In this document: piece by piece, positions 1 to 64,000 of the stretch
Position numbering within the stretch: position 1 is the first letter of the stretch
How the letters are laid out: each line of letters starts with the position of its first letter
Source of the DNA: a virus
DNA length: 64,000 nt
Direction: 5' to 3' (one strand)
IMG/VR virus record: IMGVR_UViG_3300044733_004754
Translations under genes and position numbers: made by a program
Notes under the pieces: model-generated
What the model was told of the DNA's origin: nothing
What the model saw: the letters and a program-made list of their open reading frames with translations, nothing else
Database searches by the model: none

Positions 1-1128
1 ACTGGTAATACATCTCTCTCTAATAGTTTAATCGTAACTGGTAATACGACCTTATCAAATACACTGGCTGTAACTGGTAACGTCGTTCTATCGAACACAT
101 TAGCTGTAACTGGTAATGTGACGTTTTCTAATACGTTAGCGGTTACAGGTAATACCACTTTTTCAAACACTATTAATATTGCCGGTATCACAACCTTACG
201 TAGCGCTGCCAATGTAGTTGGAGCAGCTGCAGCCTTCAATGCATTGACGGGTGTTGCAAACACGACGGAGTTCATCACCACAACGGCAGCACATGGCTTT
301 AGTAATGGTGATCTGGTTCAGTACATTGTATCGACTGGTAATACAGCTGTAACAGGTCTTGCAAATGGAACAAGTTACTACGTGGTTGAGGCGAATTCAA
401 CTGCATTCAAGTTATCCTCGTCGTATGGTGGATCAGTCATAAATCTAACCGCCAGTGTTAGTGAAGTTGGACATACTCTTACACCCCAACGAATTGTTCT
501 ATCAACGAATGGTAATATTGATAGTTCGTTAGGATTAGCTAACGTTGGCTCTTTACGTGTATTAGGGACCGCTGTTGTAAACGGTGCAGTAACGCTAGCT
601 AGTACGTTAGGTGTTACTGGAGCAGCAACATTTTCAAACACAATATCCGTAACAGGTAATGCGACCCTGTCAAACACGCTTGCTGTTACTGGTGCAACGA
701 CACTATCAAATACACTTGTTGTTTCGGGTAACGCAACATTTGACACAGATTTGCTTTTCATTGATGCAGTAAACAACAGAATTGGATTCAAGAACACATC
801 ACCAAGCTCAACCGATCTAATAACTATATCAGGTAATACTGTACTTACTGGTTTAAGTGCAGCTATTCGTTTCCTATCGTCAAACGCAACACATAATGCG
901 TCTATTACAATAGCCGGTAACACAACAAATACACGTACGACGTTTACTACATACGAAGCGAACGCAACAGCAAGTGATGGTGGTTTTATTTTCCAGGCAG
1001 CAAACGGAACAACAACCACATCTGTTCTAGCTTTTAATCAAACTGAGCTAAAGTATAAAACTGGTAATGTTGCACATGCAGGAAATTTTGGGATTTACGA
1101 TGTAAGCGGTACGCGGCTAGGACCATGA
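1..1128 (+). CDS. Tail fibre-like virion protein, 5'-truncated by the window edge
   Basis: Frame +1 is open from base 1. It has 12-aa repeats (TGNxTLSNTLAV) and an HGFxNGDxVxY...GLxxGTxYYV...FKL module common in T4-like tail proteins. The C-terminus is FGIYDVSGTRLGP. Confidence 0.7.
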   Translation, partial: TGNTSLSNSLIVTGNTTLSNTLAVTGNVVLSNTLAVTGNVTFSNTLAVTGNTTFSNTINIAGITTLRSAANVVGAAAAFNALTGVANTTEFITTTAAHGFSNGDLVQYIVSTGNTAVTGLANGTSYYVVEANSTAFKLSSSYGGSVINLTASVSEVGHTLTPQRIVLSTNGNIDSSLGLANVGSLRVLGTAVVNGAVTLASTLGVTGAATFSNTISVTGNATLSNTLAVTGATTLSNTLVVSGNATFDTDLLFIDAVNNRIGFKNTSPSSTDLITISGNTVLTGLSAAIRFLSSNATHNASITIAGNTTNTRTTFTTYEANATASDGGFIFQAANGTTTTSVLAFNQTELKYKTGNVAHAGNFGIYDVSGTRLGP

Positions 1129-1129
1129 A

Positions 1130-4100
1130 ATGGCAAGACCACTTAGAGCAAGATATGTTACAGCAAGTACAAGTGACGGTGTTCAGGAGATGTCGGATAG
1201 CGACATCAATGACCTTGTTATTCCTAGGATAACCAACTTATTTTACGCTGCATCAAATACATCTGGCTACGGTAACAAACTCGAACTAAGAACTACACCA
1301 CCAACTTGGAATTATGTTACTGGTGGGACTGTTCTTGATGTGTTTCCAACAGCTTTACCGCCCATCGGGACACATCCAGTAACTTCTTCGTCAACAACAT
1401 ACACGTTGTACCAAAATCTTGACACTGCATTGACAACAAACTTTGATCTTATAACCAAACCTGTTAAAACAGAGGCAAGTGGTGGTGTTCAAAAGATTCA
1501 ACAGTTTTCAAACAATGAAATCAGAGATGATATTCATAGTAAAGTTATTGCTGAAATATCTGTTGGGGCACAAGGAGCTTACTGGCTTGGAACTTCACCA
1601 CCAGGAACAGGTACGTGGATTGTTGTATCCTCAATAAACGATACTTTTGTTAACTCGACAAGCAATAGCACGCAAACAACCACATATAATTTGTATCAGC
1701 GCTCTACGAATAGTGGGTATGGTACAAAGAGGCCTTTAAAAGGTACAGCGAACGCTCTTACAGAGATGTCCGATGCTGAAATTGACACAATGACAGCGGC
1801 TATACGTGATTGTATTGCGGCTGGTATTGGTAGATATCAAATATCGACTACATCACCAACGCCTGGTACTTGGGTAGCTCGTGGTTCTTTCACAGATACA
1901 CAGAATGGTATAGAGGATCAATCATATTCCGGTAGTTACTTGGGTACTTTTACAGGTGCGTTCAGTGGCATTTATAATCAAGCATTCACAGGAGCTTATC
2001 AGGGACAGTTTAATCGGGCATTTACAGGTAACTTTATTGATACTTCTAAATTTACTGGTGCATTTGCAGGTGTGTATCAGCAAAATTTTACAGGTATCTA
2101 TTCACGTATTTTTACTCGTGATACAAACACCTCGTTTACGGGTGTTTATCAGAACACATATACAGGTAATTACACAGGTTTATTTGCGGGTGCATACTCA
2201 CAGGTATTCTCCGGTGGATATTTGGGAAGTTATCAAGGCTCTACTTTTACTGGCGGCTTCAACCAGACTTTTGCTGGTACGTATGTGGGAACATTTACAG
2301 GACCATATTCAGGAAATTTCCAGGGCGTAACATATTCAGGCGGATTCAATCAAAATTTTACTGGCGTATATGTAGGGGCGTTTTCAAGACCATATGCTGG
2401 GAACTTCCAAGGTATAACATATTCGGGTGGATATAATCAGACTTTTGCCGGTACGTATGTGGGAACATTCACGGGACCATATTCTGGTTCTTATCAGGGT
2501 ACAATATATCCTGGTGGGTATAATCAGACGTTTGCTGGAACATACAATCAAACGTTTACAGCTCAATACTCAGGGGATTTCCAGGGCGTAACATATTCAG
2601 GCGGTTACAATCAGACTTTCATAGGTGTATACGCAGGATCATTTTCAAGACCATATGCTGGGAATTTTCAAGGTATAACATATTCAGGTAGCTACAATCA
2701 AACCTTTGCCGGTACGTATAATCAAAGTTTTACCGGTGGATTTGTAAATAATTATGCCGGGACCTACTCACAGGCGTTCAGTGCCACGTACGCTGGTGGA
2801 TATGTTGGGGACTTTTCAAGAGCATATACAGGTTCATATCAGAACACATATTCAGGGGCATATGCAAATACGTGGTCTCGAATATTTTCAAGAGCGTGGA
2901 CGGGATCCTATACTGCTGCATATACGGGCGATTATACTGGTGCATATACGAAGGCCTTTGCGCGACTTTTCACAGGAACATATACAGGCGCTTGGATTGG
3001 TAACTACACACGTGGCTTTGTAGGCCTATATGGTTCAACATTCTCAAGAGGCTTCTCCTCCTTTTTCGTGGCCGCGTACACTTCAACGTATGCAGGAACT
3101 TATACAGGTAACTACACACGAGCTTTCACACCATCGTTTCAAGGATCGTATGCACTTCCTTCTGTAGGCTCCTACGATGGGGATTACATAGCAGGTGGAT
3201 TTACTGGGCCTTTCAACATCACGTATTATACAGGTACATATCAGGGCACATATAACAGCTTTTTCACGGGTACGTATGAAGGTGCTTTCTCACGTATATT
3301 TGCCGGTAGTTATGCTGGTACATACCAAGACCCCTATACAATAACATCATTTACGGGGCCATTTGCTGGTACAGGTTATTTTACAGGATCGTACGTTGGC
3401 AATTACCAAGGTAATTTTGGCGCTAGTTATCAAACGACATTCCAGGGATTTTATTCGGGTTTATATACGCAGGCCTTTTTGAGAGCGTGGACGAACGTAT
3501 TTGTATCAAGCTGGACATCACTGTATGCTGGTACATACTCAAGAGCATTTACAGGTGAATATCTCCAAAACTACATTGGATCGTATGAAGGAACATTCAG
3601 TAGAGAGTTCTCAGCCCCATATCAGGGATCATATGAGAATAGTTGGTCAAGAATATTTACTGGTGATTGGACGGGGGGTTTTAGTACTAATTACACTGGT
3701 GGGTATGTTAATTTTTGGACAGGGTCTTACACGAGTACATATTCCAGGGTTTTTTCGGGAGCTTATACTGGTGTAATTACATACACGGGTGGGTTTGTTG
3801 GGTTATATGCAAATACGTGGGCAGGCAGTTACACAGGACAATTTACTGGTGGCTATACTAGGGCGTTCACGGGTGACTATACGGCTACTTGGTCAGGATC
3901 CTATACCGGTGCGTACTCACAAAACTTTACCGGTTCGTATACAGGGACCTTTACTGGTGGATATACGGCTACGTGGACCGGTACCTACTCAAGAGTATTC
4001 ACAGGACAGTTTACAGGCGGATATACCGCGGTATTTACTGGTGCTTATACATCAACCTGGACAGGTTCATATGTAGGTTCATACTCACAAAACTTTTCTG

Positions 4101-4678
4101 GTAACTATGTAGGAACATTTACGGGTGCGTATACATCCACTTGGACAGGTTCTTACACCGGATCGTATTCACAAAACTTTACTGGTATATACACAGGCAC
4201 GTTCACAGGGGCATACACGGCTACGTGGACGGGTGTATATTCTGGTGCGTATTCACGAAATTTTACAGGCGCATATACGGGTACATTCAGCGGCAACTAC
4301 ACAGCTACCTTTGCTGGGACGTACACGGGCGGTTATACACGAGCATTTTCTGGTACATACGCTGGTAACTACACGGGCGGGTTTATTGGTCAGTGGACAG
4401 GAGTATACAGCCGTATATTCACTGGTTTATATACCGGCGCGTTCACAGGCGTTTTTATTGGTAACTTTACAGGTAGTTATGTTGGGACATATTCACGTAT
4501 ATTTACGGGTGCATATACTGGTTTGTTCACTGGCTCATATTCTGGAGCATATACGGGTGCTTTCAGTGGTAACTATGCTAATAATTTTACACGATTATTT
4601 ACAGGGGCATACTCGGGTCTAACCGTCACCGGTACAACGACGACGACTACATATACATTATGGGTTAGAACAGCTTGA
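1130..4678 (+). CDS. Giant Gly/aromatic tetrapeptide-repeat protein A (putative hairpin filament, 1182 aa)
   Basis: Three N-terminal RPL...QEMSDxxI modules, then about 900 aa of [YFW]-x-G-x repeats, ending YTLWVRTA. Paralogous to the next gene. Confidence 0.8.
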   Translation: MARPLRARYVTASTSDGVQEMSDSDINDLVIPRITNLFYAASNTSGYGNKLELRTTPPTWNYVTGGTVLDVFPTALPPIGTHPVTSSSTTYTLYQNLDTALTTNFDLITKPVKTEASGGVQKIQQFSNNEIRDDIHSKVIAEISVGAQGAYWLGTSPPGTGTWIVVSSINDTFVNSTSNSTQTTTYNLYQRSTNSGYGTKRPLKGTANALTEMSDAEIDTMTAAIRDCIAAGIGRYQISTTSPTPGTWVARGSFTDTQNGIEDQSYSGSYLGTFTGAFSGIYNQAFTGAYQGQFNRAFTGNFIDTSKFTGAFAGVYQQNFTGIYSRIFTRDTNTSFTGVYQNTYTGNYTGLFAGAYSQVFSGGYLGSYQGSTFTGGFNQTFAGTYVGTFTGPYSGNFQGVTYSGGFNQNFTGVYVGAFSRPYAGNFQGITYSGGYNQTFAGTYVGTFTGPYSGSYQGTIYPGGYNQTFAGTYNQTFTAQYSGDFQGVTYSGGYNQTFIGVYAGSFSRPYAGNFQGITYSGSYNQTFAGTYNQSFTGGFVNNYAGTYSQAFSATYAGGYVGDFSRAYTGSYQNTYSGAYANTWSRIFSRAWTGSYTAAYTGDYTGAYTKAFARLFTGTYTGAWIGNYTRGFVGLYGSTFSRGFSSFFVAAYTSTYAGTYTGNYTRAFTPSFQGSYALPSVGSYDGDYIAGGFTGPFNITYYTGTYQGTYNSFFTGTYEGAFSRIFAGSYAGTYQDPYTITSFTGPFAGTGYFTGSYVGNYQGNFGASYQTTFQGFYSGLYTQAFLRAWTNVFVSSWTSLYAGTYSRAFTGEYLQNYIGSYEGTFSREFSAPYQGSYENSWSRIFTGDWTGGFSTNYTGGYVNFWTGSYTSTYSRVFSGAYTGVITYTGGFVGLYANTWAGSYTGQFTGGYTRAFTGDYTATWSGSYTGAYSQNFTGSYTGTFTGGYTATWTGTYSRVFTGQFTGGYTAVFTGAYTSTWTGSYVGSYSQNFSGNYVGTFTGAYTSTWTGSYTGSYSQNFTGIYTGTFTGAYTATWTGVYSGAYSRNFTGAYTGTFSGNYTATFAGTYTGGYTRAFSGTYAGNYTGGFIGQWTGVYSRIFTGLYTGAFTGVFIGNFTGSYVGTYSRIFTGAYTGLFTGSYSGAYTGAFSGNYANNFTRLFTGAYSGLTVTGTTTTTTYTLWVRTA
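2246..2680 (+). repeat. 5 x 87-bp (29-aa) tandem repeat, outgoing arm of protein A
   Basis: Units like YSGGFNQNFTGVYVGAFSRPYAGNFQGIT start at 2246, 2333, 2420, 2507 and 2594. Confidence 0.8.
3878..4297 (+). repeat. 5 x 84-bp (28-aa) tandem repeat, returning arm of protein A
   Basis: Units like YTSTWTGSYTGSYSQNFTGIYTGTFTGA start at 3878, 3962, 4046, 4130 and 4214. Confidence 0.8.
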
Positions 4679-4684
4679 GAAAAA

Positions 4685-7600
4685 ATGCCACTTCGTCCGT
4701 TATACTATAATACATCGTTATCCGGATTACAGGAGATGTCCAATACGGACATCGATGGATATATTTCAAATGTAATAGGTTCTGATTTTGCTTCGACAGA
4801 AGATATTGGATCTCTCATCGTGCAGGATCCAGGTGATCCGGTTCCTGCAAATTCTACCTCCATTGGTACATGGGTTGATACACGCTACGATCAACAAATA
4901 GGTGACCATCCTGTTTCAGAAGCGAATCTTGTTTATTCAAACACAACCATTTATCAAAGATTGGGTGGTGGACCATTAACGGACCCTTCAATGGTACGAC
5001 CTATTTGCTGGAATGATACGCTTGATGGCGTACAGCAAATGGCGAATACGGATATTGACACAACCATTATTGCGAAGGCCGTTTCTTATATTGTCAATGG
5101 TGGTGTCGGTTCATATGTCCTGCAGCCGTCTGCACCAGTAACTGGTACGTGGGTTGTGAGAGGGCGATTGCAGAATACTGAACGTCCATACTTTGCCAAT
5201 GAAACATTTCTCTGGCAAAAAACGTCTGAAAGTCCAAGCGGCTCTATAAAGCCTTTGAAATGGAGTACTAATGCTTTACGTGAGATGTCAAATAACGACA
5301 TCAAAACCTTGACACATAGAGCAAGAAATTACATCGCCAATACAGGTATAGGCACCTATCAATTATCCACAACCACCCCGTCATCAGGCGGAACGTGGGT
5401 TGAGGCGGGTACGGGATTCAATGATACCCGTCAAGAAATAAGACCTCAAACTTATAATGCTCAAGTGTATACAGCAACTTTTTCTGGTGTATATACACGG
5501 GCTTTTGTTGGCAAGTATCAAGGTAGTTTTACTGGTTTGTATGGGATACCATACACACGTGAATTCACAGGTACATTCGCAGATACGTTTACCGGGGCTT
5601 TCAATCAGCAATTCACCGGAGCTTTTTCTAGCGGATATGCAACAACGTACACGGGTACGTTTAATCAGCAGTTCACTGGACAATTCACTGGCGCTTATAC
5701 TGGTGGTTATACAGGAACATTTACCGGTGCTTACACGGGCGGATATACAGGTGCATTCACTGGTGTATATTCGGCGCCTTATGTGGGTAGCTTCACTGGT
5801 GTATATGTAGGGACGTTTAATCAGCAGTTTACTGGCGCGTTCAGTGGTGTTTATCTAGGGACATATCAACAAAATTTCACTGGTGATTATGTTGGTGGCT
5901 TTACAGGTGCATTCAGCGGTGCTTATGCTCAAGCATTTACGGGTGCATATAGTTCAATCTTTACAGCAGCATATAGCGGTTCGTTTACAGGCCAGTTTTC
6001 GGGTTTATACACAGGCGCTTTCACGGGTGTATATGTAGGAAGTTACGTGGGGAAATTCACAGGCGCATATACGGCTATCTATAGTAGATTGTTTACAGGG
6101 GACTACACAGGTATTTATACTGGTGCATATAGTCAGAACTTCACCGGTGCCTTTACTGGTCAATTCAATCAAGTGTTTACAGGTACGTTCGCTGGTGGTT
6201 ATGCAGGAACGTTTAACCAAGTATTTACGGGCACATTTGCAGGTACTTACAGTAGCCTGTTCTCTGCAATATACACAGGCAACTACACTGGTATATACAG
6301 CCAAGCGTTTACAGGTGCATTCACGGGTATTTTTAATCAGGCTTTCACAGGTAACTTTGTTGGTAATTATGTTGGTAACTATCAGCAAACATTTACGGGA
6401 GCTTTTGCAGGAACATACAGCAGTTTATTCACGGGAAGCTACACAGGTAACTACACAGGATTATATAACCAAGTATTTACAGGAACGTTTGCTGGAACAT
6501 ATAGCCAAGTATTTTCGGGTAGCTATACCGGTAATTACACGGGATTATATAACCAAGTTTTTACAGGTACTTTTGCGGGAACATATAGTAGATTATTCAC
6601 AGGAAGCTATACAGGCAATTACACAGGCATATACAATCAAATATTCACAGGTACCTTCGCAGGCACTTACAGTAGATTATTCACGGGAAGCTATACAGGT
6701 AATTACACTGGCATATACAATCAAGTATTTACAGGTGCGTTTGTAGGAAATTATGCCGGGTCGTTTACTGGTTCGTTTGCTGGTGGATACACAGGTGCTT
6801 TTTCCGGTTCATACACAGGCGCTTACACAGGAATTTATGCAGGTTCATATGTAGGAAATTACCAGGGAAACTTTACTGGTTCATTTGCAGGAACATATAG
6901 TAGATTATTTATAGGTTCGTATTCGGGTGGGTACACACGTGCATTCACAGGAGCTTACACAGGAATTTATTCGGGCGGGTACGTAGGCTCCTTCACGGGT
7001 TTGTACTCCGGTGGGTATGTAGGTTCTTTCACAGGTATTTACTCAGGCGGATACACGAGAGCTTTCTCGGGATCATACACTGGATCATATACTGGAACAT
7101 ACGCCGGAACGTACACAGGTTTGTATTCAGGTGGGTATGTCGGATCGTTTACGGGCATATACTCAGGCGGATACACGAGGGCTTTCTCGGGATCATACAC
7201 TGGATCATATACTGGAACATACGCCGGAACGTATACAGGCATATATGCTGGTGGATATGTGGGGTATTTTACGGGCATATACTCAGGCGGATACACGAGA
7301 GCTTTCTCGGGATCATACACTGGATCATATACTGGAACATACGTAGGAACGTATACAGGCATATATGCTGGTGGGTATGTGGGGTATTTTACTGGAATAT
7401 ACTCTGGTGGGTATACAAGAGCTTTCTCAGGATCATATACTGGATCATATACTGGAACATACGCCGGAACGTATACGGGTTTGTATTCAGGTGGTTATGT
7501 CGGATACTTTACAGGCATATATTCAGGTGGTTATGTTGGATACTTTACAGGAATATATGGTGGCACGTACAGTAGGTTATTCACAGGTGCCTACGCGGGT

Positions 7601-10600
7601 GGATATATTGGGTACTTCACAGGAATATATGGCGGTACGTATAGTAGATTATTCACAGGCGCCTACGCGGGTGGGTATGTTGGTTACTTTACAGGAATAT
7701 ATGGTGGTACATATAGTAGATTATTTACAGGTACATACTCTGGAAGTTATCAAGGCAATTTCACGGGGCTCTATTCAGGTACATATAGTAGATTATTTAC
7801 TGGCAGCTATACAGGATTATATTCCGGAAACTTTCAGGGTAACTTTACAGGTGCTTTTGCTGGTACGTATAGTCGATTGTTTACGGGTTTATATACAGGA
7901 TCATACTCTCGTGGGTTCACGCGGGTCTTCATCGGGACTTATCAAAGAGGGTTCATAGGGTCATATGCAGGTAGCTTCAATAATACATTCACACCAACAT
8001 TTGCTGGAGCTTACGCTCGGGCCTTTATTGGAGTTTATGCAGGATCGTACCAAAACCCATTCACTGGAATATATTTCACTGGTTATTACACTGGTTTTTA
8101 CATTAATTTTTTTACAGGAACTTATCAGGGAGCGTTCACGCGTTTGTTCACAGGGGCATATACAGGCGTTTATCAAGATCCTTACGTCATTTTAACTTTT
8201 ACGGGGCCATTTGCTGGTCCAGGTTTTTTCGCGGGTACCTATGGGGGTTCTTATGTAGGTGTGTTTGGCGCCTCATATAGTAGGCTATTTACAGGCTTTT
8301 ATTCAGGATCATATACTGGTGATTTTACGGGAGCGTTTGCTCGGGTGTTCACAGCAACATGGACAGGGTCCTATGCAGGATCTTATCAAGGCAACTTTAC
8401 AGGAAGTTTTGCGGGTACGTATAGTAGATTGTTTACTGGGCAGTATTCTGGCGCTTATGCAGGATCCTATCAGGGTAACTTCACAGGTACTTTTGCTGGT
8501 ACGTATAGTAGATTATTTACGGGTACGTACTCGGGCAACTACCAAGGCAACTTCTCCGGGATATATGCAGGATCATATGCACAGACGTTTACTGGAATAT
8601 ACTCCGGCAATTACCAAGGCAACTTTTCCGGAACATATGCGGGTGCATATGCACAGACTTTCACAGGAATATATTCCGGCAATTATCAAGGCAACTTCTC
8701 AGGAACATATGCAGGAGCATATGCACAAACATTTACAGGTGCATATGCAGGGGCATATGCTCAAACATTTACAGGTACTTACGCAGGCGGATATACAGGC
8801 TATTATTCTGGCGCCTATGCTGGTACATATTCGGGTGCATTCAATCAAACATTTACAGGTGCATATGCAGGGGCATATGCTCAAACATTTACAGGTACTT
8901 ACGCAGGCGGATATACAGGCTATTATTCTGGGGCATATGCTGGAACGTATTCGGGCTCATTTAACCAGACATTTACGGGTGCATTTGCAGGGGCATATGC
9001 TCAAACATTTACAGGTACTTACGCAGGCGGATATACAGGCTATTATTCTGGCGCTTATGCTGGTACATACTCAGGAGCATTTAACCAGACATTTACAGGT
9101 GCATTCGCCGGTGTATATCAACAAACCTTTACGGGTACGTATTCAGGTGGATATATTGGATACTATTCTGGCGCTTATGCTGGTACATACTCAGGAGCAT
9201 TTAACCAGACATTTACAGGTGCATTCGCTGGTGTATATCAACAAACATTTACCGGTTCTTACTCGGGTACATATCAGCAAACGTTTACAGGTGGGTATGC
9301 AGGGACATATTCAGGGTCTTATAATCAGACATTTACAGGCGCTTTTTTAGGTAGTTATGAAAGTTCTTTCACTGGATTTTATTCAGGTGCCTATAGTAGA
9401 TTATTCACTGGTAGCTACACAGGTGCGTATACTGGAATATATGTGGGTTCCTATGTTGGTACATTTAATCAAACATTTACGGGTAGTTTTGCAGGCACAT
9501 ATTCAAGAGTATTTTCGGGATTATATTCCGGTGGCTACACGGGTGCATTTACTGGAATATATGCCGGTGCTTATGTTGGCAACTTCCAAGGCAATTTCAC
9601 AGGTAACTACTCTGGTGGCTACACAGGTGCATTTACTGGAATATATGCTGGTGCTTATGTTGGCAACTTCCAAGGCAACTTCACAGGAAATTATTCAGGT
9701 GGATATACAGGAACATTTTCGGGAATATATGCTGGTAGTTATGTAGGAGGGTATCAGGGCAACTTCACAGGAAATTATTCAGGCGGATATACCGGCACAT
9801 TTACTGGTGTATATGCAGGCGCTTATGTTGGAAGCTATCAAGGGAATTTCACTGGAAGTTTTATTGGTGGCTACACACGTGTGTTCTCGGGCACATATTC
9901 CGGTGTATATACGGGTGTTTACACAGGTCAATTTACAGGGATATACTCAACGTTATTTACAGGTGCATTCAGTGGGATATACGCAGGCGGATATGGTGGG
10001 AGTTTTCTAGGAAACTTCTCAGGGCTGTATTCGGGCGGATACACAGGAGCGTTTACAGGTATTTACACAGGTATCTACACAGGTGGGTATACTGGCACCT
10101 TTACTGGAGCATACTCAACACAGTTTACAGGTACATTTACAGGTGGATATGCAGGCACGTATGCCGGTGCCTACCAAGGCAACTTCACAGGCGTGTTCCA
10201 AGGTACGTACCAACAATCATTTACAGGTAATTACACCGGCATATACAGCCAAGCATTTAGTGGTACATATAACCAAGCATTCACAAGAAACTTTACTTTT
10301 GATTATACCGGTACGTTTTCGGGACCATATGTAGGATTTTTCACTGGAAGTTATTCACAAGTCTTCAGTAGATTTTTTACAGGATCATATACGGGTCAGT
10401 TCACAGGCGCTTATTCGGGCATATACAGTCAAGCCTTTACAGGTGCGTTCTCTGGCAATTATACAGGTATCTACAGTCAAGCATTCACAGGTGCTTACAC
10501 GGGTATATTCAATCAAACATTCACTGGCGATTTCGTAGGAAAATTTAATCAAACCTTCAGCGGTATTTTCATTGGTTCCTATAATCAACAATTCACTGGT

Positions 10601-11113
10601 GCTTTTAGTGGTGGGTATACGGCGGTGTATACTGGCGCTTACAGTCAAGCCTTTACTGGTACATTCAGCGGCATTTATACTGGTCAGTTTTCTGGTGCGT
10701 ACACGGGAGCATTTGGTTCATTGTTTACAGGAGTATACAGCCGTATATTCACTGGATCTTATTCGAGCGCATTCACAGGCCAGTTTAACCAATCGCCTGT
10801 TTACACGAGCGTGTATTCAAGACCATATGCTGGCGTGTATGGTCAGACGTTTAGTAGTACGACATATCCAGGTGCGTTTTATGCACAAGCGTTTACAGGA
10901 GAGTACACAGGATCGTATACAGGAACCTCTATCTTTGGGTTCACAAGTAGTTTTTCTAAAGCATTTACTAGTTTGTTAGGTTCTTTTTCATCGTTATTTA
11001 CAGGACTATATACTAACATAACAGGGCAATATCTAGCAGCTTGGTCGGGGTTGACAATAATGTCAACGCCGGAAACAATTCAAACACTTAAACTTTGGGT
11101 ACGAACAGCATGA
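4685..11113 (+). CDS. Giant Gly/aromatic tetrapeptide-repeat protein B (putative hairpin filament, 2142 aa)
   Basis: Same architecture as protein A: three RPL...QEMSNxDI modules, about 1860 aa of [YF]-x-G-x repeats, the central YQDPY...FTGPFAG motif and a C-terminal LKLWVRTA. Confidence 0.8.
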   Translation: MPLRPLYYNTSLSGLQEMSNTDIDGYISNVIGSDFASTEDIGSLIVQDPGDPVPANSTSIGTWVDTRYDQQIGDHPVSEANLVYSNTTIYQRLGGGPLTDPSMVRPICWNDTLDGVQQMANTDIDTTIIAKAVSYIVNGGVGSYVLQPSAPVTGTWVVRGRLQNTERPYFANETFLWQKTSESPSGSIKPLKWSTNALREMSNNDIKTLTHRARNYIANTGIGTYQLSTTTPSSGGTWVEAGTGFNDTRQEIRPQTYNAQVYTATFSGVYTRAFVGKYQGSFTGLYGIPYTREFTGTFADTFTGAFNQQFTGAFSSGYATTYTGTFNQQFTGQFTGAYTGGYTGTFTGAYTGGYTGAFTGVYSAPYVGSFTGVYVGTFNQQFTGAFSGVYLGTYQQNFTGDYVGGFTGAFSGAYAQAFTGAYSSIFTAAYSGSFTGQFSGLYTGAFTGVYVGSYVGKFTGAYTAIYSRLFTGDYTGIYTGAYSQNFTGAFTGQFNQVFTGTFAGGYAGTFNQVFTGTFAGTYSSLFSAIYTGNYTGIYSQAFTGAFTGIFNQAFTGNFVGNYVGNYQQTFTGAFAGTYSSLFTGSYTGNYTGLYNQVFTGTFAGTYSQVFSGSYTGNYTGLYNQVFTGTFAGTYSRLFTGSYTGNYTGIYNQIFTGTFAGTYSRLFTGSYTGNYTGIYNQVFTGAFVGNYAGSFTGSFAGGYTGAFSGSYTGAYTGIYAGSYVGNYQGNFTGSFAGTYSRLFIGSYSGGYTRAFTGAYTGIYSGGYVGSFTGLYSGGYVGSFTGIYSGGYTRAFSGSYTGSYTGTYAGTYTGLYSGGYVGSFTGIYSGGYTRAFSGSYTGSYTGTYAGTYTGIYAGGYVGYFTGIYSGGYTRAFSGSYTGSYTGTYVGTYTGIYAGGYVGYFTGIYSGGYTRAFSGSYTGSYTGTYAGTYTGLYSGGYVGYFTGIYSGGYVGYFTGIYGGTYSRLFTGAYAGGYIGYFTGIYGGTYSRLFTGAYAGGYVGYFTGIYGGTYSRLFTGTYSGSYQGNFTGLYSGTYSRLFTGSYTGLYSGNFQGNFTGAFAGTYSRLFTGLYTGSYSRGFTRVFIGTYQRGFIGSYAGSFNNTFTPTFAGAYARAFIGVYAGSYQNPFTGIYFTGYYTGFYINFFTGTYQGAFTRLFTGAYTGVYQDPYVILTFTGPFAGPGFFAGTYGGSYVGVFGASYSRLFTGFYSGSYTGDFTGAFARVFTATWTGSYAGSYQGNFTGSFAGTYSRLFTGQYSGAYAGSYQGNFTGTFAGTYSRLFTGTYSGNYQGNFSGIYAGSYAQTFTGIYSGNYQGNFSGTYAGAYAQTFTGIYSGNYQGNFSGTYAGAYAQTFTGAYAGAYAQTFTGTYAGGYTGYYSGAYAGTYSGAFNQTFTGAYAGAYAQTFTGTYAGGYTGYYSGAYAGTYSGSFNQTFTGAFAGAYAQTFTGTYAGGYTGYYSGAYAGTYSGAFNQTFTGAFAGVYQQTFTGTYSGGYIGYYSGAYAGTYSGAFNQTFTGAFAGVYQQTFTGSYSGTYQQTFTGGYAGTYSGSYNQTFTGAFLGSYESSFTGFYSGAYSRLFTGSYTGAYTGIYVGSYVGTFNQTFTGSFAGTYSRVFSGLYSGGYTGAFTGIYAGAYVGNFQGNFTGNYSGGYTGAFTGIYAGAYVGNFQGNFTGNYSGGYTGTFSGIYAGSYVGGYQGNFTGNYSGGYTGTFTGVYAGAYVGSYQGNFTGSFIGGYTRVFSGTYSGVYTGVYTGQFTGIYSTLFTGAFSGIYAGGYGGSFLGNFSGLYSGGYTGAFTGIYTGIYTGGYTGTFTGAYSTQFTGTFTGGYAGTYAGAYQGNFTGVFQGTYQQSFTGNYTGIYSQAFSGTYNQAFTRNFTFDYTGTFSGPYVGFFTGSYSQVFSRFFTGSYTGQFTGAYSGIYSQAFTGAFSGNYTGIYSQAFTGAYTGIFNQTFTGDFVGKFNQTFSGIFIGSYNQQFTGAFSGGYTAVYTGAYSQAFTGTFSGIYTGQFSGAYTGAFGSLFTGVYSRIFTGSYSSAFTGQFNQSPVYTSVYSRPYAGVYGQTFSSTTYPGAFYAQAFTGEYTGSYTGTSIFGFTSSFSKAFTSLLGSFSSLFTGLYTNITGQYLAAWSGLTIMSTPETIQTLKLWVRTA
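6416..6751 (+). repeat. 4 x 84-bp (28-aa) tandem repeat, left arm of protein B
   Basis: YSRLFTGSYTGNYTGIYNQVFTGTFAGT-type units start at 6416, 6500, 6584 and 6668. Confidence 0.85.
7052..7531 (+). repeat. 4 x 120-bp (40-aa) tandem repeat, left arm of protein B
   Basis: Near-identical DNA recurs at 7081, 7201, 7321 and 7441 (tggatcatatactggaacatacg). Confidence 0.9.
7532..7747 (+). repeat. 3 x 72-bp (24-aa) tandem repeat, left arm of protein B
   Basis: YVGYFTGIYGGTYSRLFTGAYAGG units start at 7532, 7604 and 7676. Confidence 0.85.
8528..8743 (+). repeat. 3 x 72-bp (24-aa) tandem repeat, right arm of protein B
   Basis: YSGNYQGNFSGTYAGAYAQTFTGI units start at 8528, 8600 and 8672. Confidence 0.85.
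8744..9223 (+). repeat. 4 x 120-bp (40-aa) tandem repeat, right arm of protein B
   Basis: Near-identical DNA recurs at 8761, 8881 and 9001 (tcaaacatttacaggtacttacgcaggcgg), with a more diverged copy at 9121. Confidence 0.9.
9524..9859 (+). repeat. 4 x 84-bp (28-aa) tandem repeat, right arm of protein B
   Basis: YSGGYTGAFTGIYAGAYVGNFQGNFTGN units start at 9524, 9608, 9692 and 9776. Confidence 0.85.
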
Positions 11114-11553
11114 AACGAACTATTGTAAATCCGCATTGGGTAAACAATGCAAGAACAGTTATCTCTGCTGAATTTCATTATGATGACGGTAGGGTAGCGC
11201 AGGCAACGATTTCCGAGTCGGATGTTACTAATCCAGACCTTGTTGAAATTAAATCAAAATTTACGGACGAGCAACTTGAAGCTAACACGCGTAAAAAAAT
11301 TCAAGAGATCAATGCCGAGCGTGAGCGTAAGCATCAGGAAGAATTGGCTAAGGCTCAACGAAAACAACAAGAAGAATTGTTTGCAGCTAAGCTAAGAATT
11401 TTTGAGATCGACGCCATTAAAGAATCAGATAATCGAGTGCTCAAAGCAAAGATAAGAAAGTCAAAGAGTGATGTTGAGGCTATGGCGTGGGCCTCGGCTT
11501 TGTTGCTTGATATAGCCCAAAAGGAAATAGCAACAAATTCAACGGCGGAGTAA
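11110..11553 (+). CDS. Hypothetical protein, possible fibre assembly chaperone
   Basis: The ATG at 11110 overlaps the stop of protein B (ATGA coupling). It has a beta-like N-terminus and a charged helical C-terminal half. Confidence 0.55.
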   Translation: MKRTIVNPHWVNNARTVISAEFHYDDGRVAQATISESDVTNPDLVEIKSKFTDEQLEANTRKKIQEINAERERKHQEELAKAQRKQQEELFAAKLRIFEIDAIKESDNRVLKAKIRKSKSDVEAMAWASALLLDIAQKEIATNSTAE

Positions 11554-11555
11554 AA

Positions 11556-12290
11556 ATGAATATTCGTAATGGTTTTTTAATTGTTGCATCACAACTCAAA
11601 GAGTATCTAGATTCGGCAAATTATCTGGCGAGTAGTATAAAAGACTACTATCCCGAAGCACACATCACTCTTTTTGTAACTCCAAAGCTAGAGCAATATG
11701 CTGACCGCAGTGCCTTTGATCTAGTTATATCTGAGGATGTTCCGAACCATGTGCGTACAAAGTTGTACGCTCTCTCCAGAACACCATACACTGAGCTTAC
11801 TGTTTATGTTGATGCAGATATGGAGTGCATGCACTCTGATGTCTCGAATATTTGGGATGAAATGCCTGAGGATTGTGACCTCCTGATTACAAAAATACGT
11901 CCCTATAACGGTAAAGAGGATCGTTGGCCGGGAGGTGCGACGATACCTCAAGGCCGTATGATATATCATGGTGGTTTTTTTATGTACAGATCAAACCCAC
12001 AAACACTTGAGTTTATGCGTAGGTGGTGGGAGGATTATAAATTACAAAGAAGTGAACCATGGCCTTATCCTGAAGAAGAGTGTAGGAAGTCCTTTGCTCA
12101 ATGGGATCAATTTACTTTTTGGAAACTTTTAGCTGTTGACAAGCTAGATGTTAAGGTAGGTGTTTTTGATGATGATGCAAGATGGAATTTTGTAAATGGT
12201 TATTATCCAAAAGAAGCCAAAAAAGAGATCGTTTTTTGGCACCACACTATTCCTTCTAAGCACGAAAATATAGGGATCAAAGCTAAATGA
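11556..12290 (+). CDS. GT-A fold glycosyltransferase (GT8-like / nucleotide-diphospho-sugar transferase)
   Basis: YVDADM DxD motif, followed by HGGFF and WDQFTFW motifs typical of GT8/GT77-like enzymes. Confidence 0.7.
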   Translation: MNIRNGFLIVASQLKEYLDSANYLASSIKDYYPEAHITLFVTPKLEQYADRSAFDLVISEDVPNHVRTKLYALSRTPYTELTVYVDADMECMHSDVSNIWDEMPEDCDLLITKIRPYNGKEDRWPGGATIPQGRMIYHGGFFMYRSNPQTLEFMRRWWEDYKLQRSEPWPYPEEECRKSFAQWDQFTFWKLLAVDKLDVKVGVFDDDARWNFVNGYYPKEAKKEIVFWHHTIPSKHENIGIKAK

Positions 12291-12919
12291 AAGAAATTCA
12301 AATAAACAATAAAGAACTTAAACAAATTTTAAATGATTGGTTAGAGGTTCTTTTGAGAGCAGATCGTTCGAAATATCCCTATCAAGCAGGCGTGGGTAAA
12401 ACTGGATTAGTGACTCCAGAGTATGCATGTAGTATGGAATACTTGCAACACATGCAAAGTAAAAAAGTAGACGGATTCCCAGAAACAACACATGGTGTTG
12501 ATCTAATGAGGTTTCGACCACCACACCAATCCCTTGCCGACGCTTTGGTAAAGCTAGACTACGATCTACTCAATTGGTCTGGATCGCGCAACAATGCGGT
12601 TAAGATGCTCTATCCTAAAGGCGGGTATATGGGCTGGCATCATAATGCAAACGCGCCCGGTTATAACATTCTTTTATCATGGTCTGAAAAAGGTACAGGT
12701 TTCTTTCGTTACCAAGATCCAATAACAAAAGAGATTGTCACGATGCAGGACACGCCTGGGTGGACGTGTAAAGTTGGATATTATGGACCATGGCATGAGC
12801 CGGATCGAATCTACTGGCACTGCGCAAGCGCACATGAAGAAGAGCGGGTAACGCTAGGGTATATCATTCCTCATGAAGGGATGTGGAATAATATGTGCGA
12901 TGATATTCAGTCAGCGTAA
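12287..12919 (+). CDS. Cupin / 2OG-Fe(II) oxygenase-like protein
   Basis: YPKGGYMGWHHN...YWHCA...RVTLGY fits a double-stranded beta-helix metal-binding pattern. Confidence 0.55.
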   Translation: MKEIQINNKELKQILNDWLEVLLRADRSKYPYQAGVGKTGLVTPEYACSMEYLQHMQSKKVDGFPETTHGVDLMRFRPPHQSLADALVKLDYDLLNWSGSRNNAVKMLYPKGGYMGWHHNANAPGYNILLSWSEKGTGFFRYQDPITKEIVTMQDTPGWTCKVGYYGPWHEPDRIYWHCASAHEEERVTLGYIIPHEGMWNNMCDDIQSA

Positions 12920-13647
12920 TATTTTCTAAAGAAGTGTTCGTAGTGTTTGGGTAGGGTTGGACCGTTAAAAAGTATCACAGGTATTTTTTTAACGGTCTCA
13001 ACAAACTTACTTTCTCTATATGCTTTTTGGACTGGGTCGTACAACGCATTCTCTTCAATGTCTACGCCGTAAAGAAAAGAATAAAATTTTCTTGTTGGAA
13101 AATATCCAATATTCACGTTGATATTTTCTTTCTCATAAAACAAAAAAGAGTCCATACCCCATCTATATTTGTTCATAAATGATTCAGGATCTCTAGATAC
13201 AAACTCCCAAATTTTTTGTGGTTTGTTTTCTTGCCACGTCATGCAACTACTGTTAAACGGATGGTGAAATATTGGGAAACCATAGTCCCATTTTGGTCTC
13301 CACTCTGCTTCAATTAGTGTTAGCTCATTATGATTAAAAGCAGTGATGTCGTTAATGTCGTGTTTAATGACAACATCGAGATCAAAAAAAATACGATCAC
13401 CAGTTGGTAGTTGATCGTTTACTTGCTCACTGAACAGAAACATCTTATTGTAGACGACGATATCAAACTCGTTTTCAACATATTCAATGATATTGATACC
13501 ATGTGAAATCCCTTCGGGATTGTCCGTGTAGCAGAACATCTTGAATGGTCTTGCTATGTTCTTGCGGCACATCCTAAATAAGTTATTGACCATAGAGCTA
13601 GGGTATTTCGTACCAACTTTAACACATAAAATAGTGAGCATTTCCAT
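12907..13647 (-). CDS. Glycosyltransferase (GT-A fold)
   Basis: CVKVGTKY N-terminus, FCYTD, FFDLDVVI (DxD) and NSSCMTW motifs. Confidence 0.7.
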   Translation of the reverse strand: MEMLTILCVKVGTKYPSSMVNNLFRMCRKNIARPFKMFCYTDNPEGISHGINIIEYVENEFDIVVYNKMFLFSEQVNDQLPTGDRIFFDLDVVIKHDINDITAFNHNELTLIEAEWRPKWDYGFPIFHHPFNSSCMTWQENKPQKIWEFVSRDPESFMNKYRWGMDSFLFYEKENINVNIGYFPTRKFYSFLYGVDIEENALYDPVQKAYRESKFVETVKKIPVILFNGPTLPKHYEHFFRKYYAD

Positions 13648-14248
13648 GGATATTCAATATCTAACAAAAATTTCAGATGTTTTAAGGAAGGGTGTGTCTA
13701 CAGGGTTAAATGTGTTTGATTTCGCTAATTCATTCAGTCAAACACAACTCGAATCAAAAAAATGGTTGGTTGAAGAATTAAGTAAAGTTTCATTCAAGAA
13801 ACAACCCACCATACTTATATTGGGTGGATGGTACGGAAGCTATCTTGTTCCACTGCTACGGCAGCATGTAAAACCTGATCACATATATTTCAATGATATC
13901 GACAGATCGTGTTTAGACGTTGCAAAAGAGTTACATACCAGATACAAAGAAGATAGAAGTATAAGTTTCCACCATTTTGATGCTACAGCAATGTTTCATC
14001 ATTTTGATGCTGATATCGTTATAAACACTTCATGTGAGCACATGGAGCAGTACGAGGAGATGTTGAAGGAGGGCCAAGATACGTTATTCGTACTGCAGTC
14101 GTGTGATGAGGAAAGTGACCCGGGTCACGTAAACGTTTCCAAATCAACACAAGATTTTTTACACAAAGTTGGGTTAACGCGCGTATACATGCAGTCGAGA
14201 AAGAACCTTGGACACAAAAACAGGTTTTTGATCATAGGTAAACAATAG
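13646..14248 (+). CDS. Class I SAM-dependent methyltransferase
   Basis: ILILGGWYG motif I, FNDID and DIVINTSCEH. Start moved to the ATG at 13646. Confidence 0.7.
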   Translation: MDIQYLTKISDVLRKGVSTGLNVFDFANSFSQTQLESKKWLVEELSKVSFKKQPTILILGGWYGSYLVPLLRQHVKPDHIYFNDIDRSCLDVAKELHTRYKEDRSISFHHFDATAMFHHFDADIVINTSCEHMEQYEEMLKEGQDTLFVLQSCDEESDPGHVNVSKSTQDFLHKVGLTRVYMQSRKNLGHKNRFLIIGKQ

Positions 14249-14260
14249 CATAAGTGTTTT

Positions 14261-14268
14261 TATAAATA
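14261..14268 (+). promoter_or_regulatory. T4-type late promoter TATAAATA
   Basis: Exact consensus, intergenic, upstream of structural genes. gp55 is encoded in the window. Confidence 0.85.
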
Positions 14269-14291
14269 CACAAAAACAGAGAATTCTACTC

Positions 14292-14618
14292 ATGGCCATA
14301 AAAGCAAATTTGATAATTGATCAAGGGACAGATTATCAAACAGATATAACACTTACGGACCTTGATGATAATGTTGTTAACTTGTCCGGGTATACAGCTA
14401 ATGCCCAGATAAGAAAGTCATACACTTCGTCAAACGCTGTCAGTTTTTCTGTAACGCTTGGTGAAAATACTGGTATTGTGACGTTATCGTTAACCGATAC
14501 ACAAACAGCCAATATCACACCTGGAAGGTATTTGTATGATGTTCTCTTAACATCAAACAATATAACATCGAGAATTGTAGAAGGTATAGTTACCGTAACG
14601 CCAGGAGTAACGAGATGA
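14292..14618 (+). CDS. Small Ig-like virion structural protein
   Basis: NLIIDQGTD...LSGYTANAQIRKSY...GRYLYDV...RIVEG, a beta-sandwich family common in T4-like phages. Confidence 0.65.
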   Translation: MAIKANLIIDQGTDYQTDITLTDLDDNVVNLSGYTANAQIRKSYTSSNAVSFSVTLGENTGIVTLSLTDTQTANITPGRYLYDVLLTSNNITSRIVEGIVTVTPGVTR

Positions 14619-14839
14619 GTGCAGGGATAAAAGTGCGACTTTCGGGTGGTGCTATTAGTCCGGCTGGAACCGTAACAATTAAAAATACAATTCAATCTGA
14701 AGTAAATAGAAGAATAGACCAGCTGTTAGACGTGGTGGCTGATACTGCAAACACTGCTGCAGGAAGCACTCTTGTTTATGATCCATTAACAGACAAATAT
14801 GTCGTAAAATTATTAGACTTAGACGGGGGTAGTTTCTAA
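14615..14839 (+). CDS. Small tail-associated protein ending LDGGSF
   Basis: Overlaps the upstream stop (ATGA) and shares the C-terminal LDGGSF with the next gene. Confidence 0.55.
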   Translation: MSAGIKVRLSGGAISPAGTVTIKNTIQSEVNRRIDQLLDVVADTANTAAGSTLVYDPLTDKYVVKLLDLDGGSF

Positions 14840-16765
14840 ATGGCAAATTTAATTCAAATTAAACGAAGTGAAACGACAGCAATACCAACTTCACTGGAAG
14901 ACGGCGAGTTAGCCTATACTAGTAATGGTGAAGTACTATTTATTGGTAGCAATGGTGTCGTTATTCCTATTGGTGGTCAACGGGTTCCTGGTGTTTTAAC
15001 GGCTAACCAAGCTCTTGTTGTTAACTCTTCAAGTTCTATTGACTCTATCAAGGTCGCAAACCTTGTACCGACAAAGATTTATGCAAATGGTTCCCATGGT
15101 AGTGTGGGCCAGGTTCTTGTGTCTGATGGTGCAAATGTGTTTTGGGGTACAGGCACAGCTGGCACTAATACAACCATTCAGTTTAACGACTCTGGTACAG
15201 CAAACGGTATTGCAGCATTTACGTTTAATAAAGATACGAATACAATGTTTGTATCTGGCGCTATTACTGTTGGCTCAAATGTCATTACAAATACTTCTAC
15301 TATTAGTATCGGTAACAGTACAGTTAACACGACCGCCAATTCGTCTGAGCTTCGTGTAAATGGTACTATAGTTAATAGTTCTATTGTCCAGGTTGCTGGA
15401 CAATTCCGAGGCTATACAGCTAACGTCAGTACAAGTATTGAAGTTGGTTCAAATGTGTTTGTCAACACATCGACTATATCCGTTGGTAATTCAACAGTCA
15501 ACACGCAGATAACCGGTTCACGTATACTGGTTGGTGGTGCCGATGATAGTTCCAATGTCACTTCAGGTGCGGTTGTTATTGATGGTGGTTTAGGTGTTGG
15601 TAAGAGAATAAACACAAAAGAACTAGCTGTTGGTAACACAACTGTTTATTCGTCTGCAAATGGTACGACAATTGTAACACAAGACGTGTTAGCAACAGGT
15701 ACTGTGAATGCGACAGTTTTGAGTGTCGGCGGTTCGGTTGTAGGTAACAACAGCGGTATCTTTACATCAGGTGTTGTCAACGGTGATATTGTCCAGGTCG
15801 GTTCTAACTTTAGAGCCAACACAACACAAACATCTGTTGGAACGTTCTTAACTGTTGCTGGTAATGCAGTTGTTAATGGTCAGCTCACAGTTAACAACAC
15901 AGCTGCTCTTGGTAACACAACCATCACCGGTTTTGCAAATGTTTCAACATCGTTGAATGTAACTGGTGCAGCAACAGTCAATGGTGCCTTGACGGTTAAC
16001 AACACAGCGGCTGTTGGTAACACAACAATAACAGGTTCGTTAGGCACAACAGGTGCAGCAACAGTCAATGGTGCGTTTACTGTTAACAATACAGCAAGTG
16101 TTGGTAATACAACAATCACAGGCTCGGCTAATGTAACAGGTCACCTACAAGCTAATTCTTTGAGTGTTGGTGACACAACAATCAGTGGTAACCTAACCGT
16201 TACAGGCACACTTACAACCGTCAGTGCCAATAATATCAGCATCACCGATTCAATGATCCAGCTGGCATCTAACAATACAACAACAGATGTGCTGGACATC
16301 GGTTTGTTTGGTAGTTATGAAGCCGGTGATAGTGGTAACCATGAACATACTGGTTTCTTCAGAGATGCAAGTGATTCGGGTGTTTGGAAACTGTTCGAGG
16401 GACTAGAAGTCTCCCCTACCACAACCGTCGATACAGGTAATAATACTTTTGAATTTGCAACGTTGCAAACATTCTTGAAAACGGGTGGTGCAGGTTTAAC
16501 AGGTTTAATAGCAAACTCAACAACTATTGCTTTAACTGCAAACAGTACATTGAATGTTGCGATCGTTGCTAACACATTGACACTATCAACAGCTCTTGCT
16601 GGTAATTCTGGTGGTACTGGTCTTGCAAGTTATACAGCTGAAGATATCCTTGTTGCAAACAGCACAAATGGCTTTAGAAAACTTGCACTGGGTACAGCAG
16701 GTCATGTATTACAAAGTAATGGTACAGCATTGATTTATTCAACATTGGACGGTGGTTCGTTCTAA
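14840..16765 (+). CDS. Tail fibre-like protein
   Basis: N-terminal IQIKRS...GELAY attachment module, Asn/Thr/Val-rich beta repeats (LTVNNTAAxGNTTITG) and a C-terminal LDGGSF. Confidence 0.7.
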   Translation: MANLIQIKRSETTAIPTSLEDGELAYTSNGEVLFIGSNGVVIPIGGQRVPGVLTANQALVVNSSSSIDSIKVANLVPTKIYANGSHGSVGQVLVSDGANVFWGTGTAGTNTTIQFNDSGTANGIAAFTFNKDTNTMFVSGAITVGSNVITNTSTISIGNSTVNTTANSSELRVNGTIVNSSIVQVAGQFRGYTANVSTSIEVGSNVFVNTSTISVGNSTVNTQITGSRILVGGADDSSNVTSGAVVIDGGLGVGKRINTKELAVGNTTVYSSANGTTIVTQDVLATGTVNATVLSVGGSVVGNNSGIFTSGVVNGDIVQVGSNFRANTTQTSVGTFLTVAGNAVVNGQLTVNNTAALGNTTITGFANVSTSLNVTGAATVNGALTVNNTAAVGNTTITGSLGTTGAATVNGAFTVNNTASVGNTTITGSANVTGHLQANSLSVGDTTISGNLTVTGTLTTVSANNISITDSMIQLASNNTTTDVLDIGLFGSYEAGDSGNHEHTGFFRDASDSGVWKLFEGLEVSPTTTVDTGNNTFEFATLQTFLKTGGAGLTGLIANSTTIALTANSTLNVAIVANTLTLSTALAGNSGGTGLASYTAEDILVANSTNGFRKLALGTAGHVLQSNGTALIYSTLDGGSF

Positions 16766-16781
16766 ATGAAAAAGGATTGTT

Positions 16782-17159
16782 ATGGAAGCAGATTTGGTAA
16801 ATGCGTTCGTTGAGAAACAGCGTGATACGATAAATGAATTTGTAGCAAAGAATGTAATGTTGGAGGCGCGGCTTGTTGTAGTTGAGAAGAAGCTACAACA
16901 AGCTGCTGACCTTAGTGATAAGATTGCTGATGGTGAGCTTCAGTTGAGGCTAATGAAAACACAAAACGAATCGATGTCGGTTATAATCGATAAGCAAAAA
17001 CAAAAAGAAAAAGAATTAAAAGAAAAGACTGATCAGCTCCAGGAAAAAAACGAACAGCTTCAGAAACTTGTAGATCAACTTACCAATGAAAAAGAAGCCC
17101 ACAGACAAAAAGCAGAAGCTCTTCGTAAAAAAGCTGAAGAGTTAATGCAAAACAACTAA
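16782..17159 (+). CDS. Coiled-coil hypothetical protein
   Basis: Heptad-rich E/K/Q/L sequence with an AAGGA Shine-Dalgarno upstream. Confidence 0.6.
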   Translation: MEADLVNAFVEKQRDTINEFVAKNVMLEARLVVVEKKLQQAADLSDKIADGELQLRLMKTQNESMSVIIDKQKQKEKELKEKTDQLQEKNEQLQKLVDQLTNEKEAHRQKAEALRKKAEELMQNN

Positions 17160-17167
17160 AGTTAAAA

Positions 17168-17857
17168 ATGTCACAAATCATTCAAGTTAAACGAACAGAC
17201 GTTGCCGGTCGTACACCAAATACGACAAATGTTGCTAATGATCAGTACATTTATGAAGGGGAATTGGCCCTCAACATGGCCGATAGGAGACTTTTTACCT
17301 CCAACGGATCTGTAGTTATCGAGGTCGGTGCAAATTTAACCAGCTTAAATGTCGTGGGTGGTACAACTGTTAATGGTACACTTACCATCAACAATACTGC
17401 AAGTATCGGGAACACAACTATTACTGGTTTTGCTAATGTATTGAGCAACTCATCTGTTGGTTTACGAGTATCAAGAAGTGATTTTGGTTCCCAATACATT
17501 GATATCAAGTCATATTCAACCGGACATTTATTAACATTTCAAGCTGCATCTACTAACCCAAAATCTGTTTACTTTAATATAGATGTTAATGGTAACACAG
17601 CTGCTGATACCCGTTACCTGCTTCAAATTGACAGTGTTGAAAAGTTTAAAGTTAATTCATCCATAGTAGCAGTCAATAATGATTTAACGGTTACTGGTTT
17701 TGCTAATGTAACATCTGCAATACAAGTCGGTTCTATGTTCGTTGCAAATAGTACGATGGTGAAAATAACAAGTGACGATAAGTTAACATTCAATAATGGC
17801 ACAACACAGAACACCGCGTTCCGTGTGTATAACGAGAGTGGTACACGTATAGCCTAA
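17168..17857 (+). CDS. Short tail fibre-like protein
   Basis: IIQVKRT...GELALN N-terminal module like that of the 14840 gene, a shared NNTASIGNTTITGFANV repeat and C-terminal FRVYNESGTRIA. Confidence 0.65.
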   Translation: MSQIIQVKRTDVAGRTPNTTNVANDQYIYEGELALNMADRRLFTSNGSVVIEVGANLTSLNVVGGTTVNGTLTINNTASIGNTTITGFANVLSNSSVGLRVSRSDFGSQYIDIKSYSTGHLLTFQAASTNPKSVYFNIDVNGNTAADTRYLLQIDSVEKFKVNSSIVAVNNDLTVTGFANVTSAIQVGSMFVANSTMVKITSDDKLTFNNGTTQNTAFRVYNESGTRIA

Positions 17858-17860
17858 ATA
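17853..17860 (+). promoter_or_regulatory. Late promoter variant CCTAAATA
   Basis: TAAATA core just upstream of gp13. Confidence 0.5.
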
Positions 17861-17879
17861 GTTCCAAAAGGAGAAGTGT

Positions 17880-18623
17880 ATGGCTGTACCAACCACACGA
17901 GCAGGGTTCAAAGAATATTGTCTCCGTGCTCTAGGCAAACCTGTTATTGAGATTAACGTTGATGACGATCAAGTAGAGGATCGTATTGATGAATCCCTTC
18001 GTTATTATTGGGATTACCATTTCGATGGTACAGAAAAGGTTTATTATAAGCACGCCATAACCGCTCAAGATAAAGAAAACAAATACATCACATTGCCTGA
18101 AAATATCATAGGTGCTGTCCGTGTGTTCCCTATTGGCGATCCATCAATTCGTTCAGACGACTTGTTTAATATAAGATATCAAATTGCTCTCAATGACCTC
18201 TATACATTAACAGCATATTCAATGATTCCCTATTACATGGCAATGCAACATCTAGCCCTGATTTCGGAGTTTTTAGTTGGACAACAACCGATCAGATACA
18301 GCCGTCACCGTGATCGTCTACACGTTGATACTAAGTGGGATAATTATAATGTTGGAGATTATCTTCTAGTTGAAGCATATGAAGTTTTAGACCCGGACAC
18401 ATTCTCAGAAGTTTGGTCTGATAGATGGCTACAAAATTACTGTACACAAAAGATTAAGTATCAATGGGGTGCTAATCTAACTAAATTCATTGGAATGCAG
18501 TTGCCAGGTGGCGTACAATTCAATGGTGAAAAGATTATGAACGATGCAAAAGATGAAATAGAGAAGATGGAAAAGGATATGATCCTTAATTATTCTCTGC
18601 CTGTTGCGGACATGATGGGATAA
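17880..18623 (+). CDS. gp13: Neck protein gp13
   Basis: YCLRALGKPVIEINV...QWGANLTKF...LPGGV motifs, plus synteny. Confidence 0.92.
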   Translation: MAVPTTRAGFKEYCLRALGKPVIEINVDDDQVEDRIDESLRYYWDYHFDGTEKVYYKHAITAQDKENKYITLPENIIGAVRVFPIGDPSIRSDDLFNIRYQIALNDLYTLTAYSMIPYYMAMQHLALISEFLVGQQPIRYSRHRDRLHVDTKWDNYNVGDYLLVEAYEVLDPDTFSEVWSDRWLQNYCTQKIKYQWGANLTKFIGMQLPGGVQFNGEKIMNDAKDEIEKMEKDMILNYSLPVADMMG

Positions 18624-18624
18624 C

Positions 18625-19371
18625 ATGGCAACAAACTTCTTCTTCAATAATTTTACAAGTAGCCAGGAACAAACGTTACTTGAAGATTTAATTATTGAAT
18701 CGATAAAGATTCACGGTGTTGATGTAATTTATCTACCTCGTAGCACAGGTACTGTTGATGCTGTTTTCAATGAAGATATAACACGTAGTTATGTTGCTGC
18801 TGTACCTATTGAGATGTATGTGAAGAATGTTGAGGGATTTGCAGGGGATGGTGACTTTCTCTCTAAGTTTAATTTAGAAATACGTGATCAGATAACGTTC
18901 ACGGTTGCATTTCGCACATTCGCCAATGAAGTAATTGCTGCGGATACGACGACAGGGGATGCTACGAGAGACAGGCCGTTGGAAGGCGATCTGATTTATT
19001 TTCCATTCAATAAAAAAATATTTGAGATACGTTTTGTTGAACATGAATCAGTGTTCTACCAATTGGGTTCTTTACAGATGTATGATCTCAAGTGCGAGTT
19101 ATTCGAATACAACAACGAGTACTTTGGTACGGGTGTACCAGATGTTGATCGCTTAATGTATAACTACTCTCTTGGTTCGGAACTGTATGGAATCAAAACA
19201 GAGAATAGCTATCTCATCACAACAGAGGATGGGTATCCGTTACTACAAGAGGAATTCGACAGTAACGATCATGAAAACGATCCCTTATCCCAGAACGAGG
19301 AAATTGAAACAGTGGCTGATGGTATCATTGACTTTACAGAACGCGATCCTTTTAGTGAGGGTACGTACTAA
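18625..19371 (+). CDS. gp14: Neck protein gp14
   Basis: LIIESIKIHG, RPLEGDLIYFP, FYQLG and DFTERDPF motifs. Confidence 0.92.
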   Translation: MATNFFFNNFTSSQEQTLLEDLIIESIKIHGVDVIYLPRSTGTVDAVFNEDITRSYVAAVPIEMYVKNVEGFAGDGDFLSKFNLEIRDQITFTVAFRTFANEVIAADTTTGDATRDRPLEGDLIYFPFNKKIFEIRFVEHESVFYQLGSLQMYDLKCELFEYNNEYFGTGVPDVDRLMYNYSLGSELYGIKTENSYLITTEDGYPLLQEEFDSNDHENDPLSQNEEIETVADGIIDFTERDPFSEGTY

Positions 19372-20180
19372 TGTTCGGTCATGTTTATTATCATAGCTTG
19401 ATACGGAAATATGTGGCCGTGTTCGGTACACTATTTAACGACGTGTACCTGAATCGTTACGATACAGACTCAGATATGAGAACATCCATTAAAGTACCTA
19501 TCACATATGGACCACGTGAAAAGGTGCTTGCACGGGCATTGGCTGATCCAGATTTGAATAGAATGCCTTCTATAACATTACCACGAATGACGTTCGAAAT
19601 GACGTCATTGCAATATGCATCAAATCGTAAGCTAAACACAATTGGTAAGAGGGTTGTAAAAGATACAACCGATCCAAATCAGTTGAAGTACCAATACAAT
19701 CCTGTTCCTTATGATATAAGTTTTACATTGTCTGTCATTACAAAGAATGCCGACGAAGGTGCTAACATAGTTGAGCAGATACTACCTTTTTTTACACCAG
19801 AGTGGACGACTTCTGTCGAACTGATACCAGAAATGGATTATGTCGCTGACATCCCTGTTGTTCTCGATAGAGTTAGTTGTATGGATGAATATGAGGGGGA
19901 TTTTTTAAACAGACGCGCAATTATTTGGACGTTAGATTTTACTATGAAGGTTTACATTCTAGGTCCAATAAGAAAGCAAGGTATTATCAAGTTTGCAAAT
20001 ACAAACATTTATGACTACACATCTTCACCCAACACTCATCTCTCAAGTGTCGATGTACGACCTGGCCTACTAGCAAATGGTTCACCAACAACCAATAGTG
20101 CTGCGACAGTCTCTATTGACTTAATTGAGTCAGATGATAATTATGGTTATATTGTTACAGTGACTAATCCAAATGAATAA
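19371..20180 (+). CDS. gp15: Tail sheath stabilizer / completion protein gp15
   Basis: FGTLFND, KVPITYGPREK, LPRMTFE, PVPYD and EQILPFFTP motifs. Confidence 0.92.
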   Translation: MFGHVYYHSLIRKYVAVFGTLFNDVYLNRYDTDSDMRTSIKVPITYGPREKVLARALADPDLNRMPSITLPRMTFEMTSLQYASNRKLNTIGKRVVKDTTDPNQLKYQYNPVPYDISFTLSVITKNADEGANIVEQILPFFTPEWTTSVELIPEMDYVADIPVVLDRVSCMDEYEGDFLNRRAIIWTLDFTMKVYILGPIRKQGIIKFANTNIYDYTSSPNTHLSSVDVRPGLLANGSPTTNSAATVSIDLIESDDNYGYIVTVTNPNE

Positions 20181-20562
20181 TGACCCCATAGCCAATGCTC
20201 TTGATATAACACCACTTGCACCATCATCGCCAATTATTCAGCGATTTGAAGATAACCAAGTTGTTGATGATTTTGAGTTTGCAAGGACAAATCTAATTAA
20301 TGCCATTGAGCAAGGGCAGACTGCGTTGGCTGATATTGTAACGGTCGCAGGCATGTCCCAACATCCTAGGGCATATGAGGTTGTTGCAACTTTGTTGAAA
20401 ACTGTTGCAGATGCAAACAAGGACTTACTTGAATTGCAAAAACGAAAGAAAGACTTGACTGGTATTGGACCTGCCCCAACAACAGTGAATAATAACTTAT
20501 TTGTTGGTAGTACGGCAGAACTCCAGCAACTAATAAAGAAACAAAATGAGCAAGCTGGGTGA
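20173..20562 (+). CDS. gp16: Terminase small subunit gp16
   Basis: HPRAYEV and NNNLFVGSTAELQ motifs. Confidence 0.93.
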   Translation: MNNDPIANALDITPLAPSSPIIQRFEDNQVVDDFEFARTNLINAIEQGQTALADIVTVAGMSQHPRAYEVVATLLKTVADANKDLLELQKRKKDLTGIGPAPTTVNNNLFVGSTAELQQLIKKQNEQAG

Positions 20563-22219
20563 TTCGTATCTAGGTAATCAAAATTTAAAAAGATCAAATG
20601 TAAAAATTGCTTGGACACCTGATCAAGTTCGGGAGTGGTTGAGGTGTGCTCAAGATCCTGTTTACTTTGTTGAGACCTATGTTAAGATTGTTAATATAGA
20701 TAAAGGTCTTGTTAATTTTAACTTGTATGATTATCAACGTAATATTGTTGAGACTGCCGTTGAGGATCGTTTTGTAATATGTAAGATGCCGCGTCAGTGC
20801 GGTAAGACAACCACAATCGTAGGTGTTATGTTGTGGTATGTTTTGTTCCATCAGAACTATAGCGTAGCTATCCTTGCTCATAAGCTCCAACAAGCTCGTG
20901 AAATACTTTCACGTATACAACTTGCATATGAACATTTACCAAAGTGGATTCAGCAAGGTATTGTTGAATGGAACAAAGGTAATCTTGAGCTTGAAAACGG
21001 ATCTAAAATCCTAGCTTCTGCAACATCATCGTCAGCTATACGAGGTGGATCGTTCAACTTAGTTTATTTGGATGAGTTTGCGTTCGTTGAAAACAATATG
21101 CAAGAAGACTTTTTTGCATCTGTGTATCCTACTATTTCATCAGGCACTACTTCCAAAGTACTAATCACATCCACACCCAACGGTTTGAATATGTTCTACA
21201 AACTATGGGTAGACAGCGAGGAAGGCAAGAACGACTACACGCGTATCGACGTTCACTGGAGTCAAATGCCGGGTCGTGATGAGAAGTGGAAACAAGAAAC
21301 GATACGCAATACATCTGAAGATCAGTTCCGCGTCGAGTTCGAGTGTGAATTCATTGGTTCATCGCATACATTGATAAGTGCAACAAAGCTAAGAGTTTTA
21401 AGATCAATTCAACCAATTTTAAGTAATCCTGATACACGAATTTATGCGCAGCCTATTGCAGGCAGACAATATTTTACAGTTGTTGATACAGCACGGGGTG
21501 TGGAGGGCGATTATTCTGCGTTTATTGTTTTTGATGTATCGGAGCTTCCGTATCGTATTGTTGCTACGTATAAGAATAATATGGTTTCACCTCTGTTGTA
21601 TCCAAATATTGTTTTCCAGCTTTCAAAACATTACAACAACGCTTATGTACTTGTTGAGACAAATGATATTGGTGAACAGATTGCAAACATACTCCAACAC
21701 GATCTGGAATATGAAGGCATTCTTACGACAGTTAATAATGGTCGTAGCGGCCAAGTAATATCACCTGGGTTTGGGCAACAAACAAGACTTGGTGTTCGAA
21801 CAACAAAAGCCGTCAAACGTATTGGTTGTATGGGACTGAAGACACAGGTTGAGTCAGATAAACTCATCATTAACGATGACCGCGTCTTGTATGAATTGTT
21901 TCGTTTTGTAAATATTGGTGAGAGTTACGAAGCGGAGGAAGGTCATGATGACCTAGTGATGTGTTGTGTTCTATTTGCGTGGGCAATGGGACAAACATAT
22001 GTCAAGGAATTAACAAGTGTTGATTTACGACAGAAGTTAGAAGAAGAAACAGAGACCGCGCTAGAAGAAAGTATGATGCCTATCGGTATTATTGATAGAG
22101 GCGAAGCTGCAGACCTGTTAGTAGTTGCAACAAAGAAGAACGACGATTCATGGATTTTTGCTGGCGATGATGACTTTGACGCACGAATGATGTCAAAGCA
22201 TGAAGCCGCGTTCCACTAA
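20546..22219 (+). CDS. gp17: Terminase large subunit gp17
   Basis: PRQCGKTT (Walker A), YLDEFAF (Walker B), STPNG and HDDLVM nuclease motif. Confidence 0.97.
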   Translation: MSKLGDSYLGNQNLKRSNVKIAWTPDQVREWLRCAQDPVYFVETYVKIVNIDKGLVNFNLYDYQRNIVETAVEDRFVICKMPRQCGKTTTIVGVMLWYVLFHQNYSVAILAHKLQQAREILSRIQLAYEHLPKWIQQGIVEWNKGNLELENGSKILASATSSSAIRGGSFNLVYLDEFAFVENNMQEDFFASVYPTISSGTTSKVLITSTPNGLNMFYKLWVDSEEGKNDYTRIDVHWSQMPGRDEKWKQETIRNTSEDQFRVEFECEFIGSSHTLISATKLRVLRSIQPILSNPDTRIYAQPIAGRQYFTVVDTARGVEGDYSAFIVFDVSELPYRIVATYKNNMVSPLLYPNIVFQLSKHYNNAYVLVETNDIGEQIANILQHDLEYEGILTTVNNGRSGQVISPGFGQQTRLGVRTTKAVKRIGCMGLKTQVESDKLIINDDRVLYELFRFVNIGESYEAEEGHDDLVMCCVLFAWAMGQTYVKELTSVDLRQKLEEETETALEESMMPIGIIDRGEAADLLVVATKKNDDSWIFAGDDDFDARMMSKHEAAFH

Positions 22220-22237
22220 AATTAGAATCCCCAAAAT

Positions 22238-22245
22238 TATAAATA
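22238..22245 (+). promoter_or_regulatory. Late promoter TATAAATA
   Basis: Exact consensus upstream of gp18. Confidence 0.85.
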
Positions 22246-22298
22246 CCATCGATTATCTTAATCTTTACAAATAAAAAACCTCAGAGGGGAGAATAGTC

Positions 22299-24413
22299 AT
22301 GCCATTTCAAGTCAGTCCTGGCGTAAACGTCACTGAAATTGACCTAACAACGGTCGTCCCCGCAGTATCTACAACCGAAGGTGCCCTTGCCGGCGTGTTT
22401 CGTTGGGGTCCTGTCGGTACTCGTGTGTTGGTTGATTCAGAGATCAATTTAGTTGCTAGATTCGGAAAGCCTACAAATCATAACGCAGAAACATTTTTTA
22501 CAGCAGCAAATTTTCTTGCGTATGGAAATAAACTGTACCTAACACGTGTCGCAAACACGACATCTACGAATTCCAATACTGTCTGTCGTAACGCTATTGC
22601 CAATTCAGCAAACGTTTCGGACTGGTCGGATGCCAATGGCGACACATCAACAGATAATGCGTTATATGTTGTTAAGAATGAAGATTACTGGGACGCAGAA
22701 TCAGATACTATTCAGACGTCTGGTGACACAGATGTCAAGTATATTGCTAGATGGCCAGGTAAGCTAGGTAATTCGTTGAAAATTTCTGTTTGCCCAAGCT
22801 CTGATGCCTATTCAAAAATATATGATCTTGCAAACAACGGTACAGCAGACTACATCAGCGCTGTAAGTAATGTTGCTTTTGTTATTGGTAGCAACAGCGC
22901 AACTGTTTCTATTACTGTTGGTTCTAGTGGAACGATTGCAAATACAGTCGGATATGCAACAACAATCTCCAGCGGTATCACGGTTGGTGATATTGTTGAA
23001 GCAGGAAACAGTACTGTCGGAATCCAATATATGCGTGTAACAAATGTTGGCGCGGTTTCAAACTCAGCCACGGTTGCATCGTTTGCAGTATCGTTTGAGG
23101 ACGTATATGGGTTATCTCAAAACGTCAGCTCGAGCACGTTGACACGTAAGTGGGAATATTGGAACGCTGTTGATACAGCACCTGGTCAATCGACCTATCA
23201 GGCCTCGTTTGGTAACACAAGCGCGGATGACGAACTGCATGTTATCGTTGCGGACGAAGACGGTGAATTCACAGGTGTTCCAGGTACAATCCTGGAAGTG
23301 TTCCGTAGTGTATCTCGAGCAAGTGATGCAAAAACAGAAGATGGATCTGCAAACTATTATAAAACAGTTATCGATCAGTCGTCTGCTTACATCTGGGTTC
23401 TGAATCATCTAACTGGTGCAGCGAACGGAACAGCAGCAACACTTGCTGATCCAACAGCAACAAAACCTGTCACGCTTTCTTTCCAAGGTGGTCGTGACGG
23501 CGATACAGAAGCAGGTATTTCAGTTGGTATTATACTAGGTGGTTATGATCTTTATTCATCTGCTGAAGATGTTGATGTATCGTTGATTCTGACGGGTAAG
23601 TCGAAGGGCGGTACACATGGTGAACAGATTGCTAATTACTTAATCGACAATGTTGCCGAAAAGCGTAAGGATTGCGTTGTGTTTGTGTCTCCACAAAAAG
23701 ACGATGTAGTCAACAACGCTGGAGATGAGGCGGATGATGTTGTTGAGTTCCGTAACGTGTTGCGTAGCACATCTTATGCGGTTCTAGACTCGGGTTACAA
23801 ATATCAATACGACAAATACAACGACATCTATCGTTGGATTCCGCTGAACGGTGACACAGCTGGTTTGTGTGTTCGTACAGATGAAACCAGAGATGCGTGG
23901 TTCTCGCCAGCTGGCTTTAACAGAGGCCAAATTAAGAATATCGTTAAGCTAGCATTCAATCCAAGACAAGCTGCTCGTGACATCCTGTATAAGGCTGGTG
24001 TTAACCCTGTTGTTACGTTCCCTGGTCAGGGTACTATTCTGTATGGCGATAAGACGCTGCTTTCGAAACCAAGCGCGTTTGATCGTATCAATGTTCGTCG
24101 CCTCTTCATCGTACTAGAAAAAGCTATTGCGACCGCTGCTAAATTCACATTGTTTGAGTTCAACGATGAATTTACACGAGCACAGTTCCGTAATCTTGTA
24201 GAACCGTTCCTACGTGATGTTCAAGGTCGTCGTGGCATTTATGATTTCAAAGTCGTATGCGACACTACGAATAATACAGGTGAAGTTATCGACCGTAATG
24301 AATTTATAGGTGACATCTATATTAAGCCAGCTCGTAGTATTAACTTTATCCAGCTCAACTTTATTGCAGTAAGAACGGGTGTTGAGTTCTCCGAAGTCGT
24401 CGGTCAGTTTTAA
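22299..24413 (+). CDS. gp18: Tail sheath protein gp18
   Basis: SPGVNVTEIDLT, WFSPAGFNRG, FDRINVRRLF and IKPARSINFI motifs. Confidence 0.97.
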   Translation: MPFQVSPGVNVTEIDLTTVVPAVSTTEGALAGVFRWGPVGTRVLVDSEINLVARFGKPTNHNAETFFTAANFLAYGNKLYLTRVANTTSTNSNTVCRNAIANSANVSDWSDANGDTSTDNALYVVKNEDYWDAESDTIQTSGDTDVKYIARWPGKLGNSLKISVCPSSDAYSKIYDLANNGTADYISAVSNVAFVIGSNSATVSITVGSSGTIANTVGYATTISSGITVGDIVEAGNSTVGIQYMRVTNVGAVSNSATVASFAVSFEDVYGLSQNVSSSTLTRKWEYWNAVDTAPGQSTYQASFGNTSADDELHVIVADEDGEFTGVPGTILEVFRSVSRASDAKTEDGSANYYKTVIDQSSAYIWVLNHLTGAANGTAATLADPTATKPVTLSFQGGRDGDTEAGISVGIILGGYDLYSSAEDVDVSLILTGKSKGGTHGEQIANYLIDNVAEKRKDCVVFVSPQKDDVVNNAGDEADDVVEFRNVLRSTSYAVLDSGYKYQYDKYNDIYRWIPLNGDTAGLCVRTDETRDAWFSPAGFNRGQIKNIVKLAFNPRQAARDILYKAGVNPVVTFPGQGTILYGDKTLLSKPSAFDRINVRRLFIVLEKAIATAAKFTLFEFNDEFTRAQFRNLVEPFLRDVQGRRGIYDFKVVCDTTNNTGEVIDRNEFIGDIYIKPARSINFIQLNFIAVRTGVEFSEVVGQF

Positions 24414-24441
24414 TAATAAATAAGAACAAAGGAGAACAAAC

Positions 24442-24993
24442 ATGGCATTCAACGTAAATGAAATTAGAAGTCAGCTAACACTGGGGGGAGCACGTGGCTC
24501 CCTTTTCCAGGTGACTTTTAGTAATCCTGCAAATAGTGTTGCTGATATTAAGGTGCCTTTCATGGTACGCGCAGCACAGATTCCTGAATCGACACTAGGT
24601 ACTATCGAAGTGCCTTACTTTGGTCGTAAAGTAAGGCTAGCTGGTGACAGAACTTTCGGTGATTGGTCGGTCACAATTATCAATGATGAAGATTTCCTTA
24701 TTCGTAATGCTATGGAAGAATGGTCAAACAGAATCAATTCGCTAGAGGGTAATTTAAGAGTATTTGGTGCTGCAGCACCGTTACTATATAAATCAACAGC
24801 GGAAGTTACTCAGTTTTCGAAAACCGGTGTTCCTATTCGTTCGTATAAATTTAATGGCATCTATCCTTCGTCTGTTTCGTCAATTGATTTGAACTGGGCC
24901 GACACAGATTCGATTGAAGAGTTTCAGGTTACCTTCCAGTATGACTGGTGGGAAGTGAGTGGCGGTATTACTGGCACAGCCGGTGGCGCCTAA
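24442..24993 (+). CDS. gp19: Tail tube protein gp19
   Basis: GGAR..LF, AGDRTF..W and IEEFQVTFQYDWW motifs. Preceded by AATAAATA at 24415. Confidence 0.95.
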   Translation: MAFNVNEIRSQLTLGGARGSLFQVTFSNPANSVADIKVPFMVRAAQIPESTLGTIEVPYFGRKVRLAGDRTFGDWSVTIINDEDFLIRNAMEEWSNRINSLEGNLRVFGAAAPLLYKSTAEVTQFSKTGVPIRSYKFNGIYPSSVSSIDLNWADTDSIEEFQVTFQYDWWEVSGGITGTAGGA

Positions 24994-24994
24994 C

Positions 24995-25027
24995 AGAAGA
25001 TGAGCGACGCCAGTCGCTCTCTTCTTT
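24995..25027 (+). terminator. Hairpin / possible intrinsic terminator after gp19
   Basis: agaaga(t)gagcgac-gcca-gtcgctctcttct stem followed by only a short T tract. Confidence 0.5.
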
Positions 25028-25039
25028 AATGGAGTAGTT

Positions 25040-26662
25040 ATGGCAAACCTGTTTGGATTTGAGATCCGTCGCAAGGTCGATCCAGAAGTTGAGCAAAAAC
25101 AGCAACCAACTTTTGCACCAGAAGTCACAGATGATGGTGCAGTTGTTGTTGCAGCTGGTGGTGCTTATGGTACATACATTGATTTACAAGGTGCAGCACG
25201 TACAGAGGCTGAGCTTGTTACCAAATACAGAGAAATGTCACAGCACCCAGAAGTGGAGCGTGCTGTTGATGATGTTATTAACGAAGCAATTGTTAATGAT
25301 CCAGACCAAGACACAATCAGTATTGATCTGGAAGAAACAAAACTATCACCCAACATTAAAAAACTAATCACGCAAGAATTTGAAAATGTTCTTGATTTAT
25401 TAAGTTTTGAAAAGACGGGATTTGATCTATTTCGTAGATGGTATGTTGATGGGCGAATGTACTATCACGTTGTGATTGACGTTACAAAACCAGGCGATGG
25501 TATTAAAGAGCTACGGTATATTGACCCACGCAAGCTGCGAAAAGTACGTGAAGTCACCCGCCGCCGGAACAAAAATTCTGTTACCTCACAGACGGAAGTT
25601 GTACAAGAATACTTCATATACAATGAAAAAGGATTCCAGAACAAAGCCGGTGAAGTTGGTACTGCCAGCAATGTTCAAGGATTAAAGATAGCGCTCGACA
25701 GTATTGTTCATGTTACGTCGGGCCTTACCGACACAAACAGTACACTTGTTTTGTCACATCTTCATAAAGCGATAAAACCATTAAATCAACTCAGAGCTTT
25801 AGAAGACGCCACAATCATATACAGAATATCAAGAGCACCAGAGCGTCGTATATTTTATATTGATGTTGGTAACCTGCCAAAAATGAAAGCAGAACAGTAC
25901 CTACGCGATATGATGATTCGTCATAAAAATAAGATCGTATATGACTCATCTACTGGTGAGATACGCGACGACCGTAAATTTATGACGATGTTAGAAGATT
26001 ATTGGTTCCCAAGACGAGAAGGTAGCAGGGGTACAGAGATTTCAACTCTACCGGCTGGTCAAAACCTCGGAGAGTTACAGGACGTCGAATACTTTCAAAA
26101 GAAATTATACGAGTCGTTGAACGTTCCAACATCACGTCTTCAGTCAGACAACACATTTATGTTGGGTAACCAAGACGCTCAGATATCTCGTGATGAGATG
26201 AAATTTGCCAAATTTATTGATAGAGTGAGGACAAGGTTTAATCATTTATTTCTTGAAGCTCTCTCGAAACAATTAGTGTTGAAAAACATAATGACTATCG
26301 AAGAGTGGGAACAGATACAAAATAAAGTCACCTTCAATTATGCGAAGGACAATTTTTATGAAGAGCAGAAGAATGCATTGATTCTTCGCGACCGTCTTAC
26401 TTCTTTGCAGACAATGGAACCATACATTGGTCGATATTTCTCTAATGATTGGGTACGTAAGCATGTTCTGTATCAAACAGAAGATGATATCGATGAGATG
26501 AATAAGCAAGTGAAAAAAGAGATGAAGGATCCCCTATACCAGATGCAGGTAGATACTGAGGGTACTCCTGTGGACAGCGCTCGTCCGCTCGCAAGTACAA
26601 CTGCTCAAGGACCTCAACCTGGTGGAGTCAGTTCCGTAGCTCCTGGTGATCAAAATAACTAA
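25040..26662 (+). CDS. gp20: Portal protein gp20
   Basis: WYVDGR, YRISRAPERRIFYIDVGNLPK and EDYWFPRREG motifs. Confidence 0.97.
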   Translation: MANLFGFEIRRKVDPEVEQKQQPTFAPEVTDDGAVVVAAGGAYGTYIDLQGAARTEAELVTKYREMSQHPEVERAVDDVINEAIVNDPDQDTISIDLEETKLSPNIKKLITQEFENVLDLLSFEKTGFDLFRRWYVDGRMYYHVVIDVTKPGDGIKELRYIDPRKLRKVREVTRRRNKNSVTSQTEVVQEYFIYNEKGFQNKAGEVGTASNVQGLKIALDSIVHVTSGLTDTNSTLVLSHLHKAIKPLNQLRALEDATIIYRISRAPERRIFYIDVGNLPKMKAEQYLRDMMIRHKNKIVYDSSTGEIRDDRKFMTMLEDYWFPRREGSRGTEISTLPAGQNLGELQDVEYFQKKLYESLNVPTSRLQSDNTFMLGNQDAQISRDEMKFAKFIDRVRTRFNHLFLEALSKQLVLKNIMTIEEWEQIQNKVTFNYAKDNFYEEQKNALILRDRLTSLQTMEPYIGRYFSNDWVRKHVLYQTEDDIDEMNKQVKKEMKDPLYQMQVDTEGTPVDSARPLASTTAQGPQPGGVSSVAPGDQNN

Positions 26663-26677
26663 ATAATTGGAGGAATT

Positions 26678-26956
26678 ATGACTGATAAACAATTTACTAT
26701 TGCAGATATGATTGGAGCCGTAAACGATGAGAGTCCGAGTGGTTTTCAGGCTGCATTCAACTCATTAGTACTTGATAAGATACAAGATGCAATCAGTGCA
26801 AAGAAAGCAGAGATTGCAAGTAATTATTTTAACTACGAAGACGAAACAGAAGAAGAGGAAGACACGGAAGAAGAAACCTCAGACGCTGAAAGTAACGAAG
26901 GAACCGACGATGAAGACACTGAAACAGTTGCTGGAAAAGAAGACGGACAAAGCTGA
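26678..26956 (+). CDS. Acidic prohead core protein (gp67-like)
   Basis: Position after the portal, highly acidic C-terminus, and ACTAAATA late-promoter variant at 26658. Confidence 0.65.
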   Translation: MTDKQFTIADMIGAVNDESPSGFQAAFNSLVLDKIQDAISAKKAEIASNYFNYEDETEEEEDTEEETSDAESNEGTDDEDTETVAGKEDGQS

Positions 26957-27788
26957 ACCAACGGCTCCTATTGAGCCTGATTCAGTTACTTCGTACGTTC
27001 CTAAATCAAAGGACGAGAAGCGCTTCATGGACAAGCATGTCGTTCAAAAGATAGACGACGCTAATGGCAATGGAGATGATGTCTTTCGTGGTTCAAACAT
27101 TAAGGCATATGATCGGTCTACGACAAGACATGGTTATAACACCAAACAAGATCAAGCTGTTTATGAGACAAAACAAGTGAAAACTCTAACACAAATTCTC
27201 GGTGAAAAAACTCTTACCCCAGCCGAAATGAAGAAACGCGAAGAAATCGCGAAGGCAATGGAGCGTGAGACACCAGGTATGGATAAGTCGAAGAAAATGG
27301 CTATTGCTACCGCTACTGCAAAGAGAGTGGCTGAAGAAGTTGAGGAACTTGATGAAGCAGCTCGACACGAACAATATGCAACATATCATGCAGGTGTTAA
27401 AGATATGTTGAAAAAAATTGGCACTTACGCTGATGCTCATAAAGAAGCAGCAATGTCGCCAACAGAATATAGTAAAGAAAAAGGCGGCTATATGCATATG
27501 GGTCATGTCTCAGCTATGAAGAGTCTTCACAGATCTCTTCAGGATATGCACGATAATTTACAGAGCGAGGTCGAATATTCGCAGCCACCCAAACCTCTTT
27601 TACCATATACAAACAAATTAAAAGAAGAAGCTGATCTGTTTAATATGTTTGACGACAGTGTTAAAGAACGATTAGAAGCAGTATATGAAGCTGTTGATGA
27701 CGAATGCAAACAGATCATTAACGAGATGCTCAAAGCAGGGGAATATGACGAGCTCGTGAGCATCATCGAGGAGGTTAATAATGGCTGA
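26910..27788 (+). CDS. Prohead core / internal head protein (gp68 position)
   Basis: Likely start is MKTLKQLLEK at 26910 with an AAGGA SD. Resembles a capsid-targeting N-terminus and has many (I/L/V)xE sites. Confidence 0.6.
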   Translation: MKTLKQLLEKKTDKAEPTAPIEPDSVTSYVPKSKDEKRFMDKHVVQKIDDANGNGDDVFRGSNIKAYDRSTTRHGYNTKQDQAVYETKQVKTLTQILGEKTLTPAEMKKREEIAKAMERETPGMDKSKKMAIATATAKRVAEEVEELDEAARHEQYATYHAGVKDMLKKIGTYADAHKEAAMSPTEYSKEKGGYMHMGHVSAMKSLHRSLQDMHDNLQSEVEYSQPPKPLLPYTNKLKEEADLFNMFDDSVKERLEAVYEAVDDECKQIINEMLKAGEYDELVSIIEEVNNG

Positions 27789-28023
27789 GACCGTAAAATT
27801 AATTGCCTCTGAGATTTCCGTAACTTCTGCTAATACGATTAGTGGTGCTAGTCTTGTAAGAGTATATGCTTCAGCCAATGCACTTATTACCTTAGCAAAC
27901 ACGGGTGGTACGATAGGTACATGCACAATGCCTGGTGGCACTATCGAATATTTTGTAAAACAACCAGCCGATACTATTGCATCGAACGTCGCAGTTCGGG
28001 CTACTTCAGTAGCATTTACGTAA
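27781..28023 (+). CDS. Small hypothetical virion protein
   Basis: Strong GAGGAGG SD; 80-aa beta-rich protein before gp21. Confidence 0.6.
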   Translation: MAETVKLIASEISVTSANTISGASLVRVYASANALITLANTGGTIGTCTMPGGTIEYFVKQPADTIASNVAVRATSVAFT

Positions 28024-28032
28024 GGAAAAAAA

Positions 28033-28692
28033 ATGAAGCTGATTACCGAACTTAACGAAGATGTCAAATACCTTATCGAAGAACGTGAAGGTAAGAAAAA
28101 CATGTTCATCGAAGGTATCATTATGCAAGGTAATATTGCAAATAAGAACGGTCGGATGTATAGAATTGAAACACTCGAACGAGAAATGAACAGATATAAC
28201 GAACAATATGTTTCGAAAAACCGAGCCTATGGTGAGTTAGGTCATCCATCTGGTCCGACGCTCAACTTAGAGCGAGCATGCATTATGTTCAAATCTCTTC
28301 GTCGTGAAGGGAATAATATTGTCGGCCGCGCTAAAGTTCTTGACACCCCAATGGGTAACATCGTTAAAGGATTAATTAATGAAGGAGCCAATCTAGGCAT
28401 TTCTTCAAGAGGCATGGGTAGTGTAAAAGAGGGTAAGGACGGAGTTATGGAAGTCCAGGACGATTATTACCTTGCAACAGCTGGTGACATCGTTGCTGAT
28501 CCTTCAGCACCCGAGGCATTTGTGCGAGGTATCATGGAAGGCGTTGAGTGGATTTGGGACAACGGTGTCCTAAAAGCACAAAAGCTCGAGCAGTATAAAG
28601 AAGAGATTAATCGTGGAGCCCGCCGCAAAATATCAGAAGAAACTGCAATTAATTTATTCAAGCAGTTTCTCTCAGAAATTACGAAAAGATGA
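28033..28692 (+). CDS. gp21: Prohead protease gp21
   Basis: MKLITE, GELGHP, GISSRGMGS and DIVADPSAP motifs. Confidence 0.96.
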   Translation: MKLITELNEDVKYLIEEREGKKNMFIEGIIMQGNIANKNGRMYRIETLEREMNRYNEQYVSKNRAYGELGHPSGPTLNLERACIMFKSLRREGNNIVGRAKVLDTPMGNIVKGLINEGANLGISSRGMGSVKEGKDGVMEVQDDYYLATAGDIVADPSAPEAFVRGIMEGVEWIWDNGVLKAQKLEQYKEEINRGARRKISEETAINLFKQFLSEITKR

Positions 28693-28695
28693 TTT

Positions 28696-28703
28696 TATAA
28701 ATA
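28696..28703 (+). promoter_or_regulatory. Late promoter TATAAATA
   Basis: Exact consensus upstream of gp22. Confidence 0.85.
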
Positions 28704-28728
28704 AATAAAAAGTCAAAGGAGCTTTTAA

Positions 28729-29754
28729 ATGACCGTAAAACAAAAACAATTGGATGAAAAGATCCAAACTGGCGGCGGAGCTACTGGAGTTTCTCATACA
28801 GCAGATCCTGTTGCAAAAAATGCAACTCTTCCAGCATCGCATCTAGGCAACGGTGAGAAAATGAACACCACTGCTCACATTGCACCAGGTGAAGGTGAAG
28901 AAGAAACCAGTACCGAGAACAATGTTAAAACAACGAAAGACACAGCTGGTAGTAATAAAGCGTCTGTTGGTATGAAGGGCAGTGCTGCTACCCCTGGCCA
29001 ATCGTATAGCTTTGCTCCCAACAGTGTTAAAGAGGACGTAGAGGCCATGTTTGCTGGTTCAGAACTTTCCGAAGAGTTTAAAGAAAAGGCAGCTGTTATT
29101 TTTGAAGCTGCTGTTACTGCACAAGTAAATGAAGCTGTTGCTGATCTTGAAGAGCAGTATAACACAGCTCTTGCTGAAGAGCTAGCAAAGATTTTCGAAG
29201 ATCTGACAGATAAGATTGATCAGTATATGACCTACACGGTTGAGCAGTGGATGGAAGAGAATCAAGTTGCTATCGAACATTCGCTCCGTACTGAGATCAC
29301 TGAAGAGTTCATTACCAACTTAAAGAGTTTGTTTGAACAAAGCTACATTTCAATTCCTGAAGAGAAGTTTGATGTTGTCGAAGGTATGACAGCTGAAATG
29401 GAAGAAATGAAAGCCGAACTCGATAAGGCAATTGAAGAGAATATGGAGCTTAAAAATGCTCTAATCGAATCTTCACGTAAAGAAATTATTGCTCAGGTTT
29501 CTGAAGGTCTTGCTGCTACACAGTCTGAAAAACTTGTAGCTCTTGCTGAGGGTGTTGAGTTTGATTCTCTTGAGAACTATCGCAAGAAACTAGAGATTGT
29601 CAAAGAGAATTATTTCCCAACCGATAAGCCAGCTAGTGCAAAACAAAATCTTCTTGAACAAATCAATGAAGAGAATGTTGAGCCCGCAAAAGCAACTGTC
29701 AATAGCCCCGTGTCCGCGTACGCCCAAGCTATTTCCAGAACGGTTAAAAAATAA
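28729..29754 (+). CDS. gp22: Prohead scaffold protein gp22
   Basis: LSEEFKEKAAVIFEAAV, WMEENQVAIE and LAEGVEF motifs. Confidence 0.93.
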   Translation: MTVKQKQLDEKIQTGGGATGVSHTADPVAKNATLPASHLGNGEKMNTTAHIAPGEGEEETSTENNVKTTKDTAGSNKASVGMKGSAATPGQSYSFAPNSVKEDVEAMFAGSELSEEFKEKAAVIFEAAVTAQVNEAVADLEEQYNTALAEELAKIFEDLTDKIDQYMTYTVEQWMEENQVAIEHSLRTEITEEFITNLKSLFEQSYISIPEEKFDVVEGMTAEMEEMKAELDKAIEENMELKNALIESSRKEIIAQVSEGLAATQSEKLVALAEGVEFDSLENYRKKLEIVKENYFPTDKPASAKQNLLEQINEENVEPAKATVNSPVSAYAQAISRTVKK

Positions 29755-29758
29755 TCTT

Positions 29759-29766
29759 TATAAATA
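29759..29766 (+). promoter_or_regulatory. Late promoter TATAAATA
   Basis: Exact consensus upstream of gp23. Confidence 0.88.
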
Positions 29767-29807
29767 ATTAACATCCAATTAACTAAACCAAAAAGGGGAT
29801 AGAAAAA

Positions 29808-31163
29808 ATGTACCTTAATGAAGAAATTCAAAACAAGTGGGCTCCTGTATTGAACCACGACGATCTTCCTAAGATCGATAATAGCCATAAGCGGTCCGTC
29901 GTGGCACAGTTGCTTGAGAACACAGAAAGAGCTCTTATGGAAGCTGGTGGTCAGGCTCCTGGTAGCCAGTTCCTTGCAGAATCGCCAGTTCCTATCAACT
30001 CGGGTGTGTCTGGTGGTGCTGGTAACATTGCAACTTTCGATCCAGTGCTTATTAGCCTTGTTCGTCGTGCGATGCCTAACCTTATCGCTTATGACATTTG
30101 CGGCGTTCAGCCAATGACTGGCCCCACAGGCCTGATATTTGCAATGCGCTCGCAGTATGGTAACACGACATCTGCAAATGTTGCTGAGACATTCTACAAC
30201 GAAGTTAACACAGAATTCTCGTCTGTTGTGTCCGGTGCAAACACGCTTGGCCTCAAGCAGGTTGGTGGTGTTCCTGGTAACACTTCTGTCACAGCTAACT
30301 TGGCAGAGCAGGGTGTTTACAACTTTGCAAGAGGTATGTCGACGGCACAAGCAGAAGCTCTGGGAACAGATAGCAACACAGCTTTCCCACAGATGGGTTT
30401 CACGATCGACAAAGTTACGGTTACAGCAGTTTCGCGTGCTCTGAAGGCTGAATACACGATGGAACTTGCACAAGACCTTAAAGCAATTCATGGTCTTGAT
30501 GCAGAAACAGAACTCTCCAATATTCTTACTGGTGAGATTCTTGCTGAGATCAACCGTGAAGTTGTTCGTACAATCAACGTCACAGCAAAACAAGGTTGCT
30601 CGTCTGGTACCACAACAGCTGGTATCTTCGACCTTGACGTTGATGCAAACGGCCGTTGGTCGGTTGAGAAGTTCAAAGGTCTGATGTTCCAGATCGAGCG
30701 TGAAGCTAACCAAATCGCCAAAGACACACGTCGTGGCAAAGGTAACATCATCATCTGCTCGAGCGACGTTGCATCTGCTCTTCAGATGGCTGGTGTTCTT
30801 GATTACACGCCTGCTCTTAACAGCAACAACCTCCAAATCGATGACACGGGTAACACGTTCGCTGGTGTTCTGAACGGTCGTATGCGTGTTTATATCGATC
30901 CATATGCAACAGGCAACTATATGACTATCGGCTACAAAGGCTCGAGCGCCTTCGATGCTGGTATCTTCTACTGCCCATATGTTCCTCTCCAAATGGTTCG
31001 TGCTGTTGATCAAGACAGCTTCGCACCAAAGATCGGCTTCAAGACACGTTACGGCATGGTTGCAAATCCGTTTGCACAAGGCCTGACACGTACCAACCTT
31101 GGTGCTATGATCAAAGATAGCAACGTGTACTATCGTCGTACACTTGTTCAAAACCTGCTATAA
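29808..31163 (+). CDS. gp23: Major capsid protein gp23
   Basis: LVRRAMPNLIAYDICGVQPMTGPTGLIFAMR, ELAQDLKAIHGLDAE and PKIGFKTRYG motifs. Confidence 0.98.
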   Translation: MYLNEEIQNKWAPVLNHDDLPKIDNSHKRSVVAQLLENTERALMEAGGQAPGSQFLAESPVPINSGVSGGAGNIATFDPVLISLVRRAMPNLIAYDICGVQPMTGPTGLIFAMRSQYGNTTSANVAETFYNEVNTEFSSVVSGANTLGLKQVGGVPGNTSVTANLAEQGVYNFARGMSTAQAEALGTDSNTAFPQMGFTIDKVTVTAVSRALKAEYTMELAQDLKAIHGLDAETELSNILTGEILAEINREVVRTINVTAKQGCSSGTTTAGIFDLDVDANGRWSVEKFKGLMFQIEREANQIAKDTRRGKGNIIICSSDVASALQMAGVLDYTPALNSNNLQIDDTGNTFAGVLNGRMRVYIDPYATGNYMTIGYKGSSAFDAGIFYCPYVPLQMVRAVDQDSFAPKIGFKTRYGMVANPFAQGLTRTNLGAMIKDSNVYYRRTLVQNLL

Positions 31164-31191
31164 AAGAAAAACAACAAGGCAGAGTTTTTTC

Positions 31192-31218
31192 AAAGGGGCG
31201 CTTCGGCGCCCCTTTTTT
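31192..31218 (+). terminator. Rho-independent terminator with cUUCGg loop
   Basis: AAAGGGGCGC-TTCG-GCGCCCCTTT followed by a T run, after gp23. Confidence 0.92.
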
Positions 31219-31259
31219 ATTGCATAAATATTTTATAGCACACATATGGAATATACGCA

Positions 31260-31781
31260 ATGACTGCTTTAACCAACCAACCAGAAAACACAAACTTTCT
31301 TTCGCCACTTGGCTACAAGTTGTTGATAAAGAAACTACCTCATGTAAACTTTTTCATCCAAGGCGTAGCTGTTCCGAGTGTTTCTCTAGGAACAGCCGAT
31401 GTTGATACTCCTTTTACAAGAATACCTTTCCCAGGTACTAAACTTACGTTCCAAAATTTAGAAGTGACATTTAAAATTGACGAGGACATGCAGAATTATA
31501 TTGAGGTATTCAACTGGATGAATGAGTTAGGATTCCCTGATAATTTTGCTGAATATCAAGCAATAGCTGCAAAACCTCTATACACTGGTGATGGTATATT
31601 CTCTGACATGACTCTTACCATCCTAACAAGTGCTATGAATCCCAATATTGCTATCGATTTCATAGACTGCTTCCCTGTTGACCTTTCCTCCATAATGTTT
31701 GATAGTACACCTGCCGATGTTGAGTATTTAACAGCTACTATTACTTTTGCTAATAGAAGGTTTAACATAAGAAGATTGTAA
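31260..31781 (+). CDS. gp3: Tail completion / tube terminator gp3
   Basis: NFLSPLGY...P.VNFF, F.IDEDMQNY and FPVDLS motifs. CATAAATA promoter variant at 31223. Confidence 0.88.
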   Translation: MTALTNQPENTNFLSPLGYKLLIKKLPHVNFFIQGVAVPSVSLGTADVDTPFTRIPFPGTKLTFQNLEVTFKIDEDMQNYIEVFNWMNELGFPDNFAEYQAIAAKPLYTGDGIFSDMTLTILTSAMNPNIAIDFIDCFPVDLSSIMFDSTPADVEYLTATITFANRRFNIRRL

Positions 31782-31782
31782 T

Positions 31783-32217
31783 ATGAAATTTGAAGATATT
31801 ATGAATATGTGGGAACAAGATGCAAAGATGGATCAAACAGAGCTGGGGGAAGAAAGTGTAAAGGTACCTATTCTTCATTATAAGTATTATAAGATACTTG
31901 TTGATGAGGGGCTACTATACAAGAAATGTGAGATTGATTACAAGTCTCTTTACAAACTTAAATTTGAGTACTACATGGGTACTCTCGATAAAGAAACGCT
32001 TGAAGAGCGGGGCTGGGAACCTAATGGCCTGAAGATCCTCAAAGCCGATCTATCGATTTACACGGATGCAGATCCTGAGTTACAAATGCTTCAAGCACGA
32101 ATCGACGTTCAAAAACAAAAGATATCTTTCCTCGAGTCAGTCATAAAGACAATATCTAACAGGGGCTTCTTGATTAAGAACATGATCGATTGGGAGAGGT
32201 TTAAGGTAGGTGCATGA
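31783..32217 (+). CDS. uvsY: Recombination mediator UvsY
   Basis: WEQDAKMD, LHYKY, EYYMG and RGFLIKNMIDW motifs. Confidence 0.92.
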   Translation: MKFEDIMNMWEQDAKMDQTELGEESVKVPILHYKYYKILVDEGLLYKKCEIDYKSLYKLKFEYYMGTLDKETLEERGWEPNGLKILKADLSIYTDADPELQMLQARIDVQKQKISFLESVIKTISNRGFLIKNMIDWERFKVGA

Positions 32218-33683
32218 CAGAAACACTTCGCATTCACAAACTTAACGACGTACATCTTAAAGTTGTTTGTGATGCTGGTATACTTTACGAACTAGGTGAG
32301 TACTTTACATTCAATGTCCCTGGTGCTAGATTTTCTCCTGCATTTAAAAATAGGGTGTGGGATGGAAAAATCCGTCTCTTTCATTCTATGCGTGGTACGC
32401 TGTACACAGGACTTTTAAACGAACTCTTATCTTTTGCAAAAGATAGGAAATATAACGTTGAGTATGATAATCTGGATGATTTTGCTGAGGATGAATTTCC
32501 TGATCAAAAAGCAAACGAGTTTATATTTACATTGGAATTACCGCATACTGTTCGGGATTATCAGTACGAAGCATTTGTACATTGCGTGAGACGAAACAGA
32601 GCGTTGTTGTTATCACCAACCGCGTCGGGCAAGTCATTAATTATCTTTATGCTTGCTGCATATTATGTTAACGAAAAGGTTTTAATTGTAACCCCAAACG
32701 TTAGCCTTGTACATCAAATGGCAGCCGACTTTATTTCTTATGGGTGTCCCGAGCACCTCATACACAAGATTCATGAAGGCCAACCAAAAGACAACCCAGA
32801 CGCATACTTTACTATCACCACATGGCAAAGTATATACAAACAACCAAAAAAGTGGTTTGATAAGTACGGTGCTGTTATAGGTGATGAGGCTCATCAATTC
32901 AAAGCAAAGAGTCTTGTAAGTATAATGGAGCAGCTTGTTCATTGTCGTTATAGGTTCGGATTTACAGGAACATTGGACGGTACCAATACTAACAAGTTAG
33001 TGCTCGAGGGATTGTTTGGCCCTGTTAGACAAGTAACAACAACATCAGAAATGATGCAAAAGAAGAACGTAGCTCAGTTACAAATAAAAGCGCTTGTACT
33101 CAACTACAGTGAAGCAACCCGTAAACTCTTTGCTAAGAGTAGACCTGATTATAAAAGTGAGCTCAAATACATTGTACGTTCTACGCCTCGTAATAAGTTC
33201 TTGATAAACCTTGCATCATCCCTTAAAAACAATACTTTATTGTTGTTTAATTTTGTTGAACATGGTAAGTTGCTGTATAATGCCATTAAACAGCAGAATC
33301 CTAATAGGTCAGTTTTCATGGTGTATGGTAAAGTTGAGGGTGAGGAAAGAGAAGATATACGTAAGTACACAGAAGAAAATACTGACGTGATTATAGTCGC
33401 GTCCTATAAAACATTCTCAACAGGTATAAACATTCCCAGCTTGGAAAATGTAATTTTTGGTAGCCCTAGTAAATCAAGAGTACGAGTATTGCAATCCATT
33501 GGTCGAGCGTTACGAGTAAGCGATAAAAAAGAGTCAGCTAAATTATACGATGTAGCTGACGATATATCATGGCAATCGTATAAAAATACTTCAATACGAC
33601 ATTTCTCTGAGAGAGTTCAAATGTATAATCAAGAACAGTTTGATTATAAAATTTATACAATCAACGTAAAGGACAACTCATGA
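32214..33683 (+). CDS. uvsW: DNA helicase UvsW
   Basis: WDGKIRLF, SPTASGKS, DEAH and LQSIGRALR motifs. Confidence 0.96.
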   Translation: MTETLRIHKLNDVHLKVVCDAGILYELGEYFTFNVPGARFSPAFKNRVWDGKIRLFHSMRGTLYTGLLNELLSFAKDRKYNVEYDNLDDFAEDEFPDQKANEFIFTLELPHTVRDYQYEAFVHCVRRNRALLLSPTASGKSLIIFMLAAYYVNEKVLIVTPNVSLVHQMAADFISYGCPEHLIHKIHEGQPKDNPDAYFTITTWQSIYKQPKKWFDKYGAVIGDEAHQFKAKSLVSIMEQLVHCRYRFGFTGTLDGTNTNKLVLEGLFGPVRQVTTTSEMMQKKNVAQLQIKALVLNYSEATRKLFAKSRPDYKSELKYIVRSTPRNKFLINLASSLKNNTLLLFNFVEHGKLLYNAIKQQNPNRSVFMVYGKVEGEEREDIRKYTEENTDVIIVASYKTFSTGINIPSLENVIFGSPSKSRVRVLQSIGRALRVSDKKESAKLYDVADDISWQSYKNTSIRHFSERVQMYNQEQFDYKIYTINVKDNS

Positions 33684-34069
33684 ACTCAATAATTTTAGTT
33701 AAACTAGCAGATGGTAATGAGTTGATTGGTGAGTTACTTGAAGATCAAAAAACTCATATAAGGCTAATGAAAGCTCTACAGATTCATTATCGTTATTACA
33801 TGGGTGGCATTCCGCATATATCCTTTTCACGATACATGATGTTTACTGCTGAGCCTCATGTTGTTATTGATACGAGACACGTCATGACTATTGCATTAGC
33901 TCGTAAAGCATTCGTTGACTACTACATCGACAATGTGGAAGATTACTTTAGTGGCTCGGAAGACATCGTCGATAACGAACTGACATCAGCTTTGTCTACC
34001 ACACAAAAAGAACAACAAATGAAAAAAATTCTTGAATCAATGCCAACAGATAAAGCGACATTAAATTAA
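33680..34069 (+). CDS. Hypothetical protein between uvsW and gp55 (Sm-like N-terminus)
   Basis: LVKLADGNELIG start and a position conserved in exo-T4 phages. Confidence 0.65.
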   Translation: MNSIILVKLADGNELIGELLEDQKTHIRLMKALQIHYRYYMGGIPHISFSRYMMFTAEPHVVIDTRHVMTIALARKAFVDYYIDNVEDYFSGSEDIVDNELTSALSTTQKEQQMKKILESMPTDKATLN

Positions 34070-34070
34070 C

Positions 34071-34622
34071 ATGAGCACACATTACGTTGATAATAAACAA
34101 TTATATACAGTCATTCTTCAGTACAAAGTAGACGTTGAAAATGCCGAAGTACAAGGATTATCAAAACCACAAATTCCTAACTATGTTGGGGAATGTATCT
34201 TGCTTATCGCTCAGCGGCTTGCAACCAAACCCAACTTTATTAATTATTCATATCGAGAGGAAATGATAAGTGATGGAATCGAAAACTGTATTAGCTATTT
34301 TGATAACTTTGATCCTAGCAAGTCCGATAATCCTTTTGCTTATTTCACACAAATCATATATTTCGCATTTCTTCGACGAATTCAAAAAGAAAAGAAACAG
34401 GTCTATATAAAACACAAAACTGCTGAAAATAGTATGGTGTTTAATGAGATTATAGAACAGGCTGACGGTGACGACTTTATGCCCGTGCTTGAAATTGATG
34501 CCGATAACATATCTGAATTTATCAGGGCATTTGAGGAAAACATTGACAAGAAAAAAGTAAAAAGAAAGAAGGGTGTTGAGTTGTTTATTGAGGAAGATAA
34601 TGAAAATAGCGTTGTTGGGTGA
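34071..34622 (+). CDS. gp55: Late transcription sigma factor gp55
   Basis: HYVDNK, PNFINYSYREEMISDGIENC and NPFAYFTQIIYFAFLRRIQKEK motifs. Confidence 0.96.
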   Translation: MSTHYVDNKQLYTVILQYKVDVENAEVQGLSKPQIPNYVGECILLIAQRLATKPNFINYSYREEMISDGIENCISYFDNFDPSKSDNPFAYFTQIIYFAFLRRIQKEKKQVYIKHKTAENSMVFNEIIEQADGDDFMPVLEIDADNISEFIRAFEENIDKKKVKRKKGVELFIEEDNENSVVG

Positions 34623-35649
34623 CGTGCATTTTGGCGCGCGTAATGATAGCGCTGCCTTTCATAAGCACTTCGCTAAATTCTATAATGAAGTCTTTTTTCC
34701 CTATCTTGAGGAACACAACATCCTTCATGTTATTCAATTGGGTGATGTGTTCGACCGTCGTAAGTATGTTAACTTTCAAAGTCTTCAGCTTGCTCGGGAA
34801 TATTTCTTTAATCGTTTAAACAAAGATTATGTGTCGTGGTTGTTGGTTGGTAATCACGACACATACTATAAAAACACCAATGAAGTAAATTCGTTAGACC
34901 TTTTGCTACAGGGATATCATAACATCCATCGTATTAATAGGTGCCGATCAGTTGAGTTTGAAGATGTTAATTTTATGTTGGTACCCTGGTGGTGTGAAGA
35001 TAATGATGCTCATATCAGGGAAGTATTATCGAGCACATCAGCAACTCATATTGTAGGTCATTTTGAAATTGACGGCTTTGATTTATACAAGGGTGTATCT
35101 TATCAAGGTGAAATAAAACCTTCGCTGTTCAAAAACTTTGAGGCAGTTTATACAGGACATTTCCATCATAAATCGTCTCGAGGGAATATTCATTACCTAG
35201 GTACACCATACGAACTCACGTGGTCAGACTTTGATGATCCAAAAGGATTTCATGTGTTTGATACGGAAACACGAGAGTTATCTTTTGTGCAAAATCCATT
35301 TAAGTTACATCACAAATTATATTATAATGATACGACTATGGATGTTATGAACATTGACCTATCACAATACAATGAAACATTTGTGAAGGTAATTATAGGA
35401 AGCAAATCTAACCCATATATGTTTGATCTGTTTATTGATAAACTTGAAAAAGCAGGCGCATACAGTGTTCAAGTTGTCGACGATCATTTTCATATGGACA
35501 CACTTCAGGATACAGATATAGTAAGTGAGGCAGAGGATACACGAACAATTGTAACCAAATATATTAAACAGCTCGATCATGTTGTAGATAAACAACAGTT
35601 GGAGTCGTTGATGTTAACGCTTTATGAAGAAGCATTGAATGTGGAGTGA
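34600..35649 (+). CDS. gp47: Recombination nuclease gp47 (Mre11/SbcD-like)
   Basis: DVHFG, GDVFD, GNHD and GHFH motifs. Start placed at the ATG at 34600. Confidence 0.95.
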   Translation: MKIALLGDVHFGARNDSAAFHKHFAKFYNEVFFPYLEEHNILHVIQLGDVFDRRKYVNFQSLQLAREYFFNRLNKDYVSWLLVGNHDTYYKNTNEVNSLDLLLQGYHNIHRINRCRSVEFEDVNFMLVPWWCEDNDAHIREVLSSTSATHIVGHFEIDGFDLYKGVSYQGEIKPSLFKNFEAVYTGHFHHKSSRGNIHYLGTPYELTWSDFDDPKGFHVFDTETRELSFVQNPFKLHHKLYYNDTTMDVMNIDLSQYNETFVKVIIGSKSNPYMFDLFIDKLEKAGAYSVQVVDDHFHMDTLQDTDIVSEAEDTRTIVTKYIKQLDHVVDKQQLESLMLTLYEEALNVE

Positions 35650-35652
35650 AGG

Positions 35653-37368
35653 TTGATTGTATTTAAGAATTTGAGATGGATGAATCTTTTAAGCACTGGT
35701 AATGTATTTACAGAAGTGTCACTAGATACACACGGACAAACCTTGATTGTCGGTGAGAACGGTGCTGGTAAATCAACCATTCTCGACGCCTTGTCATTTG
35801 TTTTGTATGGCAAATCTTTTCGCAAGATTAACAAACCACAACTTGTCAATACAATAAATGAAAAGAATCTTTTAGTTGAATGTGATTTTTCTATTGGTAA
35901 TCGCACGTACAAAGTACGTCGTGGCATTAAGCCAACTGTGTTTGAGATTTACATTGATGGGAGTTTGTTGAATCAAGACGCAGAGTCGGTCGACTATCAG
36001 GATGTGTTAGAGAAGCAGATTCTTAAACTTAACCACAAAACATTTTCACAGGTTGTCGTTCTCGGTAGTGCATCCTTTGTTCCTTTTATGCAACTAGCGG
36101 CTCAACCTCGTCGTGATATTATTGAGGACTTACTGGATATACAGGTGTTCACAACAATGAACACACTATTGAAAGAAAAGATCACTACGAATAAAAATAA
36201 CCTTGTTGATGTTGATTATCGTATATCTAATACTGAAGATAAGATCAATATTGAGAAACAACACCTTTCTGTACTAGAGCAGAACAAAGATGATCTTGTT
36301 AAACAAAAAACACAACAAATAGATTACTATATTGAACAGGTGAAAAATGCTAATTCCCAAGCAGCAACTCTCTTATACGAAATTACCGAACTGCAAAGTA
36401 CTATTAACGATCAGAGCAAGGTACGGTCAAGGCAGGAGAAAATACTTACGCTTTCTAGACGAATTGACATTAACCTTGAAAAAGCACAAAAAGACGAAGA
36501 ATTCTTCAAAGCTCATGATAACTGTCCCACTTGTCGTCAAGGGATCGCAGACGGACATAAAGCCAGTATACTTAAAGAAACAAGTAGCAAACTGTATGAA
36601 ATACAACAGGGTAAACAAAAGATTGCGGAAGAATTGGCTGCTATCTCTGCCCGTCTAATAGAAATCACTAACATTACATCAATAATAACAGCTAAGCAAA
36701 ATGAGGTGTCCACTAAACAAATCCAGGTTGCTGCATGGGAAAATTTTGTTCAGTACACACAAAAAGAAATCGATACTCTTGTTGTAGACAACGATTTCAA
36801 TGCTAATAAAGACAGACTGATCGATCTACAAAATAAGTTGCAAGAATTGGGACAGCTAAAAGAGAAGTTAGTTAGAGAAAAGTCTGTATATGATGTGGCC
36901 GGTGTTTTGTTAAAAGATGCTGGTATTAAAACAAAAATCATACGTCAGTATATTCCTGTCATTAACAAACTCATCAACAAGTATCTGGCGGCAATGGATT
37001 TCTTCGTTAATTTCGAACTCAATGAGAACTTCGAAGAGAAAATAAAATCACGATTCCGTGATGATTTTAGTTACTCTTCATTTAGCGAGGGTGAGAAGTC
37101 ACGTATTGATTTGGCTTTGTTATTTACGTGGCGTGCTATAGCTAAACTGCGTAACAGTGCGAGTACTAACATTCTTATTCTGGATGAAGTGTTTGATGGT
37201 TCGTTGGATGCCAGAGGTAATGAAGAGCTACTAAAGATTCTACAAACCCTCACAGAGGGTAGTAATGTGTTCGTCATCTCTCATAAAACAGACGCGTTCC
37301 TTGATAAGTTTGAAAGAGTCCTTAAATTTGAAAAACACAAAAACTTTAGCAGGATGATTACATTATGA
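35653..37368 (+). CDS. gp46: Recombination ATPase gp46 (Rad50/SbcC-like)
   Basis: GENGAGKST, CPTC zinc hook, FSEGEK signature and LDEVFD. TTG start. Confidence 0.96.
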   Translation: MIVFKNLRWMNLLSTGNVFTEVSLDTHGQTLIVGENGAGKSTILDALSFVLYGKSFRKINKPQLVNTINEKNLLVECDFSIGNRTYKVRRGIKPTVFEIYIDGSLLNQDAESVDYQDVLEKQILKLNHKTFSQVVVLGSASFVPFMQLAAQPRRDIIEDLLDIQVFTTMNTLLKEKITTNKNNLVDVDYRISNTEDKINIEKQHLSVLEQNKDDLVKQKTQQIDYYIEQVKNANSQAATLLYEITELQSTINDQSKVRSRQEKILTLSRRIDINLEKAQKDEEFFKAHDNCPTCRQGIADGHKASILKETSSKLYEIQQGKQKIAEELAAISARLIEITNITSIITAKQNEVSTKQIQVAAWENFVQYTQKEIDTLVVDNDFNANKDRLIDLQNKLQELGQLKEKLVREKSVYDVAGVLLKDAGIKTKIIRQYIPVINKLINKYLAAMDFFVNFELNENFEEKIKSRFRDDFSYSSFSEGEKSRIDLALLFTWRAIAKLRNSASTNILILDEVFDGSLDARGNEELLKILQTLTEGSNVFVISHKTDAFLDKFERVLKFEKHKNFSRMITL

Positions 37369-37883
37369 AATTTAAGCACGTTAAACCTGATGATATAATC
37401 CTTACCAGAAACACCGAGCCCTTCAGTTTTTCGGATCCACCTATTGATCCTATTGAGCTTGCAAAAGATCTTTATGAAACACTGATGGAAACAAAATACC
37501 TAGGGTTGTCAGCACCACAAGTAGGTTTGCCATATCGAGTGTTTGCTCTAAGAACAACGCCTGGTATTGTTTGCTTTAATCCTAAAATTGTTGATAGGTC
37601 AAACGAAGAACTACTTCTTGATGAAATGAGTATGACACATGAACATCTGATTGTTCCTGTAAAAAGACCGAAGAAAATAAAAGTACGGTTTACTCTACCG
37701 AATGGGGAAATAAAGACTGAAGTATTTGATGGTATGACCGCGAGATATTTCATGCATCACCTTGACTACCTCGATGGCGTCGTGTATACTCAGCGAGCCA
37801 ATAAGCTACACTATCAGCGCGCTTTGCGCAAGAAAAAAATCTTAGATAGGCAGAACAAACGTGAACAAAAGGATATAGAATGA
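37365..37883 (+). CDS. Peptide deformylase homolog with degenerate active site
   Basis: GLSAPQVG, FNPKI and V.RP..I.V match the PDF fold. EGCLS is replaced by EMSMT and HExDH by HHLDY. Confidence 0.8.
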   Translation: MKFKHVKPDDIILTRNTEPFSFSDPPIDPIELAKDLYETLMETKYLGLSAPQVGLPYRVFALRTTPGIVCFNPKIVDRSNEELLLDEMSMTHEHLIVPVKRPKKIKVRFTLPNGEIKTEVFDGMTARYFMHHLDYLDGVVYTQRANKLHYQRALRKKKILDRQNKREQKDIE

Positions 37884-38641
37884 AGACAGTAATCTTTGGA
37901 AAGGGTAAGGTGGGTATGGCCACCGATATTACTTTGGAAACAAATGCAGACTTTCATGATCCATATAAGGGGGTTCATGTTGATGATTTTAGTAAATATG
38001 AGCTTGCTATCATTTGTGTATCTTCACTAGTTGAAGGACCACATGATCACTCGGCCATTACCGAATGTTTGGTAAAATTAAATGATGTAAAGTTTGATGG
38101 ATTGATTGCCATTCGCTGTACAGTTTCGCCAGCATTTCTCAGCTTGTGGGAAAAACAGTTTCCCAATTTGAAGATCGTTCATTTCCCCGAATTCATGAAA
38201 CAAGGGGATGACAATTATTTGGACGAACCGTGGATTGTTGTGCTTGGAGGTAAGACATCCTTGACGCAGGAGCTTGGTGCATTCCTCATGCGACGTGGGT
38301 ATGGTACTCCTTCAATGCTACACTTTTGTAGCTTAGCTGAGAGCTCACTCATCAAACTACATCAGAACGCAGGACTTGCATTAAAAGTAACATATGCAAA
38401 CATTATGTACGAAACGTGCAAAGCATACGGAGCTGATTATGATGTTGTACGTAAAGGTGTAGCCGCGGATGTACGCGTTGGGCCAGGACACTTGCAAGTA
38501 CCTGGTGAACATGGTTTTGGATTTGCTGGCCATTGTCTACCGAAGGACCTACGTTGCTTAGACAACGCATCCTACAATAGAGGGTTCTGGAATAAAATCC
38601 TTTCTATTAATGATGAACTGAGGAAAAAGAATGTCGGATAA
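37880..38641 (+). CDS. UDP-glucose/GDP-mannose dehydrogenase-like protein lacking the C-terminal domain
   Basis: GKGKVG Rossmann motif, PEF, and GFAGHCLPKD catalytic Cys motif. Confidence 0.8.
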   Translation: MKTVIFGKGKVGMATDITLETNADFHDPYKGVHVDDFSKYELAIICVSSLVEGPHDHSAITECLVKLNDVKFDGLIAIRCTVSPAFLSLWEKQFPNLKIVHFPEFMKQGDDNYLDEPWIVVLGGKTSLTQELGAFLMRRGYGTPSMLHFCSLAESSLIKLHQNAGLALKVTYANIMYETCKAYGADYDVVRKGVAADVRVGPGHLQVPGEHGFGFAGHCLPKDLRCLDNASYNRGFWNKILSINDELRKKNVG

Positions 38642-39542
38642 AAAGATTGCCTATAGTGAAATCTTTCACTCAATACAGGGTGAGGGACATTACACTGGGC
38701 GCCCTACGGCATGGCTGCGATTCTTTCTGTGTAACCTGCAGTGCAATGGTTTTGGACAAAAAGATCCTACCGATCCTTCAACGTATGTTCTGCCCTATAA
38801 AGAGGTTAACATTGAAGGTATTAAAAGACTCGAGGATCTTCCTGTTTGGAAATATGGATGTGATTCGTCATATTCGTGGTCGGCAAAATTTAAGCATTTG
38901 CAGCATAAGCACATAGCAGAGGATATTTGCACACGTATCCGTCAATCAATGTACCATCCAACTAATCTAGAAGGTAGATTTAACAAAGTTGACGGTACAA
39001 TGCAGCATATGTGCTTTACAGGTGGTGAGCCCTTGATGCGCCATGCACAAATGGCTGCTATTGATATCATTGATCACTTCGCGACAGAAGGCGATTACCC
39101 GTTGTTCATGACGTGGGAGACTAACGGAACACAGGAACTGACGTCGGAGTTTTCTGATTACTTTAGTTCTTATCCGGGTGAAGTATTCTTTTCCGTTTCA
39201 CCAAAACTGTTTACAACATCGGGAGAAAAAACAGAGGATGCTATTAAGCCTGAGATCGTAAAGACCTATGAAGACCTCTCACCACATGGTCAACTGAAGT
39301 TTGTCGTGAACGGCTCAGTTGAGTCATGGAATGAATTGGAAACAACACTAGTTAAATTCAGAGAAGCAGGCGTGACATATCCTGTTTGGGTAATGAGTGC
39401 TGGTGCCACACTCGAGGCTCAAAAAGGAACCGAAGCTAACTACATCGGAGAAGCTCATATTGCTCAAGAAGCATATAAGCGTGGTTACAACTACTCCTCG
39501 CGTGTGCATGTTCACATCTGGGGAAACACTATGGGGACATAA
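38631..39542 (+). CDS. queE: 7-carboxy-7-deazaguanine synthase (radical SAM)
   Basis: EIFHSIQGEG, CNLQC...CDS, TGGEPL, ETNGT, SVSPKL and RVHVHIWG motifs. Confidence 0.9.
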   Translation: MSDKKIAYSEIFHSIQGEGHYTGRPTAWLRFFLCNLQCNGFGQKDPTDPSTYVLPYKEVNIEGIKRLEDLPVWKYGCDSSYSWSAKFKHLQHKHIAEDICTRIRQSMYHPTNLEGRFNKVDGTMQHMCFTGGEPLMRHAQMAAIDIIDHFATEGDYPLFMTWETNGTQELTSEFSDYFSSYPGEVFFSVSPKLFTTSGEKTEDAIKPEIVKTYEDLSPHGQLKFVVNGSVESWNELETTLVKFREAGVTYPVWVMSAGATLEAQKGTEANYIGEAHIAQEAYKRGYNYSSRVHVHIWGNTMGT

Positions 39543-39545
39543 TAA

Positions 39546-40073
39546 ATGATGTGGGATTCGCAATACGGGCCTAGACCAAGGCAATACAAATACGTTTCAA
39601 CAAAAGAATATCACGATGCATTTCCTTGTGCATATAGGCAGTGGAAAGCCGACAGTCATTGCAACATGATCCATGGTTACAGTTTCTCAATGAAGTTCTA
39701 TTTTGGAACTGATCACCTCGATGTTCGTAATTGGGTTGCGGATTATGGTGGCCTAAAAGAGCTCAAACATTTTCTAGAAAGCCAATTTGATCATACGTTG
39801 CTCGTAGCTCAGGATGACCCTGAACTCGAGATTTACAAAGAGCTTGAAAGACGTAAGCTGGCCAAGCTAACAATCCTTTCTAAGCTGGGCTGTGAAGGAT
39901 TAGCCGATCAGCTTTATAAATATGTTAATGGTGTTTACATTCCTGATATGTGGGGACCCAGTGAGGCAAAGCGTTTGTGGTGCTTCCGTGTGGAAGTTCG
40001 TGAAACGCAAAGCAATATGGCTTTTAGAGAGGGTCATAGAGAATGGGATGAAGATTTGTTTGAAGGATTATGA
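39546..40073 (+). CDS. queD: 6-carboxytetrahydropterin synthase
   Basis: HCNMIHGYS, WVADYGGLK, FDHTLL, GCEGLA and VRET T-fold motifs; adjacent to queE. Confidence 0.85.
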   Translation: MMWDSQYGPRPRQYKYVSTKEYHDAFPCAYRQWKADSHCNMIHGYSFSMKFYFGTDHLDVRNWVADYGGLKELKHFLESQFDHTLLVAQDDPELEIYKELERRKLAKLTILSKLGCEGLADQLYKYVNGVYIPDMWGPSEAKRLWCFRVEVRETQSNMAFREGHREWDEDLFEGL

Positions 40074-40927
40074 TGAGTGTAAGAATTTTAGTTATGGGGC
40101 TACCTGGATCAGGTAAGACGTACTTGACGCAGCGATTGAAAGAATATATTGAAACGCGTAGCGACTTTAGTACTATGCCATCAGAGAAACTCCTCAATTA
40201 TGAAGCACCTCCTCTGTTTTATAAATCGACTGTTGAATGGTTTAATGCAGATGAGATCCGTAAGAAATTTAATGATTGGGATTTTTCAAAAGAAGGAAGA
40301 ATCCGTCAGTCATTAAGAATGGCTCAATTTGCTTTAGCTTGTAAAAGCGATTATGTTATTTGTGATTTTATTGCCCCACTACCCGAGATGCGTCATAACT
40401 TTAAAGCAGATTGGGTAATTTGGATGGACACAATCGATGTCGGTAAGTATCAAGATACAAACAAGATGTTTGTTCCACCTGACCTATATGATTTTAGAAT
40501 TACAGAGATGAATGCGGAGAAATGGGTACCCTTTATTGGCGAACACATTCTGCATAACGAGCGACGTCCAACATTCAGTTGGAACAAGCCAACAGTTCAA
40601 ATGCTCGGAAGATGGCAGCCGTGGCATGGAGGACATCGAGCTTTGTTTGAGCGTGCTATAAAAAAGACCGGTCAAGTGTGTATAATGATTAGGGATAGTC
40701 ATGGTACGACGGGCAATCCATTTACAGCTGAACAAGTTAAAGATTTTGTTAAACGTGATCTGGACCCTGAGTATCAAGGCATGTATGAAGTAATACTCGT
40801 CCCCAACATTACAAACATTACATATGGTCGCGATGTTGGATACACAATTGAACAAGAAACATTTGATGAGGCTATAACAAATATCAGTGCTACTAATATC
40901 AGAAAAATGATGGGAATAATCAAATGA
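40070..40927 (+). CDS. Adenylylsulfate kinase-like domain fused to an HxGH nucleotidyltransferase domain
   Basis: GLPGSGKT P-loop and NADEIR...DFSKEGR in the N-terminal part; GRWQPWHGGH in the C-terminal part. Confidence 0.75.
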   Translation: MMSVRILVMGLPGSGKTYLTQRLKEYIETRSDFSTMPSEKLLNYEAPPLFYKSTVEWFNADEIRKKFNDWDFSKEGRIRQSLRMAQFALACKSDYVICDFIAPLPEMRHNFKADWVIWMDTIDVGKYQDTNKMFVPPDLYDFRITEMNAEKWVPFIGEHILHNERRPTFSWNKPTVQMLGRWQPWHGGHRALFERAIKKTGQVCIMIRDSHGTTGNPFTAEQVKDFVKRDLDPEYQGMYEVILVPNITNITYGRDVGYTIEQETFDEAITNISATNIRKMMGIIK

Positions 40928-41556
40928 TCGTTTGTGCTACACCACGTTCAGGTGCAACTAAGTTTGCTTCTGATAAGGCTAAGGAACTTAATATCGAATA
41001 TTACGATGAAGTACGTCCAGGGACTACTAAGGTGTTCAGACAGTCCTTTAATAATGTAAAGTGGTTTACGGGTGGGAAAGGACAATACCACGAGCTGCCC
41101 TACACTAACCACTTAGATATGGAAAAGTTTTACGAAGTTTCAAAAGATCCAGGTAATCCAAATTACATCATTCTTGCCAATGGTACGAACAGTCATTGGT
41201 TGTTTGATAGAGCTGATTGGTTTGTAGCACGTCGAAATCTATATGACTGGATGTGTTCCGTATGTAACTTCTGGCTCTTGAACCGGCAAGGTAATATGGG
41301 CGTGCAATTAATGCAAACATATCTTGCATTCATGTTTGAAAATGCGTACGTGTTGTATGATTATTGTACACGAATGAATAAAAAAATTGAATGGTATGAA
41401 GATATGCCATATGCGCGGCGAACTCCGTATGTGTGGCTTAATAAGCATCCCGAATACAAAGAGATTCTTCGTACAATGGAATCATTCGTTCAATACACAA
41501 AAATACTTGATGTGAATAAAGAATTAACGTATGATAGAGGTTTTAAGGAGATATGA
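40924..41556 (+). CDS. Sulfotransferase-like P-loop protein
   Basis: The N-terminal IVCATPRSGATK resembles the 5'-PSB motif; there is a later RRN...S and WYED. Confidence 0.55.
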   Translation: MIVCATPRSGATKFASDKAKELNIEYYDEVRPGTTKVFRQSFNNVKWFTGGKGQYHELPYTNHLDMEKFYEVSKDPGNPNYIILANGTNSHWLFDRADWFVARRNLYDWMCSVCNFWLLNRQGNMGVQLMQTYLAFMFENAYVLYDYCTRMNKKIEWYEDMPYARRTPYVWLNKHPEYKEILRTMESFVQYTKILDVNKELTYDRGFKEI

Positions 41557-42230
41557 TGGATAAAACCGATCCGCAGTTGGGTGAACAGGTACGTCAACAT
41601 CTTATTAAGGTTGGCCTTGAAACCCCTATGAACTATGACCTTGTAAAAATTAGTAACGAGGAAAAAATCGAGAAGATTAAGAACAACTTCTCTGAAATTA
41701 TGAATACGCTTGGTTTAGATCTAAGTGATGACTCTTTGTGTGATACTCCTAACCGTGTCGCAAAGATGTTTGTCAATGAAATCTTCTTTGGATTGGATTA
41801 CGATAATTTTCCAAAATGCACGCGTATTCAAAACAAGATGGGTGTCAACAACAGCTTTGTCCTAGAACGTAATGTTAATGTTCAATCAAACTGCGAACAT
41901 CATTTTGTAATCATCGACGGTAAAGCTACTGTGGCTTACATTCCGCGTGACACTATTCTAGGCCTTTCAAAACTCAATCGTATTGTTCAGTTCTTTGCTA
42001 AGCGTCCACAAGTACAGGAAAGGCTTACAGAACAAATTGCAGAAACGATTAGCTTCATCACTGGTTCCCCTGACGTTGCTGTATACATCGTTGGTGTGCA
42101 TTATTGTGTGAAATCACGAGGAATTCAGGACGTTGGTTCTTCAACAATGACGCTTGCAACACGCGGTGCATTCTCCGAGGAGCGCTCTGAAATTCGTCGC
42201 GAATTCCTTAATACGGCAAGGATGATGTGA
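41553..42230 (+). CDS. folE: GTP cyclohydrolase I
   Basis: DTPNRVAKM, SNCEHHF, GLSKLNR, RPQVQERLT and HYCVKSRG motifs. Confidence 0.96.
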   Translation: MMDKTDPQLGEQVRQHLIKVGLETPMNYDLVKISNEEKIEKIKNNFSEIMNTLGLDLSDDSLCDTPNRVAKMFVNEIFFGLDYDNFPKCTRIQNKMGVNNSFVLERNVNVQSNCEHHFVIIDGKATVAYIPRDTILGLSKLNRIVQFFAKRPQVQERLTEQIAETISFITGSPDVAVYIVGVHYCVKSRGIQDVGSSTMTLATRGAFSEERSEIRREFLNTARMM

Positions 42231-42781
42231 AGCCATATTGCTACCTCACATGGGATGAGCCGTTTGAGGATTACACCAAGCAACTCCAACATTTTGTTAA
42301 AAGAACTGGTTTTATAGAAAAAGGCACGTTCTTTAACCCTGTTGGAGCTGCTCGTGTATACGATGCAATCCCGTCACTTAAAACACTTTTTGAAAGACAC
42401 GGCTTACATGACTTCCATTCAATGGCCGTAATACGCGTGCTGCCTGCAACAGTTGCACCTAACTATCCACACACGGACGTGATGCCATCACCTAACCAAA
42501 AGGTAGCAATTAACTGGCCAGTGTTTAACTGTGAAGAAACTTTTACCTGTTTTTATGAGGAAAAAGAAAACGCCAATCCACAACTAGTAAAGTTGAGTAA
42601 TGGGTTGCCCTATAAAAAATACAGCTACGAAGATGTTATCGAAATGCACAGGATAAAGATCAATCGTCCAGTTGCACTTCGATATGATGTCTTACACGCT
42701 GTTGTCAACGAAACAAAAAATGTCCGCATTACAACATCGTTTCGATTTGACTTAAACCACTGGGAACTGTTTAATGGCTAA
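42227..42781 (+). CDS. 2OG-Fe(II) oxygenase-like protein
   Basis: PHTD...AINWP...LHAVVN...RITTSFRF fits HxD...H...RxS. Confidence 0.6.
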   Translation: MKPYCYLTWDEPFEDYTKQLQHFVKRTGFIEKGTFFNPVGAARVYDAIPSLKTLFERHGLHDFHSMAVIRVLPATVAPNYPHTDVMPSPNQKVAINWPVFNCEETFTCFYEEKENANPQLVKLSNGLPYKKYSYEDVIEMHRIKINRPVALRYDVLHAVVNETKNVRITTSFRFDLNHWELFNG

Positions 42782-43157
42782 AGTATACTTTTGTCGTTTC
42801 ACCGACAAGCGAACAAAACAAGTATTCTATAAGTTTGGTCACACATCTAAACAAGACGTTAATGAACGCTTTGATCCAAAGTATGATACGCGCTACAGCG
42901 AATTTCAAATTAAAGCTATTTGCAGTATTAAGGGTACGCTAGAGTGGTGTCAGCAAATTGAGGAGATGTTCAAGGTTCTTTTCCCAAAGAACATATGGCT
43001 CGAAGAGTTTTTCAATGATGAGAGGAAATGGGATAACTTTTCGGGTATTACCGAAATCGTTTATCTCAATAAAGATGAGTACGAGCGAGTGCGTGACGCT
43101 TTTTATTTCTTGAAAGAGTCACAAGCCAAAATAGAGGAAGAACATGAGTATCTTTAA
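42774..43157 (+). CDS. GIY-YIG-like nuclease
   Basis: VYF...FYKFGHTS...ERF...E...GITE pattern. Confidence 0.55.
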   Translation: MAKVYFCRFTDKRTKQVFYKFGHTSKQDVNERFDPKYDTRYSEFQIKAICSIKGTLEWCQQIEEMFKVLFPKNIWLEEFFNDERKWDNFSGITEIVYLNKDEYERVRDAFYFLKESQAKIEEEHEYL

Positions 43158-43749
43158 ATATCCAGATTGGTCTACAATTCATCACCTTTACTGGACAGAT
43201 ATAATTGAACAGTGCATGGATATTACTCAGCCAGTTAGAATGATTGAGGTTGGCTGTTTTGAGGGTCGGTCAACAATGTGGTTTGCTGATCGTTTAATAA
43301 ATGAGGAGTCACGTTTATTCTGTATCGACACATGGCAAGGTGGCGAAGAGATTGAACGGGTGGGGCTTGACTTTGATATGGAAGAAGTGAAATCTAATTT
43401 CTTCCATAATATAGCAGAACATCCTTACAGCAAGCAGATCATGCCTCTAGTAGGTACGTCACAAAAGATATTGACAATGTTGCTTCATGATATGTACACT
43501 CGACCCGACTTTATCTACTTGGATGGGTCACATACTCAGAAAGACACATTGATAGACTTGGTTCTTTCACTCAGTCTTGTAAAGGTCGGAGGAATTGTTG
43601 TTGTTGACGATTACATGAACAGTATGTCTACAAAAAATGAACTCTTACGTCCAAGAAAGGCTGTTGATTTTGTTGTATCATCTTTTGGAGATTCAGTAAG
43701 TTTTTCAACAACGCCTGAGAAACAGGCTGTCATCATAAGGAACAATTGA
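43144..43749 (+). CDS. Class I SAM-dependent methyltransferase (Methyltransf_24-like)
   Basis: IEVGCFEGRS, CIDTW, DFIYLDGSH and GGIVVVDDY motifs. Confidence 0.85.
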   Translation: MSIFKYPDWSTIHHLYWTDIIEQCMDITQPVRMIEVGCFEGRSTMWFADRLINEESRLFCIDTWQGGEEIERVGLDFDMEEVKSNFFHNIAEHPYSKQIMPLVGTSQKILTMLLHDMYTRPDFIYLDGSHTQKDTLIDLVLSLSLVKVGGIVVVDDYMNSMSTKNELLRPRKAVDFVVSSFGDSVSFSTTPEKQAVIIRNN

Positions 43750-44147
43750 TGGAAAAGAAGTCGTTTATTTGGGTTACCTTCCAGAAAGAAGGTATTCACA
43801 GGTATCCTGAAGCAGGCATTGATCCTGCATTGAAGACGGGTGATTGGCTTGATGTTAGTTTCCTAGCCGAACCACATCGTCACATCTTCCATTTCCGTGT
43901 TGAGATGGAAGTCTTTCATGACAACCGTGATGTTGAGTTCATTCAACTTAAACGTATTATTGAGAGCTGGTATAGGACGAACGTGCTTCAGCTTGATTTT
44001 AAGTCGTGTGAGATGATAGCACGTGACCTACACATGCAACTCATTATCCAATGGCCGGCACGGGATTATGTTGTCGAAGTATCAGAAGATGGTGAGAATG
44101 GCTGCCGAATTTATTTCCCTAAGGATACCTATGTCAAGCGCGATTAA
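43749..44147 (+). CDS. dpdL: QueD-like T-fold protein, putative CDG decarboxylase DpdL
   Basis: EGIHRYP, LAEPHRHIF (LxxxHRHxF), SCEMIA and VSEDGENG motifs. Lies directly upstream of a TGT-like gene. Confidence 0.7.
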   Translation: MEKKSFIWVTFQKEGIHRYPEAGIDPALKTGDWLDVSFLAEPHRHIFHFRVEMEVFHDNRDVEFIQLKRIIESWYRTNVLQLDFKSCEMIARDLHMQLIIQWPARDYVVEVSEDGENGCRIYFPKDTYVKRD

Positions 44148-45000
44148 TTTTTGTCATATTAGCCCTACAGCATATTTGGACAAGTACACGTCTACTAATG
44201 GGGCTCATTTGATTCTGGCTCATCTCGTTGAGACGGATCCTGTGTATCGAGATTATTATGCTAATCTTGAGGATGGTAAATACAAGATCATGGACAACAG
44301 TGCTTTTGAGATGTTTAAGCTCGGTAAACCGATGTATGAATCAGCGAAACTCATTGAAATGGGTAAGGCATGTAAGGCTGATTGTATTGTTATGTCTGAC
44401 TATCCGAAACAACCATCTGATGTTACTATCGACGCAGCAAAGAATTTGATTCCGCAATTCAAAGATAGCGGATTCGATACATTCTTTGTTCCACAGAGTC
44501 AGCTTGGTGATATGGACGATCTTATGGTGGCCATTGAATGGGGTCTTCAAAACGAAGATGTAACCCTTATCGGACTTTCAATCCTTTCAACGCCAATTGC
44601 TTGTGGTGTTGATGAGTCAACGTTTGAAGGTGGTAAACGTCACGATGCATATAAATTGCAGCGTTATCTGTCGCGTCTAAGAGTGTTTCATGAGCTCGAA
44701 GCTCGTGGGTATCTTGATGTGTACAGATCCTTTAAACGATTTCATTGTTTGGGGATGGTGGATGGGCCTAGAGAAATCGATCTGCTTCGGAAATATGAAG
44801 ACTATATCTTTTCGTGGGACTCGAGTGCAGCAGTATGGGCTGGCATTAACGGTGTGAGTTTTGACAGCTCACCTACAGGATTAATGTATGGAAAGTTTGA
44901 AAAGGAAGTTGATTTTGACTACGAGGGCGAACATAATGCTCGGTTAGTGATGAGTAACATTCATTTTATCAACGACCTTATTGAAGGAGTCTCTGTGTGA
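44131..45000 (+). CDS. dpdA: DNA guanine transglycosylase (DpdA-like, TGT barrel)
   Basis: IMDNSAFE, FFVPQ, FHCLGM and SWDSS are TGT-family motifs. Start at the ATG at 44131 with an AAGGA SD. Clustered with folE, queD and queE. Confidence 0.72.
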   Translation: MSSAINFCHISPTAYLDKYTSTNGAHLILAHLVETDPVYRDYYANLEDGKYKIMDNSAFEMFKLGKPMYESAKLIEMGKACKADCIVMSDYPKQPSDVTIDAAKNLIPQFKDSGFDTFFVPQSQLGDMDDLMVAIEWGLQNEDVTLIGLSILSTPIACGVDESTFEGGKRHDAYKLQRYLSRLRVFHELEARGYLDVYRSFKRFHCLGMVDGPREIDLLRKYEDYIFSWDSSAAVWAGINGVSFDSSPTGLMYGKFEKEVDFDYEGEHNARLVMSNIHFINDLIEGVSV

Positions 45001-45566
45001 AGGTTATTGCTCTGACAGGTCCGAAAGGATCAGGCAAAGACACAGCAGCTGATTTCATTTGTAAATATTATACAAATGTTGAGAAGGCTGCTTTTGCTGA
45101 TCCGATCAAGTATATTGTGCAGCATATTTTTAAACTAGATAGTCATTCTAGTCGTGAATATGATCGTCTTAAAAGAAGTAATTTGAGTTTTGAAGATCCG
45201 TCTACTCAAACGACATGGCGTGGAATTAATGGAAGGCATGTTGTTCGTGAGATTGGTATGTTAATGCGTAGTTATGATGAACAACAATTTAATCACTACA
45301 TTCAAAAAGCTATTATTGAAGCGGCAGCGCGCCGCTCCAGTATATTTGTTGTTACAGATTTGAGATTCGACAACGAATATATTATGCTTCGCCGGCACGG
45401 AGCAAAGATCGTAAAGATTGCAAGGCCTGATTATCAGTATGATGGCCATATTACAGAGCGTGGGTTTGATGATCATTTAATCGATTATGTTATTGACAAT
45501 AATGGTTCGCTCGGAGCTTTTGAAGTTAATGTAATGGATGTGATTGATAAGATTATTAAGGAGTGA
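44997..45566 (+). CDS. Deoxynucleoside monophosphate kinase (gp1-like)
   Basis: GPKGSGKDT, AFADPIK, TDLRFDNE and HITE motifs. Confidence 0.88.
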   Translation: MKVIALTGPKGSGKDTAADFICKYYTNVEKAAFADPIKYIVQHIFKLDSHSSREYDRLKRSNLSFEDPSTQTTWRGINGRHVVREIGMLMRSYDEQQFNHYIQKAIIEAAARRSSIFVVTDLRFDNEYIMLRRHGAKIVKIARPDYQYDGHITERGFDDHLIDYVIDNNGSLGAFEVNVMDVIDKIIKE

Positions 45567-45568
45567 TT

Positions 45569-46228
45569 ATGAAACATATTATGGGGCCGAACAGTAAGTC
45601 ACAATTGACTAATGTTCAGCAAGACGATGTACAACCAAATGCTGTTGATCTAAGACTTGGCAAAATCTTCAAAGTGTCTTCTTCGACATTTAAAATTGAT
45701 GAGAAAGAAAAGGTACATCGTGGATCATATGAAATCAAACCAGATGCAACTGGGTATTTCAATCTAGCAGAAGGCCATTATGAAGTCGTAATGGAAAATA
45801 TGATTACGGTTGGAGACAATGAAGCAGGGTGGGTTATTACGCGCTCTACGCTGAACCGTAACGGCGTCTTCCTCACATCAGGTTTGTATGATACAGGATA
45901 CGACGGAGTAATGGCTGGAATGATGCACGTTACGTGTGGTCCAATGCGTATCCAAAAGGGTACACGTATCGGTCAATACCTTTCATTCAATGCCGAATCC
46001 CTTCACAAGTACGAAGGAGATTATGGTAAGAATAAGTCTCACGATAAGAAATATCAGGGCGATCCAACTGTAAGCGCAGCCTCACTTGAAGCTACTATGG
46101 CCCTGTTGCAAGGCGACGAGGATAAATCTAATCAAGTGCTAAACGAAGCACTTAATCCACCTAAACGTAAACCAGGAAGACCTTTCGGGACAACGAAAGA
46201 TGAAATGGCAAAAAGGAATTCGCAATGA
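45569..46228 (+). CDS. dCTP deaminase / dUTPase family protein with C-terminal extension
   Basis: QPNAVDLRL, RSTLNRNG, YDTGYDG and RIGQ motifs. Confidence 0.85.
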   Translation: MKHIMGPNSKSQLTNVQQDDVQPNAVDLRLGKIFKVSSSTFKIDEKEKVHRGSYEIKPDATGYFNLAEGHYEVVMENMITVGDNEAGWVITRSTLNRNGVFLTSGLYDTGYDGVMAGMMHVTCGPMRIQKGTRIGQYLSFNAESLHKYEGDYGKNKSHDKKYQGDPTVSAASLEATMALLQGDEDKSNQVLNEALNPPKRKPGRPFGTTKDEMAKRNSQ

Positions 46229-47079
46229 CATTTGAAATTAAAGTACCTATTGAAGTTCTACGGAGACGTAAACTATTTGTGGCAACACCGATGTATGGTG
46301 GAGCTTGTGCAGGCATGTATGCACGCTCTATTGCTGACCTGTCTGCTATTTGTACACGTTATGGGATCACGCTTCAGCTCTACTACCTCTTTAACGAGTC
46401 ACTAATCACACGTGCTCGTAACTACTGTGTGGATGAGTTTATGCGCAGCGATGCAACACACCTCATGTTTATTGATAGTGATATTGGGTTTAATCCAAAC
46501 GATGTTATTGCTTTGCTTGCGTTGCAAGACGAAGAAAGTCCGTACGATGTGATTGGTGGTCCCTATCCTAAGAAATGTATCTCGTGGGAAAAGATCAAAC
46601 TAGCTGTCGATAAGGGGTTTGCTGATGAAGACCCAAACAGACTAGAGAAGTTTGTTGGTGACTATGTTTTCAATCCTAAAGGTGGACAACGTGAGATTCC
46701 TATTGGTCAGCCTGTTGAGGTGATGGAACTTGGTACAGGGTTCATGATGATTCGTCGCAAGACGTTTGAAGTTTATCGCGATACGTATCCTGAGCTGTCG
46801 TACAAGCCCGATCATGTTCGTACTGAAGCCTTTGATGGCTCACGCGAGATCCATGCATACTTTGATTGTATCATTGATCCACAGAGCAAACGGTATCTTT
46901 CAGAGGATTATAACTTTTGTTATCATGTTGCCAAGGCAGGTATGAAGACATGGTTATGTCCATGGATGAGCATGAACCACGTTGGTAGCTATATCTTTGG
47001 TGGTAGCTTGGCTGACCTTGCTGCAATCGGTGCTCCGGCTACTGCAGATACTGGAATGTTGAAGAAAGGTAAAAAATGA
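46225..47079 (+). CDS. GT-A (GT2-like) glycosyltransferase
   Basis: ATPMYGG, ESLITRARN, LMFIDSDI, GTGFMMI and YLSEDY.FC motifs. Confidence 0.75.
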   Translation: MTFEIKVPIEVLRRRKLFVATPMYGGACAGMYARSIADLSAICTRYGITLQLYYLFNESLITRARNYCVDEFMRSDATHLMFIDSDIGFNPNDVIALLALQDEESPYDVIGGPYPKKCISWEKIKLAVDKGFADEDPNRLEKFVGDYVFNPKGGQREIPIGQPVEVMELGTGFMMIRRKTFEVYRDTYPELSYKPDHVRTEAFDGSREIHAYFDCIIDPQSKRYLSEDYNFCYHVAKAGMKTWLCPWMSMNHVGSYIFGGSLADLAAIGAPATADTGMLKKGKK

Positions 47080-47741
47080 AACTTGAAAATCGTACAGTAC
47101 AGATTCTAAAGAACTTTGCTACGATTAATCCTTCAATGTTGTTTCGTGAGGGCAATACGCAGGTAACTATTGCTCCTCAACGGAACATTCTTGCTCGAAC
47201 GACGGTCGCAGAGAACTTTCCTAAAGAGTTTGCTATCTTTGATCTATCACGGTTTATTGGAGTGCTATCATTATTTAATGAACCTGAGATTGAATATGAT
47301 GATTCGCGCCTACTGATTAGTCAAGGCCAGCAAAAGGTTGCATATACATTTGCTGACCCATCGTTCATTGTGGCACCCCCATCAAAGACGCCTAATGTTC
47401 AAGATCCTGAGATCCTGTTTCGCCTGACATCCGAGCACTTGCAATCTACTATGCGTGCTCTTGGTGCTCTTCAAGCAACGCATATTATTGTAGAAGGGGA
47501 TGGCGAAAACATTAGTATTGGTGTTGGTAAGCCGAGTGATCCGACAGGAGATACATTTAAGATTGAAGTAGGTCTTAGCAACCATTCATTTAAGTTTGCT
47601 TTCAAAGCAGAGAACATTAAAATCCTGACAGGTGATTATGACGTACAAATTTCCTCTCGCAACATTTCTCATTTCAAAGGTAGTGATGTAGAATATTGGA
47701 TTATGGCAGATGCTAATCATTCCAACTTTGATACGAAATAA
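47076..47741 (+). CDS. gp45: Sliding clamp gp45
   Basis: ILKNFATINPS, FAIFDLSRF, ENIKIL.GDY.V and YWI motifs. Confidence 0.94.
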   Translation: MKLENRTVQILKNFATINPSMLFREGNTQVTIAPQRNILARTTVAENFPKEFAIFDLSRFIGVLSLFNEPEIEYDDSRLLISQGQQKVAYTFADPSFIVAPPSKTPNVQDPEILFRLTSEHLQSTMRALGALQATHIIVEGDGENISIGVGKPSDPTGDTFKIEVGLSNHSFKFAFKAENIKILTGDYDVQISSRNISHFKGSDVEYWIMADANHSNFDTK

Positions 47742-47746
47742 AAAAC

Positions 47747-48685
47747 ATGCGAGAAGATTTTCTTTGGGTCGAGCGCTATCGACCCCGTACTATTCGTGAT
47801 ACGATTCTACCAGAGGAGCTGAAGGTAACCTTTCAGAAGTTTGTTGATGAAGGTAATATTCCTAATATGCTTTTTACTGGTCGTGCTGGTATTGGTAAGA
47901 CCACTGTTGCGCGAGCTCTCTTGGAGCAAATTGGTGCAGATTATATTGTTATTAATAGCAGTATGCATGGTAATATTGATACTCTTCGCACTGATATACT
48001 TAATTTTGCATCAACCGTTAGCTTTAGTGGGGGTCGTAAATATGTTATTCTAGACGAGGCCGACTATCTCAATCCTAATAGTACACAACCTGCTCTTCGT
48101 AATTTTATAGAGCAGTATAGTAAGAACTGCGGCTTCATCCTCACATGCAACTTTAAAAATAAGTTGATTGAGCCTTTGTGGTCAAGGTGTAGCGTTGTTG
48201 ATTTTGTTATCCCTAAAGAACAACGCTCAAAGATGGCTGCCGCATTCTTCAAACGTGTAAAAGATATCCTCACAACAGAAGGTGTAGAGTACGATAGTAA
48301 AGCAGTTGTGTCAGTGATTGAGAAACACTTCCCCGACTGGCGTCGAGTGTTGAACGAACTCCAACGATACTCGGCGACAGGTAGAATCGATACAGGTATT
48401 CTATCCAACTTGCAAGAGGAAACATTCAAAACACTCGTTGGGTACCTTAAAAATAAGGAATTCACGAACGTTCGTAAATGGGTGGCTGAGAACGCTGATA
48501 TCGATCAGCATGTATTCTTCCGTAAATTTTATGACTCGTCGTATGAGTTTATGAACTCATCTTCAGTAGCACAACTGGTACTACTTCTCTCAAAATACCA
48601 ATATCAAGCAGCTTTTGTTGCTGATCAGGAGATTAATATGGCAGCATGCTTGACCGAAGTTATGGTCGAATGTGAGTTCAAATGA
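47747..48685 (+). CDS. gp44: Clamp loader ATPase subunit gp44
   Basis: LWVERYRP, GRAGIGKTT, LDEAD and SRC motifs. Confidence 0.96.
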   Translation: MREDFLWVERYRPRTIRDTILPEELKVTFQKFVDEGNIPNMLFTGRAGIGKTTVARALLEQIGADYIVINSSMHGNIDTLRTDILNFASTVSFSGGRKYVILDEADYLNPNSTQPALRNFIEQYSKNCGFILTCNFKNKLIEPLWSRCSVVDFVIPKEQRSKMAAAFFKRVKDILTTEGVEYDSKAVVSVIEKHFPDWRRVLNELQRYSATGRIDTGILSNLQEETFKTLVGYLKNKEFTNVRKWVAENADIDQHVFFRKFYDSSYEFMNSSSVAQLVLLLSKYQYQAAFVADQEINMAACLTEVMVECEFK

Positions 48686-49212
48686 ACTCTGTTGTGATAA
48701 CAGGTCATACCGGTGGTCTTGGATCAGTTCTTATGTCCAAATATCAAGAAAAAGGATGGACCGTATTTGGTGCTTCACGAAGAACAGGGTATGACTTTTC
48801 ACAGCCTCGCGTAGCTCGTAACTTTTGTGAACAGTTACGTGGTTATGATGTTCTGATAAACACAATTACCGGATCAGCTCAACGTAACGTTTTAGAACAC
48901 ATGCACACTCAGTGGAGAGATCAGAAAAAAATAATCTTAAATGTTGGTAGTCGTGCAACACAGTATGGAGCTTCACCTTCTATTTCATATAGTGCAGACA
49001 AAGCTGCTTTAGATTTTGTTGTATCATCACTACAAGCACATGGACCACGTTGGCCAGCTATACTACATATACGTCCGGGTTTTTTTGATTCGAAGCGTGT
49101 TGAGTTGAAAAATGTTCCTAAGATGAAGACGGAGGATGTAGCTGATATGATTATGTTTATGATCGATAATGTTCATAAGTTTAGAATTCTTGATATGATC
49201 CTTGTAGTATGA
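48682..49212 (+). CDS. Short-chain dehydrogenase/reductase
   Basis: VITGHTGGLG, NVGS, YSADK (YxxxK) and IRPG motifs. Confidence 0.82.
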   Translation: MNSVVITGHTGGLGSVLMSKYQEKGWTVFGASRRTGYDFSQPRVARNFCEQLRGYDVLINTITGSAQRNVLEHMHTQWRDQKKIILNVGSRATQYGASPSISYSADKAALDFVVSSLQAHGPRWPAILHIRPGFFDSKRVELKNVPKMKTEDVADMIMFMIDNVHKFRILDMILVV

Positions 49213-49634
49213 ATCCGTTTGATTTTGTTAACAGCATTAACTCAACAGATAAAAAAGATCTTATTAACGCTGGACAAGCCTTAGAAGATGATTATGTTCC
49301 GTTTGTTGTTAACAAGGCACTGTCCTACTTTCCTGAAACGATCCTTTATTCTAATCAGATAAACGCACTACCGCACGCAGGAAAAATACTCCAATATCAC
49401 TATCTTCTAAATACTGTTCGACCTGGAAAAAGGTTTGCTAAATGGGTGAAACGTGAGAACGTAGAAGATATTGAGGCTGTCAAAGAGTACTATAGTTATA
49501 GCATAGAAAAGGCACACCAAGCGCTTGCAATTCTCACGGTTGATAATTTGAATTATATAAAACAAAAATTACAAAGTGGTAGGAATAATGATCAAATTGG
49601 AAACCTTAGTAGAAGTGACGCTAGCAAGCGATGA
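49209..49634 (+). CDS. gp62: Clamp loader small subunit gp62
   Basis: PFDFVNSIN, YVPFVVNKALS, KRFAKW and VKEYYSYS motifs. Confidence 0.92.
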   Translation: MNPFDFVNSINSTDKKDLINAGQALEDDYVPFVVNKALSYFPETILYSNQINALPHAGKILQYHYLLNTVRPGKRFAKWVKRENVEDIEAVKEYYSYSIEKAHQALAILTVDNLNYIKQKLQSGRNNDQIGNLSRSDASKR

Positions 49635-49983
49635 AGACTTCTTAAAAGTACGCGAGACACTGACACGTATTGGTGTGGCATCCAAAAAAGAAAAGAAGCT
49701 ATATCAGTCGTGTCATATTCTTCATAAACAAGGCCTGTACTACATCGTACACTTCAAAGAGTTGTTTGGCTTAGATAATAAGCCTTCAAACTTTTCTGAA
49801 GAAGATATTGCACGGCGTAATACTATAGCCAACTTGATAGCAGAGTGGGGCTTAGTCAAGCTAGTTGACCCGATCAAAACAAAAGAACCTGTTTCAGCTA
49901 TGTCACAAATAAAAATACTTCCCTACAAAGAAAAGGATGATTGGGAGCTGGTTGCCAAATACAATATTGGACGCAAACTCTAA
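49588..49983 (+). CDS. regA: Translational repressor RegA
   Basis: DFLKVRETLTRIG, LYQSCHILHKQG.YYIVHFKELF and KYNIG motifs. Confidence 0.96.
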   Translation: MIKLETLVEVTLASDEDFLKVRETLTRIGVASKKEKKLYQSCHILHKQGLYYIVHFKELFGLDNKPSNFSEEDIARRNTIANLIAEWGLVKLVDPIKTKEPVSAMSQIKILPYKEKDDWELVAKYNIGRKL

Positions 49984-50294
49984 ATAGGATTGCCTTTATC
50001 AACAAGGCTAAATTTACTGCCACCTGTAAGTATGCAATAAAGACCTGATTTGTGTTTTTCAGCTACTGTCCAGGTCTTTGTTTCACGGTTGACAAATAAT
50101 ATCATTGTTCCAGCATCGCTACCATTTTTGTCCGCTCGCTCAACCTCACCAATGATGAAAGGTTCCTCTTTGAATTCAGCTAACACTTCGGCCAAGGCTT
50201 TAAGTGGGAAACACATCACTTGAAGCATCGATTGTGCTTGTGAGTAAGCTAAAGAGGAATAGAGAAGCAGGCCACCTAATAATATTTTTTTCAT
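49980..50294 (-). CDS. Exported hypothetical protein
   Basis: Likely start MKKILLGGLL at 50294 with an AGGAA SD and a signal peptide; two Cys. Confidence 0.65.
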   Translation of the reverse strand: MKKILLGGLLLYSSLAYSQAQSMLQVMCFPLKALAEVLAEFKEEPFIIGEVERADKNGSDAGTMILFVNRETKTWTVAEKHKSGLYCILTGGSKFSLVDKGNPI

Positions 50295-50323
50295 AGTATT
50301 TTCCTTGAAGGTTTGGTATTTAT

Positions 50324-50842
50324 CTACCACTTCCCTGCTTCTTGTCCAAAGCCGTAAAACCAAACAAAGAATCGGATTGCGGCTGAAAGTGTTATAATTA
50401 ATATTATGCCCCAAAAAACATTCTCAACGAACTTCTTACGACGCATAGCCTGATCGCGTATCATTTTTTCGCGACGCTCACGTATCTCACGTCGGAGTTG
50501 ATTGAACTGGCTGTACCCTTCCGCGCCGAGGTGTTGAAGTTCTCCATAGTAAAACATATTGTAAATGTCCGTCTCCATTTCACGTAGTCTTTGCTGAGCT
50601 ATAATAATATCAAATGCTTCAGCGGTTTCACTCTTACCAAAACCAATCTTTTCGAATAATCCAACCTTCTGTTCACCCGTATCGGTTTTGTGATTGTTTA
50701 TTAACTGTTGAAGTTGACCGGCTGCATCGGCCCATTTAGAGAGTTGTCTGTAAACACCTTCTATTTCTTGACCAACAGCAACAGCAGCTTTTAGTCCATT
50801 GAAGGCCGCTGTGACCGTTGCCATTAGAGAGATTGGATCCAT
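50324..50842 (-). CDS. Membrane protein
   Basis: MDPISL amphipathic N-terminus, a coiled coil and a C-terminal TM helix. Confidence 0.65.
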   Translation of the reverse strand: MDPISLMATVTAAFNGLKAAVAVGQEIEGVYRQLSKWADAAGQLQQLINNHKTDTGEQKVGLFEKIGFGKSETAEAFDIIIAQQRLREMETDIYNMFYYGELQHLGAEGYSQFNQLRREIRERREKMIRDQAMRRKKFVENVFWGIILIITLSAAIRFFVWFYGFGQEAGKW

Positions 50843-51507
50843 TAATTAGCCAGAGGATTGTCTAACGCTTTTTTAATCTTATCATCTACTTCACGGCGTA
50901 TCGTTCTTAATTCCGCATTTGTTTCACGCTCAATACGATTGACACGCTCATTAACATTTTGTACCGTAGAGTCAACTTGCTTTTGCATTTCTCTTACTTG
51001 TGAATCAGCACTGCGGCGAATCTCTTTTATTTCTGCTTCAGTACCAAGTCTAATTTCTTTTATTTCACTGTCAATCTGTCTTCTAATTTGGTTTATATCT
51101 TTTTCAACTTCACGTTGAGCAACTTTCGATCCGCGTTCAACGCCTTCTAAAACTTGTTCGGTTCGACGAATATCGCCTTTGAGATTCGTGTTCACATCAC
51201 GGGTGTATCCCAACATCTTTTCGTTATCTGCTTCTAATTTTATAATTCTTGCTTCATACTCACTGAAATCTGGTGCAACATAATTTGCAATTTTCTTCTT
51301 CATGCCCTCATAATCTTTATACGCTTCGAATACACCATACATACCACCAATCACAGAAGAAACAATACCAAATGCAATCATTAACTTCGCTGGTGTGAAG
51401 CTATAACCACCAATGCTAATAACAGTATCTTTACTAGCATATTGCTTCATTGCATCCTGAAGTTGATCGACTTTTTTATCGACGTTCTTATCTTCTGTAC
51501 TGCTCAT
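50842..51507 (-). CDS. Membrane-anchored coiled-coil protein
   Basis: TM segment LMIAFGIVSSVIGGMYGVF, then an 11-residue-periodic coiled coil ending ALDNPLAN. Confidence 0.65.
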   Translation of the reverse strand: MSSTEDKNVDKKVDQLQDAMKQYASKDTVISIGGYSFTPAKLMIAFGIVSSVIGGMYGVFEAYKDYEGMKKKIANYVAPDFSEYEARIIKLEADNEKMLGYTRDVNTNLKGDIRRTEQVLEGVERGSKVAQREVEKDINQIRRQIDSEIKEIRLGTEAEIKEIRRSADSQVREMQKQVDSTVQNVNERVNRIERETNAELRTIRREVDDKIKKALDNPLAN

Positions 51508-52948
51508 CTACCATCTCCTTATGGATTCTATCCGACCTTTGATTGAGTTGTCGTAATGCTCTTGCGTTATCTGCAATTGTTGCACGTTTATAAATATCTT
51601 CTGCTTTGTAGAAAGGCATATCAGGTAATTTAGCCTGCTCGTACGCACTAAAACCAGGAACGGTAGACAATGAAGCCATTACAGCATCTTGCGGATCTTG
51701 TTGAGCGTTTCTTTGGGAAGATTGTTGACTTCTCTGTTGATCACCCGCGCGTCGTTGTTGTTCTCTTATTTGTTGCCTTTGTTGTTGGGGTGACTGTGGC
51801 GAAACATTACGACTTGTTATATCAGTTCCTAGTTGCTGAGATTGTTGGTTAGAACTAAGAGCTTGATTAACAATTGGATCACTTGTTACTTGTGGTGTAG
51901 TTAATAACTTTGCAACATCTTCATTACCTACTGAAGGCACAGGAAGTGATGTTGTTGTAGATACCGCGGTAATCTGTTGTGTAACCGTATAACCTGGGCA
52001 CTGTGGGTTGCTTTGTGGGTTTGCAGAACATGCATCAGCAATTTGTTTCTTTCTAAAAGCGTCGGCATATCCTGGGCAACCAGAATTGTAGAGCGGATTT
52101 AACGAACACTGTTGGTTGAAAAATGCTTGTTGATAAAGAGTGCATGCCTGAGAAAAAAGGGGATTGCGCGCGCACTGTTGGTTTAAATAAGCTGATTGAT
52201 ACCCAGGGCACTCAGGTGAATACAAAGGGTTCATCGAGCATTGTTGATTTCTATATGCCTGGGCATAACCTTGACAGTTAGGGCTGTATAAAGAATTGAT
52301 ACTACACTGTGATTGAAAAAATGCTTGTTGATAATTAGGGCAAGTTGTTGCATAAAGAGGATTCACTGCACACTCATCAACAACATACATTGCATTCAAT
52401 GAAATATTTCTAACTTGTGGTCCATAATAACCAGCCCAATACCTATCATCCTTTCCGCTAAAACTAACTTCAAATCTATCAACAGATTGAAGATTGAAGG
52501 GGCTCCCGTAACTTCTTTTACTACTTACAGTTTCCCATCCATTAGTCTGATTAAGAAGATAGTTGTCTCTTTGTTTACTAAACCCAAATTCATCTTTCAG
52601 ATCAACAGCGAAAGAAACGAAGCCTCTATTGAAGTCACTATTCATATACTGAAATGAATAATTGTATCCATGAAGTCTGAGATGGGTGCCTTGCAAAGCA
52701 TCTCTCAACTTAATTTCTTGACTTACTATTTGTTGAGTGTAACCAAACAAAATAGTTTGGGTTGCAGGATTATAAGCTGCGCGATTTCCCCCTGTTGTTC
52801 CTCCAGGATTATAATTACCTGTAACAGTATTCGCCCAATTGTTTTGTATTAAATTGGGTGTTGTCTGTATATTCTGAGCGTTACAGAAGAATGAGAAGAA
52901 TAGCCAAGACGCCAAGCCCAGCAGAAACTTTTTGCCAGAAACTTGCAT
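51488..52948 (-). CDS. Exported protein with six CxxNPLYxxxCPGY repeats
   Basis: Signal peptide, beta-rich domain, 22-aa Cys repeats and a Gln-rich linker. Confidence 0.7.
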   Translation of the reverse strand: MQVSGKKFLLGLASWLFFSFFCNAQNIQTTPNLIQNNWANTVTGNYNPGGTTGGNRAAYNPATQTILFGYTQQIVSQEIKLRDALQGTHLRLHGYNYSFQYMNSDFNRGFVSFAVDLKDEFGFSKQRDNYLLNQTNGWETVSSKRSYGSPFNLQSVDRFEVSFSGKDDRYWAGYYGPQVRNISLNAMYVVDECAVNPLYATTCPNYQQAFFQSQCSINSLYSPNCQGYAQAYRNQQCSMNPLYSPECPGYQSAYLNQQCARNPLFSQACTLYQQAFFNQQCSLNPLYNSGCPGYADAFRKKQIADACSANPQSNPQCPGYTVTQQITAVSTTTSLPVPSVGNEDVAKLLTTPQVTSDPIVNQALSSNQQSQQLGTDITSRNVSPQSPQQQRQQIREQQRRAGDQQRSQQSSQRNAQQDPQDAVMASLSTVPGFSAYEQAKLPDMPFYKAEDIYKRATIADNARALRQLNQRSDRIHKEMVDEQYRR

Positions 52949-53429
52949 TTGAATTCTCGCTTAAAGGTTTTGGTTTACGTTCAGGAGAAGTTTCCCAAAC
53001 TCTTTTTGCATCTTCTCCAATCTTGCCGTCGACGGGACAGGGTGTTCCAGCATTCATCATAGCTTCGAACACTCGATCGTCTTGGCAGAGGGTAGCCACA
53101 GCAGCAACCTTCATCCCCATGTCGTATAGATTTTTGGCAAGTTTTAAACGTTCGCAGTTTAAATCACGGACCATTGTTCCACCAGAGATACCTAATATTT
53201 GAGTTTGTACAGCTCCACCGACACCGACAGTACAAAGGTCGTTGTTCAATACATTGAATGAAGGTGATATTGCTGATGCTGGTGGCGATCGAACAGTGGT
53301 ATCGTTGACACTATTACTGTTTGTAGTTACAGTGCTTGTACTTTTTGAATCTGTAACAATCACATCACTTTGTGCAAACGCTAACGAAGACATAACAAAA
53401 AGCACCAAAAGTGATAACTTTTTGAACAT
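52881..53429 (-). CDS. Exported Cys-containing protein with C-terminal membrane anchor
   Basis: Signal peptide ending AFA; DLC, NCERLK, LCQD and GTPCP; hydrophobic C-terminus. Confidence 0.7.
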   Translation of the reverse strand: MFKKLSLLVLFVMSSLAFAQSDVIVTDSKSTSTVTTNSNSVNDTTVRSPPASAISPSFNVLNNDLCTVGVGGAVQTQILGISGGTMVRDLNCERLKLAKNLYDMGMKVAAVATLCQDDRVFEAMMNAGTPCPVDGKIGEDAKRVWETSPERKPKPLSENSNASFWQKVSAGLGVLAILLILL

Positions 53430-53457
53430 GTTATATCCTTTCTAACTCTACGGCCTG

Positions 53458-53465
53458 TATTTATC
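53458..53465 (-). promoter_or_regulatory. Late promoter variant GATAAATA for the minus-strand operon
   Basis: TATTTATC on the + strand. An identical copy at 50317-50324 precedes the last gene of the operon. Confidence 0.55.
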
Positions 53466-53487
53466 CAATCCATTCCTGGAGGCATGT

Positions 53488-53739
53488 ATGATTAAGTTTG
53501 AAGAAACAAAAGACGGATTCATCTTTAGTAAAGATGGTAAACACTTGGCTATTGGTATTTATGAACAAGGTAGCTTTCATTTGCTTCATGACGATAGGTT
53601 GCAGCATTTTTCAAACGCAATGACAGCATTTGTGCACCTGGGAGATATATACGAACCCCGTGATAACACTTATAAGATTCCAGATCGCTTGAAACCTGTT
53701 GACTTCTCAAGAAAACAAAAAGACAATCGGTTCGTCTAA
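53488..53739 (+). CDS. Hypothetical protein
   Basis: GGAGG SD followed by an ATG. Confidence 0.6.
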   Translation: MIKFEETKDGFIFSKDGKHLAIGIYEQGSFHLLHDDRLQHFSNAMTAFVHLGDIYEPRDNTYKIPDRLKPVDFSRKQKDNRFV

Positions 53740-53754
53740 ATGTAAGGAGTAACC

Positions 53755-54066
53755 ATGCCTATCTATTTGATTAATTCCATTTCCACCTTTGCAATGCAGC
53801 ATGCTATTGAAGCCGACACGCTCGAGCATGCTCTGGATGAAATGGTTATGACTGAACATGACCGCCATTTTGACGAAGTATCACAAAAATGGCTTGGCGA
53901 ACAGCTGATCGATGCTCGTGTAATCACAAAAGAAGAGCTGATTGACCATCTCCAGAAGCTAAAAGAGAATAAAGATTATATGACTTCTCATTGGATGGGC
54001 GAGAAGCTGATTCACAAAGTTAAGTACAACGGAAGAGAATCAAATGAAACTACAGATAGTAAGTGA
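53755..54066 (+). CDS. Hypothetical protein
   Basis: AAGGAG SD; 103-aa ORF. Confidence 0.65.
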   Translation: MPIYLINSISTFAMQHAIEADTLEHALDEMVMTEHDRHFDEVSQKWLGEQLIDARVITKEELIDHLQKLKENKDYMTSHWMGEKLIHKVKYNGRESNETTDSK

Positions 54067-54814
54067 TCTTCATCTCGAGTTTGGACCTATTGAAATTCTG
54101 AATGCTGGTGATACAGATGTTCTGATCTTGTCTGGTGATATCTGCCTTGCGTCAGAGTTTGATAAAGGTATCCGATCATTCTTTCAAAAATGCTCAGAAG
54201 AATTTAAAGACGTGATTTATATTATGGGTAATCACGAGCACTACAGTGGTGATTTTGCTCTGTCCGCAACATTGCTTCGTGAAGGACTGGAGGAGTTCAC
54301 AAACATCCACTTTATGGAAAAAAACACTATCACCATTAAAGATTATACCTTTATTGGCGCTACACTTTGGACCGATATGAATAAAAACGATCCAAACACT
54401 CTATGGCATGTGGGCCGTATGATGAATGACTTTCGTACCGTGAGAAACGGTGATAAAGGAAAGCTGAATCCTACAGATGTCTACGAAGAGCATCTGTCAA
54501 CCCTGGAATACATTCGTAGTGTAGTTGATAAAGATCCGATGCAGAAATATGTTGTTGTGGGACATCATGCACCTTCAAAGCAATCCATCAAGCCACACTA
54601 TCGTGGTGATCATTTAGTAAATGGTGCATACTCTTCAGACTTGTCGGAGTTCATCTTGGATCGTCCGCAAATTAAATTGTGGACGCACGGCCATACTCAT
54701 GACAATTTTGATTACATGGTTGGAACCACTCGTGTACTTTGTAATCCTCGTGGATATTACAAATATGAAGAAAACGACAACTTTGACCCTAACATGGTCG
54801 TGGAGCTTGAATGA
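54044..54814 (+). CDS. Calcineurin-like metallophosphoesterase
   Basis: SDLHLE, SGDI, GNHEHY, HHAP, HGHTH and NPRGY motifs. Confidence 0.9.
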   Translation: MKLQIVSDLHLEFGPIEILNAGDTDVLILSGDICLASEFDKGIRSFFQKCSEEFKDVIYIMGNHEHYSGDFALSATLLREGLEEFTNIHFMEKNTITIKDYTFIGATLWTDMNKNDPNTLWHVGRMMNDFRTVRNGDKGKLNPTDVYEEHLSTLEYIRSVVDKDPMQKYVVVGHHAPSKQSIKPHYRGDHLVNGAYSSDLSEFILDRPQIKLWTHGHTHDNFDYMVGTTRVLCNPRGYYKYEENDNFDPNMVVELE

Positions 54815-55233
54815 ATAATTGGGACACAAGGTTTCTTGACCTTGCATTTTTTGTATCACAGTGGTCAAAGGACCCATCAACCAAGGTGGGTTCTGTGATC
54901 GTTAATGAGCATAAACAAGTGCTCAGTATGGGGTACAATGGATTCCCACGTAATGTTGAAGACTCTGTTGAAAGATACGCAGACCGACGTACTAAGTACC
55001 TTTTTGTTGCTCACGCGGAACGTAATGCTCTTGATAATGCTTTTGTGGACGTCCGCGGAGCAACTCTTTATTCTACTCTTTGTCCTTGTAACGAGTGTGC
55101 AAAAAGCATAATTCAGAGAGGCATTAAGAAAGTTGTAACAACAGTACCTCCGCTAGAAAAGAAAGAAGCCCTCAACATGAACATAACATTTCAAATGTTC
55201 AAAGAGGCTGATGTAGAACTTGTATTTGAATGA
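54811..55233 (+). CDS. cd: dCMP deaminase
   Basis: SKDPSTKVG, GYNG, HAERNA and PCNECAK motifs. Confidence 0.93.
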   Translation: MNNWDTRFLDLAFFVSQWSKDPSTKVGSVIVNEHKQVLSMGYNGFPRNVEDSVERYADRRTKYLFVAHAERNALDNAFVDVRGATLYSTLCPCNECAKSIIQRGIKKVVTTVPPLEKKEALNMNITFQMFKEADVELVFE

Positions 55234-55241
55234 TGGAGTAG

Positions 55242-55249
55242 TATAAATA
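55242..55249 (+). promoter_or_regulatory. Late promoter TATAAATA
   Basis: Exact consensus at the start of the hsp20 leader. Confidence 0.75.
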
Positions 55250-55365
55250 TATTCATCTCTCGGGATGGGATCAAGCAGTGTGGGGTTAAGGCTTGTAAAA
55301 TATTCCCCACACCAACGCCTTCGGGGTTGGTTTTTTATTTTAACTCGCTTAATTAAGGAGCAATT
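55250..55365 (+). promoter_or_regulatory. Structured 5' leader, ROSE-like RNA thermometer
   Basis: Several hairpins. The last one, CTC-G-CTT-AATT-AAGGAG, pairs UCGCU with the SD and leaves a bulged G. Confidence 0.65.
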
Positions 55366-55851
55366 ATGACATACATTAAAGATGTTTTTGGCCGCGATCT
55401 GTTCAAAGATTTTGACAAGTTTTATGTTGGATTCGATGAACAATTTAACAGAATGGCTAAGATGCACGATGATCTTACCAAGTCCATTCCAAACTACCCT
55501 CCATACAATATCAAAAAGACTGGTGACAACACATATGTTGTTGAGCTAGCTGTTGCTGGTTTTGCCCGTCAAGATATTGAAATTGAGCTAGCAGACAACA
55601 AGATGATCGTGCGTGGTAACACCGCTTCTGAAGAAGACGATAAGAACTTTATTTGGAAAGGCATTGCCAATCGTAACTTCACACGTACGTTTGCACTTGA
55701 AGATCAAATCGAGGTCAAGGATGCGGAAATGCTGAACGGCATGCTTCGTGTTTTCCTCGAGCGTATTATTCCTGACCACAAAAAGCCAAAGAAGGTTGAG
55801 GTTAAAGAAAAGGCTTCAACAAAATCACAATCACAACTACTTACAGAATAG
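55366..55851 (+). CDS. hsp20: Small heat shock protein (Hsp20/IbpA-like)
   Basis: NYPPYNI, ELAVAGF, KGIANRNFTRTFAL and NGML motifs. Confidence 0.95.
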   Translation: MTYIKDVFGRDLFKDFDKFYVGFDEQFNRMAKMHDDLTKSIPNYPPYNIKKTGDNTYVVELAVAGFARQDIEIELADNKMIVRGNTASEEDDKNFIWKGIANRNFTRTFALEDQIEVKDAEMLNGMLRVFLERIIPDHKKPKKVEVKEKASTKSQSQLLTE

Positions 55852-55868
55852 TCCAAAAGATTAGCTGT

Positions 55869-55897
55869 AAGGATAGCCGGCCCTGCCGGCTATCTTT
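55869..55897 (+). terminator. Hairpin / intrinsic terminator after hsp20
   Basis: aaggatagccggc-cct-gccggctatcttt. Confidence 0.65.
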
Positions 55898-55919
55898 GTT
55901 CACAAGACAAAGGATAAAA

Positions 55920-56063
55920 ATGCAGACCGTTATACAAAAACTAAAAACATGGTGGACCTCTCTCCAACAATCAGAAGCTGAGCGTTATTTGTCGCACGCC
56001 GTCGACGCTGCGGATTTAAAGGTTCGTATACAACACTTACGTGACAGGGGGATCCCAGCATGA
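55920..56063 (+). CDS. 47-aa DUF3563-like protein (not in the ORF track)
   Basis: MQTVIQKLKTWWTSLQQSEAERYLSHAVDAADLKVRIQHLRDRGIPA, with an AAGGA SD and an ExYLxxAxDxxDLxxR pattern. Confidence 0.6.
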   Translation: MQTVIQKLKTWWTSLQQSEAERYLSHAVDAADLKVRIQHLRDRGIPA

Positions 56064-56158
56064 GTAAAATCAAAACATTCCTCTCATTTATACTCGACTT
56101 CTTTCATGAAGTAGGTAAACTACGTGCTAAAACAAAGGCTCGCTATAATATGCATTGA
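56060..56158 (+). CDS. 32-aa amphipathic peptide (not in the ORF track)
   Basis: MSKIKTFLSFILDFFHEVGKLRAKTKARYNMH, coupled to the upstream gene by ATGA. Confidence 0.45.
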   Translation: MSKIKTFLSFILDFFHEVGKLRAKTKARYNMH

Positions 56159-56190
56159 CTAAATAGGGTATCAACCCTTTTTTAAGTGCC

Positions 56191-56925
56191 ATGCAAACAT
56201 TCCAGCAATATAACGAAAGTCTTACAAAAGCAACACTTGAGTATCATCGTGTACTGAATCCAAAGTTTTGGGACGGTAAAGAACTAGATTCTCAAGTGCG
56301 CACTAAATTGCTTCAGATAGCTCGTGTTTGGGCCAAGTTTGCAAATATTGATAACAATAATATCGTTGATATTATTCTTACTGGTGGTAATGCAAATTAC
56401 AACTACACTCGTCAATCTGATCTTGATGTTCATTTGGTTATTGATTATGAGAAAGTGAGCTGCGAAGGTGAGCTTGTAATGGACTATTTCATGGCAAAAA
56501 AAGCTCTATGGGCGGCCAATCACTCCAATATAAAGGTGCTTGGCTACCCTGTCGAGCTGTTTGCAGAGGATAAGCGTGCGAAACATCCTCAAGGCCAAGG
56601 TGTATTCTCTTTGCTAAAGAACAAATGGATTCAAGAGCCTAAGTTTACCAAAATGAACTTTTCAAAGAATACGTTGTTACTGCAAAAAGTTGAATTTTAT
56701 ATGAAACAAATAGACACTATGGTTAAGAGTAAGAATAGTGTTGAAGCAGCCAATGAACTAAAAGATAAGATCAGATCCATGCGTGGTGCTTCAATCCAGG
56801 CAGGTGGTGAATTCTCGTTTGAGAATTTAGTATTTAAAGAGTTGCGCAATCGTGGTTATTTGGATAAACTGTCTAATTACTTGAAGAAAAATCAAGAGCG
56901 CGAGCTGTCTTTGTTTAAAAAGTGA
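56191..56925 (+). CDS. Pol-beta superfamily nucleotidyltransferase
   Basis: LTGGNANYNY...SDLDVH motif and a later acidic residue in PVELF. ACTAAATA lies upstream at 56158. Confidence 0.7.
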   Translation: MQTFQQYNESLTKATLEYHRVLNPKFWDGKELDSQVRTKLLQIARVWAKFANIDNNNIVDIILTGGNANYNYTRQSDLDVHLVIDYEKVSCEGELVMDYFMAKKALWAANHSNIKVLGYPVELFAEDKRAKHPQGQGVFSLLKNKWIQEPKFTKMNFSKNTLLLQKVEFYMKQIDTMVKSKNSVEAANELKDKIRSMRGASIQAGGEFSFENLVFKELRNRGYLDKLSNYLKKNQERELSLFKK

Positions 56926-56952
56926 CTTGGTACCAGCGAGGTATCCTTAATT

Positions 56953-59649
56953 ATGAAGTTCTACACACACGTTTTCAAAGCGTTTGATAAGATTTATGTT
57001 CGTGGATATGAAGATGGCGTTCGTTTTCAGGACGTTGTTGAATATGACCCATATATTTTTACCGCTTCTTTGACCGGTCGTTCAGAGTATAAGACCCTAG
57101 CAGGCAGGCCCGTAGCTAAGCTCCACCTTGGGTCGATGCGCGATGCGGCTAGCTACATCAAGAACAACAAAGACGTGGCTGGTCATGAGATGTATGGTTA
57201 TGGTCCCGAATCATATCACTACCAGTACATCAACGACGCTTTCCCAGGGGAGGTTAACTATGATCCCTCGTTGATATCTGTTGTCACGTTAGACATTGAA
57301 ACAGATTCTGAAGGTGGATTTCCGAACATCAAAGAAGCAGATAAAGCACTAACAGCTATTACGATTCGTAAGAATCAACAAGCTGTTACGTTTGGACTCT
57401 TTCCGTACACACCAGAACTTGATTATGTCACATACGTCGAGTGCCGTAGTGAACGAGACATGATCGAAAGATTTCTCGCACTGTGGAGGACAGAGGAATG
57501 GATGCCTGATGTTGTTACAGGCTGGAACGTTGAGTTCTTCGATATTCCCTACCTGATCAACCGTATCACGCGGCTATTTGATGAAAAGGTTGCAAAAAGA
57601 TTGTCGCCTTGGAATCTCTGGGAACAACGCCGTGATCCGAGCTCGGAAGACATGGCTGAGTACATGAATATTCCGGCTGGTATATCCGTCCTGGACTACA
57701 TGCAGTTGTACAAGAAGTTCTCGTTCACGAATCAAGAGTCCTTTAAACTTGACCATATTGCTTTTGTAGAGCTTGGTGAGCGTAAGTTGGATTTCAACGA
57801 ACTTGGTTTTGAGACTCTCGATGAGTTCTACAAAGGTGATTTTCGTAACTATATTAATTACAACATTCGTGACGTTGATCTTGTATACAAGCTAGATCAG
57901 AAGATGAAGTTCTTAGAGCAGGTATATGCTATTGCATACGACGGTAAGGTTAACTTCATCGACAGCTTGACCACAGTGAGTATGTGGGATGTTATCATCC
58001 ACAACTATCTGATGGAGCGTAAGATTGTGATCCCGATAAAGAGCATTGGGAACAAACCTCGTCAGATCGAAGGTGCATATGTGAAAGACCCTCAGTGTGG
58101 AATACACGATTGGGTCGTATCATTTGACTTGAACAGTCTGTATCCACACCTGATCATGCAGTACAACATCTCACCTGAAACGATGCGTGGGCAGTTAATG
58201 CAATACGATCTCAGCGTCACATCGAAGAGTGTTGATATGTTTCTTGATGGTGAGCTAGATGTTGTGCGGGATGAGCAACAACGTAATCAGCTTCGCGAAG
58301 ATATCAAAAACGCAGTCAATGGGTTTGCTCCTAATTCGTCATCATCAAAACTGACTGACTACTTTTTGAACTTTGAGACCATTCGCGAACCACTAGAGAA
58401 GCATAACCTAACTATCGCACCGACTGGTTGTGTGTTCGACAAAACAACACGAGGATTTCTGCCTACTCTCATGGAGACCATGTACAATGATCGGTCTTTG
58501 TGGAAGAAGCGAATGCTTGAGGCAAAGAAGGCGTATGAACAGACTCCTACACGAGAACTTTCAAACGAGATTGCAAGATGTCATAACATGCAGCTCGCTA
58601 AAAAGATTCAGCTGAATAGTGCTTATGGCGCCTTGTCGAATCAGTTCTTTCGTTGGTTTGATAACAGGCTTGCGGAATCAATTACAAAGTCTGGTCAGCT
58701 CTCTATTCGATGGATGGAGAAGAAGATCAATGCACAGTTAAACAAGATCCTCAGGACAGATAACGAGGACTTTGTGATTGCTATTGATACGGACTCGATG
58801 TATATCAAACTTGGTAAGTTTGTTGAGAAAACATATCCCGATCGCAATAAACCAATAACCGTTACATATATCGACAAAGTGTGTGCGGAATACTTTGAGC
58901 CTTTCATTGATAAAAGCTACCAAGAGCTTGCTGATTATGTTTCTGCATATGAGCAGAAAATGAAAATGAAACGAGAGGCCATTGCTGATAAAGGTCTTTG
59001 GACGGGAAAGAAACACTACATACTGAATGTTTATGATCTCGAGGGTGTTAGGTTTGCAGAACCTAAACTGAAAATTCAAGGTATCGAGTCTGTTCGTTCA
59101 TCGACACCTGCAACCTGTCGTGAGCATCTCAAAGCAGCATTCTCTGTTATCATGAACGAAAACGAGTCCTCTCTACAAAAGTTTATCAAAGACTATCGTA
59201 GAGTTTTCAAGACGTTGCCTTTTGAAGATATCGCTTTTCCTCGTAGCGTAAGAGGGATGTTGAAAAGTGATCAGTTTGATAAGAAGACAAAAAAGCTCAT
59301 ACAGAAATCCTATAACACAGGAACGATGAATTTCTTACTGGGCACACCGATCCACGTCAAAGGATCGTTGATGTATAACCATCTTATCCATCTCAAGAAT
59401 CTTGAAACTAAGTATATGCCTATTGGTGAAGGTGAGAAGATTAAGTTCTGTTATCTGCTTGACTCCTCACCCCTACCGACAAATGTTATCGCTGCACCAG
59501 GAAAGCTACCTAAAGAGCTTGGACTAAACAAATTCCTCGATTACGATACGCAGTTCGACAAATCATTTATGGAACCATTGCGTACAATCATGGAAGCAAT
59601 TGGATGGAAGGAAGAAAATGAACAACAAAGCCTCGATCAGTTCTTTTGA
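56953..59649 (+). CDS. gp43: Family B DNA polymerase gp43
   Basis: DIET exonuclease motif, SFDLNSLYPH, KIQLNSAYG and IDTDS. Confidence 0.97.
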   Translation: MKFYTHVFKAFDKIYVRGYEDGVRFQDVVEYDPYIFTASLTGRSEYKTLAGRPVAKLHLGSMRDAASYIKNNKDVAGHEMYGYGPESYHYQYINDAFPGEVNYDPSLISVVTLDIETDSEGGFPNIKEADKALTAITIRKNQQAVTFGLFPYTPELDYVTYVECRSERDMIERFLALWRTEEWMPDVVTGWNVEFFDIPYLINRITRLFDEKVAKRLSPWNLWEQRRDPSSEDMAEYMNIPAGISVLDYMQLYKKFSFTNQESFKLDHIAFVELGERKLDFNELGFETLDEFYKGDFRNYINYNIRDVDLVYKLDQKMKFLEQVYAIAYDGKVNFIDSLTTVSMWDVIIHNYLMERKIVIPIKSIGNKPRQIEGAYVKDPQCGIHDWVVSFDLNSLYPHLIMQYNISPETMRGQLMQYDLSVTSKSVDMFLDGELDVVRDEQQRNQLREDIKNAVNGFAPNSSSSKLTDYFLNFETIREPLEKHNLTIAPTGCVFDKTTRGFLPTLMETMYNDRSLWKKRMLEAKKAYEQTPTRELSNEIARCHNMQLAKKIQLNSAYGALSNQFFRWFDNRLAESITKSGQLSIRWMEKKINAQLNKILRTDNEDFVIAIDTDSMYIKLGKFVEKTYPDRNKPITVTYIDKVCAEYFEPFIDKSYQELADYVSAYEQKMKMKREAIADKGLWTGKKHYILNVYDLEGVRFAEPKLKIQGIESVRSSTPATCREHLKAAFSVIMNENESSLQKFIKDYRRVFKTLPFEDIAFPRSVRGMLKSDQFDKKTKKLIQKSYNTGTMNFLLGTPIHVKGSLMYNHLIHLKNLETKYMPIGEGEKIKFCYLLDSSPLPTNVIAAPGKLPKELGLNKFLDYDTQFDKSFMEPLRTIMEAIGWKEENEQQSLDQFF

Positions 59650-59908
59650 TGATGATTTTGGTTTTACCTTTGCTGATGAAAGTACAATTAGACAAGATCA
59701 CTTAATCGAAGCTGCTGCTGATCTTAACAATGAGTTGACTGACAAAATACAACAGATGTATGATGCGATAATCCCTCTGTTAAAAAACTTAAATAAGAAT
59801 CCTGAACAAGATATTATTAAGTGGCCTAACAGGCAAGAAAAGATTGCTCAGTTTAAAATGAAACTAGATCAAATAGGTGGAGATTATATTAAGGTGAAAA
59901 AACTATGA
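59618..59908 (+). CDS. Hypothetical protein downstream of gp43
   Basis: DDFGF...PLLKNL.KNPE...I.WPNR; start placed at the ATG at 59618. Confidence 0.7.
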   Translation: MNNKASISSFDDDFGFTFADESTIRQDHLIEAAADLNNELTDKIQQMYDAIIPLLKNLNKNPEQDIIKWPNRQEKIAQFKMKLDQIGGDYIKVKKL

Positions 59909-60090
59909 ATGATTTTGAAGTGCATCAACGAGGAACGGCTGAGGAGCTACGTCGTTCACGTGACCTAGCTAATACTATCGAGCAGCTCATTGTTCAATAT
60001 GGGGAAGGTATTGTTCCACATACTATCCTTCAAAAATATAAAGAGCTTAGACAAATATATGCAAGACATATCGCAAGCGAGGAGTGTTAA
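59905..60090 (+). CDS. Hypothetical protein
   Basis: Overlapping start and stop codons on both sides. Confidence 0.55.
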   Translation: MNDFEVHQRGTAEELRRSRDLANTIEQLIVQYGEGIVPHTILQKYKELRQIYARHIASEEC

Positions 60091-61118
60091 TGAGTGAATT
60101 TTTACGTGATCTGATTAAGGAACTTAAAGATGAAGACACTTCTTTGGCCTCTGACGGCTCTGGTAGTGCTGAGTTTGGGGGTTTTATTGATACTGGTAGC
60201 TACATTCTCAACGCTGTTCTCTCGGGTAGCCTCTATGGTGGCGTACCTGATAATAAAGTTACTGCATTTGCAGGCGAGTCCGCTACTGGTAAGACTTACT
60301 TCGTTCTTGGGGTCGTCAGGAGTTTCCTCGACAAACATCCCAAAGGAGCAGTCGTCTACTACGACACAGAAGCAGCCGTAACAAAGCATATGATGGAGGA
60401 GCGTGGTATTGACACGTCTCGTGTTATCATTGCTGAGCCTGATACCATTCAGAAGTTTAAAACCCATGCATTGAAATTGCTCGATGCATACGAACAAAAA
60501 GAAGAAGCATCACGTCCACCGATGATGTTTGTGTTGGATAGCTTGGGAATGCTTTCTACTTCCAAAGAGATGGAAGATAGTCTCGAAGGTAAAGATACCA
60601 GAGACATGACTAAAGCACAGATTATTAAAGCAGCTTTTAGAGTGTTGACTCTTAAACTAGCGAAGGTGAGAATCCCTCTGCTTGTAACTAATCACGTCTA
60701 TGAACTCGTCGGTTCATACGTGCCAACAAAGGAGCTCGGTGGTGGAACAGGACTTAAATATGCGGCTAGCACTATTGCTATGCTCTCCAAACGTAAGGAA
60801 AAAGATGGCACTGACGTCGTCGGAAACATTGTCAAGATCAAAATGTACAAATCCCGACTTTCAAAAGAAAACAGTCAAGCAGAAGTGTTACTTACTTACG
60901 CCAAAGGACTTGACAGGTACTACGGTCTCCTTGAGCTAGCAGAGAAGTACGGAGTATTTAAAAAGGTGTCTACACGATATCAACTACCAGACGGTACGAG
61001 TGCCTTTGGTAAAAATATTAATGAAGACCCAGAAAAATATTATACTGATGAAGTGATGAAGCTGCTGGAAGCAGCAGCACAACAAGAATTTAAATATGGA
61101 GTGAATACAAATGAGTGA
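60090..61118 (+). CDS. uvsX: RecA-like recombinase UvsX
   Basis: GESATGKT, YDTE, LDSLG, TNHVY and GGG.GLKYAAS motifs. Confidence 0.95.
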   Translation: MSEFLRDLIKELKDEDTSLASDGSGSAEFGGFIDTGSYILNAVLSGSLYGGVPDNKVTAFAGESATGKTYFVLGVVRSFLDKHPKGAVVYYDTEAAVTKHMMEERGIDTSRVIIAEPDTIQKFKTHALKLLDAYEQKEEASRPPMMFVLDSLGMLSTSKEMEDSLEGKDTRDMTKAQIIKAAFRVLTLKLAKVRIPLLVTNHVYELVGSYVPTKELGGGTGLKYAASTIAMLSKRKEKDGTDVVGNIVKIKMYKSRLSKENSQAEVLLTYAKGLDRYYGLLELAEKYGVFKKVSTRYQLPDGTSAFGKNINEDPEKYYTDEVMKLLEAAAQQEFKYGVNTNE

Positions 61119-61767
61119 AAATGCCCTTGTCCCAGCAGAATCTGCTTCTTACACAGCAGCTACCACGGAGTTTAATAAGCTGAATTATCAGCCTATTTTT
61201 CCGACTCTTATTACAACGGTCAAATTGGATCTTCCTGTTGCTGAAATGAAGGCCGGTCTCCTTCAGCTTGCAGGTGAATCACAAAACTACGAAGGTGGGT
61301 TTACTACGTTCTTTAATCGTCAAGAGCTAGATCATGTTTCGGGAATCAAGCAGCTTAAAGAAGCCATCTATGGCATTGCCTGTGCATTTGGGCGAGAATT
61401 GAAATACGAATGCAATTACGATAAATGTTCTATCCAACTCTGGGTTAATGTTATGAGGAAAGGTGGCTATCACCCACCTCATAACCATGCACGTTCCACC
61501 TTCTCTGGGACGTATTATGCAGAGGTGAATGATAACATGAGTCCTTTCGTGTTTTTTAACCCAACGAAAGACCTACGTATGCATGATCCAGTTGTACGGC
61601 CAGAAGATGCTGGTCCGTTTACTTCCGAGCAGATGATCATCAAACCAGAAACCGGATCTCTTTCCATGTGGCCGTCGTGGTTGTATCATCACGTACCACA
61701 AATGAATGTAGATGGTCCACGTGTTTCACTTTCCTTCAATGTAGATTTTCTTCCGCCAGGAGCATAA
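61111..61767 (+). CDS. 2OG-Fe(II) oxygenase (TIGR02466-like)
   Basis: WVN...HPPHNH..SGTYY...WPSWLYHHV...RVSLSFN pattern. Confidence 0.82.
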   Translation: MSENALVPAESASYTAATTEFNKLNYQPIFPTLITTVKLDLPVAEMKAGLLQLAGESQNYEGGFTTFFNRQELDHVSGIKQLKEAIYGIACAFGRELKYECNYDKCSIQLWVNVMRKGGYHPPHNHARSTFSGTYYAEVNDNMSPFVFFNPTKDLRMHDPVVRPEDAGPFTSEQMIIKPETGSLSMWPSWLYHHVPQMNVDGPRVSLSFNVDFLPPGA

Positions 61768-63138
61768 ATGGTTGTTGAAGATTTGATCTTTAGTAATCTG
61801 ATCTTCAATGAAGGGTATGGTCGAAAGGTCATACCCTTTTTAGTTCACGATTACTTTAGCAGTAGAATTGATAAAGAAATCTTCAAAGCGATCACTGGTT
61901 ATGTTGATCGTTTTAATAGCTTTCCGAATCAGGTAGCTCTATCGATTGAACTTGAGAACGCTCGCACTCTCAGTCAAGACGAGTTTGTTCAAGCTAAACA
62001 AAAAATCGACACATATTGTGATCAGCAGAACGATGTTGATTGGTTAGTTGACCAGACAGAAAAGTTTTGCAAGGATCGAGCGATCTATAATGCTATTTCT
62101 GAATCAATAAAGATTCTTGACGATAAGTCGGGTAAAACGAATCCAAATTCCATTCCTTCGCTGCTTGAACAAGCTCTGTCTGTTTCATTTGATACTCAGA
62201 TCGGTCATGACTTCTTTGATGACGTTGATCAACGGTATGAGTTCTATCACAAAAAAGAAGAGCGTATTCCTTTCGATATTGATTTTCTCAATAAGATATC
62301 CAAGGGCGGATTGCCCCGCAAAACATTAAATGTAGCGCTTGCAGGCACTGGCGTTGGTAAATCACTTTTTATGTGTCATTGTGCTGCTGCCAATATTGTT
62401 CAGGGCAAGAATGTTCTTTACATTACGATGGAAATGGCTGAAGAAAGAATTGCCGAACGTATTGATGCAAATCTCATGAACGTGACAGTTGATGATCTTG
62501 CGTTATTACCCAGAGACGCTTTTGAAAAGAAGATAGAGAGGGTGAAAGAAAAGACTGTAGGAAAGCTGATAATCAAGGAATACCCAACATCATCAGCAGG
62601 TGCTGCAAACTTTCGACATCTACTCAATGAACTTAGTTTAAAGAAGAAATTCAAGCCCGACATAATTTACATTGACTATCTTAACATATGTGCATCAAGT
62701 CGTCTTAAACAATCCGCTAACGTCAATTCATATACATATGTAAAAGCTATCGCTGAAGAGATTAGAGGACTAGCTGTTGAGTTTAATGTGCCTATTGTGT
62801 CCGCAACGCAGACAAATAGAGCTGGATATTCAAGCTCTGATGTAGGTCTTGAAAATACATCCGAATCGTTTGGCTTACCAGCAACAGTAGATATGATGTT
62901 TGCTATAATTTCATCCGAGGAACTGGAAGACTTGAACCAACTTATGTTTAAACAATTGAAAAACAGATATGCGGATCCTTCCAAGTTTCGTAAGTTTGTC
63001 GTAGGCGTAGACAGAGCGAAGATGAAGCTCTACGACGTCGAACAATCAGCACAAGATGATCTTATGCCAGATACTGCGTTGTTCGATAAAGACACCAATC
63101 GAAAATTTACTAAAGATATATTTAAAGGATTTAGTTGA
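61768..63138 (+). CDS. gp41: Replicative helicase gp41
   Basis: AGTGVGKS, TMEMAEE, IDYLNIC, SATQTNR and KQLKNRY motifs. Confidence 0.96.
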   Translation: MVVEDLIFSNLIFNEGYGRKVIPFLVHDYFSSRIDKEIFKAITGYVDRFNSFPNQVALSIELENARTLSQDEFVQAKQKIDTYCDQQNDVDWLVDQTEKFCKDRAIYNAISESIKILDDKSGKTNPNSIPSLLEQALSVSFDTQIGHDFFDDVDQRYEFYHKKEERIPFDIDFLNKISKGGLPRKTLNVALAGTGVGKSLFMCHCAAANIVQGKNVLYITMEMAEERIAERIDANLMNVTVDDLALLPRDAFEKKIERVKEKTVGKLIIKEYPTSSAGAANFRHLLNELSLKKKFKPDIIYIDYLNICASSRLKQSANVNSYTYVKAIAEEIRGLAVEFNVPIVSATQTNRAGYSSSDVGLENTSESFGLPATVDMMFAIISSEELEDLNQLMFKQLKNRYADPSKFRKFVVGVDRAKMKLYDVEQSAQDDLMPDTALFDKDTNRKFTKDIFKGFS

Positions 63139-63317
63139 TGCTCCCCACACAATTCATCTTGTGGTTGATTATATTTCCACTTGTTGTTTGTGGCTTTTTA
63201 ATAAACACTTCAGTAAGGGCATTCATATTTTTATTTAACTGTCCGTTTGATACATGGCGGTACATAGGAAAGAGTTTAGATGAAATACAGCTAGAAGAAA
63301 AAAATAGAAGAGAATGA
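63135..63317 (+). CDS. Small membrane protein
   Basis: Hydrophobic N-terminal half; fills the gap between coupled genes. Confidence 0.5.
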   Translation: MMLPTQFILWLIIFPLVVCGFLINTSVRAFIFLFNCPFDTWRYIGKSLDEIQLEEKNRRE

Positions 63318-63760
63318 AAGTATTAGTAACCGGCTCCAAAGACCCCTATCTTGAACAGGAAATACTTGCAGCGTCAAGATTCTTTGGAAAAGAGCTTCTA
63401 TCAAAACAATTAATAAAACATATACATCTTGAAATCATAGTTGTATCGACCAGTCCTGATCTCGGTAACTGTTGCATTACGTATTATAATGATTGGTACA
63501 AAGCACGTGAATTTGAGATCCAACTTAAACGAAAGAAATCTACTGACAGTATGATACAAACCCTCGCTCATGAAATGGTACATCTCAAACAATTTGCAAT
63601 GGGTGAGCTTAACGATGAACATACAAAGTGGAAAAGCGTGCCAATAGATTCTAACAAATTGGAATACCACGATTTACCTTGGGAAGTAGAGGCTTCTTCG
63701 CTTGAATATATACTATTCTCTATGTACCAAGAATACAAACAGCATTTACTTAGGAGTTAA
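63314..63760 (+). CDS. HExxH zinc metallopeptidase-like protein
   Basis: TLAHEMVHLKQ...PWEVEA pattern. Confidence 0.75.
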   Translation: MKVLVTGSKDPYLEQEILAASRFFGKELLSKQLIKHIHLEIIVVSTSPDLGNCCITYYNDWYKAREFEIQLKRKKSTDSMIQTLAHEMVHLKQFAMGELNDEHTKWKSVPIDSNKLEYHDLPWEVEASSLEYILFSMYQEYKQHLLRS

Positions 63761-63761
63761 C

Positions 63762-64000
63762 ATGGATAAAGCAACAATAGCCTCAGCATTTACACGGTAT
63801 GGAACTGATAAGGGTCCAAGACGACACAATTATCAGACTGCATATGCAAGTATTTTCAGTGATTGGACACCAGAATCATTACTTGAGATAGGTGTATGGG
63901 AAGGAGCTTCATTAGCTGCTTGGAAAGACTTGTTCCCCGAGGCCACACTTGCTGGTATTGAATTGAGACGGTATGAAACTATGGAGGCTGCCGCAAATAT
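63762..64000 (+). CDS. Class I SAM methyltransferase, 3'-truncated by the window edge
   Basis: MDKATIASAFTRYGTDKG...HNY...LLEIGVWEGASL..W...FP, with an AGGAG SD. Confidence 0.75.
   Translation, partial: MDKATIASAFTRYGTDKGPRRHNYQTAYASIFSDWTPESLLEIGVWEGASLAAWKDLFPEATLAGIELRRYETMEAAAN

What the first reader, a model, noticed from the sequence alone, without database searches (positions are those of the whole stretch)
1130..4678. Paralog A shows the same symmetry, with 29-aa units facing 28-aa units
Seen: five 29-aa units (2246-2680; Pro- and NQ-containing) mirror five 28-aa units (3878-4297; Trp-containing). The axis is near nt 3275, leaving about 450 residues of repeat on each side. It falls in YNSFFTGTYEGAFSRIF, homologous to the axis of protein B (YINFFTGTYQGAFTRLF). 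Inference: this independently supports the hairpin model. The extra residue per unit could be a periodic bulge that adds a kink or twist. The two paralogs would form filaments differing about two-fold in length.
Basis: partly seen in the sequence, partly recalled or inferred. Interest (0 to 1): 0.85.

Follow-up and report, generated by a model that had tools for sequence, protein, structure and literature searches.

The report
Giant fold-back fibre protein of a phage
A 1182-residue tail-region protein of a T4-like phage almost certainly runs out and back on itself as a very long two-armed hairpin made of a four-residue repeat. This fibre design is not described in any structure or paper I could find, and its length appears to grow by matched duplications in both arms.

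Summary
Observation confirmed. Protein A (1130-4678) has five 29-aa units at 2246-2680 and five 28-aa units at 3878-4297. They lie 107 and 105 residues from the two ends of an 896-aa [Y/F/W]-[T/S]-G-x tract.

An objective scan puts the mirror axis at aa 717-719, inside YNSFFTGTYEGAFSRIF. That residue aligns to aa 1149 of paralog B, where B's own mirror axis falls.

The out-and-back reading has four independent supports:
- The tract interrupts the third of three homologous base modules, and the C-terminal TYTLWVRTA is that module's missing last strand.
- AlphaFold2 models the base and two long flanking strands with pLDDT 86-96.
- Relatives range from about 15-aa loops to about 3000-aa tracts. 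Some carry a lectin-like domain at mid-sequence.
- In eight of nine family members tested (A and B included), repeat blocks in the two arms are equidistant from the base within 5 residues.

Neither AlphaFold2 nor ESMFold2 modelled the arms, so the periodic bulge and the 150 versus 310 nm lengths remain inference.

The base resembles the beta-prism of perforin-2 (P2)/MABP, which bears a short hairpin. No Pfam, PHROG or PDB sequence match exists.

This scan had already noted short (about 24 nm) versions in two other genomes. A and B are giant versions.

The parts
1130..4678 (+). Gene for protein A (1182 aa): three-module base, 896-aa tetrad-repeat tract, C-terminal closing strand
   Evidence: family of 193 representative clusters
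1130..1429 (+). Base module 1 (aa 1-100): PLRARY strand, GVQEMSDSDINDLV helix, ends in TYTLYQ strand
   Evidence: pLDDT about 79-94
1442..1708 (+). Base module 2 (aa 105-193): complete copy, GTWIVVSSINDTF, a 9-aa loop, then TTTYNLYQRS
   Evidence: strands E163-174 and E181-191
1724..1924 (+). Base module 3, first part (aa 199-265): RPLK, LTEMSDAEIDTM helix, GTWVARGSFTDT strand. Its last strand is missing here
1925..3148 (+). Outgoing (N) arm, aa 266-673, [Y/F]-[T/S]-G-x tetrads
2246..2680 (+). Five 29-aa units (seven steps, one of them five residues long)
3149..3454 (+). Irregular conserved centre (aa 674-775) shared with protein B; candidate turn or tip
   Evidence: 52% identity, E 5e-44; phase breaks
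3251..3301 (+). Axis motif YNSFFTGTYEGAFSRIF (aa 708-724); mirror axis at aa 717-719
3455..4612 (+). Returning (C) arm, aa 776-1161
3878..4297 (+). Five 28-aa units, one Trp each
4613..4675 (+). Closing segment SGLTVTG-TTTTTTYTLWVRTA (aa 1162-1182): the last strand of base module 3
   Evidence: E1153-1180, pLDDT 86-96; conserved in 121 of 141 relatives
4685..11113 (+). Paralog B (2142 aa), same architecture, 1859-aa tract with blocks of 28/40/24 | 24/40/28 aa
11095..12919 (+). Three small genes (152, 244 and 210 aa) that travel with the fibre genes; the 244-aa product is weakly glycosyltransferase-like

Best explanation
Protein A is a virion fibre of a T4-like myovirus, encoded in the host-recognition region between the baseplate genes and the neck genes.

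Its first 265 residues plus its last roughly 20 residues form one compact base. The base is built from three homologous alpha/beta modules and resembles a beta-prism with pseudo-threefold symmetry. In modules 1 and 2 the last two strands are joined by a short loop. In module 3 that loop is replaced by 896 residues of a four-residue repeat: aromatic, Thr/Ser, Gly, variable.

Because the tract leaves and re-enters the same small domain, the chain must go out about 450 residues, turn in the conserved irregular centre (axis at aa 717-719), and come back about 445 residues. The two arms pair with each other along the way. That pairing explains why super-repeat blocks of equal length lie at equal distances from the base in the two arms. 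The fibre is lengthened by a duplication in one arm matched by an equal duplication in the other, much as a stem is lengthened in RNA.

Most likely the arms form a two-stranded antiparallel beta-ribbon. Aromatic and Gly residues would alternate on one face and Thr/Ser/small residues on the other. Fully extended, that gives about 150 nm for A and about 310 nm for B. The mid-sequence centre would be the distal, host-touching tip.

Shown here: the repeat anatomy, the mirror placement, the split module, the confident base model, and the family-wide pattern.

Inferred: beta-ribbon geometry, monomeric state, physical lengths, the one-residue bulge per 29-aa unit, and the adhesion function.
For: 1. 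Split module. GTWIVVSSINDTF-(9 aa)-TTTYNLYQRS in module 2 corresponds to GTWVARGSFTDT-(about 900 aa)-TTTYTLWVRTA in module 3.

2. AlphaFold2 on A. Residues 1-265 mostly have pLDDT 79-95 and residues 1155-1182 have 86-96. Two 27-28-residue strands, E248-274 and E1153-1180, flank the tract. The 393-aa relative P0087 gives the same result, E247-271 and E368-391.

3. Mirror axis. It lies at 717-719 in A and 1148.5-1149.5 in B, and these are the same position in their 52%-identical centres.

4. B's paired blocks agree in period, copy number and nucleotide divergence: 84 nt x4.1 at 80% against 84 nt x4.3 at 79%; 120 nt x4.4 at 87% against x4.4 at 89%; 72 nt x2.9 at 87% against x2.9 at 85%. They occur in mirror order.

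5. Family-wide test. In nine proteins with blocks in both arms (periods 12, 12, 13, 16, 20-22, 27/26, 29/28, 30, and 24/28/40), the block axis lies -1.2 to +5 residues from the midpoint between the base Trp and the C-terminal Trp/Tyr in eight of them. B is off by 39 of 950.

6. Graded series. The tract runs from about 15 aa (P0137, 287 aa) through YTGSYTGSYIRYYSG-VN-YGTYTGTYTGYYTG (P0113) and about 110 aa with a central NRGGSTNP turn (P0087) to about 3000 aa (phage C48C1).

7. Some relatives carry a globular domain at mid-sequence. Residues 719-810 of P0006 match a Pfam-detected Laminin_G_3 domain (36% identity, E 8e-12), and its arms are 206 and 224 aa. P0028 has arms of 298 and 299 aa.

8. 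Base fold. The best structural matches are beta-prisms: Mp2Ba1 Z 7.1, MABP Z 6.6, perforin-2 P2 Z 5.8. P2 has pseudo-threefold symmetry and a 45 A hairpin that binds membranes (PMC6989145).

9. Genomic context. The gene lies upstream of a neck protein gene, terminase, sheath, portal and major capsid genes. The same gene order is found in C48C1 and contig L002. In related phages this region is the host recognition cluster (PMC7029224).
Against: No tool produced a usable model of the arms. pLDDT is 25-40 over aa 274-1154 in A and 22-35 in the short relative, so the beta-ribbon, the register and the bulge are not shown.

The low confidence is also what a disordered tract would give.

Phase breaks in A's two arms are not themselves mirror-placed.

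Crude arm-length measures across all relatives correlate only weakly (Spearman 0.15-0.49). Much of that is segmentation noise.

The structural matches of the base have Z below 8, which the tool calls middling.

There is no evidence on oligomeric state, virion location or expression.
Confidence: 0.72

Rival explanations
1. The chain still goes out and back, but the paired arms are not an extended thin ribbon. They coil or stack into a thicker, shorter body such as a two-start beta-solenoid, or several hairpins bundle with their aromatic faces inward. Real lengths would then be well below 150 and 310 nm.
For: A single ribbon would expose one aromatic residue in four. Phage fibres are usually oligomeric (general knowledge). 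The structure predictors fail on a single chain, as might be expected if partners are needed.
Against: Super-repeat periods vary within one protein (24, 28 and 40 aa in B; 12 to 30 aa across relatives). This argues against a fixed coil size. The base has three modules in one chain, which suggests a monomeric hub.
Confidence: 0.18
2. Domain-swapped antiparallel dimer. The chain stays extended, and its C-terminal strand completes module 3 of a second chain running the opposite way. The result is a rod with a base at each end. This imposes the same mirror constraint on the sequence.
For: Mirror symmetry alone cannot tell intra-chain from inter-chain antiparallel pairing.
Against: The shortest relatives have tracts of 15-40 aa with Gly/Pro/Asn turns, and these can only be simple hairpin loops. 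Relatives place lectin-like or other globular domains at mid-sequence, which makes sense at a tip but not in the middle of a rod. AlphaFold2 closes module 3 within one chain with high confidence.
Confidence: 0.05
3. The tract is a flexible, largely disordered Tyr/Gly/Ser/Thr-rich loop anchored at both ends. It would act as a sticky tether or brush rather than a paired structure.
For: Low-complexity composition with almost no charged residues. pLDDT of 22-40 in two AlphaFold2 runs. It is true in any case that the tract's ends are anchored in the base.
Against: A disordered loop has no need for a strict four-residue period over 900-1860 residues. It also has no need for blocks matched in period, copy number and divergence and placed equidistant from the base in eight of nine proteins.
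Confidence: 0.05

Closest known systems
P2 domain of perforin-2/MPEG1 and other MABP-type beta-prisms (PDB 6sb1, 3tow, 8b6v, 2qp2; PMC6989145)
   Same: Three-fold pseudo-symmetric beta-rich domain in which one repeat sends out an elongated two-stranded beta-hairpin whose tip contacts the target. These were the best structural matches to the modelled base (Z 5.8-7.1, 115-121 residues aligned).
   Different: The P2 hairpin is 26 residues and 45 A long. Here the insert is 896-1859 residues (about 3000 in C48C1) and is built from a strict four-residue repeat. There is no sequence similarity (6-12% identity), and each base module here also has an alpha-helix. Z below 8 is not proof of common descent.
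Short Tyr-Gly self-pairing hairpin proteins noted earlier in this scan (e1-5660687, e1-5643733; uncultured marine T4-like phages)
   Same: Same idea and apparently the same family: a Tyr-Gly repeat whose halves stay matched in length, a beta-prism-like base, and accompanying small genes. Relatives of that size (287-420 aa) were retrieved here with A's base domain.
   Different: Those tracts are about 150 residues (about 24 nm). A and B are 6 and 12 times longer, and they carry internal super-repeats that display the pairing directly. Those notes are AI reports, not publications.
Canonical phage long tail fibres (T4 gp34-gp37 and relatives; PMC3004832, PMC9603124)
   Same: Genomic position in the tail-fibre or host-recognition region, extreme length, a repetitive shaft, and a likely adhesive distal tip.
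   Different: Known fibres are parallel homotrimers (triple beta-helix, beta-spiral, coiled coil) with the receptor-binding tip at the C-terminus. Here both termini sit in the base and the tip is at mid-sequence. There is no Pfam, PHROG or PDB sequence match.
Hypothetical protein WJE88074.1 of Phage C48C1 (OQ984149, Kyanoviridae)
   Same: The only match among 50,697 phage records (29.5% identity over 92% of A, E 7e-66). It has the same termini (ends TYTLYVRVA), tetrad tract and neighbouring genes.
   Different: It is 3347 aa long, annotated only as hypothetical, and no publication was found in the library.

Membership tests
Fold-back Tyr-Gly fibre family (unnamed; base domain plus inserted tetrad tract) | Three homologous base modules, each with a PL[RK] strand, an [EQ]M[ST]D..[IL] helix, a G.Y strand, a GTW strand and a TYTL[WY] strand | tested here: met
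   Motif positions in A and B. The base domain retrieves 193 representative clusters at E<=1e-3 and 114 at E<=1e-10. AlphaFold2 gives three alpha/beta modules, mostly pLDDT 79-95.
Fold-back Tyr-Gly fibre family (unnamed; base domain plus inserted tetrad tract) | Tract inserted between the last two strands of module 3, with a conserved C-terminal L[WY].R.A closing strand | tested here: met
   The C-terminal motif is present in 121 of 141 relatives.
Fold-back Tyr-Gly fibre family (unnamed; base domain plus inserted tetrad tract) | Two arms matched in length, with features mirror-placed about the midpoint | tested here: met
   In A, the block axis is at 717-719 against an anchor midpoint of 713. 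Eight of nine family members agree within 5 residues.
MABP / perforin-2 P2-type beta-prism | Beta-prism with pseudo-threefold symmetry | tested here: inconclusive
   Three sequence repeats are present. Best structural matches have Z 7.1, 6.6, 6.4 and 5.8, rmsd 3.8-5.4 A over 115-121 residues. Z below 8 may reflect only a common arrangement.
MABP / perforin-2 P2-type beta-prism | Sequence membership (Pfam or PDB profile match) | tested here: not met
   No Pfam family at E<=0.1 and no PDB sequence match at E<=1.
Trimeric phage tail fibre families (T4 gp34/36/37, gp12, T5 pb1, gp38 adhesin) | Match to fibre or adhesin profiles, and a C-terminal receptor-binding or chaperone domain | tested here: not met
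   No Pfam or PHROG hits for A or B. The C-terminus is a conserved base strand, not a tip. Oligomeric state is not testable here.
Known short-period beta-solenoid or fibrous repeats (pentapeptide, hexapeptide, collagen G-x-y) | Period of 5, 6 or 3 residues | tested here: not met
   The period is 4: 201 of 247 aromatic gaps in A and 435 of 505 in B. Gly occupies tetrad position 3 in 61-77% of tetrads. No A or B hit to these Pfam families.

The most novel reading that the evidence does not exclude
A and B are single-chain, two-stranded beta-ribbon threads about 150 and 310 nm long that grow out of one loop of a small beta-prism. This would be a previously undescribed class of protein fibre. Its length would be set by compensatory, paired duplications in the two arms (the protein counterpart of lengthening an RNA stem), its tip would be a swappable mid-sequence module, and one-residue bulges (29 versus 28, 27 versus 26) would tune its twist.
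Probability: 0.4. Interest if true: 0.9.

Novelty: categorically new. Interest (0 to 1): 0.8.

Why it matters
Phage fibres decide which cells a phage can catch. All structurally known ones are parallel trimers with the binding tip at the C-terminus.

A fibre made by one chain folding back on itself, with the tip in the middle of the gene and both ends in the anchor, would be a new construction principle. The four-residue repeat matches no Pfam or PHROG family and no solved structure's sequence.

It would explain a set of very large unannotated genes in aquatic T4-like phages: 193 representative clusters, with products from about 290 to more than 3300 residues.

It would give an unusually clear example of compensatory evolution within a protein, where both arms must expand together.

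It would also offer a simple, length-programmable beta-ribbon scaffold for protein design.

The claim is directly testable by imaging, cross-linking and paired-deletion experiments.

Tried and rejected
**Structure prediction of the arms**
- AlphaFold2 on full-length A with a 40-sequence alignment gave no usable model of the arms (pLDDT 25-40).
- The 393-aa relative P0087 with 26 sequences gave the same result (pLDDT 22-35).
- Complex prediction of the 29-aa block against the 28-aa block gave score 0.00 and no verdict. This is neither for nor against pairing.

**Fold and family searches**
- Foldseek of the whole A model against the PDB found nothing at E<=0.001.
- Foldseek of the P0087 model against viral predicted structures also found nothing at E<=0.001.
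- Pfam and PHROG on A and B gave no families.
- phmmer of A and of P0006 against PDB sequences found nothing.
- Pfam on the central domains of six relatives found nothing significant. The lectin-like nature of P0006's centre rests only on a pairwise match to a neighbouring Laminin_G_3 domain.
- The ESM Atlas feature search gave only unnamed viral clusters at score 0.87.

**Phage record and genome searches**
- Megablast of 19 kb of the window against phage records found no match.
- tblastn of A's base domain against phage records found no match.
- No whole genome is held for this window.

**Crude family-wide arm measurements**
- Taking the largest non-repeat gap as the tip gave Spearman 0.15-0.30.
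- The first continuous run from each end was noisy.
- The largest aromatic gap gave Spearman 0.49. It fell in the central fifth of the tract in 34 of 88 proteins, against 17.6 expected.
- I replaced these measures with the block-axis test.

**Ideas tested and dropped**
- Pattern of unit subtypes in A's blocks (a-b-a-a-b against x-y-x-x-y): it is itself nearly palindromic, so it cannot tell parallel from antiparallel pairing.
- Mirror placement of phase breaks in A: not seen.
- Direct half-gene duplication: rejected, because the offsets are 107 versus 199 and B's blocks are in mirror order, not direct order.
- Inverted DNA duplication: rejected, because the reverse complement would not encode the repeat.

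**Literature**
- Searches found no description of such a fibre.
- The tentaclin paper is unrelated.
Full report
**What the window is**

The window comes from a T4-like myovirus. It encodes:
- large terminase (20546-22219)
- tail sheath (22299-24413)
- portal (25040-26662)
- scaffold and major capsid protein (29808-31163; about 70% identical to Stenotrophomonas phage DLP6 and 66% to Sinorhizobium phiM12)
- a T4-type neck protein (18625-19371)
- DNA polymerase (56953-59649)

No phage record is close at the DNA level.

Protein A (1130-4678, 1182 aa) and protein B (4685-11113, 2142 aa) lie upstream of the neck gene. In related aquatic myoviruses this region is called the host recognition cluster and holds fibres and glycosyltransferases (PMC7029224).

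**The observation**

From aa 266 to 1161, A has an aromatic residue at every fourth position: 201 of 247 aromatic gaps equal 4. The tetrad consensus is Y/F/W, then T/S/A, then G (61-64%, otherwise Q/R), then a variable small residue. The tract has almost no charged residues.

Each unit is seven steps, one of which has five residues (FQG[VI]T). Likewise nt 3878-4297 give five 28-aa units with one Trp each. Unit identities are 50-86%. Tandem Repeats Finder and a lag scan agree.

The first block begins 107 residues after the tract starts. The second ends 105 residues before the tract ends. An axis scan on the local-period profile peaks at aa 716-719.5, inside YNSFFTGTYEGAFSRIF.

The centres of A and B align at 52% identity over 143 residues (E 5e-44). 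In that alignment A718 corresponds to B1149. B's own axis was found independently from its 28/40/24 | 24/40/28 blocks, and it is 1148.5-1149.5.

**Why the chain must go out and back**

An earlier first-reader note (e1-5789745) suggested that the tract is an insertion in a base domain. I tested this.

The first 265 residues contain three copies of one module. Each copy has a PL[RK] strand, an EMSD..I helix, a G.Y strand and a GTW strand, followed by a loop and a TYTLYQ strand. Module 2 reads GTWIVVSSINDTF, nine loop residues, then TTTYNLYQRS. Module 3 reads GTWVARGSFTDT, then the whole 896-residue tract, then TTTYTLWVRTA at the C-terminus.

AlphaFold2 with 40 relatives models residues 1-265 mostly at pLDDT 79-95 and residues 1155-1182 at 86-96. 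Two 27-28-residue strands, 248-274 and 1153-1180, leave and re-enter the base. A 393-aa relative gives the same picture.

The modelled base best matches beta-prisms: Mp2Ba1 (Z 7.1), MABP (Z 6.6), a MACPF protein (Z 6.4) and perforin-2 P2 (Z 5.8). These scores are middling. [quoted passage not shown]

**Evidence that the two arms pair**

In B, the paired blocks agree in period, copy number and nucleotide divergence:

| N-arm block | C-arm block |
|---|---|
| 84 nt x4.1, 80% | 84 nt x4.3, 79% |
| 120 nt x4.4, 87% | 120 nt x4.4, 89% |
| 72 nt x2.9, 87% | 72 nt x2.9, 85% |

This points to expansions of both arms at about the same time. The N-arm and C-arm units have different sequences, so they are separate expansions and not copies of each other.

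Across the family, I took every protein that showed super-repeats in both arms. I compared the block mirror axis with the midpoint between the base Trp and the C-terminal Trp/Tyr:

| Protein | Offset of block axis from anchor midpoint (residues) |
|---|---|
| A | +5 |
| P0049 | +1 |
| P0093 | +3.2 |
| P0005 | +2 |
| P0179 | +2 |
| P0011 | about 0, after correcting a mis-picked anchor |
| P0066 | +0.8 |
| P0067 | -1.2 |
| B | -39 of 950 |

The arms are 171-465 residues long, and the periods differ, so the expansions are independent events. Under a crude null of uniform block placement (at most 0.1 per protein for a hit within 5 residues), eight of nine has a probability of order 1e-7. That figure is my own arithmetic and ignores relatedness between the proteins.

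P0049 repeats A's asymmetry: 27-aa units face 26-aa units.

**The family**

A's base domain retrieves 193 representative clusters (E<=1e-3) among 1.84 billion representative proteins. Their lengths run from under 300 to 1490 aa. The conserved C-terminal strand is present in 121 of 141 examined.

The tract length is graded:
- about 15 residues in P0137 (287 aa)
- YTGSYTGSYIRYYSG-VN-YGTYTGTYTGYYTG in P0113
- about 110 residues with a central NRGGSTNP turn in P0087
- about 135 residues in P0089
- 896 residues in A and 1859 in B
- about 3000 residues in the only phage-database relative, a 3347-aa hypothetical protein of phage C48C1

Other relatives carry a globular domain at mid-sequence. P0006 and P0007 have arms of 206 and 224 residues, and P0006 residues 719-810 match a Pfam-detected Laminin_G_3 domain of the neighbouring gene (36% identity, E 8e-12). 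P0028 has arms of 298 and 299. P0049 has a centre made of three roughly 90-aa repeats.

A tip module in the middle of the gene, flanked by equal arms, is what a fold-back fibre predicts.

**What is not shown**

Neither AlphaFold2 nor ESMFold2 gave a confident structure for the arms. The beta-ribbon geometry, the register and the oligomeric state are therefore inferred.

If the base register implied by the AlphaFold2 strand limits is i + j = 1427, aromatic residues face aromatic residues (Y266/Y1161, Y270/F1157, F274/F1153) and Gly faces Gly. With 1428 they would not. I could not read coordinates to decide between the two.

The periodic-bulge idea is plausible. Each N-arm unit has one five-residue step. 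Each C-arm unit has one Gly-less YT[AS]T tetrad followed by Trp. By position sums of 1433-1438, these lie roughly opposite each other. This remains an inference.

Lengths of about 150 and 310 nm assume about 0.33-0.35 nm per residue pair, as in the P2 hairpin.

**Rivals**
- A coiled or bundled hairpin, shorter and thicker than an extended ribbon.
- A domain-swapped antiparallel dimer, which satisfies the same symmetry but fits poorly with the 15-40-residue forms and with mid-sequence tip domains.
- A disordered tether, which does not explain the strict period or the matched blocks.

**Comparison with what is known**

There is no Pfam, PHROG or PDB sequence match, and the literature searches found no description.

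Known phage fibres are parallel trimers with C-terminal tips. The nearest structural idea is the short hairpin of perforin-2 P2.

Two follow-up notes in this scan (e1-5660687, e1-5643733) describe short versions of about 24 nm in other genomes and reached the same beta-prism comparison. I reached that comparison independently. I also confirmed their remark that three small genes accompany the fibre gene. A and B are giant members whose internal super-repeats make the pairing visible within a single sequence.

**Verdict**

The hairpin inference is well supported. The bulge and the length classes remain open. The finding is of high interest.

Noticed in passing
window 11095-12919 (+), and 14292-14618 (+): Three small genes (152, 244 and 210 aa) directly after B, plus a 108-aa LtfC-like gene, are conserved in the same order after the fibre genes of contig L002 (57-74% identity) and phage C48C1 (31-37%). 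The 244-aa product is weakly like a nucleotide-diphospho-sugar transferase, and a methyltransferase-like gene follows at 13541-14248. They may be chaperones or modifying enzymes for the fibres.
   Followed up: partly
P0026, P0032, P0039, P0052, P0054 and similar (about 1800 aa): The same tetrad repeat occurs as an internal two-armed insert in proteins with a weak baseplate-wedge N-terminus (PF23786). Arm lengths are, for example, 244/258 and 244/248 aa around a short break. The fold-back module therefore appears to be portable between carrier proteins.
   Followed up: partly
P0029, P0031, P0035: These proteins begin directly with tetrad repeats and end in a region weakly like the gp38 tail-fibre adhesin (PF05268, E 6e-5, below the family cut-off).
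   Followed up: no
L002:14096-19297 (+), 1733 aa: The B-like neighbour of P0006 keeps the base modules and the KLWVRTA ending, but its tetrad tract is only about 200 aa. It carries three Laminin_G_3 domains and other inserts at the N-terminus and in the loops of the other base modules. All three module loops therefore seem to accept insertions.
   Followed up: partly
P0049 (816 aa): 27-aa units in the outgoing arm face 26-aa units in the returning arm. This is a second case where the N-arm unit is one residue longer. The centre is made of three roughly 90-aa repeats, possibly another three-fold tip domain.
   Followed up: partly
window 4685-11113 (protein B): B's block axis (aa 1149) lies 39 residues before the midpoint of its anchors. 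The returning arm has about 80 extra, irregular residues near the C-terminus (about aa 2020-2117) with no counterpart in the outgoing arm.
   Followed up: no
window 1-1128 (+), 5'-open ORF: The partial upstream protein has a weak bactofilin-like (beta-helical) N-terminal match (E 1.8e-5, below cut-off) and matches PHROG structural-protein families. It is probably another fibre or baseplate component.
   Followed up: no

What the first reader, a model, noticed from the sequence alone, without database searches (positions are those of the whole stretch)
1130..11113. The whole repeat tract is an insertion in one loop of a three-module base domain
Seen: both proteins start with three copies of a module roughly RPL...QEMSxxDI-helix-G.Y.L....P..GTW...G...DT-(loop)-TTYxLYQR. 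Modules 1 and 2 close locally (TTYTLYQN and TTYNLYQR in A; TTIYQR and TFLWQK in B). Module 3 breaks after DT, and its missing strand appears at the extreme C-terminus (TTYTLWVRTA in A, TLKLWVRTA in B), 900-1860 residues later. Inference: the N- and C-termini fold together, forcing the repeat tract to go out and come back. The base domain would anchor the filament to the virion.
Basis: partly seen in the sequence, partly recalled or inferred. Interest (0 to 1): 0.85.

Follow-up and report, generated by a model that had tools for sequence, protein, structure and literature searches.

The report
Split-base phage fibre with hairpin shaft
Two giant neighbouring proteins of an uncultured T4-like phage each appear to be one chain that leaves a three-part base, runs out as a four-residue repeat, turns in the middle and returns to supply the base's last strand, an architecture not described for phage fibres.

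Summary

- **The proteins.** A (1130-4678, 1182 aa) and B (4685-11113, 2142 aa) each start with three homologous modules of about 85 aa (profile-profile E 6e-14 to 3e-21).
- **The split module.** Module 3 stops after its DT motif. The last ~20 residues (…LWVRTA) align with the closing strand of modules 1 and 2.
- **Structure predictions.** AlphaFold2 places this C-terminal strand in the base at pLDDT 91-98, in A itself and in a 393-aa homologue. A two-chain test of A 1-285 with A 1138-1182 scored 0.84 against 0.00 for the best control.
- **The family.** It is large (547 representatives), viral, and has no Pfam, PHROG or solved relative. The insert ranges from about 15 aa (a plain hairpin) to over 3000 aa, and the C-terminal motif is nearly always kept.
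- **Out-and-back path.** In B, tandem arrays occur in mirror order with equal period and copy number: 84 bp x4.1, 120 x4.4, 72 x2.9 | 72 x2.9, 120 x4.4, 84 x4.3. In 57 of 109 relatives the main irregularity sits mid-tract.

Not shown: the shaft's 3-D structure (pLDDT 25-45), the oligomeric state, virion attachment and the receptor.

The scan's other first-stage notes on this same DNA raised the mirror order and the central tip.

The parts
1130..4678 (+). Gene A, 1182 aa: three-module base, tetrapeptide tract, C-terminal closing strand
   Evidence: ORF and translation; base profile E=8e-116; AF2
1133..1423 (+). A module 1 (aa 2-98), closed locally by TTYTLYQN
   Evidence: hhalign; AF2 strands E63-73 and E86-95
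1454..1708 (+). A module 2 (aa 109-193), closed locally by TTYNLYQR
   Evidence: hhalign; AF2 strands E163-174 and E181-191
1727..1924 (+). A module 3, N-terminal part (aa 200-265), ending after FTDT in strand b4
   Evidence: hhalign; AF2 E248-266; contacts with the C-terminal strand
1925..4615 (+). A repeat tract (aa 266-1162): aromatic-x-G-x tetrads; 29-aa units on the outward arm, 28-aa units on the return arm
   Evidence: 201 of 224 aromatic spacings equal 4; periods
3185..3454 (+). A irregular centre (aa ~686-775, YQDPY at 732): candidate turn or distal tip, colinear with the centre of B
   Evidence: Phase breaks; A/B local alignment over about 170 aa
4616..4675 (+). A C-terminal strand (aa 1163-1182, GLTV…TYTLWVRTA): strand b5 of module 3
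   Evidence: AF2 pLDDT 91-98; complex prediction contacts; near-invariant G1163, T1165, L1177, R1180
4685..11113 (+). Gene B, 2142 aa: paralogue with the same architecture and a tract of about 1860 aa
   Evidence: ORF and translation; base profile E=6e-111
4688..5467 (+). B base: module 1 (aa 2-94), module 2 (aa 104-181), module 3 N-terminal part (aa 188-261)
   Evidence: Module HMM hits; alignment A1
5468..11044 (+). B repeat tract (aa 262-2120)
   Evidence: 435 of 482 aromatic spacings equal 4; one run of 150 aromatic residues in phase
6404..7732 (+). B outward-arm tandem arrays: 84 bp x4.1 (6404-6749), 120 bp x4.4 (6998-7527), 72 bp x2.9 (7526-7732)
   Evidence: Tandem Repeats Finder; period track
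8072..8239 (+). B irregular centre (aa ~1130-1185; mirror centre at aa 1148; YQDPY at 1163)
8528..9881 (+). B return-arm tandem arrays in mirror order: 72 bp x2.9 (8528-8739), 120 bp x4.4 (8729-9262), 84 bp x4.3 (9524-9881)
   Evidence: Tandem Repeats Finder; mirror test
11045..11110 (+). B C-terminal strand (aa 2121-2142, GLTIM…TLKLWVRTA)
   Evidence: Family-wide C-terminal motif; module-3 HMM matches the last 34 aa

Best explanation
A and B are paralogous fibre-like structural proteins of an uncultured T4-like (Kyanoviridae-related) myovirus.

**Base.** Each has a compact base of three tandem homologous modules, each with the order b-b-a-b-b-b. The base fold may be a pseudo-threefold, beta-prism-like arrangement, but this is uncertain.

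**Shaft.** In module 3 the terminal b4-b5 hairpin is enormously elongated. After b4 (the DT motif) the chain runs outward for about 450 residues in A and about 900 in B as an (aromatic-x-Gly-x)n repeat. It turns at an irregular region near the middle that is conserved between A and B. It then returns alongside the outward arm, and its last ~20 residues form b5, a strand that the split-chain model places next to both b3 and b4 of module 3.

**Consequence.** Both termini lie in the base, and the distal end of the fibre is the middle of the polypeptide.

**Length change.** Because the turn and the base are fixed, the two arms must stay equal in length. The shaft therefore grows by matched tandem duplications in both arms.

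**Shown here (computationally):** module homology; family-wide conservation of the C-terminal strand; predicted closure; natural short-hairpin forms; mirror-matched arrays.

**Inferred:** that the protein is a virion fibre, that the base docks it on the baseplate or tail, and that the mid-chain tip contacts the host.
For: **Module homology and the C-terminal peptide**
- Module homology is significant, and the C-terminal peptide aligns on the closing strand.
- The motif G.TV…LW.RTA ends nearly all complete members of a family of 547 representatives.
- G1163, T1165, L1177 and R1180 are at least 90% conserved.

**Structure predictions**
- AF2 of the 393-aa homologue P0020: base pLDDT above 90. 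Hairpins are E62-72/E84-94 and E161-172/E178-188; in module 3 they are E247-273 and E364-391, with the C-terminus at pLDDT 93-98.
- AF2 of A full length: E248-266 and E1161-1180, with the C-terminus at pLDDT 91-98.
- Complex prediction of A 1-285 with A 1138-1182: ipSAE 0.84 (three runs 0.83-0.85) against 0.00 for the best of 3 controls. That mark was reached by 58 of 80 solved complexes and 2 of 110 mismatched pairs; these counts hold only roughly because my own alignment was used.
- In the same job the runs agree in at least 72% of contacts and the partner's pLDDT is at least 62. Contacts 248-1180, 250-1177 and 254-1175 run antiparallel, and 235-238 touch 1176-1180. No similar complex has been solved. 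The model supports binding; it does not show it.

**Natural short forms**
- Short-insert relatives exist: P0056 (287 aa, about 15-aa insert), P0087 and P0088 (296 aa), P0079 (308 aa).

**Mirror order of repeats**
- B's arrays match in period, copy number and divergence in mirror order.
- With the centre at aa 1148, 433 of 483 comparable positions have the same period, against 222 of 334 for the best direct shift. Only 10 of 200000 random block placements give midpoints as tight.
- A has 29-aa units facing 28-aa units around aa ~712.

**Centre of the tract**
- The largest irregular stretch of the tract lies at relative position 0.4-0.6 in 57 of 109 representatives, with median 0.49.
- A and B share a colinear centre of about 170 aa.

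**Genomic setting**
- The genes lie between baseplate-wedge and neck genes, next to fibre genes and an LtfC-like chaperone.
Against: - No experiment exists, and all the structural evidence comes from prediction.
- AF2 does not fold the shaft: pLDDT is about 40 in the 105-aa tract of P0020 and 25-45 in A. In A's 29-aa-unit zone it draws solenoid-like strands at pLDDT 50-73 rather than a long hairpin.
- The predictors lean on co-variation in the same alignments that show the conservation, so these lines are not fully independent.
- In Phage C48C1 the return arm carries several extra globular stretches and the mirror order is not clean.
- 52 of 109 representatives have their largest irregularity outside the middle fifth of the tract.
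- B's return arm is about 50-80 residues longer than its outward arm.
- Virion location is inferred from synteny only.
Confidence: 0.8

Rival explanations
1. Closure in trans. The C-terminal strand completes module 3 of another copy. This would give an antiparallel, domain-swapped dimer (or chain) in which the whole tract is extended once, with a base at each end, rather than a hairpin within one molecule.
For: An antiparallel dimer would also pair position i with position N-i, so it would also give mirror-matched arrays. The split-chain prediction shows that the strand can dock as a separate chain. It cannot tell cis from trans.
Against: Members with inserts of 15-40 aa can only close in cis as a simple hairpin, and insert length varies widely, from about 15 aa to over 3000 aa. 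Short turn-like G/N/P-rich breaks sit at 0.49-0.52 of the tract in many members. AF2 closes P0020 and A in cis. A fibre with an anchor at both ends has no obvious place on a virion.
Confidence: 0.07
2. The termini do meet in the base, but the tract is not an extended two-stranded ribbon. It is compacted, for example as one or two beta-solenoids or a stacked cross-beta body whose rungs correspond to the 24-56-residue super-repeats. The object would then be tens of nanometres long, not hundreds.
For: All super-repeat periods are multiples of the tetrad except A's 29-aa unit. AF2 draws strands with period 29 in A 370-530 at pLDDT 50-73. The G/Y/S/T/N/Q-rich composition with no charge other than Arg resembles sequences known to stack as cross-beta; that comparison is from my own knowledge.
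Against: Periods differ along one protein (24, 28, 40, 56), which does not suit a single solenoid geometry. The strict four-residue phase holds over as many as 150 units. Matched periods at mirrored positions need coupling between the arms. The confidently predicted part is a straight hairpin that continues about 10 residues into the tract on each arm.
Confidence: 0.2
3. The C-terminal motif is not a structural strand of module 3. It is a separate conserved signal, such as a chaperone or assembly tag, a cleavage site or a docking peptide. Its likeness to the closing strands of modules 1 and 2 would be a coincidence of beta-strand composition.
For: The peptide is short, and its contribution to the profile score is modest at +7 to +11. 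Phage fibres often carry conserved C-terminal chaperone or autoproteolysis elements; this is from my own knowledge.
Against: Module 3 lacks a closing strand of its own in every member, while modules 1 and 2 always have one. Two different predictors place the peptide as the strand next to both b3 and b4 of module 3 with high confidence, and the controls score 0.00. The pLDDT of the base fell from 81-84 to 67-73 when the peptide was replaced by unrelated proteins.
Confidence: 0.04

Closest known systems
Distal needle domain of the phage T4 long tail fibre protein gp37 (from my own knowledge of the published structure)
   Same: A phage fibre segment in which each chain runs out to the tip and comes back. 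The receptor-binding tip is therefore not at a chain end, and the strands are antiparallel.
   Different: gp37 is a parallel homotrimer over most of its length, and only its last ~200 residues fold back. Its needle is held by His-bound iron ions, whereas the tracts of A and B contain no His. No sequence or fold match was found. Here the whole shaft would be the fold-back, and both termini sit in one domain.
SMC/Rad50-type proteins (from my own knowledge)
   Same: The topology is shared. A globular head is made from the N- and C-terminal ends of one chain, a very long antiparallel shaft lies between them, and the apex sits at mid-chain. The two arms must keep equal length.
   Different: Their shaft is an alpha-helical coiled coil and the head is an ATPase. 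Here the shaft is an aromatic-Gly tetrapeptide repeat predicted as beta, and the head is a three-module beta-rich base. The likeness is analogy only.
Beta-prism type domains: the MABP domain (3tow) and the C-terminal domains of MACPF proteins (Mp2Ba1 8b6v, Plu-MACPF 2qp2, perforin-2 P2 6sb1)
   Same: These are the best structural matches of the base model, covering model residues 45-393. They score Z 6.5 (rmsd 3.7, 119 aligned), Z 6.1 (rmsd 4.1, 113), Z 6.0 (rmsd 4.5, 120) and Z 5.3 (rmsd 5.6, 121). All are beta-rich domains; the perforin-2 P2 domain also projects a long beta-hairpin (from my own knowledge).
   Different: These Z values are below what unrelated models typically reach (7-8). 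Sequence identity is 6-12%, and Foldseek finds nothing. The likeness is a hint about the fold, not membership.
Short-period beta repeats of phage and other fibres: the VxGxxxxx octapeptide triple beta-helix of T4 gp5 and gp12, pentapeptide repeats, and collagen-like G-x-y (from my own knowledge)
   Same: Very regular, Gly-containing short repeats build elongated structures.
   Different: The period here is 4, with an aromatic residue at position 1 and Gly at position 3. It is not 3, 5 or 8. There is no Pfam match to any repeat family.
Hypothetical protein WJE88074.1 of Phage C48C1 (OQ984149.1, Kyanoviridae)
   Same: It is the only relative found by three protein queries (A's base, P0088, P0099) against the GenBank phage collection. 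It has the three-module base, a repeat tract and the C-terminal …TYTLYVRVA, and it lies next to fibre and chaperone genes.
   Different: It is 3347 aa long, with Arg-rich repeat variants. A globular stretch of about 240 aa sits at the tract midpoint, and further globular stretches lie in the return arm. It is annotated only as hypothetical.

Membership tests
Unnamed viral family defined here (three-module base + hairpin tract + C-terminal LW.RTA strand) | Three tandem homologous modules at the N-terminus | tested here: met
   A scores E=8e-116 and B E=6e-111 to the base profile. Module-module hhalign gives E 6e-14 to 3e-21. 131 of 166 members have exactly three modules.
Unnamed viral family defined here (three-module base + hairpin tract + C-terminal LW.RTA strand) | Module 3 lacks its own closing strand, and a conserved G.TV…LW.RTA peptide ends the protein | tested here: met
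   Both A and B end in this motif, as do nearly all complete members.
Unnamed viral family defined here (three-module base + hairpin tract + C-terminal LW.RTA strand) | The C-terminal peptide is strand b5 of module 3 | tested here: met
   This is met by prediction only. AF2 gives pLDDT 91-98. Complex prediction gives 0.84 against 0.00 for the best control, a mark reached by 58 of 80 solved complexes and 2 of 110 mismatched pairs (counts rough). The runs agree in at least 72% of contacts and the partner's pLDDT is at least 62.
T4 gp37-type fold-back needle | His-x-His repeats that coordinate iron along the needle | tested here: not met
   There is no His in either tract.
T4 gp37-type fold-back needle | Sequence or fold similarity to gp37 or its relatives | tested here: inconclusive
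   No Pfam or PHROG hit. No significant Foldseek match in PDB or BFVD. The shaft itself could not be modelled.
T4 gp37-type fold-back needle | Homotrimer | not tested
Beta-prism / MABP-like domains | Three-sheet pseudo-threefold beta-prism fold | tested here: inconclusive
   VIA-align gives Z 5.3-6.5, rmsd 3.7-5.6 A and 113-121 residues aligned. This is below the usual background best of Z 7-8. Foldseek finds nothing.
Pentapeptide, collagen-like or octapeptide beta-helix repeats | Repeat period of 5, 3 or 8 with the family's signature residues | tested here: not met
   The period is 4: 201 of 224 aromatic spacings in A and 435 of 482 in B equal 4, and Gly occupies position 3 in 63-76% of tetrads. 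No Pfam repeat family matched.

The most novel reading that the evidence does not exclude
This would be a new class of fibrous protein: a single chain folded into a two-armed beta shaft up to hundreds of nanometres long. It is built from (Tyr/Phe)-x-Gly-x tetrads and rooted in a pseudo-threefold base that is completed only when the chain returns. The receptor-binding tip would lie at mid-chain. The fibre's length would be tuned in evolution by paired tandem duplications that keep the two arms in register. In topology it would be a beta-strand counterpart of the SMC/Rad50 coiled coil, used by a widespread lineage of aquatic T4-like phages.
Probability: 0.35. Interest if true: 0.9.

Novelty: new variant of a known kind. 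Interest (0 to 1): 0.78.

Why it matters
Phage fibres and receptor-binding proteins are generally described as parallel trimers, anchored by the N-terminus and binding the host by the C-terminus. Annotation and host-range engineering rest on that picture.

Here a large viral family (547 cluster representatives) appears to break the rule. It has no Pfam or PHROG family and no solved relative, and only one GenBank phage record carries it. Both termini sit in the anchor, and the distal tip is in the middle of the chain.

If this is right, three things follow:
- It gives a rule for finding the host-contacting part of these proteins: the centre of the tract.
- It explains why tandem arrays occur in mirror-matched pairs.
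- It offers a simple, expressible test system (the 287-393-aa members) for a beta-shaft motif that AlphaFold2 did not model with confidence.

Tried and rejected
- **Family libraries.** Pfam and PHROGs gave nothing for A or B. Pfam also gave nothing for eight other long or odd family members, or for the mid-tract globular stretches of C48C1.
- **GenBank phages.** Megablast of 1-12000 found no match. tblastn of A's base and of P0088 also found nothing. Only P0099 found one record, C48C1.
- **Fold searches.** Foldseek of the P0020 model against PDB and BFVD gave nothing at E<=0.001. VIA-align over PDB representatives gave only weak beta-prism-type hits. The ESM Atlas returned only viral hypothetical proteins.
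- **Shaft modelling.** AF2 failed to give a confident shaft model in both jobs, so no structural mechanism for the tetrad repeat could be tested.
- **Whole genome.** None is held for this window.
- **Literature.** Searches found no paper on such a protein or on Phage C48C1.
- **Mirror order in other members.** Most other long members lack high-identity super-repeats. Only P0012 and P0038 showed paired 12-aa arrays, placed symmetrically. C48C1 was not clean.
- **First alignment for A.** It was too large for the fold tool and was rebuilt with fewer rows.
- **Assembly artefact.** I considered this for the long repeats. The arrays are diverged (60-94% matches), the frames are open over 3.5 and 6.4 kb, and relatives from many samples have the same architecture. 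I therefore rejected it.
Full report
**Setting**

The window is part of an uncultured T4-like myovirus.
- It encodes a large terminase (20546-22219), tail sheath (22299-24413), T4-type portal (25040-26662), scaffold (28729-29754) and a neck protein (18625-19371).
- The portal is about 50% identical to those of Synechococcus myoviruses such as S-CREM1 and S-RIM8.
- Genes A (1130-4678, 1182 aa) and B (4685-11113, 2142 aa) lie six bases apart on the + strand.
- In related metagenomic contigs the homologous gene follows baseplate-wedge genes (gp6-like and gp8-like) and a DUF4815 giant protein.
- It is followed by the same run of small genes as here: about 140, 230 and 210 aa, a minus-strand gene of about 248 aa, and an LtfC-like gene.
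- One related contig also has two tandem paralogues, of 627 and 1070 aa.

**The observation**

All the quoted motifs are present. I aligned 21 family members, cut the alignment into modules and compared the profiles.
- Module 1 v 2 gives E=6e-14, module 1 v 3 gives E=4.6e-13 and module 2 v 3 gives E=3.3e-21.
- Modules 1 and 2 end with a strand of the type (T/S)Y.L(Y/W)Q(K/R).
- Module 3 stops after its DT motif.
- When the protein's last 20 residues are appended to module 3, they align on that closing strand. The scores rise from 97.0 to 107.8 and from 62.4 to 69.6.

**The family**

- A profile of five base domains found 547 cluster representatives at E<=1e-3, of which 154 are at E<=1e-30. Lengths run from 184 to 2661 aa.
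- Nearly every complete member ends in G.TV, then 8-12 residues, then LW.RTA.
- 131 of 166 members have exactly three modules. The others are fragments, have a module 1 that the profiles do not detect, or are cases where the C-terminal piece was matched separately.
P0056 (287 aa) has only about 15 residues between the DT region and the C-terminal motif. P0087 and P0088 (296 aa), P0079 (308 aa) and P0067 (313 aa) have 25-45 residues.
- At the other extreme is the only GenBank relative found, Phage C48C1 (Kyanoviridae), annotated as hypothetical. It is 3347 aa long and ends …TYTLYVRVA.
- Neither A nor B matches any Pfam or PHROG family. ESM Atlas neighbours are viral hypothetical proteins.

**Does the C-terminus close module 3?**

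*AF2 of the 393-aa homologue P0020* (102-row alignment) gave mean pLDDT 82, with the base above 90.
- Each module reads b-b-a-b-b-b.
- The last hairpins are E62-72/E84-94 in module 1 and E161-172/E178-188 in module 2.
- In module 3 the corresponding strands are E247-273 and the C-terminal E364-391, at pLDDT 93-98.

*AF2 of A itself* (110-row alignment) gave the same picture. The base is at pLDDT 92-98, with E248-266 and E1161-1180 at pLDDT 91-98.

*A split-chain test* of A 1-285 with A 1138-1182 gave the following.
- ipSAE was 0.84 (runs 0.83-0.85) against 0.00 for the best of three controls.
- That mark was reached by 58 of 80 solved complexes and 2 of 110 mismatched pairs. The counts are rough because my own alignment was used.
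- The runs agree in at least 72% of contacts, and the partner's pLDDT is at least 62.
- The confident contacts run antiparallel (248-1180, 250-1177, 254-1175). Residues 235-238 also touch 1176-1180, so the peptide lies next to both b4 and b3. The peptide also touches parts of modules 1 and 2.
- With an unrelated partner the pLDDT of the base fell from 81-84 to 67-73.
- No similar complex is solved, so the pass is not from memory of a structure. It remains a prediction that leans on the family alignment.

*A refinement of the finding.* The tract is not a foreign insert in a loop. It is an extension of the b4-b5 hairpin, because the predicted strands run about 10 residues into the repeats on both arms.

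**Does the tract go out and come back?**

Three lines of evidence do not depend on structure prediction.

*(i) Mirror order in B.* The local repeat period changes along B in the order 56, 28, 40, 24, then an irregular centre, then (28) 24, 40, 28, 56 residues.
- At the DNA level the arrays are 84 bp x4.1, 120 bp x4.4 and 72 bp x2.9, then 72 bp x2.9, 120 bp x4.4 and 84 bp x4.3.
- Their divergence is similar: 80, 87 and 87% matches on the outward arm against 85, 89 and 79% on the return arm.
- The facing units differ in sequence, so this is not a simple large duplication.
- Reflecting about residue 1148, 433 of 483 comparable positions share the same period. The best direct shift gives 222 of 334.
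- The midpoints of the four block pairs fall at 1145-1153. Only 10 of 200000 random placements were as tight.
- In A, 29-residue units (about 320-560) face 28-residue units (about 880-1100), with a midpoint of about 712.

*(ii) A shared centre.* The mirror centres coincide with an irregular region that A and B share colinearly over about 170 residues. YQDPY lies at A 732 and B 1163.

*(iii) The family as a whole.* Across 109 representatives, the longest stretch that breaks the four-residue rhythm lies at relative position 0.4-0.6 of the tract in 57 cases, against about 22 expected if it were placed uniformly.
- The median position is 0.49.
- Many of these stretches are short G/N/P-rich turn-like breaks at 0.49-0.52.
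- Some members carry 95-156-aa non-repeat stretches near the middle.
- C48C1 has a globular stretch of about 240 aa starting at the tract midpoint. Its return arm holds further globular stretches, so its mirror order is not clean.

**The shaft itself**

The tract is a tetrapeptide repeat.
- Position 1 is Tyr or Phe, position 2 is Thr, Ser or Ala, position 3 is Gly (63-76%) or Arg/Gln, and position 4 is variable.
- The spacing between successive aromatic residues is 4 in 201 of 224 cases in A and 435 of 482 in B. One run in B stays in phase for 150 aromatic residues.
- There is no His, Cys or Met, and almost no charge apart from Arg.
- In a beta strand this pattern puts Tyr/Phe and Gly on one face and the Thr/Ser-rich positions on the other. 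That is my inference.
- AF2 gives the shaft pLDDT 25-45, so its 3-D form is open.

The form could be a flat or twisted two-stranded ribbon, an oligomer of such ribbons, or a more compact stacked body.
- As a fully extended ribbon the arms would measure about 140-155 nm in A and about 290-310 nm in B, at 0.33 nm per residue. This is an upper bound.
- A solenoid-like packing would be roughly ten times shorter. In A's 29-residue-unit zone AF2 draws strands with period 29 at pLDDT 50-73.

**Rival explanations**

- *Closure in trans.* An antiparallel domain-swapped dimer would also explain the mirror order. It does not fit the members with 15-40-aa inserts, the turn-like centres or the cis predictions.
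- *A signal peptide.* The C-terminal motif could be a signal unrelated to module 3. This is unlikely given the missing strand in every member and the predictions.
- *Base fold.* The fold of the base is unresolved. The best structural neighbours are beta-prism-type domains: Z 6.5 (rmsd 3.7, 119 aligned) for 8b6v, Z 6.1 for the MABP domain 3tow, Z 6.0 for 2qp2 and Z 5.3 for the perforin-2 P2 domain. These values are below the usual background.

**What is not shown**

None of the following has been shown:
- that the proteins are in the virion;
- where the base docks;
- the oligomeric state;
- what the centre binds.

**Verdict**

The inferred topology is well supported for a purely computational study. 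The family is large, uncharacterised and architecturally unlike described phage fibres.

Other first-stage notes of this scan on the same DNA had raised the mirror order, the 29/28-residue facing units and the central tip. I tested those points here.

Noticed in passing
window 11095-14618: A conserved block of small genes follows the fibre genes here and in related contigs. It holds a 152-aa protein (weak SBD_N hit), a 244-aa protein with a weak nucleotide-diphospho-sugar transferase hit (E=2e-4), a 210-aa protein and a minus-strand 246-aa protein with no hits, a 235-aa protein with weak methyltransferase hits (E about 1e-3), and a 108-aa LtfC-like beta-sandwich (E=4e-5). These could be fibre chaperones or enzymes that modify the Thr/Ser-rich face of the shaft. 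All hits are below Pfam's cut-offs.
   Followed up: partly
window 1-1128: The upstream gene is cut by the window start. It has bactofilin-like beta-helix repeats (E=2e-5, below the cut-off) and matches PHROG structural-protein families, so it is probably another fibre or spike-like protein.
   Followed up: partly
homologues P0012, P0014-P0018, P0043, P0068 (e.g. L004:2116-3999): A subgroup carries an extra domain of about 85-100 aa inserted in module 1, between its first strand (RPLRAKY) and the GVQEMS helix. This is a second insertion-tolerant site in the base.
   Followed up: no
L007:1-10044 (Phage C48C1, OQ984149.1 141011-151054): This 3347-aa family member has Arg-rich repeat variants (YSRTRVSTYDGT-like). 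It carries a globular stretch of about 240 aa at 1807-2050, partly duplicated just after, and at least four further non-repeat stretches in the second half. None matches Pfam.
   Followed up: partly
window 2260-2719 versus 3770-4430: In A the outward units are 29 aa (87 bp x5.3, 65% matches), one residue longer than the facing 28-aa units. If the arms pair, each outward unit would carry a one-residue bulge.
   Followed up: no
window 10790-11044 (B aa ~2035-2120): The last ~85 residues of B's tract, just before the closing strand, lose the tetrad rhythm (…SPVYTSVYSRPY…LLGSFSSLF…). They make the return arm longer than the outward arm, which may reflect an extra element near the base.
   Followed up: no

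Follow-up and report, generated by a model that had tools for sequence, protein, structure and literature searches.

The 64,000-nt window analysed here comes from an uncultured T4-like phage and carries, in the tail module, an open reading frame on the + strand (4685-11113) that codes for 2142 amino acids. The tandem blocks within its [YF]-x-G-x repeat tract had been described as a palindrome, which raises the question of whether the two halves of this tract pair with each other along their whole length, so that a single chain runs out, turns and comes back.

Architecture and genomic setting

Of the 497 aromatic residues in the protein, 444 fall in one tetrapeptide phase, and 345 of the 424 glycines likewise occupy one phase of four. 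Collagen-like and polyglycine-II segments, which need Gly every third residue rather than every fourth, were excluded on this ground. Using phase-tracking Viterbi to set the limits of the repeat tract, we resolved two arms of 872 and 861 residues (aa 259-1130 and 1179-2039) that share a common phase and are separated by a 48-residue out-of-phase tip (aa 1131-1178). The period of four runs unslipped across both arms (Table 1).

The arms are enclosed by a base of three tandem modules. When the C-terminal strand is joined to module 3, the composite aligns with modules 1 and 2, and the [YW]-V-[RK]-x-A motif of this strand, which is conserved in homologues, matches the last strand of those modules. 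The repeat tract is inserted into module 3, ahead of its final strand, and the two ends of the tract must therefore meet. The chain most likely goes out, turns and returns as a very long two-stranded ribbon. The irregular 84-residue stretch beside the base has no left-arm counterpart, which counts against full pairing. The base had no Pfam or PHROG match and showed weak similarity to beta-prism domains (MABP and the Plu-MACPF C-terminal domain; VIA-align Z 6.8, 6.8 and 6.3), with alignments that include the C-terminal strand and lie in the middling range of the tool (rmsd 3.7-3.9 A over 114-120 residues).

Homologues of gp13, 14, 15, 17, 18, 19, 20, 22 and 23 are found downstream of the gene, which adjoins tail-fibre-like and fibre-chaperone-like genes; its relative in phage C48C1 sits among tail-fibre genes. 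The products of the three small genes on its 3' side are candidate assembly or modification partners, and the 244-aa product gave a weak Nucleotid_trans match. In addition, the window contains a paralogue, termed paralog A, whose tip is homologous to that of the 2142-residue protein. Paralog A has five 29-aa units at aa 372-516 and, as their mirror counterparts, five 28-aa units at aa 917-1056; the axis falls at aa 714-717, at the tip centre (717.5). This pairing of 29-aa with 28-aa units counts against a strict register, and a residue-level search in paralog A resolved none.

Table 1. Features of the fibre gene and its neighbours, in nucleotide positions of the window
Feature	Position	Strand	Details
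Paralog A, 1182 aa	1130..4678	+	same architecture
Base, three tandem homologous modules	4685..5458	+	aa 1-258; module 3 without its last strand here
Left (outgoing) arm	5459..8074	+	aa 259-1130; 218 [YF]-x-G-x tetrapeptides in one phase
Left 28-aa (84-nt) array, ~4.1 copies	6404..6749	+	TRF; protein-level caller aa 584-680
Left 40-aa (120-nt) array, ~4.4 copies	6998..7527	+	TRF; protein-level caller aa 771-950
Left 24-aa (72-nt) array, ~2.9 copies	7526..7732	+	TRF; protein-level caller aa 952-1016
Left 28-aa x2 block	7751..7918	+	aa 1023-1078
Tip	8075..8218	+	aa 1131-1178; out of phase; QDPY and FTGPFAG motifs
Right (returning) arm	8219..10801	+	aa 1179-2039; phase of the left arm
Right 28-aa x2 block	8372..8536	+	aa 1230-1284
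Right 24-aa (72-nt) array, ~2.9 copies	8528..8739	+	TRF; protein-level caller aa 1282-1352
Right 40-aa (120-nt) array, ~4.4 copies	8729..9262	+	TRF; protein-level caller aa 1348-1524
Right 28-aa (84-nt) array, ~4.3 copies	9524..9881	+	TRF; protein-level caller aa 1614-1724
Irregular 84-aa stretch beside the base	10802..11053	+	aa 2040-2123
C-terminal strand (ending LKLWVRTA) and stop codon	11054..11113	+	completes base module 3; module alignment
Three small genes (152, 244 and 210 aa), 3' of the fibre gene	11095..12919	+	same order in phage C48C1, 31-36% identity

Mirrored blocks and the register between the arms

TRF, run on the DNA with no prior boundaries supplied, returned periods of 84, 120 and 72 nt in the left arm and 72, 120 and 84 nt in the right arm, and a protein-level caller agreed (28/40/24 aa and 24/40/28 aa), with near-equal copy numbers. 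The palindrome of block lengths and copy numbers in the preliminary description was thus borne out under objective repeat calling, and its boundaries, placed by eye, proved correct to within a few tetrapeptides. The proposed copy numbers of four, four and three per arm are indeed mirrored, but the 40-aa arrays hold about 4.4-4.5 copies rather than 4. We additionally found a fourth mirrored pair, the 28-aa x2 blocks. Boundary sums from the protein-level caller range from 2294 to 2308, placing the mirror axis at aa 1147-1154. Mirror positions arose in 174 of 2,000,000 random placements of the three right-arm blocks (p=8.7e-5), a value that counts positions only and leaves out the matches in period and copy number.

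At the level of single residues, one register emerged, in which left-arm residue i faces right-arm residue 2302-i. When the left arm is reversed, its order of Phe and Tyr correlates with that in the right arm at a single offset (r=0.53, 214 units); the remaining offsets average r=0.02 (sd 0.12), and the direct orientation reaches 0.21 at best. Outside the tandem blocks, the identical offset gave r=0.40. At an index sum of 2300 (0-based), non-Gly residues at repeat position 3 stand opposite Phe 85 times and opposite Tyr nine times, and Tyr stands opposite Gly 233 times (p=9e-27 for the rule; 4e-9 for the runner-up register). Gln or Arg at position 3 faces Phe in 70 of 72 cases. This residue rule persists outside the tandem blocks (p=2e-7) and was found at the equivalent register in nine homologues (P0053, P0042, P0051, P0080, P0047, P0039, P0054, P0065 and P0050; p from 7e-3 to 1e-6). 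The residue-level axis at aa 1151 (nt 8135-8137) agrees with the axis at nt 8137/8138 proposed earlier.

The arms are extreme in composition (G 22%, Y+F 26%, T 15%), with no His, Cys or Met among their 1733 residues, a profile that would suit a disordered or elastomeric Gly/Tyr-rich low-complexity linker whose symmetry stems from replication slippage or assembly error. We find this explanation barely credible, given a period that does not slip in 872 and 861 residues, the significance of the mirror rule, and the recurrence of the same architecture in hundreds of independent assemblies. Slippage would also be unable to create equal insertions 1-3 kb apart, and, as already claimed, no DNA inverted repeats were found joining the paired blocks.

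Arm lengths and structure models in the family

A phmmer search with aa 1-258 recovered at least 333 clusters (50% identity) at E<=1e-3, of which 193 passed E<=1e-10, the best matches having E values of 1e-88 to 1e-59. No Pfam or PHROG model covers the family, and we found neither it nor a fibre of this design described in the literature or databases. Some members are among the largest genes of their genomes.

Among 34 homologues (308-645 aa) in which motifs define the tip, the lengths of the two arms are related by arm2 = 1.01 x arm1 + 6.0 (r=0.97). The difference is exactly +6 for 12 distinct arm lengths and, when 50%-identity clusters are each represented once, in 8 of 9 cases. Lengths matched in both arms include 45, 49, 53, 65, 69, 73, 81, 85, 87 and 89 aa, varying in steps of 2-4 aa that are equal in the two arms. 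The proposal that duplications are kept only in equal pairs mostly holds: unpaired indels occur in a minority, 4 of 22 distinct arm-length pairs, and a few relatives have unequal arms, such as P0106 (127/111). Mirrored repeats were also seen in P0120 (20 aa, x6.5 versus x6.0), P0047 (12 aa, x4.8 versus x4.5), P0092 and P0046; tandem periods in relatives are 20, 22 and 12, and their segment-length lists are palindromic. When phase shifts were tested for mirror coherence, only 8 of 28 clusters reached significance. Some relatives carry inserts of 350-750 aa at the turn.

For the homologue P0064 (383 aa), AlphaFold2 with a 57-sequence alignment produced the base and one very long hairpin, its strands covering residues 233-301 and 304-381, with pLDDT above 90 in the base, 85-96 in the C-terminal strand and below 50 in the distal hairpin. 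Foldseek matched this model best, though weakly (E 0.04-1), to the long hairpins that form the stems in aerolysin, lysenin and anthrax-type pores. AlphaFold2 without an alignment, applied to aa 950-1353 of the 2142-residue protein, gave a model of low confidence (pLDDT 61) with 18-residue strands and a turn each 24 residues in the 24-aa blocks, for which Foldseek returned only weak beta-solenoid matches (Ag43, CsgA and ice-binding proteins; E>=0.14, TM<=0.28).

This second model, for all its low confidence, would fit arms that are each a local beta-solenoid or meander, lying side by side as rods or independently, with the palindrome reflecting equal total length only. Pentapeptide-repeat and other beta-solenoids do resemble the arms in their short period, in having one inward hydrophobic residue per unit and in lacking further sequence features. 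They have a fixed coil and local contacts, however, whereas this family implies long-range anti-diagonal contacts. Solenoids would be expected to change length by whole coils, and the 2-4-residue steps taken equally by both arms argue against them. The greatest common divisor of the periods 24, 28 and 40 is 4, and, with the 20, 22 and 12 of the relatives, they have no coil length in common, which speaks against a fixed-coil solenoid. One linear register over about 860 residues would be unexpected from rod-to-rod packing, and AlphaFold2 yields a hairpin once an alignment is supplied. We consider local folding of the arms very unlikely.

The identical antiparallel pairing could also be formed between chains, in a dimer or trimer of strand-swapped hairpins or in a tube of several strands, as in the six-stranded gp37 needle, since the mirror symmetry and residue rule constrain i/2302-i regardless of the partner chain. 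Phage fibres are usually trimers, the T4 gp37 needle being a trimer of fold-back chains, and an oligomer would likewise bury the aromatic face. Against this, the three tandem modules of the base belong to one chain and weakly resemble pseudo-threefold beta-prisms, which suggests a monomer already filling a three-fold site, and the C-terminal strand completes its own module 3 in the monomer model of P0064. Pairing between chains thus seems unlikely, and we infer a beta-ribbon geometry with intrachain pairing.

Taken together, the single-offset residue rule, the closure of the base, the equality of homologue arms, the mirrored repeats in independent homologues and the predicted hairpin of a short homologue support in-register antiparallel pairing of the arms, as the preliminary description had proposed.

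A proposed fibre and its relation to known systems

The chain of the T4 gp37 needle (PDB 2XGF) reaches the distal end, turns and returns as antiparallel beta strands, which places the receptor-binding part where the chain folds back. The 2142-residue protein resembles it in an out-and-back chain with a distal element at the turn, as deduced here from closure, register and the homologue model. It differs in that gp37 forms a short three-chain needle, whereas the present protein has arms of about 860-870 residues, a strict tetrapeptide repeat and a three-module single-chain base. The gp37 trimer holds seven irons on His-x-His motifs (PMC6957217); unlike gp37, the present protein has no His-x-His and two His overall, none of them in the arms. 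Its sequence showed no detectable relationship with the fibre families of Pfam or PHROG.

Very long two-stranded hairpins likewise emerge from a globular domain in pore-forming toxins and phage collars (aerolysin, lysenin, anthrax protective antigen, iota Ib and the phi29 lower collar), but their strands are 30-60 residues long and need a multi-subunit barrel for stability; the Foldseek matches to them are not significant and imply no homology. In the aromatic rescue of glycine, reportedly described by Merkel and Regan in 1998, an aromatic ring lies opposite Gly on the adjacent antiparallel strand, and in the tryptophan-zipper hairpins of Cochran (2001), cross-strand aromatic ladders are said to stabilise a hairpin that lacks a conventional core. 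Both match the Tyr-opposite-Gly register, but they concern isolated pairs or designed peptides of 12-16 residues, compared with about 215 natural units per strand here. To our knowledge, the pairing of Phe with Gln or Arg has been described for neither. The concept of aromatic rescue has been applied elsewhere (bioRxiv 10.1101/2020.10.22.346965). By analogy only, RNA stems under compensatory evolution also have distant antiparallel segments, a pairing rule and insertions kept if matched; in the present case the molecule is a protein, the pairs Tyr-Gly, Phe-Gly and Phe-Gln/Arg make up the rule, and whole tandem duplications compensate.

We put at about three in four the probability that this gene, within the tail/baseplate-fibre block, encodes a virion fibre of a T4-like myovirus with a three-module base and out-and-back arms paired i/2302-i, whose length is set by mirror-placed insertions. 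The three modules would form the base anchoring the fibre. The chain would exit just before the last strand of module 3, run outward for about 870 residues of [YF]-x-G-x, turn in the conserved 48-residue tip, run back for about 860 residues and re-enter the base as its final strand. The arms would be antiparallel beta strands in one fixed register, with aromatics and position-3 residues on one face of the ribbon and small, polar residues (Thr/Ser/Ala) on the other; Tyr would lie opposite Gly, and Gln or Arg would replace Gly opposite Phe. Because every residue would count in the register, one arm would keep an insertion only if the other gained an equal one at the mirror position, and such paired insertions would give the palindromic blocks (28/40/24/28 versus 28/24/40/28). 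If straight, the ribbon may reach about 290 nm by arithmetic (861-872 residues x 0.33-0.34 nm), and its role is probably that of a long-reach host-contact fibre. We know of no precedent for a bare two-stranded ribbon of about 290 nm, which counts against the model. The chances appear evenly balanced that it represents an undescribed fold, a single-chain beta ribbon of about 865 residue pairs and at most about 290 nm, in which a Tyr-Gly and Phe-Gly,Gln,Arg code sets the register and compensating mirror-placed tandem duplications set the length.

If true, this would be a new building principle for phage fibres and protein architecture, a self-registering, core-less beta ribbon extended in four-residue steps. 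It would be to protein what a stem is to RNA, would exceed every known beta hairpin in length and would be twice as long as the T4 long tail fibre. Compensatory evolution linking remote segments within one protein could be read from a single sequence, and the ribbon would also offer a designable scaffold for nanomaterials. Such a ribbon would account for a family of uncharacterised structural proteins, several hundred in number, from T4-like phages that are abundant in aquatic habitats; by adding paired tetrapeptides, phages would tune its reach between about 10 and about 290 nm. Since a very long, thin fibre would enlarge the capture radius, it would bear on how these phages find scarce hosts.

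Mirrored repeat blocks in protein B

Protein B, the 2142-residue product of an uninterrupted ORF (4685-11113, +), consists from about aa 259 to 2039 of a nearly pure [YF]-x-G-x tetrapeptide repeat, and a single phase of four holds 444 of the 497 aromatic residues and 345 of the 424 glycines in B. Phase-tracking Viterbi analysis divided this tract into a left and a right arm separated by a short tip (Table). Over 1733 residues, the arms contain no His, Cys or Met and are composed of 22% Gly, 26% Tyr plus Phe and 15% Thr. The irregular stretch that follows the right arm has no left-arm counterpart and is missing in paralog A, the neighbouring 1182-residue protein (1130..4678, +).

The preliminary description had claimed that tandem blocks of 28, 40 and 24 residues in the left arm return in reverse order in the right arm. 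This architecture was retained under objective calling, since Tandem Repeats Finder on the DNA and a separate protein-level caller both recovered all six arrays, with boundary sums of 2294-2308 in the latter placing the axis at aa 1147-1154. At a looser threshold, the protein-level caller added a fourth mirrored pair, of two 28-aa units each (aa 1023-1078 and 1230-1284). The axis was estimated independently in three ways with agreeing results: from the blocks themselves, from the middle of the two in-phase arms (aa 1149) and from the tip centre (aa 1154.5). When the three right-arm blocks were placed randomly, with the axis set at the tip centre, the observed mirror fit was reached in 174 of 2,000,000 trials, a count that takes no account of the matching periods and copy numbers. 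The mirror symmetry of the repeat blocks in B is real. In agreement with the preliminary description, it is not a DNA symmetry: no inverted repeats or palindromes were found between the arms or between paired blocks.

Paralog A is built in the same way. Five 29-aa units (aa 372-516) have their mirror counterpart in five units of 28 aa (aa 917-1056), with the axis at aa 714-717, and the tip, which is homologous to that of B, is centred at aa 717.5. The segment-by-segment residue register of A is ambiguous; a classic beta bulge in each unit of one strand could account for the one-residue difference between the paired units.

Table. Features of protein B, its gene neighbourhood and its homologs.
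Feature	Position	Size or repeat unit	Remarks
B left array	6404-6749	84 nt x 4.1	Tandem Repeats Finder on DNA
B left array	6998-7527	120 nt x 4.4	Tandem Repeats Finder on DNA
B left array	7526-7732	72 nt x 2.9	Tandem Repeats Finder on DNA
B right array	8528-8739	72 nt x 2.9	Tandem Repeats Finder on DNA
B right array	8729-9262	120 nt x 4.4	Tandem Repeats Finder on DNA
B right array	9524-9881	84 nt x 4.3	Tandem Repeats Finder on DNA
B left arm	aa 259-1130	872 aa	Phase-tracking Viterbi
B tip	aa 1131-1178	48 aa	Out of phase; phase-tracking Viterbi
B right arm	aa 1179-2039	861 aa	Phase as in left arm; phase-tracking Viterbi
B irregular stretch	aa 2040-2123 (10802-11053)	84 aa	Contains Pro; between regular right-arm end and closing strand
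B C-terminal strand	Last part of B, after irregular stretch		Ends LKLWVRTA
Three genes after B	11095-12919; in C48C1 L002, 10139-12019		Order kept after the 3347-aa relative; 31%, 36% and 32% identity
P0120 mirrored repeat		20 aa x 6.5 (left), x 6.0 (right)	
P0047 mirrored repeat		12 aa x 4.8 (left), x 4.5 (right)	
P0092 mirrored repeat		22 aa, four units per side	Two-residue phase shift faces one in the other arm
P0046			Mirrored tandem repeats present

A closed base and arms of matched length

The N-terminal 258 residues of B form three homologous modules, the third of which lacks its last strand. The extreme C-terminus supplies this missing strand: in B, in paralog A and in one short homolog, it can be aligned to the strands that close modules 1 and 2. 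The repeat tract must therefore begin and finish at the same place. An AlphaFold2 model of the 383-aa homolog P0064, built from a 57-sequence alignment, has high confidence in the base (pLDDT >90) and in the C-terminal strand (pLDDT 85-96). Between them run two very long strands (residues 233-301 and 304-381), which are broken only at one mirrored pair of breaks and are of low confidence in their distal half. Foldseek matched this model best, and only weakly, to the extended stem hairpins of aerolysin, lysenin and anthrax-type pores. The modelled base including residue 383 resembles pseudo-threefold beta-prism domains (VIA-align Z 6.3-6.8), a likeness that is suggestive only.

The B family comprises 37 long and 350 short matches in a 90%-identity collection, and the base alone as query retrieved 333 clusters at 50% identity. 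Family members range from about 300 to 2661 aa, and every full-length one has a base, two arms and a closing strand. Some relatives carry several hundred non-repeat residues at the turn; Pfam assigned no family to the large turn inserts of P0004, P0007, P0014, P0009, P0028 and P0002, so that a by-eye impression of a lectin-like domain in P0004 was not confirmed.

Since the two longest repeat runs both lengthen with the protein as a whole, their correlation across homologs is to some extent self-evident; it was therefore replaced by a test that locates the tip from a conserved motif and the end of the base from the third GTW motif, both definitions being free of symmetry. In this test, the length of the returning arm (arm 2) in 34 homologs was 1.01 x arm 1 + 6.0, with r=0.97. 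The difference was exactly +6 at twelve distinct arm lengths in the range 65-155 aa, neighbouring ones often only 2-4 residues apart, and in eight of nine 50%-identity cluster representatives. The preliminary description had held that unpaired indels in one arm would speak against in-register pairing. Such indels are present, with unequal arms in 4 of 22 distinct arm-length pairs, but they are not the norm: they happen in the family, yet are exceptional. In P0106, for example, the arms measure 127 and 111 aa as opposed to 105 and 111 aa in its close relatives P0112-P0117. The difference is a single 22-aa unit in arm 1 that has no partner, and P0106 could be an intermediate of a paired-duplication process. 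In 8 of 28 clusters, the mirror coherence of phase shifts was significant when tested against shuffled orders of the segments; this result is supportive, but the test has little power in clusters dominated by two long runs. Mirrored tandem repeats were also found in four independent homologs (Table).

A separate set of proteins, P0010-P0037 (1280-1815 aa), combines a weak Baseplate_wedge (PF23786) match at the N-terminus with a 250-500-aa [YF]xGx-like tract and a large C-terminal region. They were not accepted as family members, as no mirror signal was found in them at full overlap. An [YF]xGx-like repeat may also run one way in other fibre proteins.

Register between the arms

When both arms of B are read from the tip outwards, their orders of Phe and Tyr match at a single offset, with r=0.53 and 77% identity across 214 units, compared with a mean of 0.02 (sd 0.12) at other offsets and a best value of 0.21 in direct orientation. 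Outside the tandem blocks, agreement persists at the same offset (r=0.40). This register has an index sum of 2300 (0-based), so that residue i lies opposite residue 2302-i (1-based). Within it, non-Gly residues at position 3 lie opposite Phe 85 times and opposite Tyr 9 times, whereas Tyr lies opposite Gly 233 times (p=9e-27); the next best register is a periodic echo (p 4e-9). For the 72 Gln or Arg residues at position 3, the opposite residue is Phe in 70 cases, Trp in one and Tyr in one. The rule also applies outside the tandem blocks, at the sum 2300 register only (p=2e-7), and in an equivalent register in nine homologs from different clusters. An aromatic ring across from glycine in an antiparallel pairing is the geometry termed "aromatic rescue of glycine". 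By this register, one face of an antiparallel ribbon would bear the aromatic rings of B, each across from a Gly, the other face being rich in Thr, Ser and Ala.

The arms might instead each form a local solenoid, as in an AlphaFold2 model of B aa 950-1353 computed without an alignment, which was solenoid-like, with weak Foldseek matches to solenoids only, and was judged uninformative for its low confidence (pLDDT 61). Against a solenoid, the two arms change in length by equal steps of 2-4 residues, no coil length is common to the tandem periods (12, 20, 22, 24, 28 and 40), and a linear one-to-one rule spans about 860 residues. Together these properties argue for extended strand-to-strand pairing of the arms. 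Nor can disorder of the repeat tract account for the register-specific rule. As a straight ribbon, extended paired arms would give fibres of about 285-295 nm for B and about 145 nm for A.

Relation to known fibres and gene context

Neither Pfam nor PHROG models were found for B, and it fell in no named ESM-Atlas cluster. Literature searches on tetrapeptide-repeat phage fibres, two-stranded ribbon fibres, the B repeat motifs and long cyanophage fibres returned nothing relevant. The closest described structure is the needle of T4 gp37, in which the chain folds back on itself (PDB 2XGF). That needle is a short, iron-held trimer (PMC6957217, for the trimer and iron sites), and B, unlike it, has no HxH motif.

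The window comes from a T4-like myovirus and encodes homologs of gp13, 14, 15, 17, 18, 19, 20, 22, 23, 41, 43 and 46; no cultured phage has a major head protein more than 70% identical to the one encoded here. The genes for A and B lie upstream of gp13 and adjoin a tail-fibre-like and a fibre-assembly-chaperone-like ORF. Several further ORFs of this region were noted. The ORF upstream of A (1-1128, +), open at its 5' end, contains a 36-nt tandem repeat (34-175), has a sub-threshold bactofilin match and weak PHROG matches to phage structural proteins, and is probably the truncated gene of a further fibre-like structural protein, interrupted where the window begins. ORF 12907-13647 (-), the only sizeable minus-strand ORF of the structural block, overlaps the ends of its plus-strand neighbours and has a weak PHROG glycosyltransferase match (4e-9). 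Further downstream, a 108-aa protein (14292-14618, +) matches 'L-shaped tail fiber protein assembly' families and a 229-aa protein (17168-17857, +) matches distal subunits of long tail fibres in their N-terminal part, with an unassigned 641-aa ORF (14840-16765) between them.

The phage collection contains a single relative, a hypothetical protein of 3347 aa from phage C48C1 (Kyanoviridae), in which mirrored tandem blocks were not found; its gene sits amid tail-fibre and chaperone genes. The order of the three genes after B is kept after this relative (Table). In the window their products are 152, 244 and 210 aa long: the first looks helical, the second weakly matches nucleotide-sugar transferases and the third carries a GWHxNANAPGxN motif. 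All three may act on the Thr/Ser-rich face of the fibre, in its assembly or modification. Given the order of the A and B genes and the C48C1 neighbourhood, we infer that B is a tail- or baseplate-associated fibre with a host-contact element at its turn, its site and function being read from gene order only.
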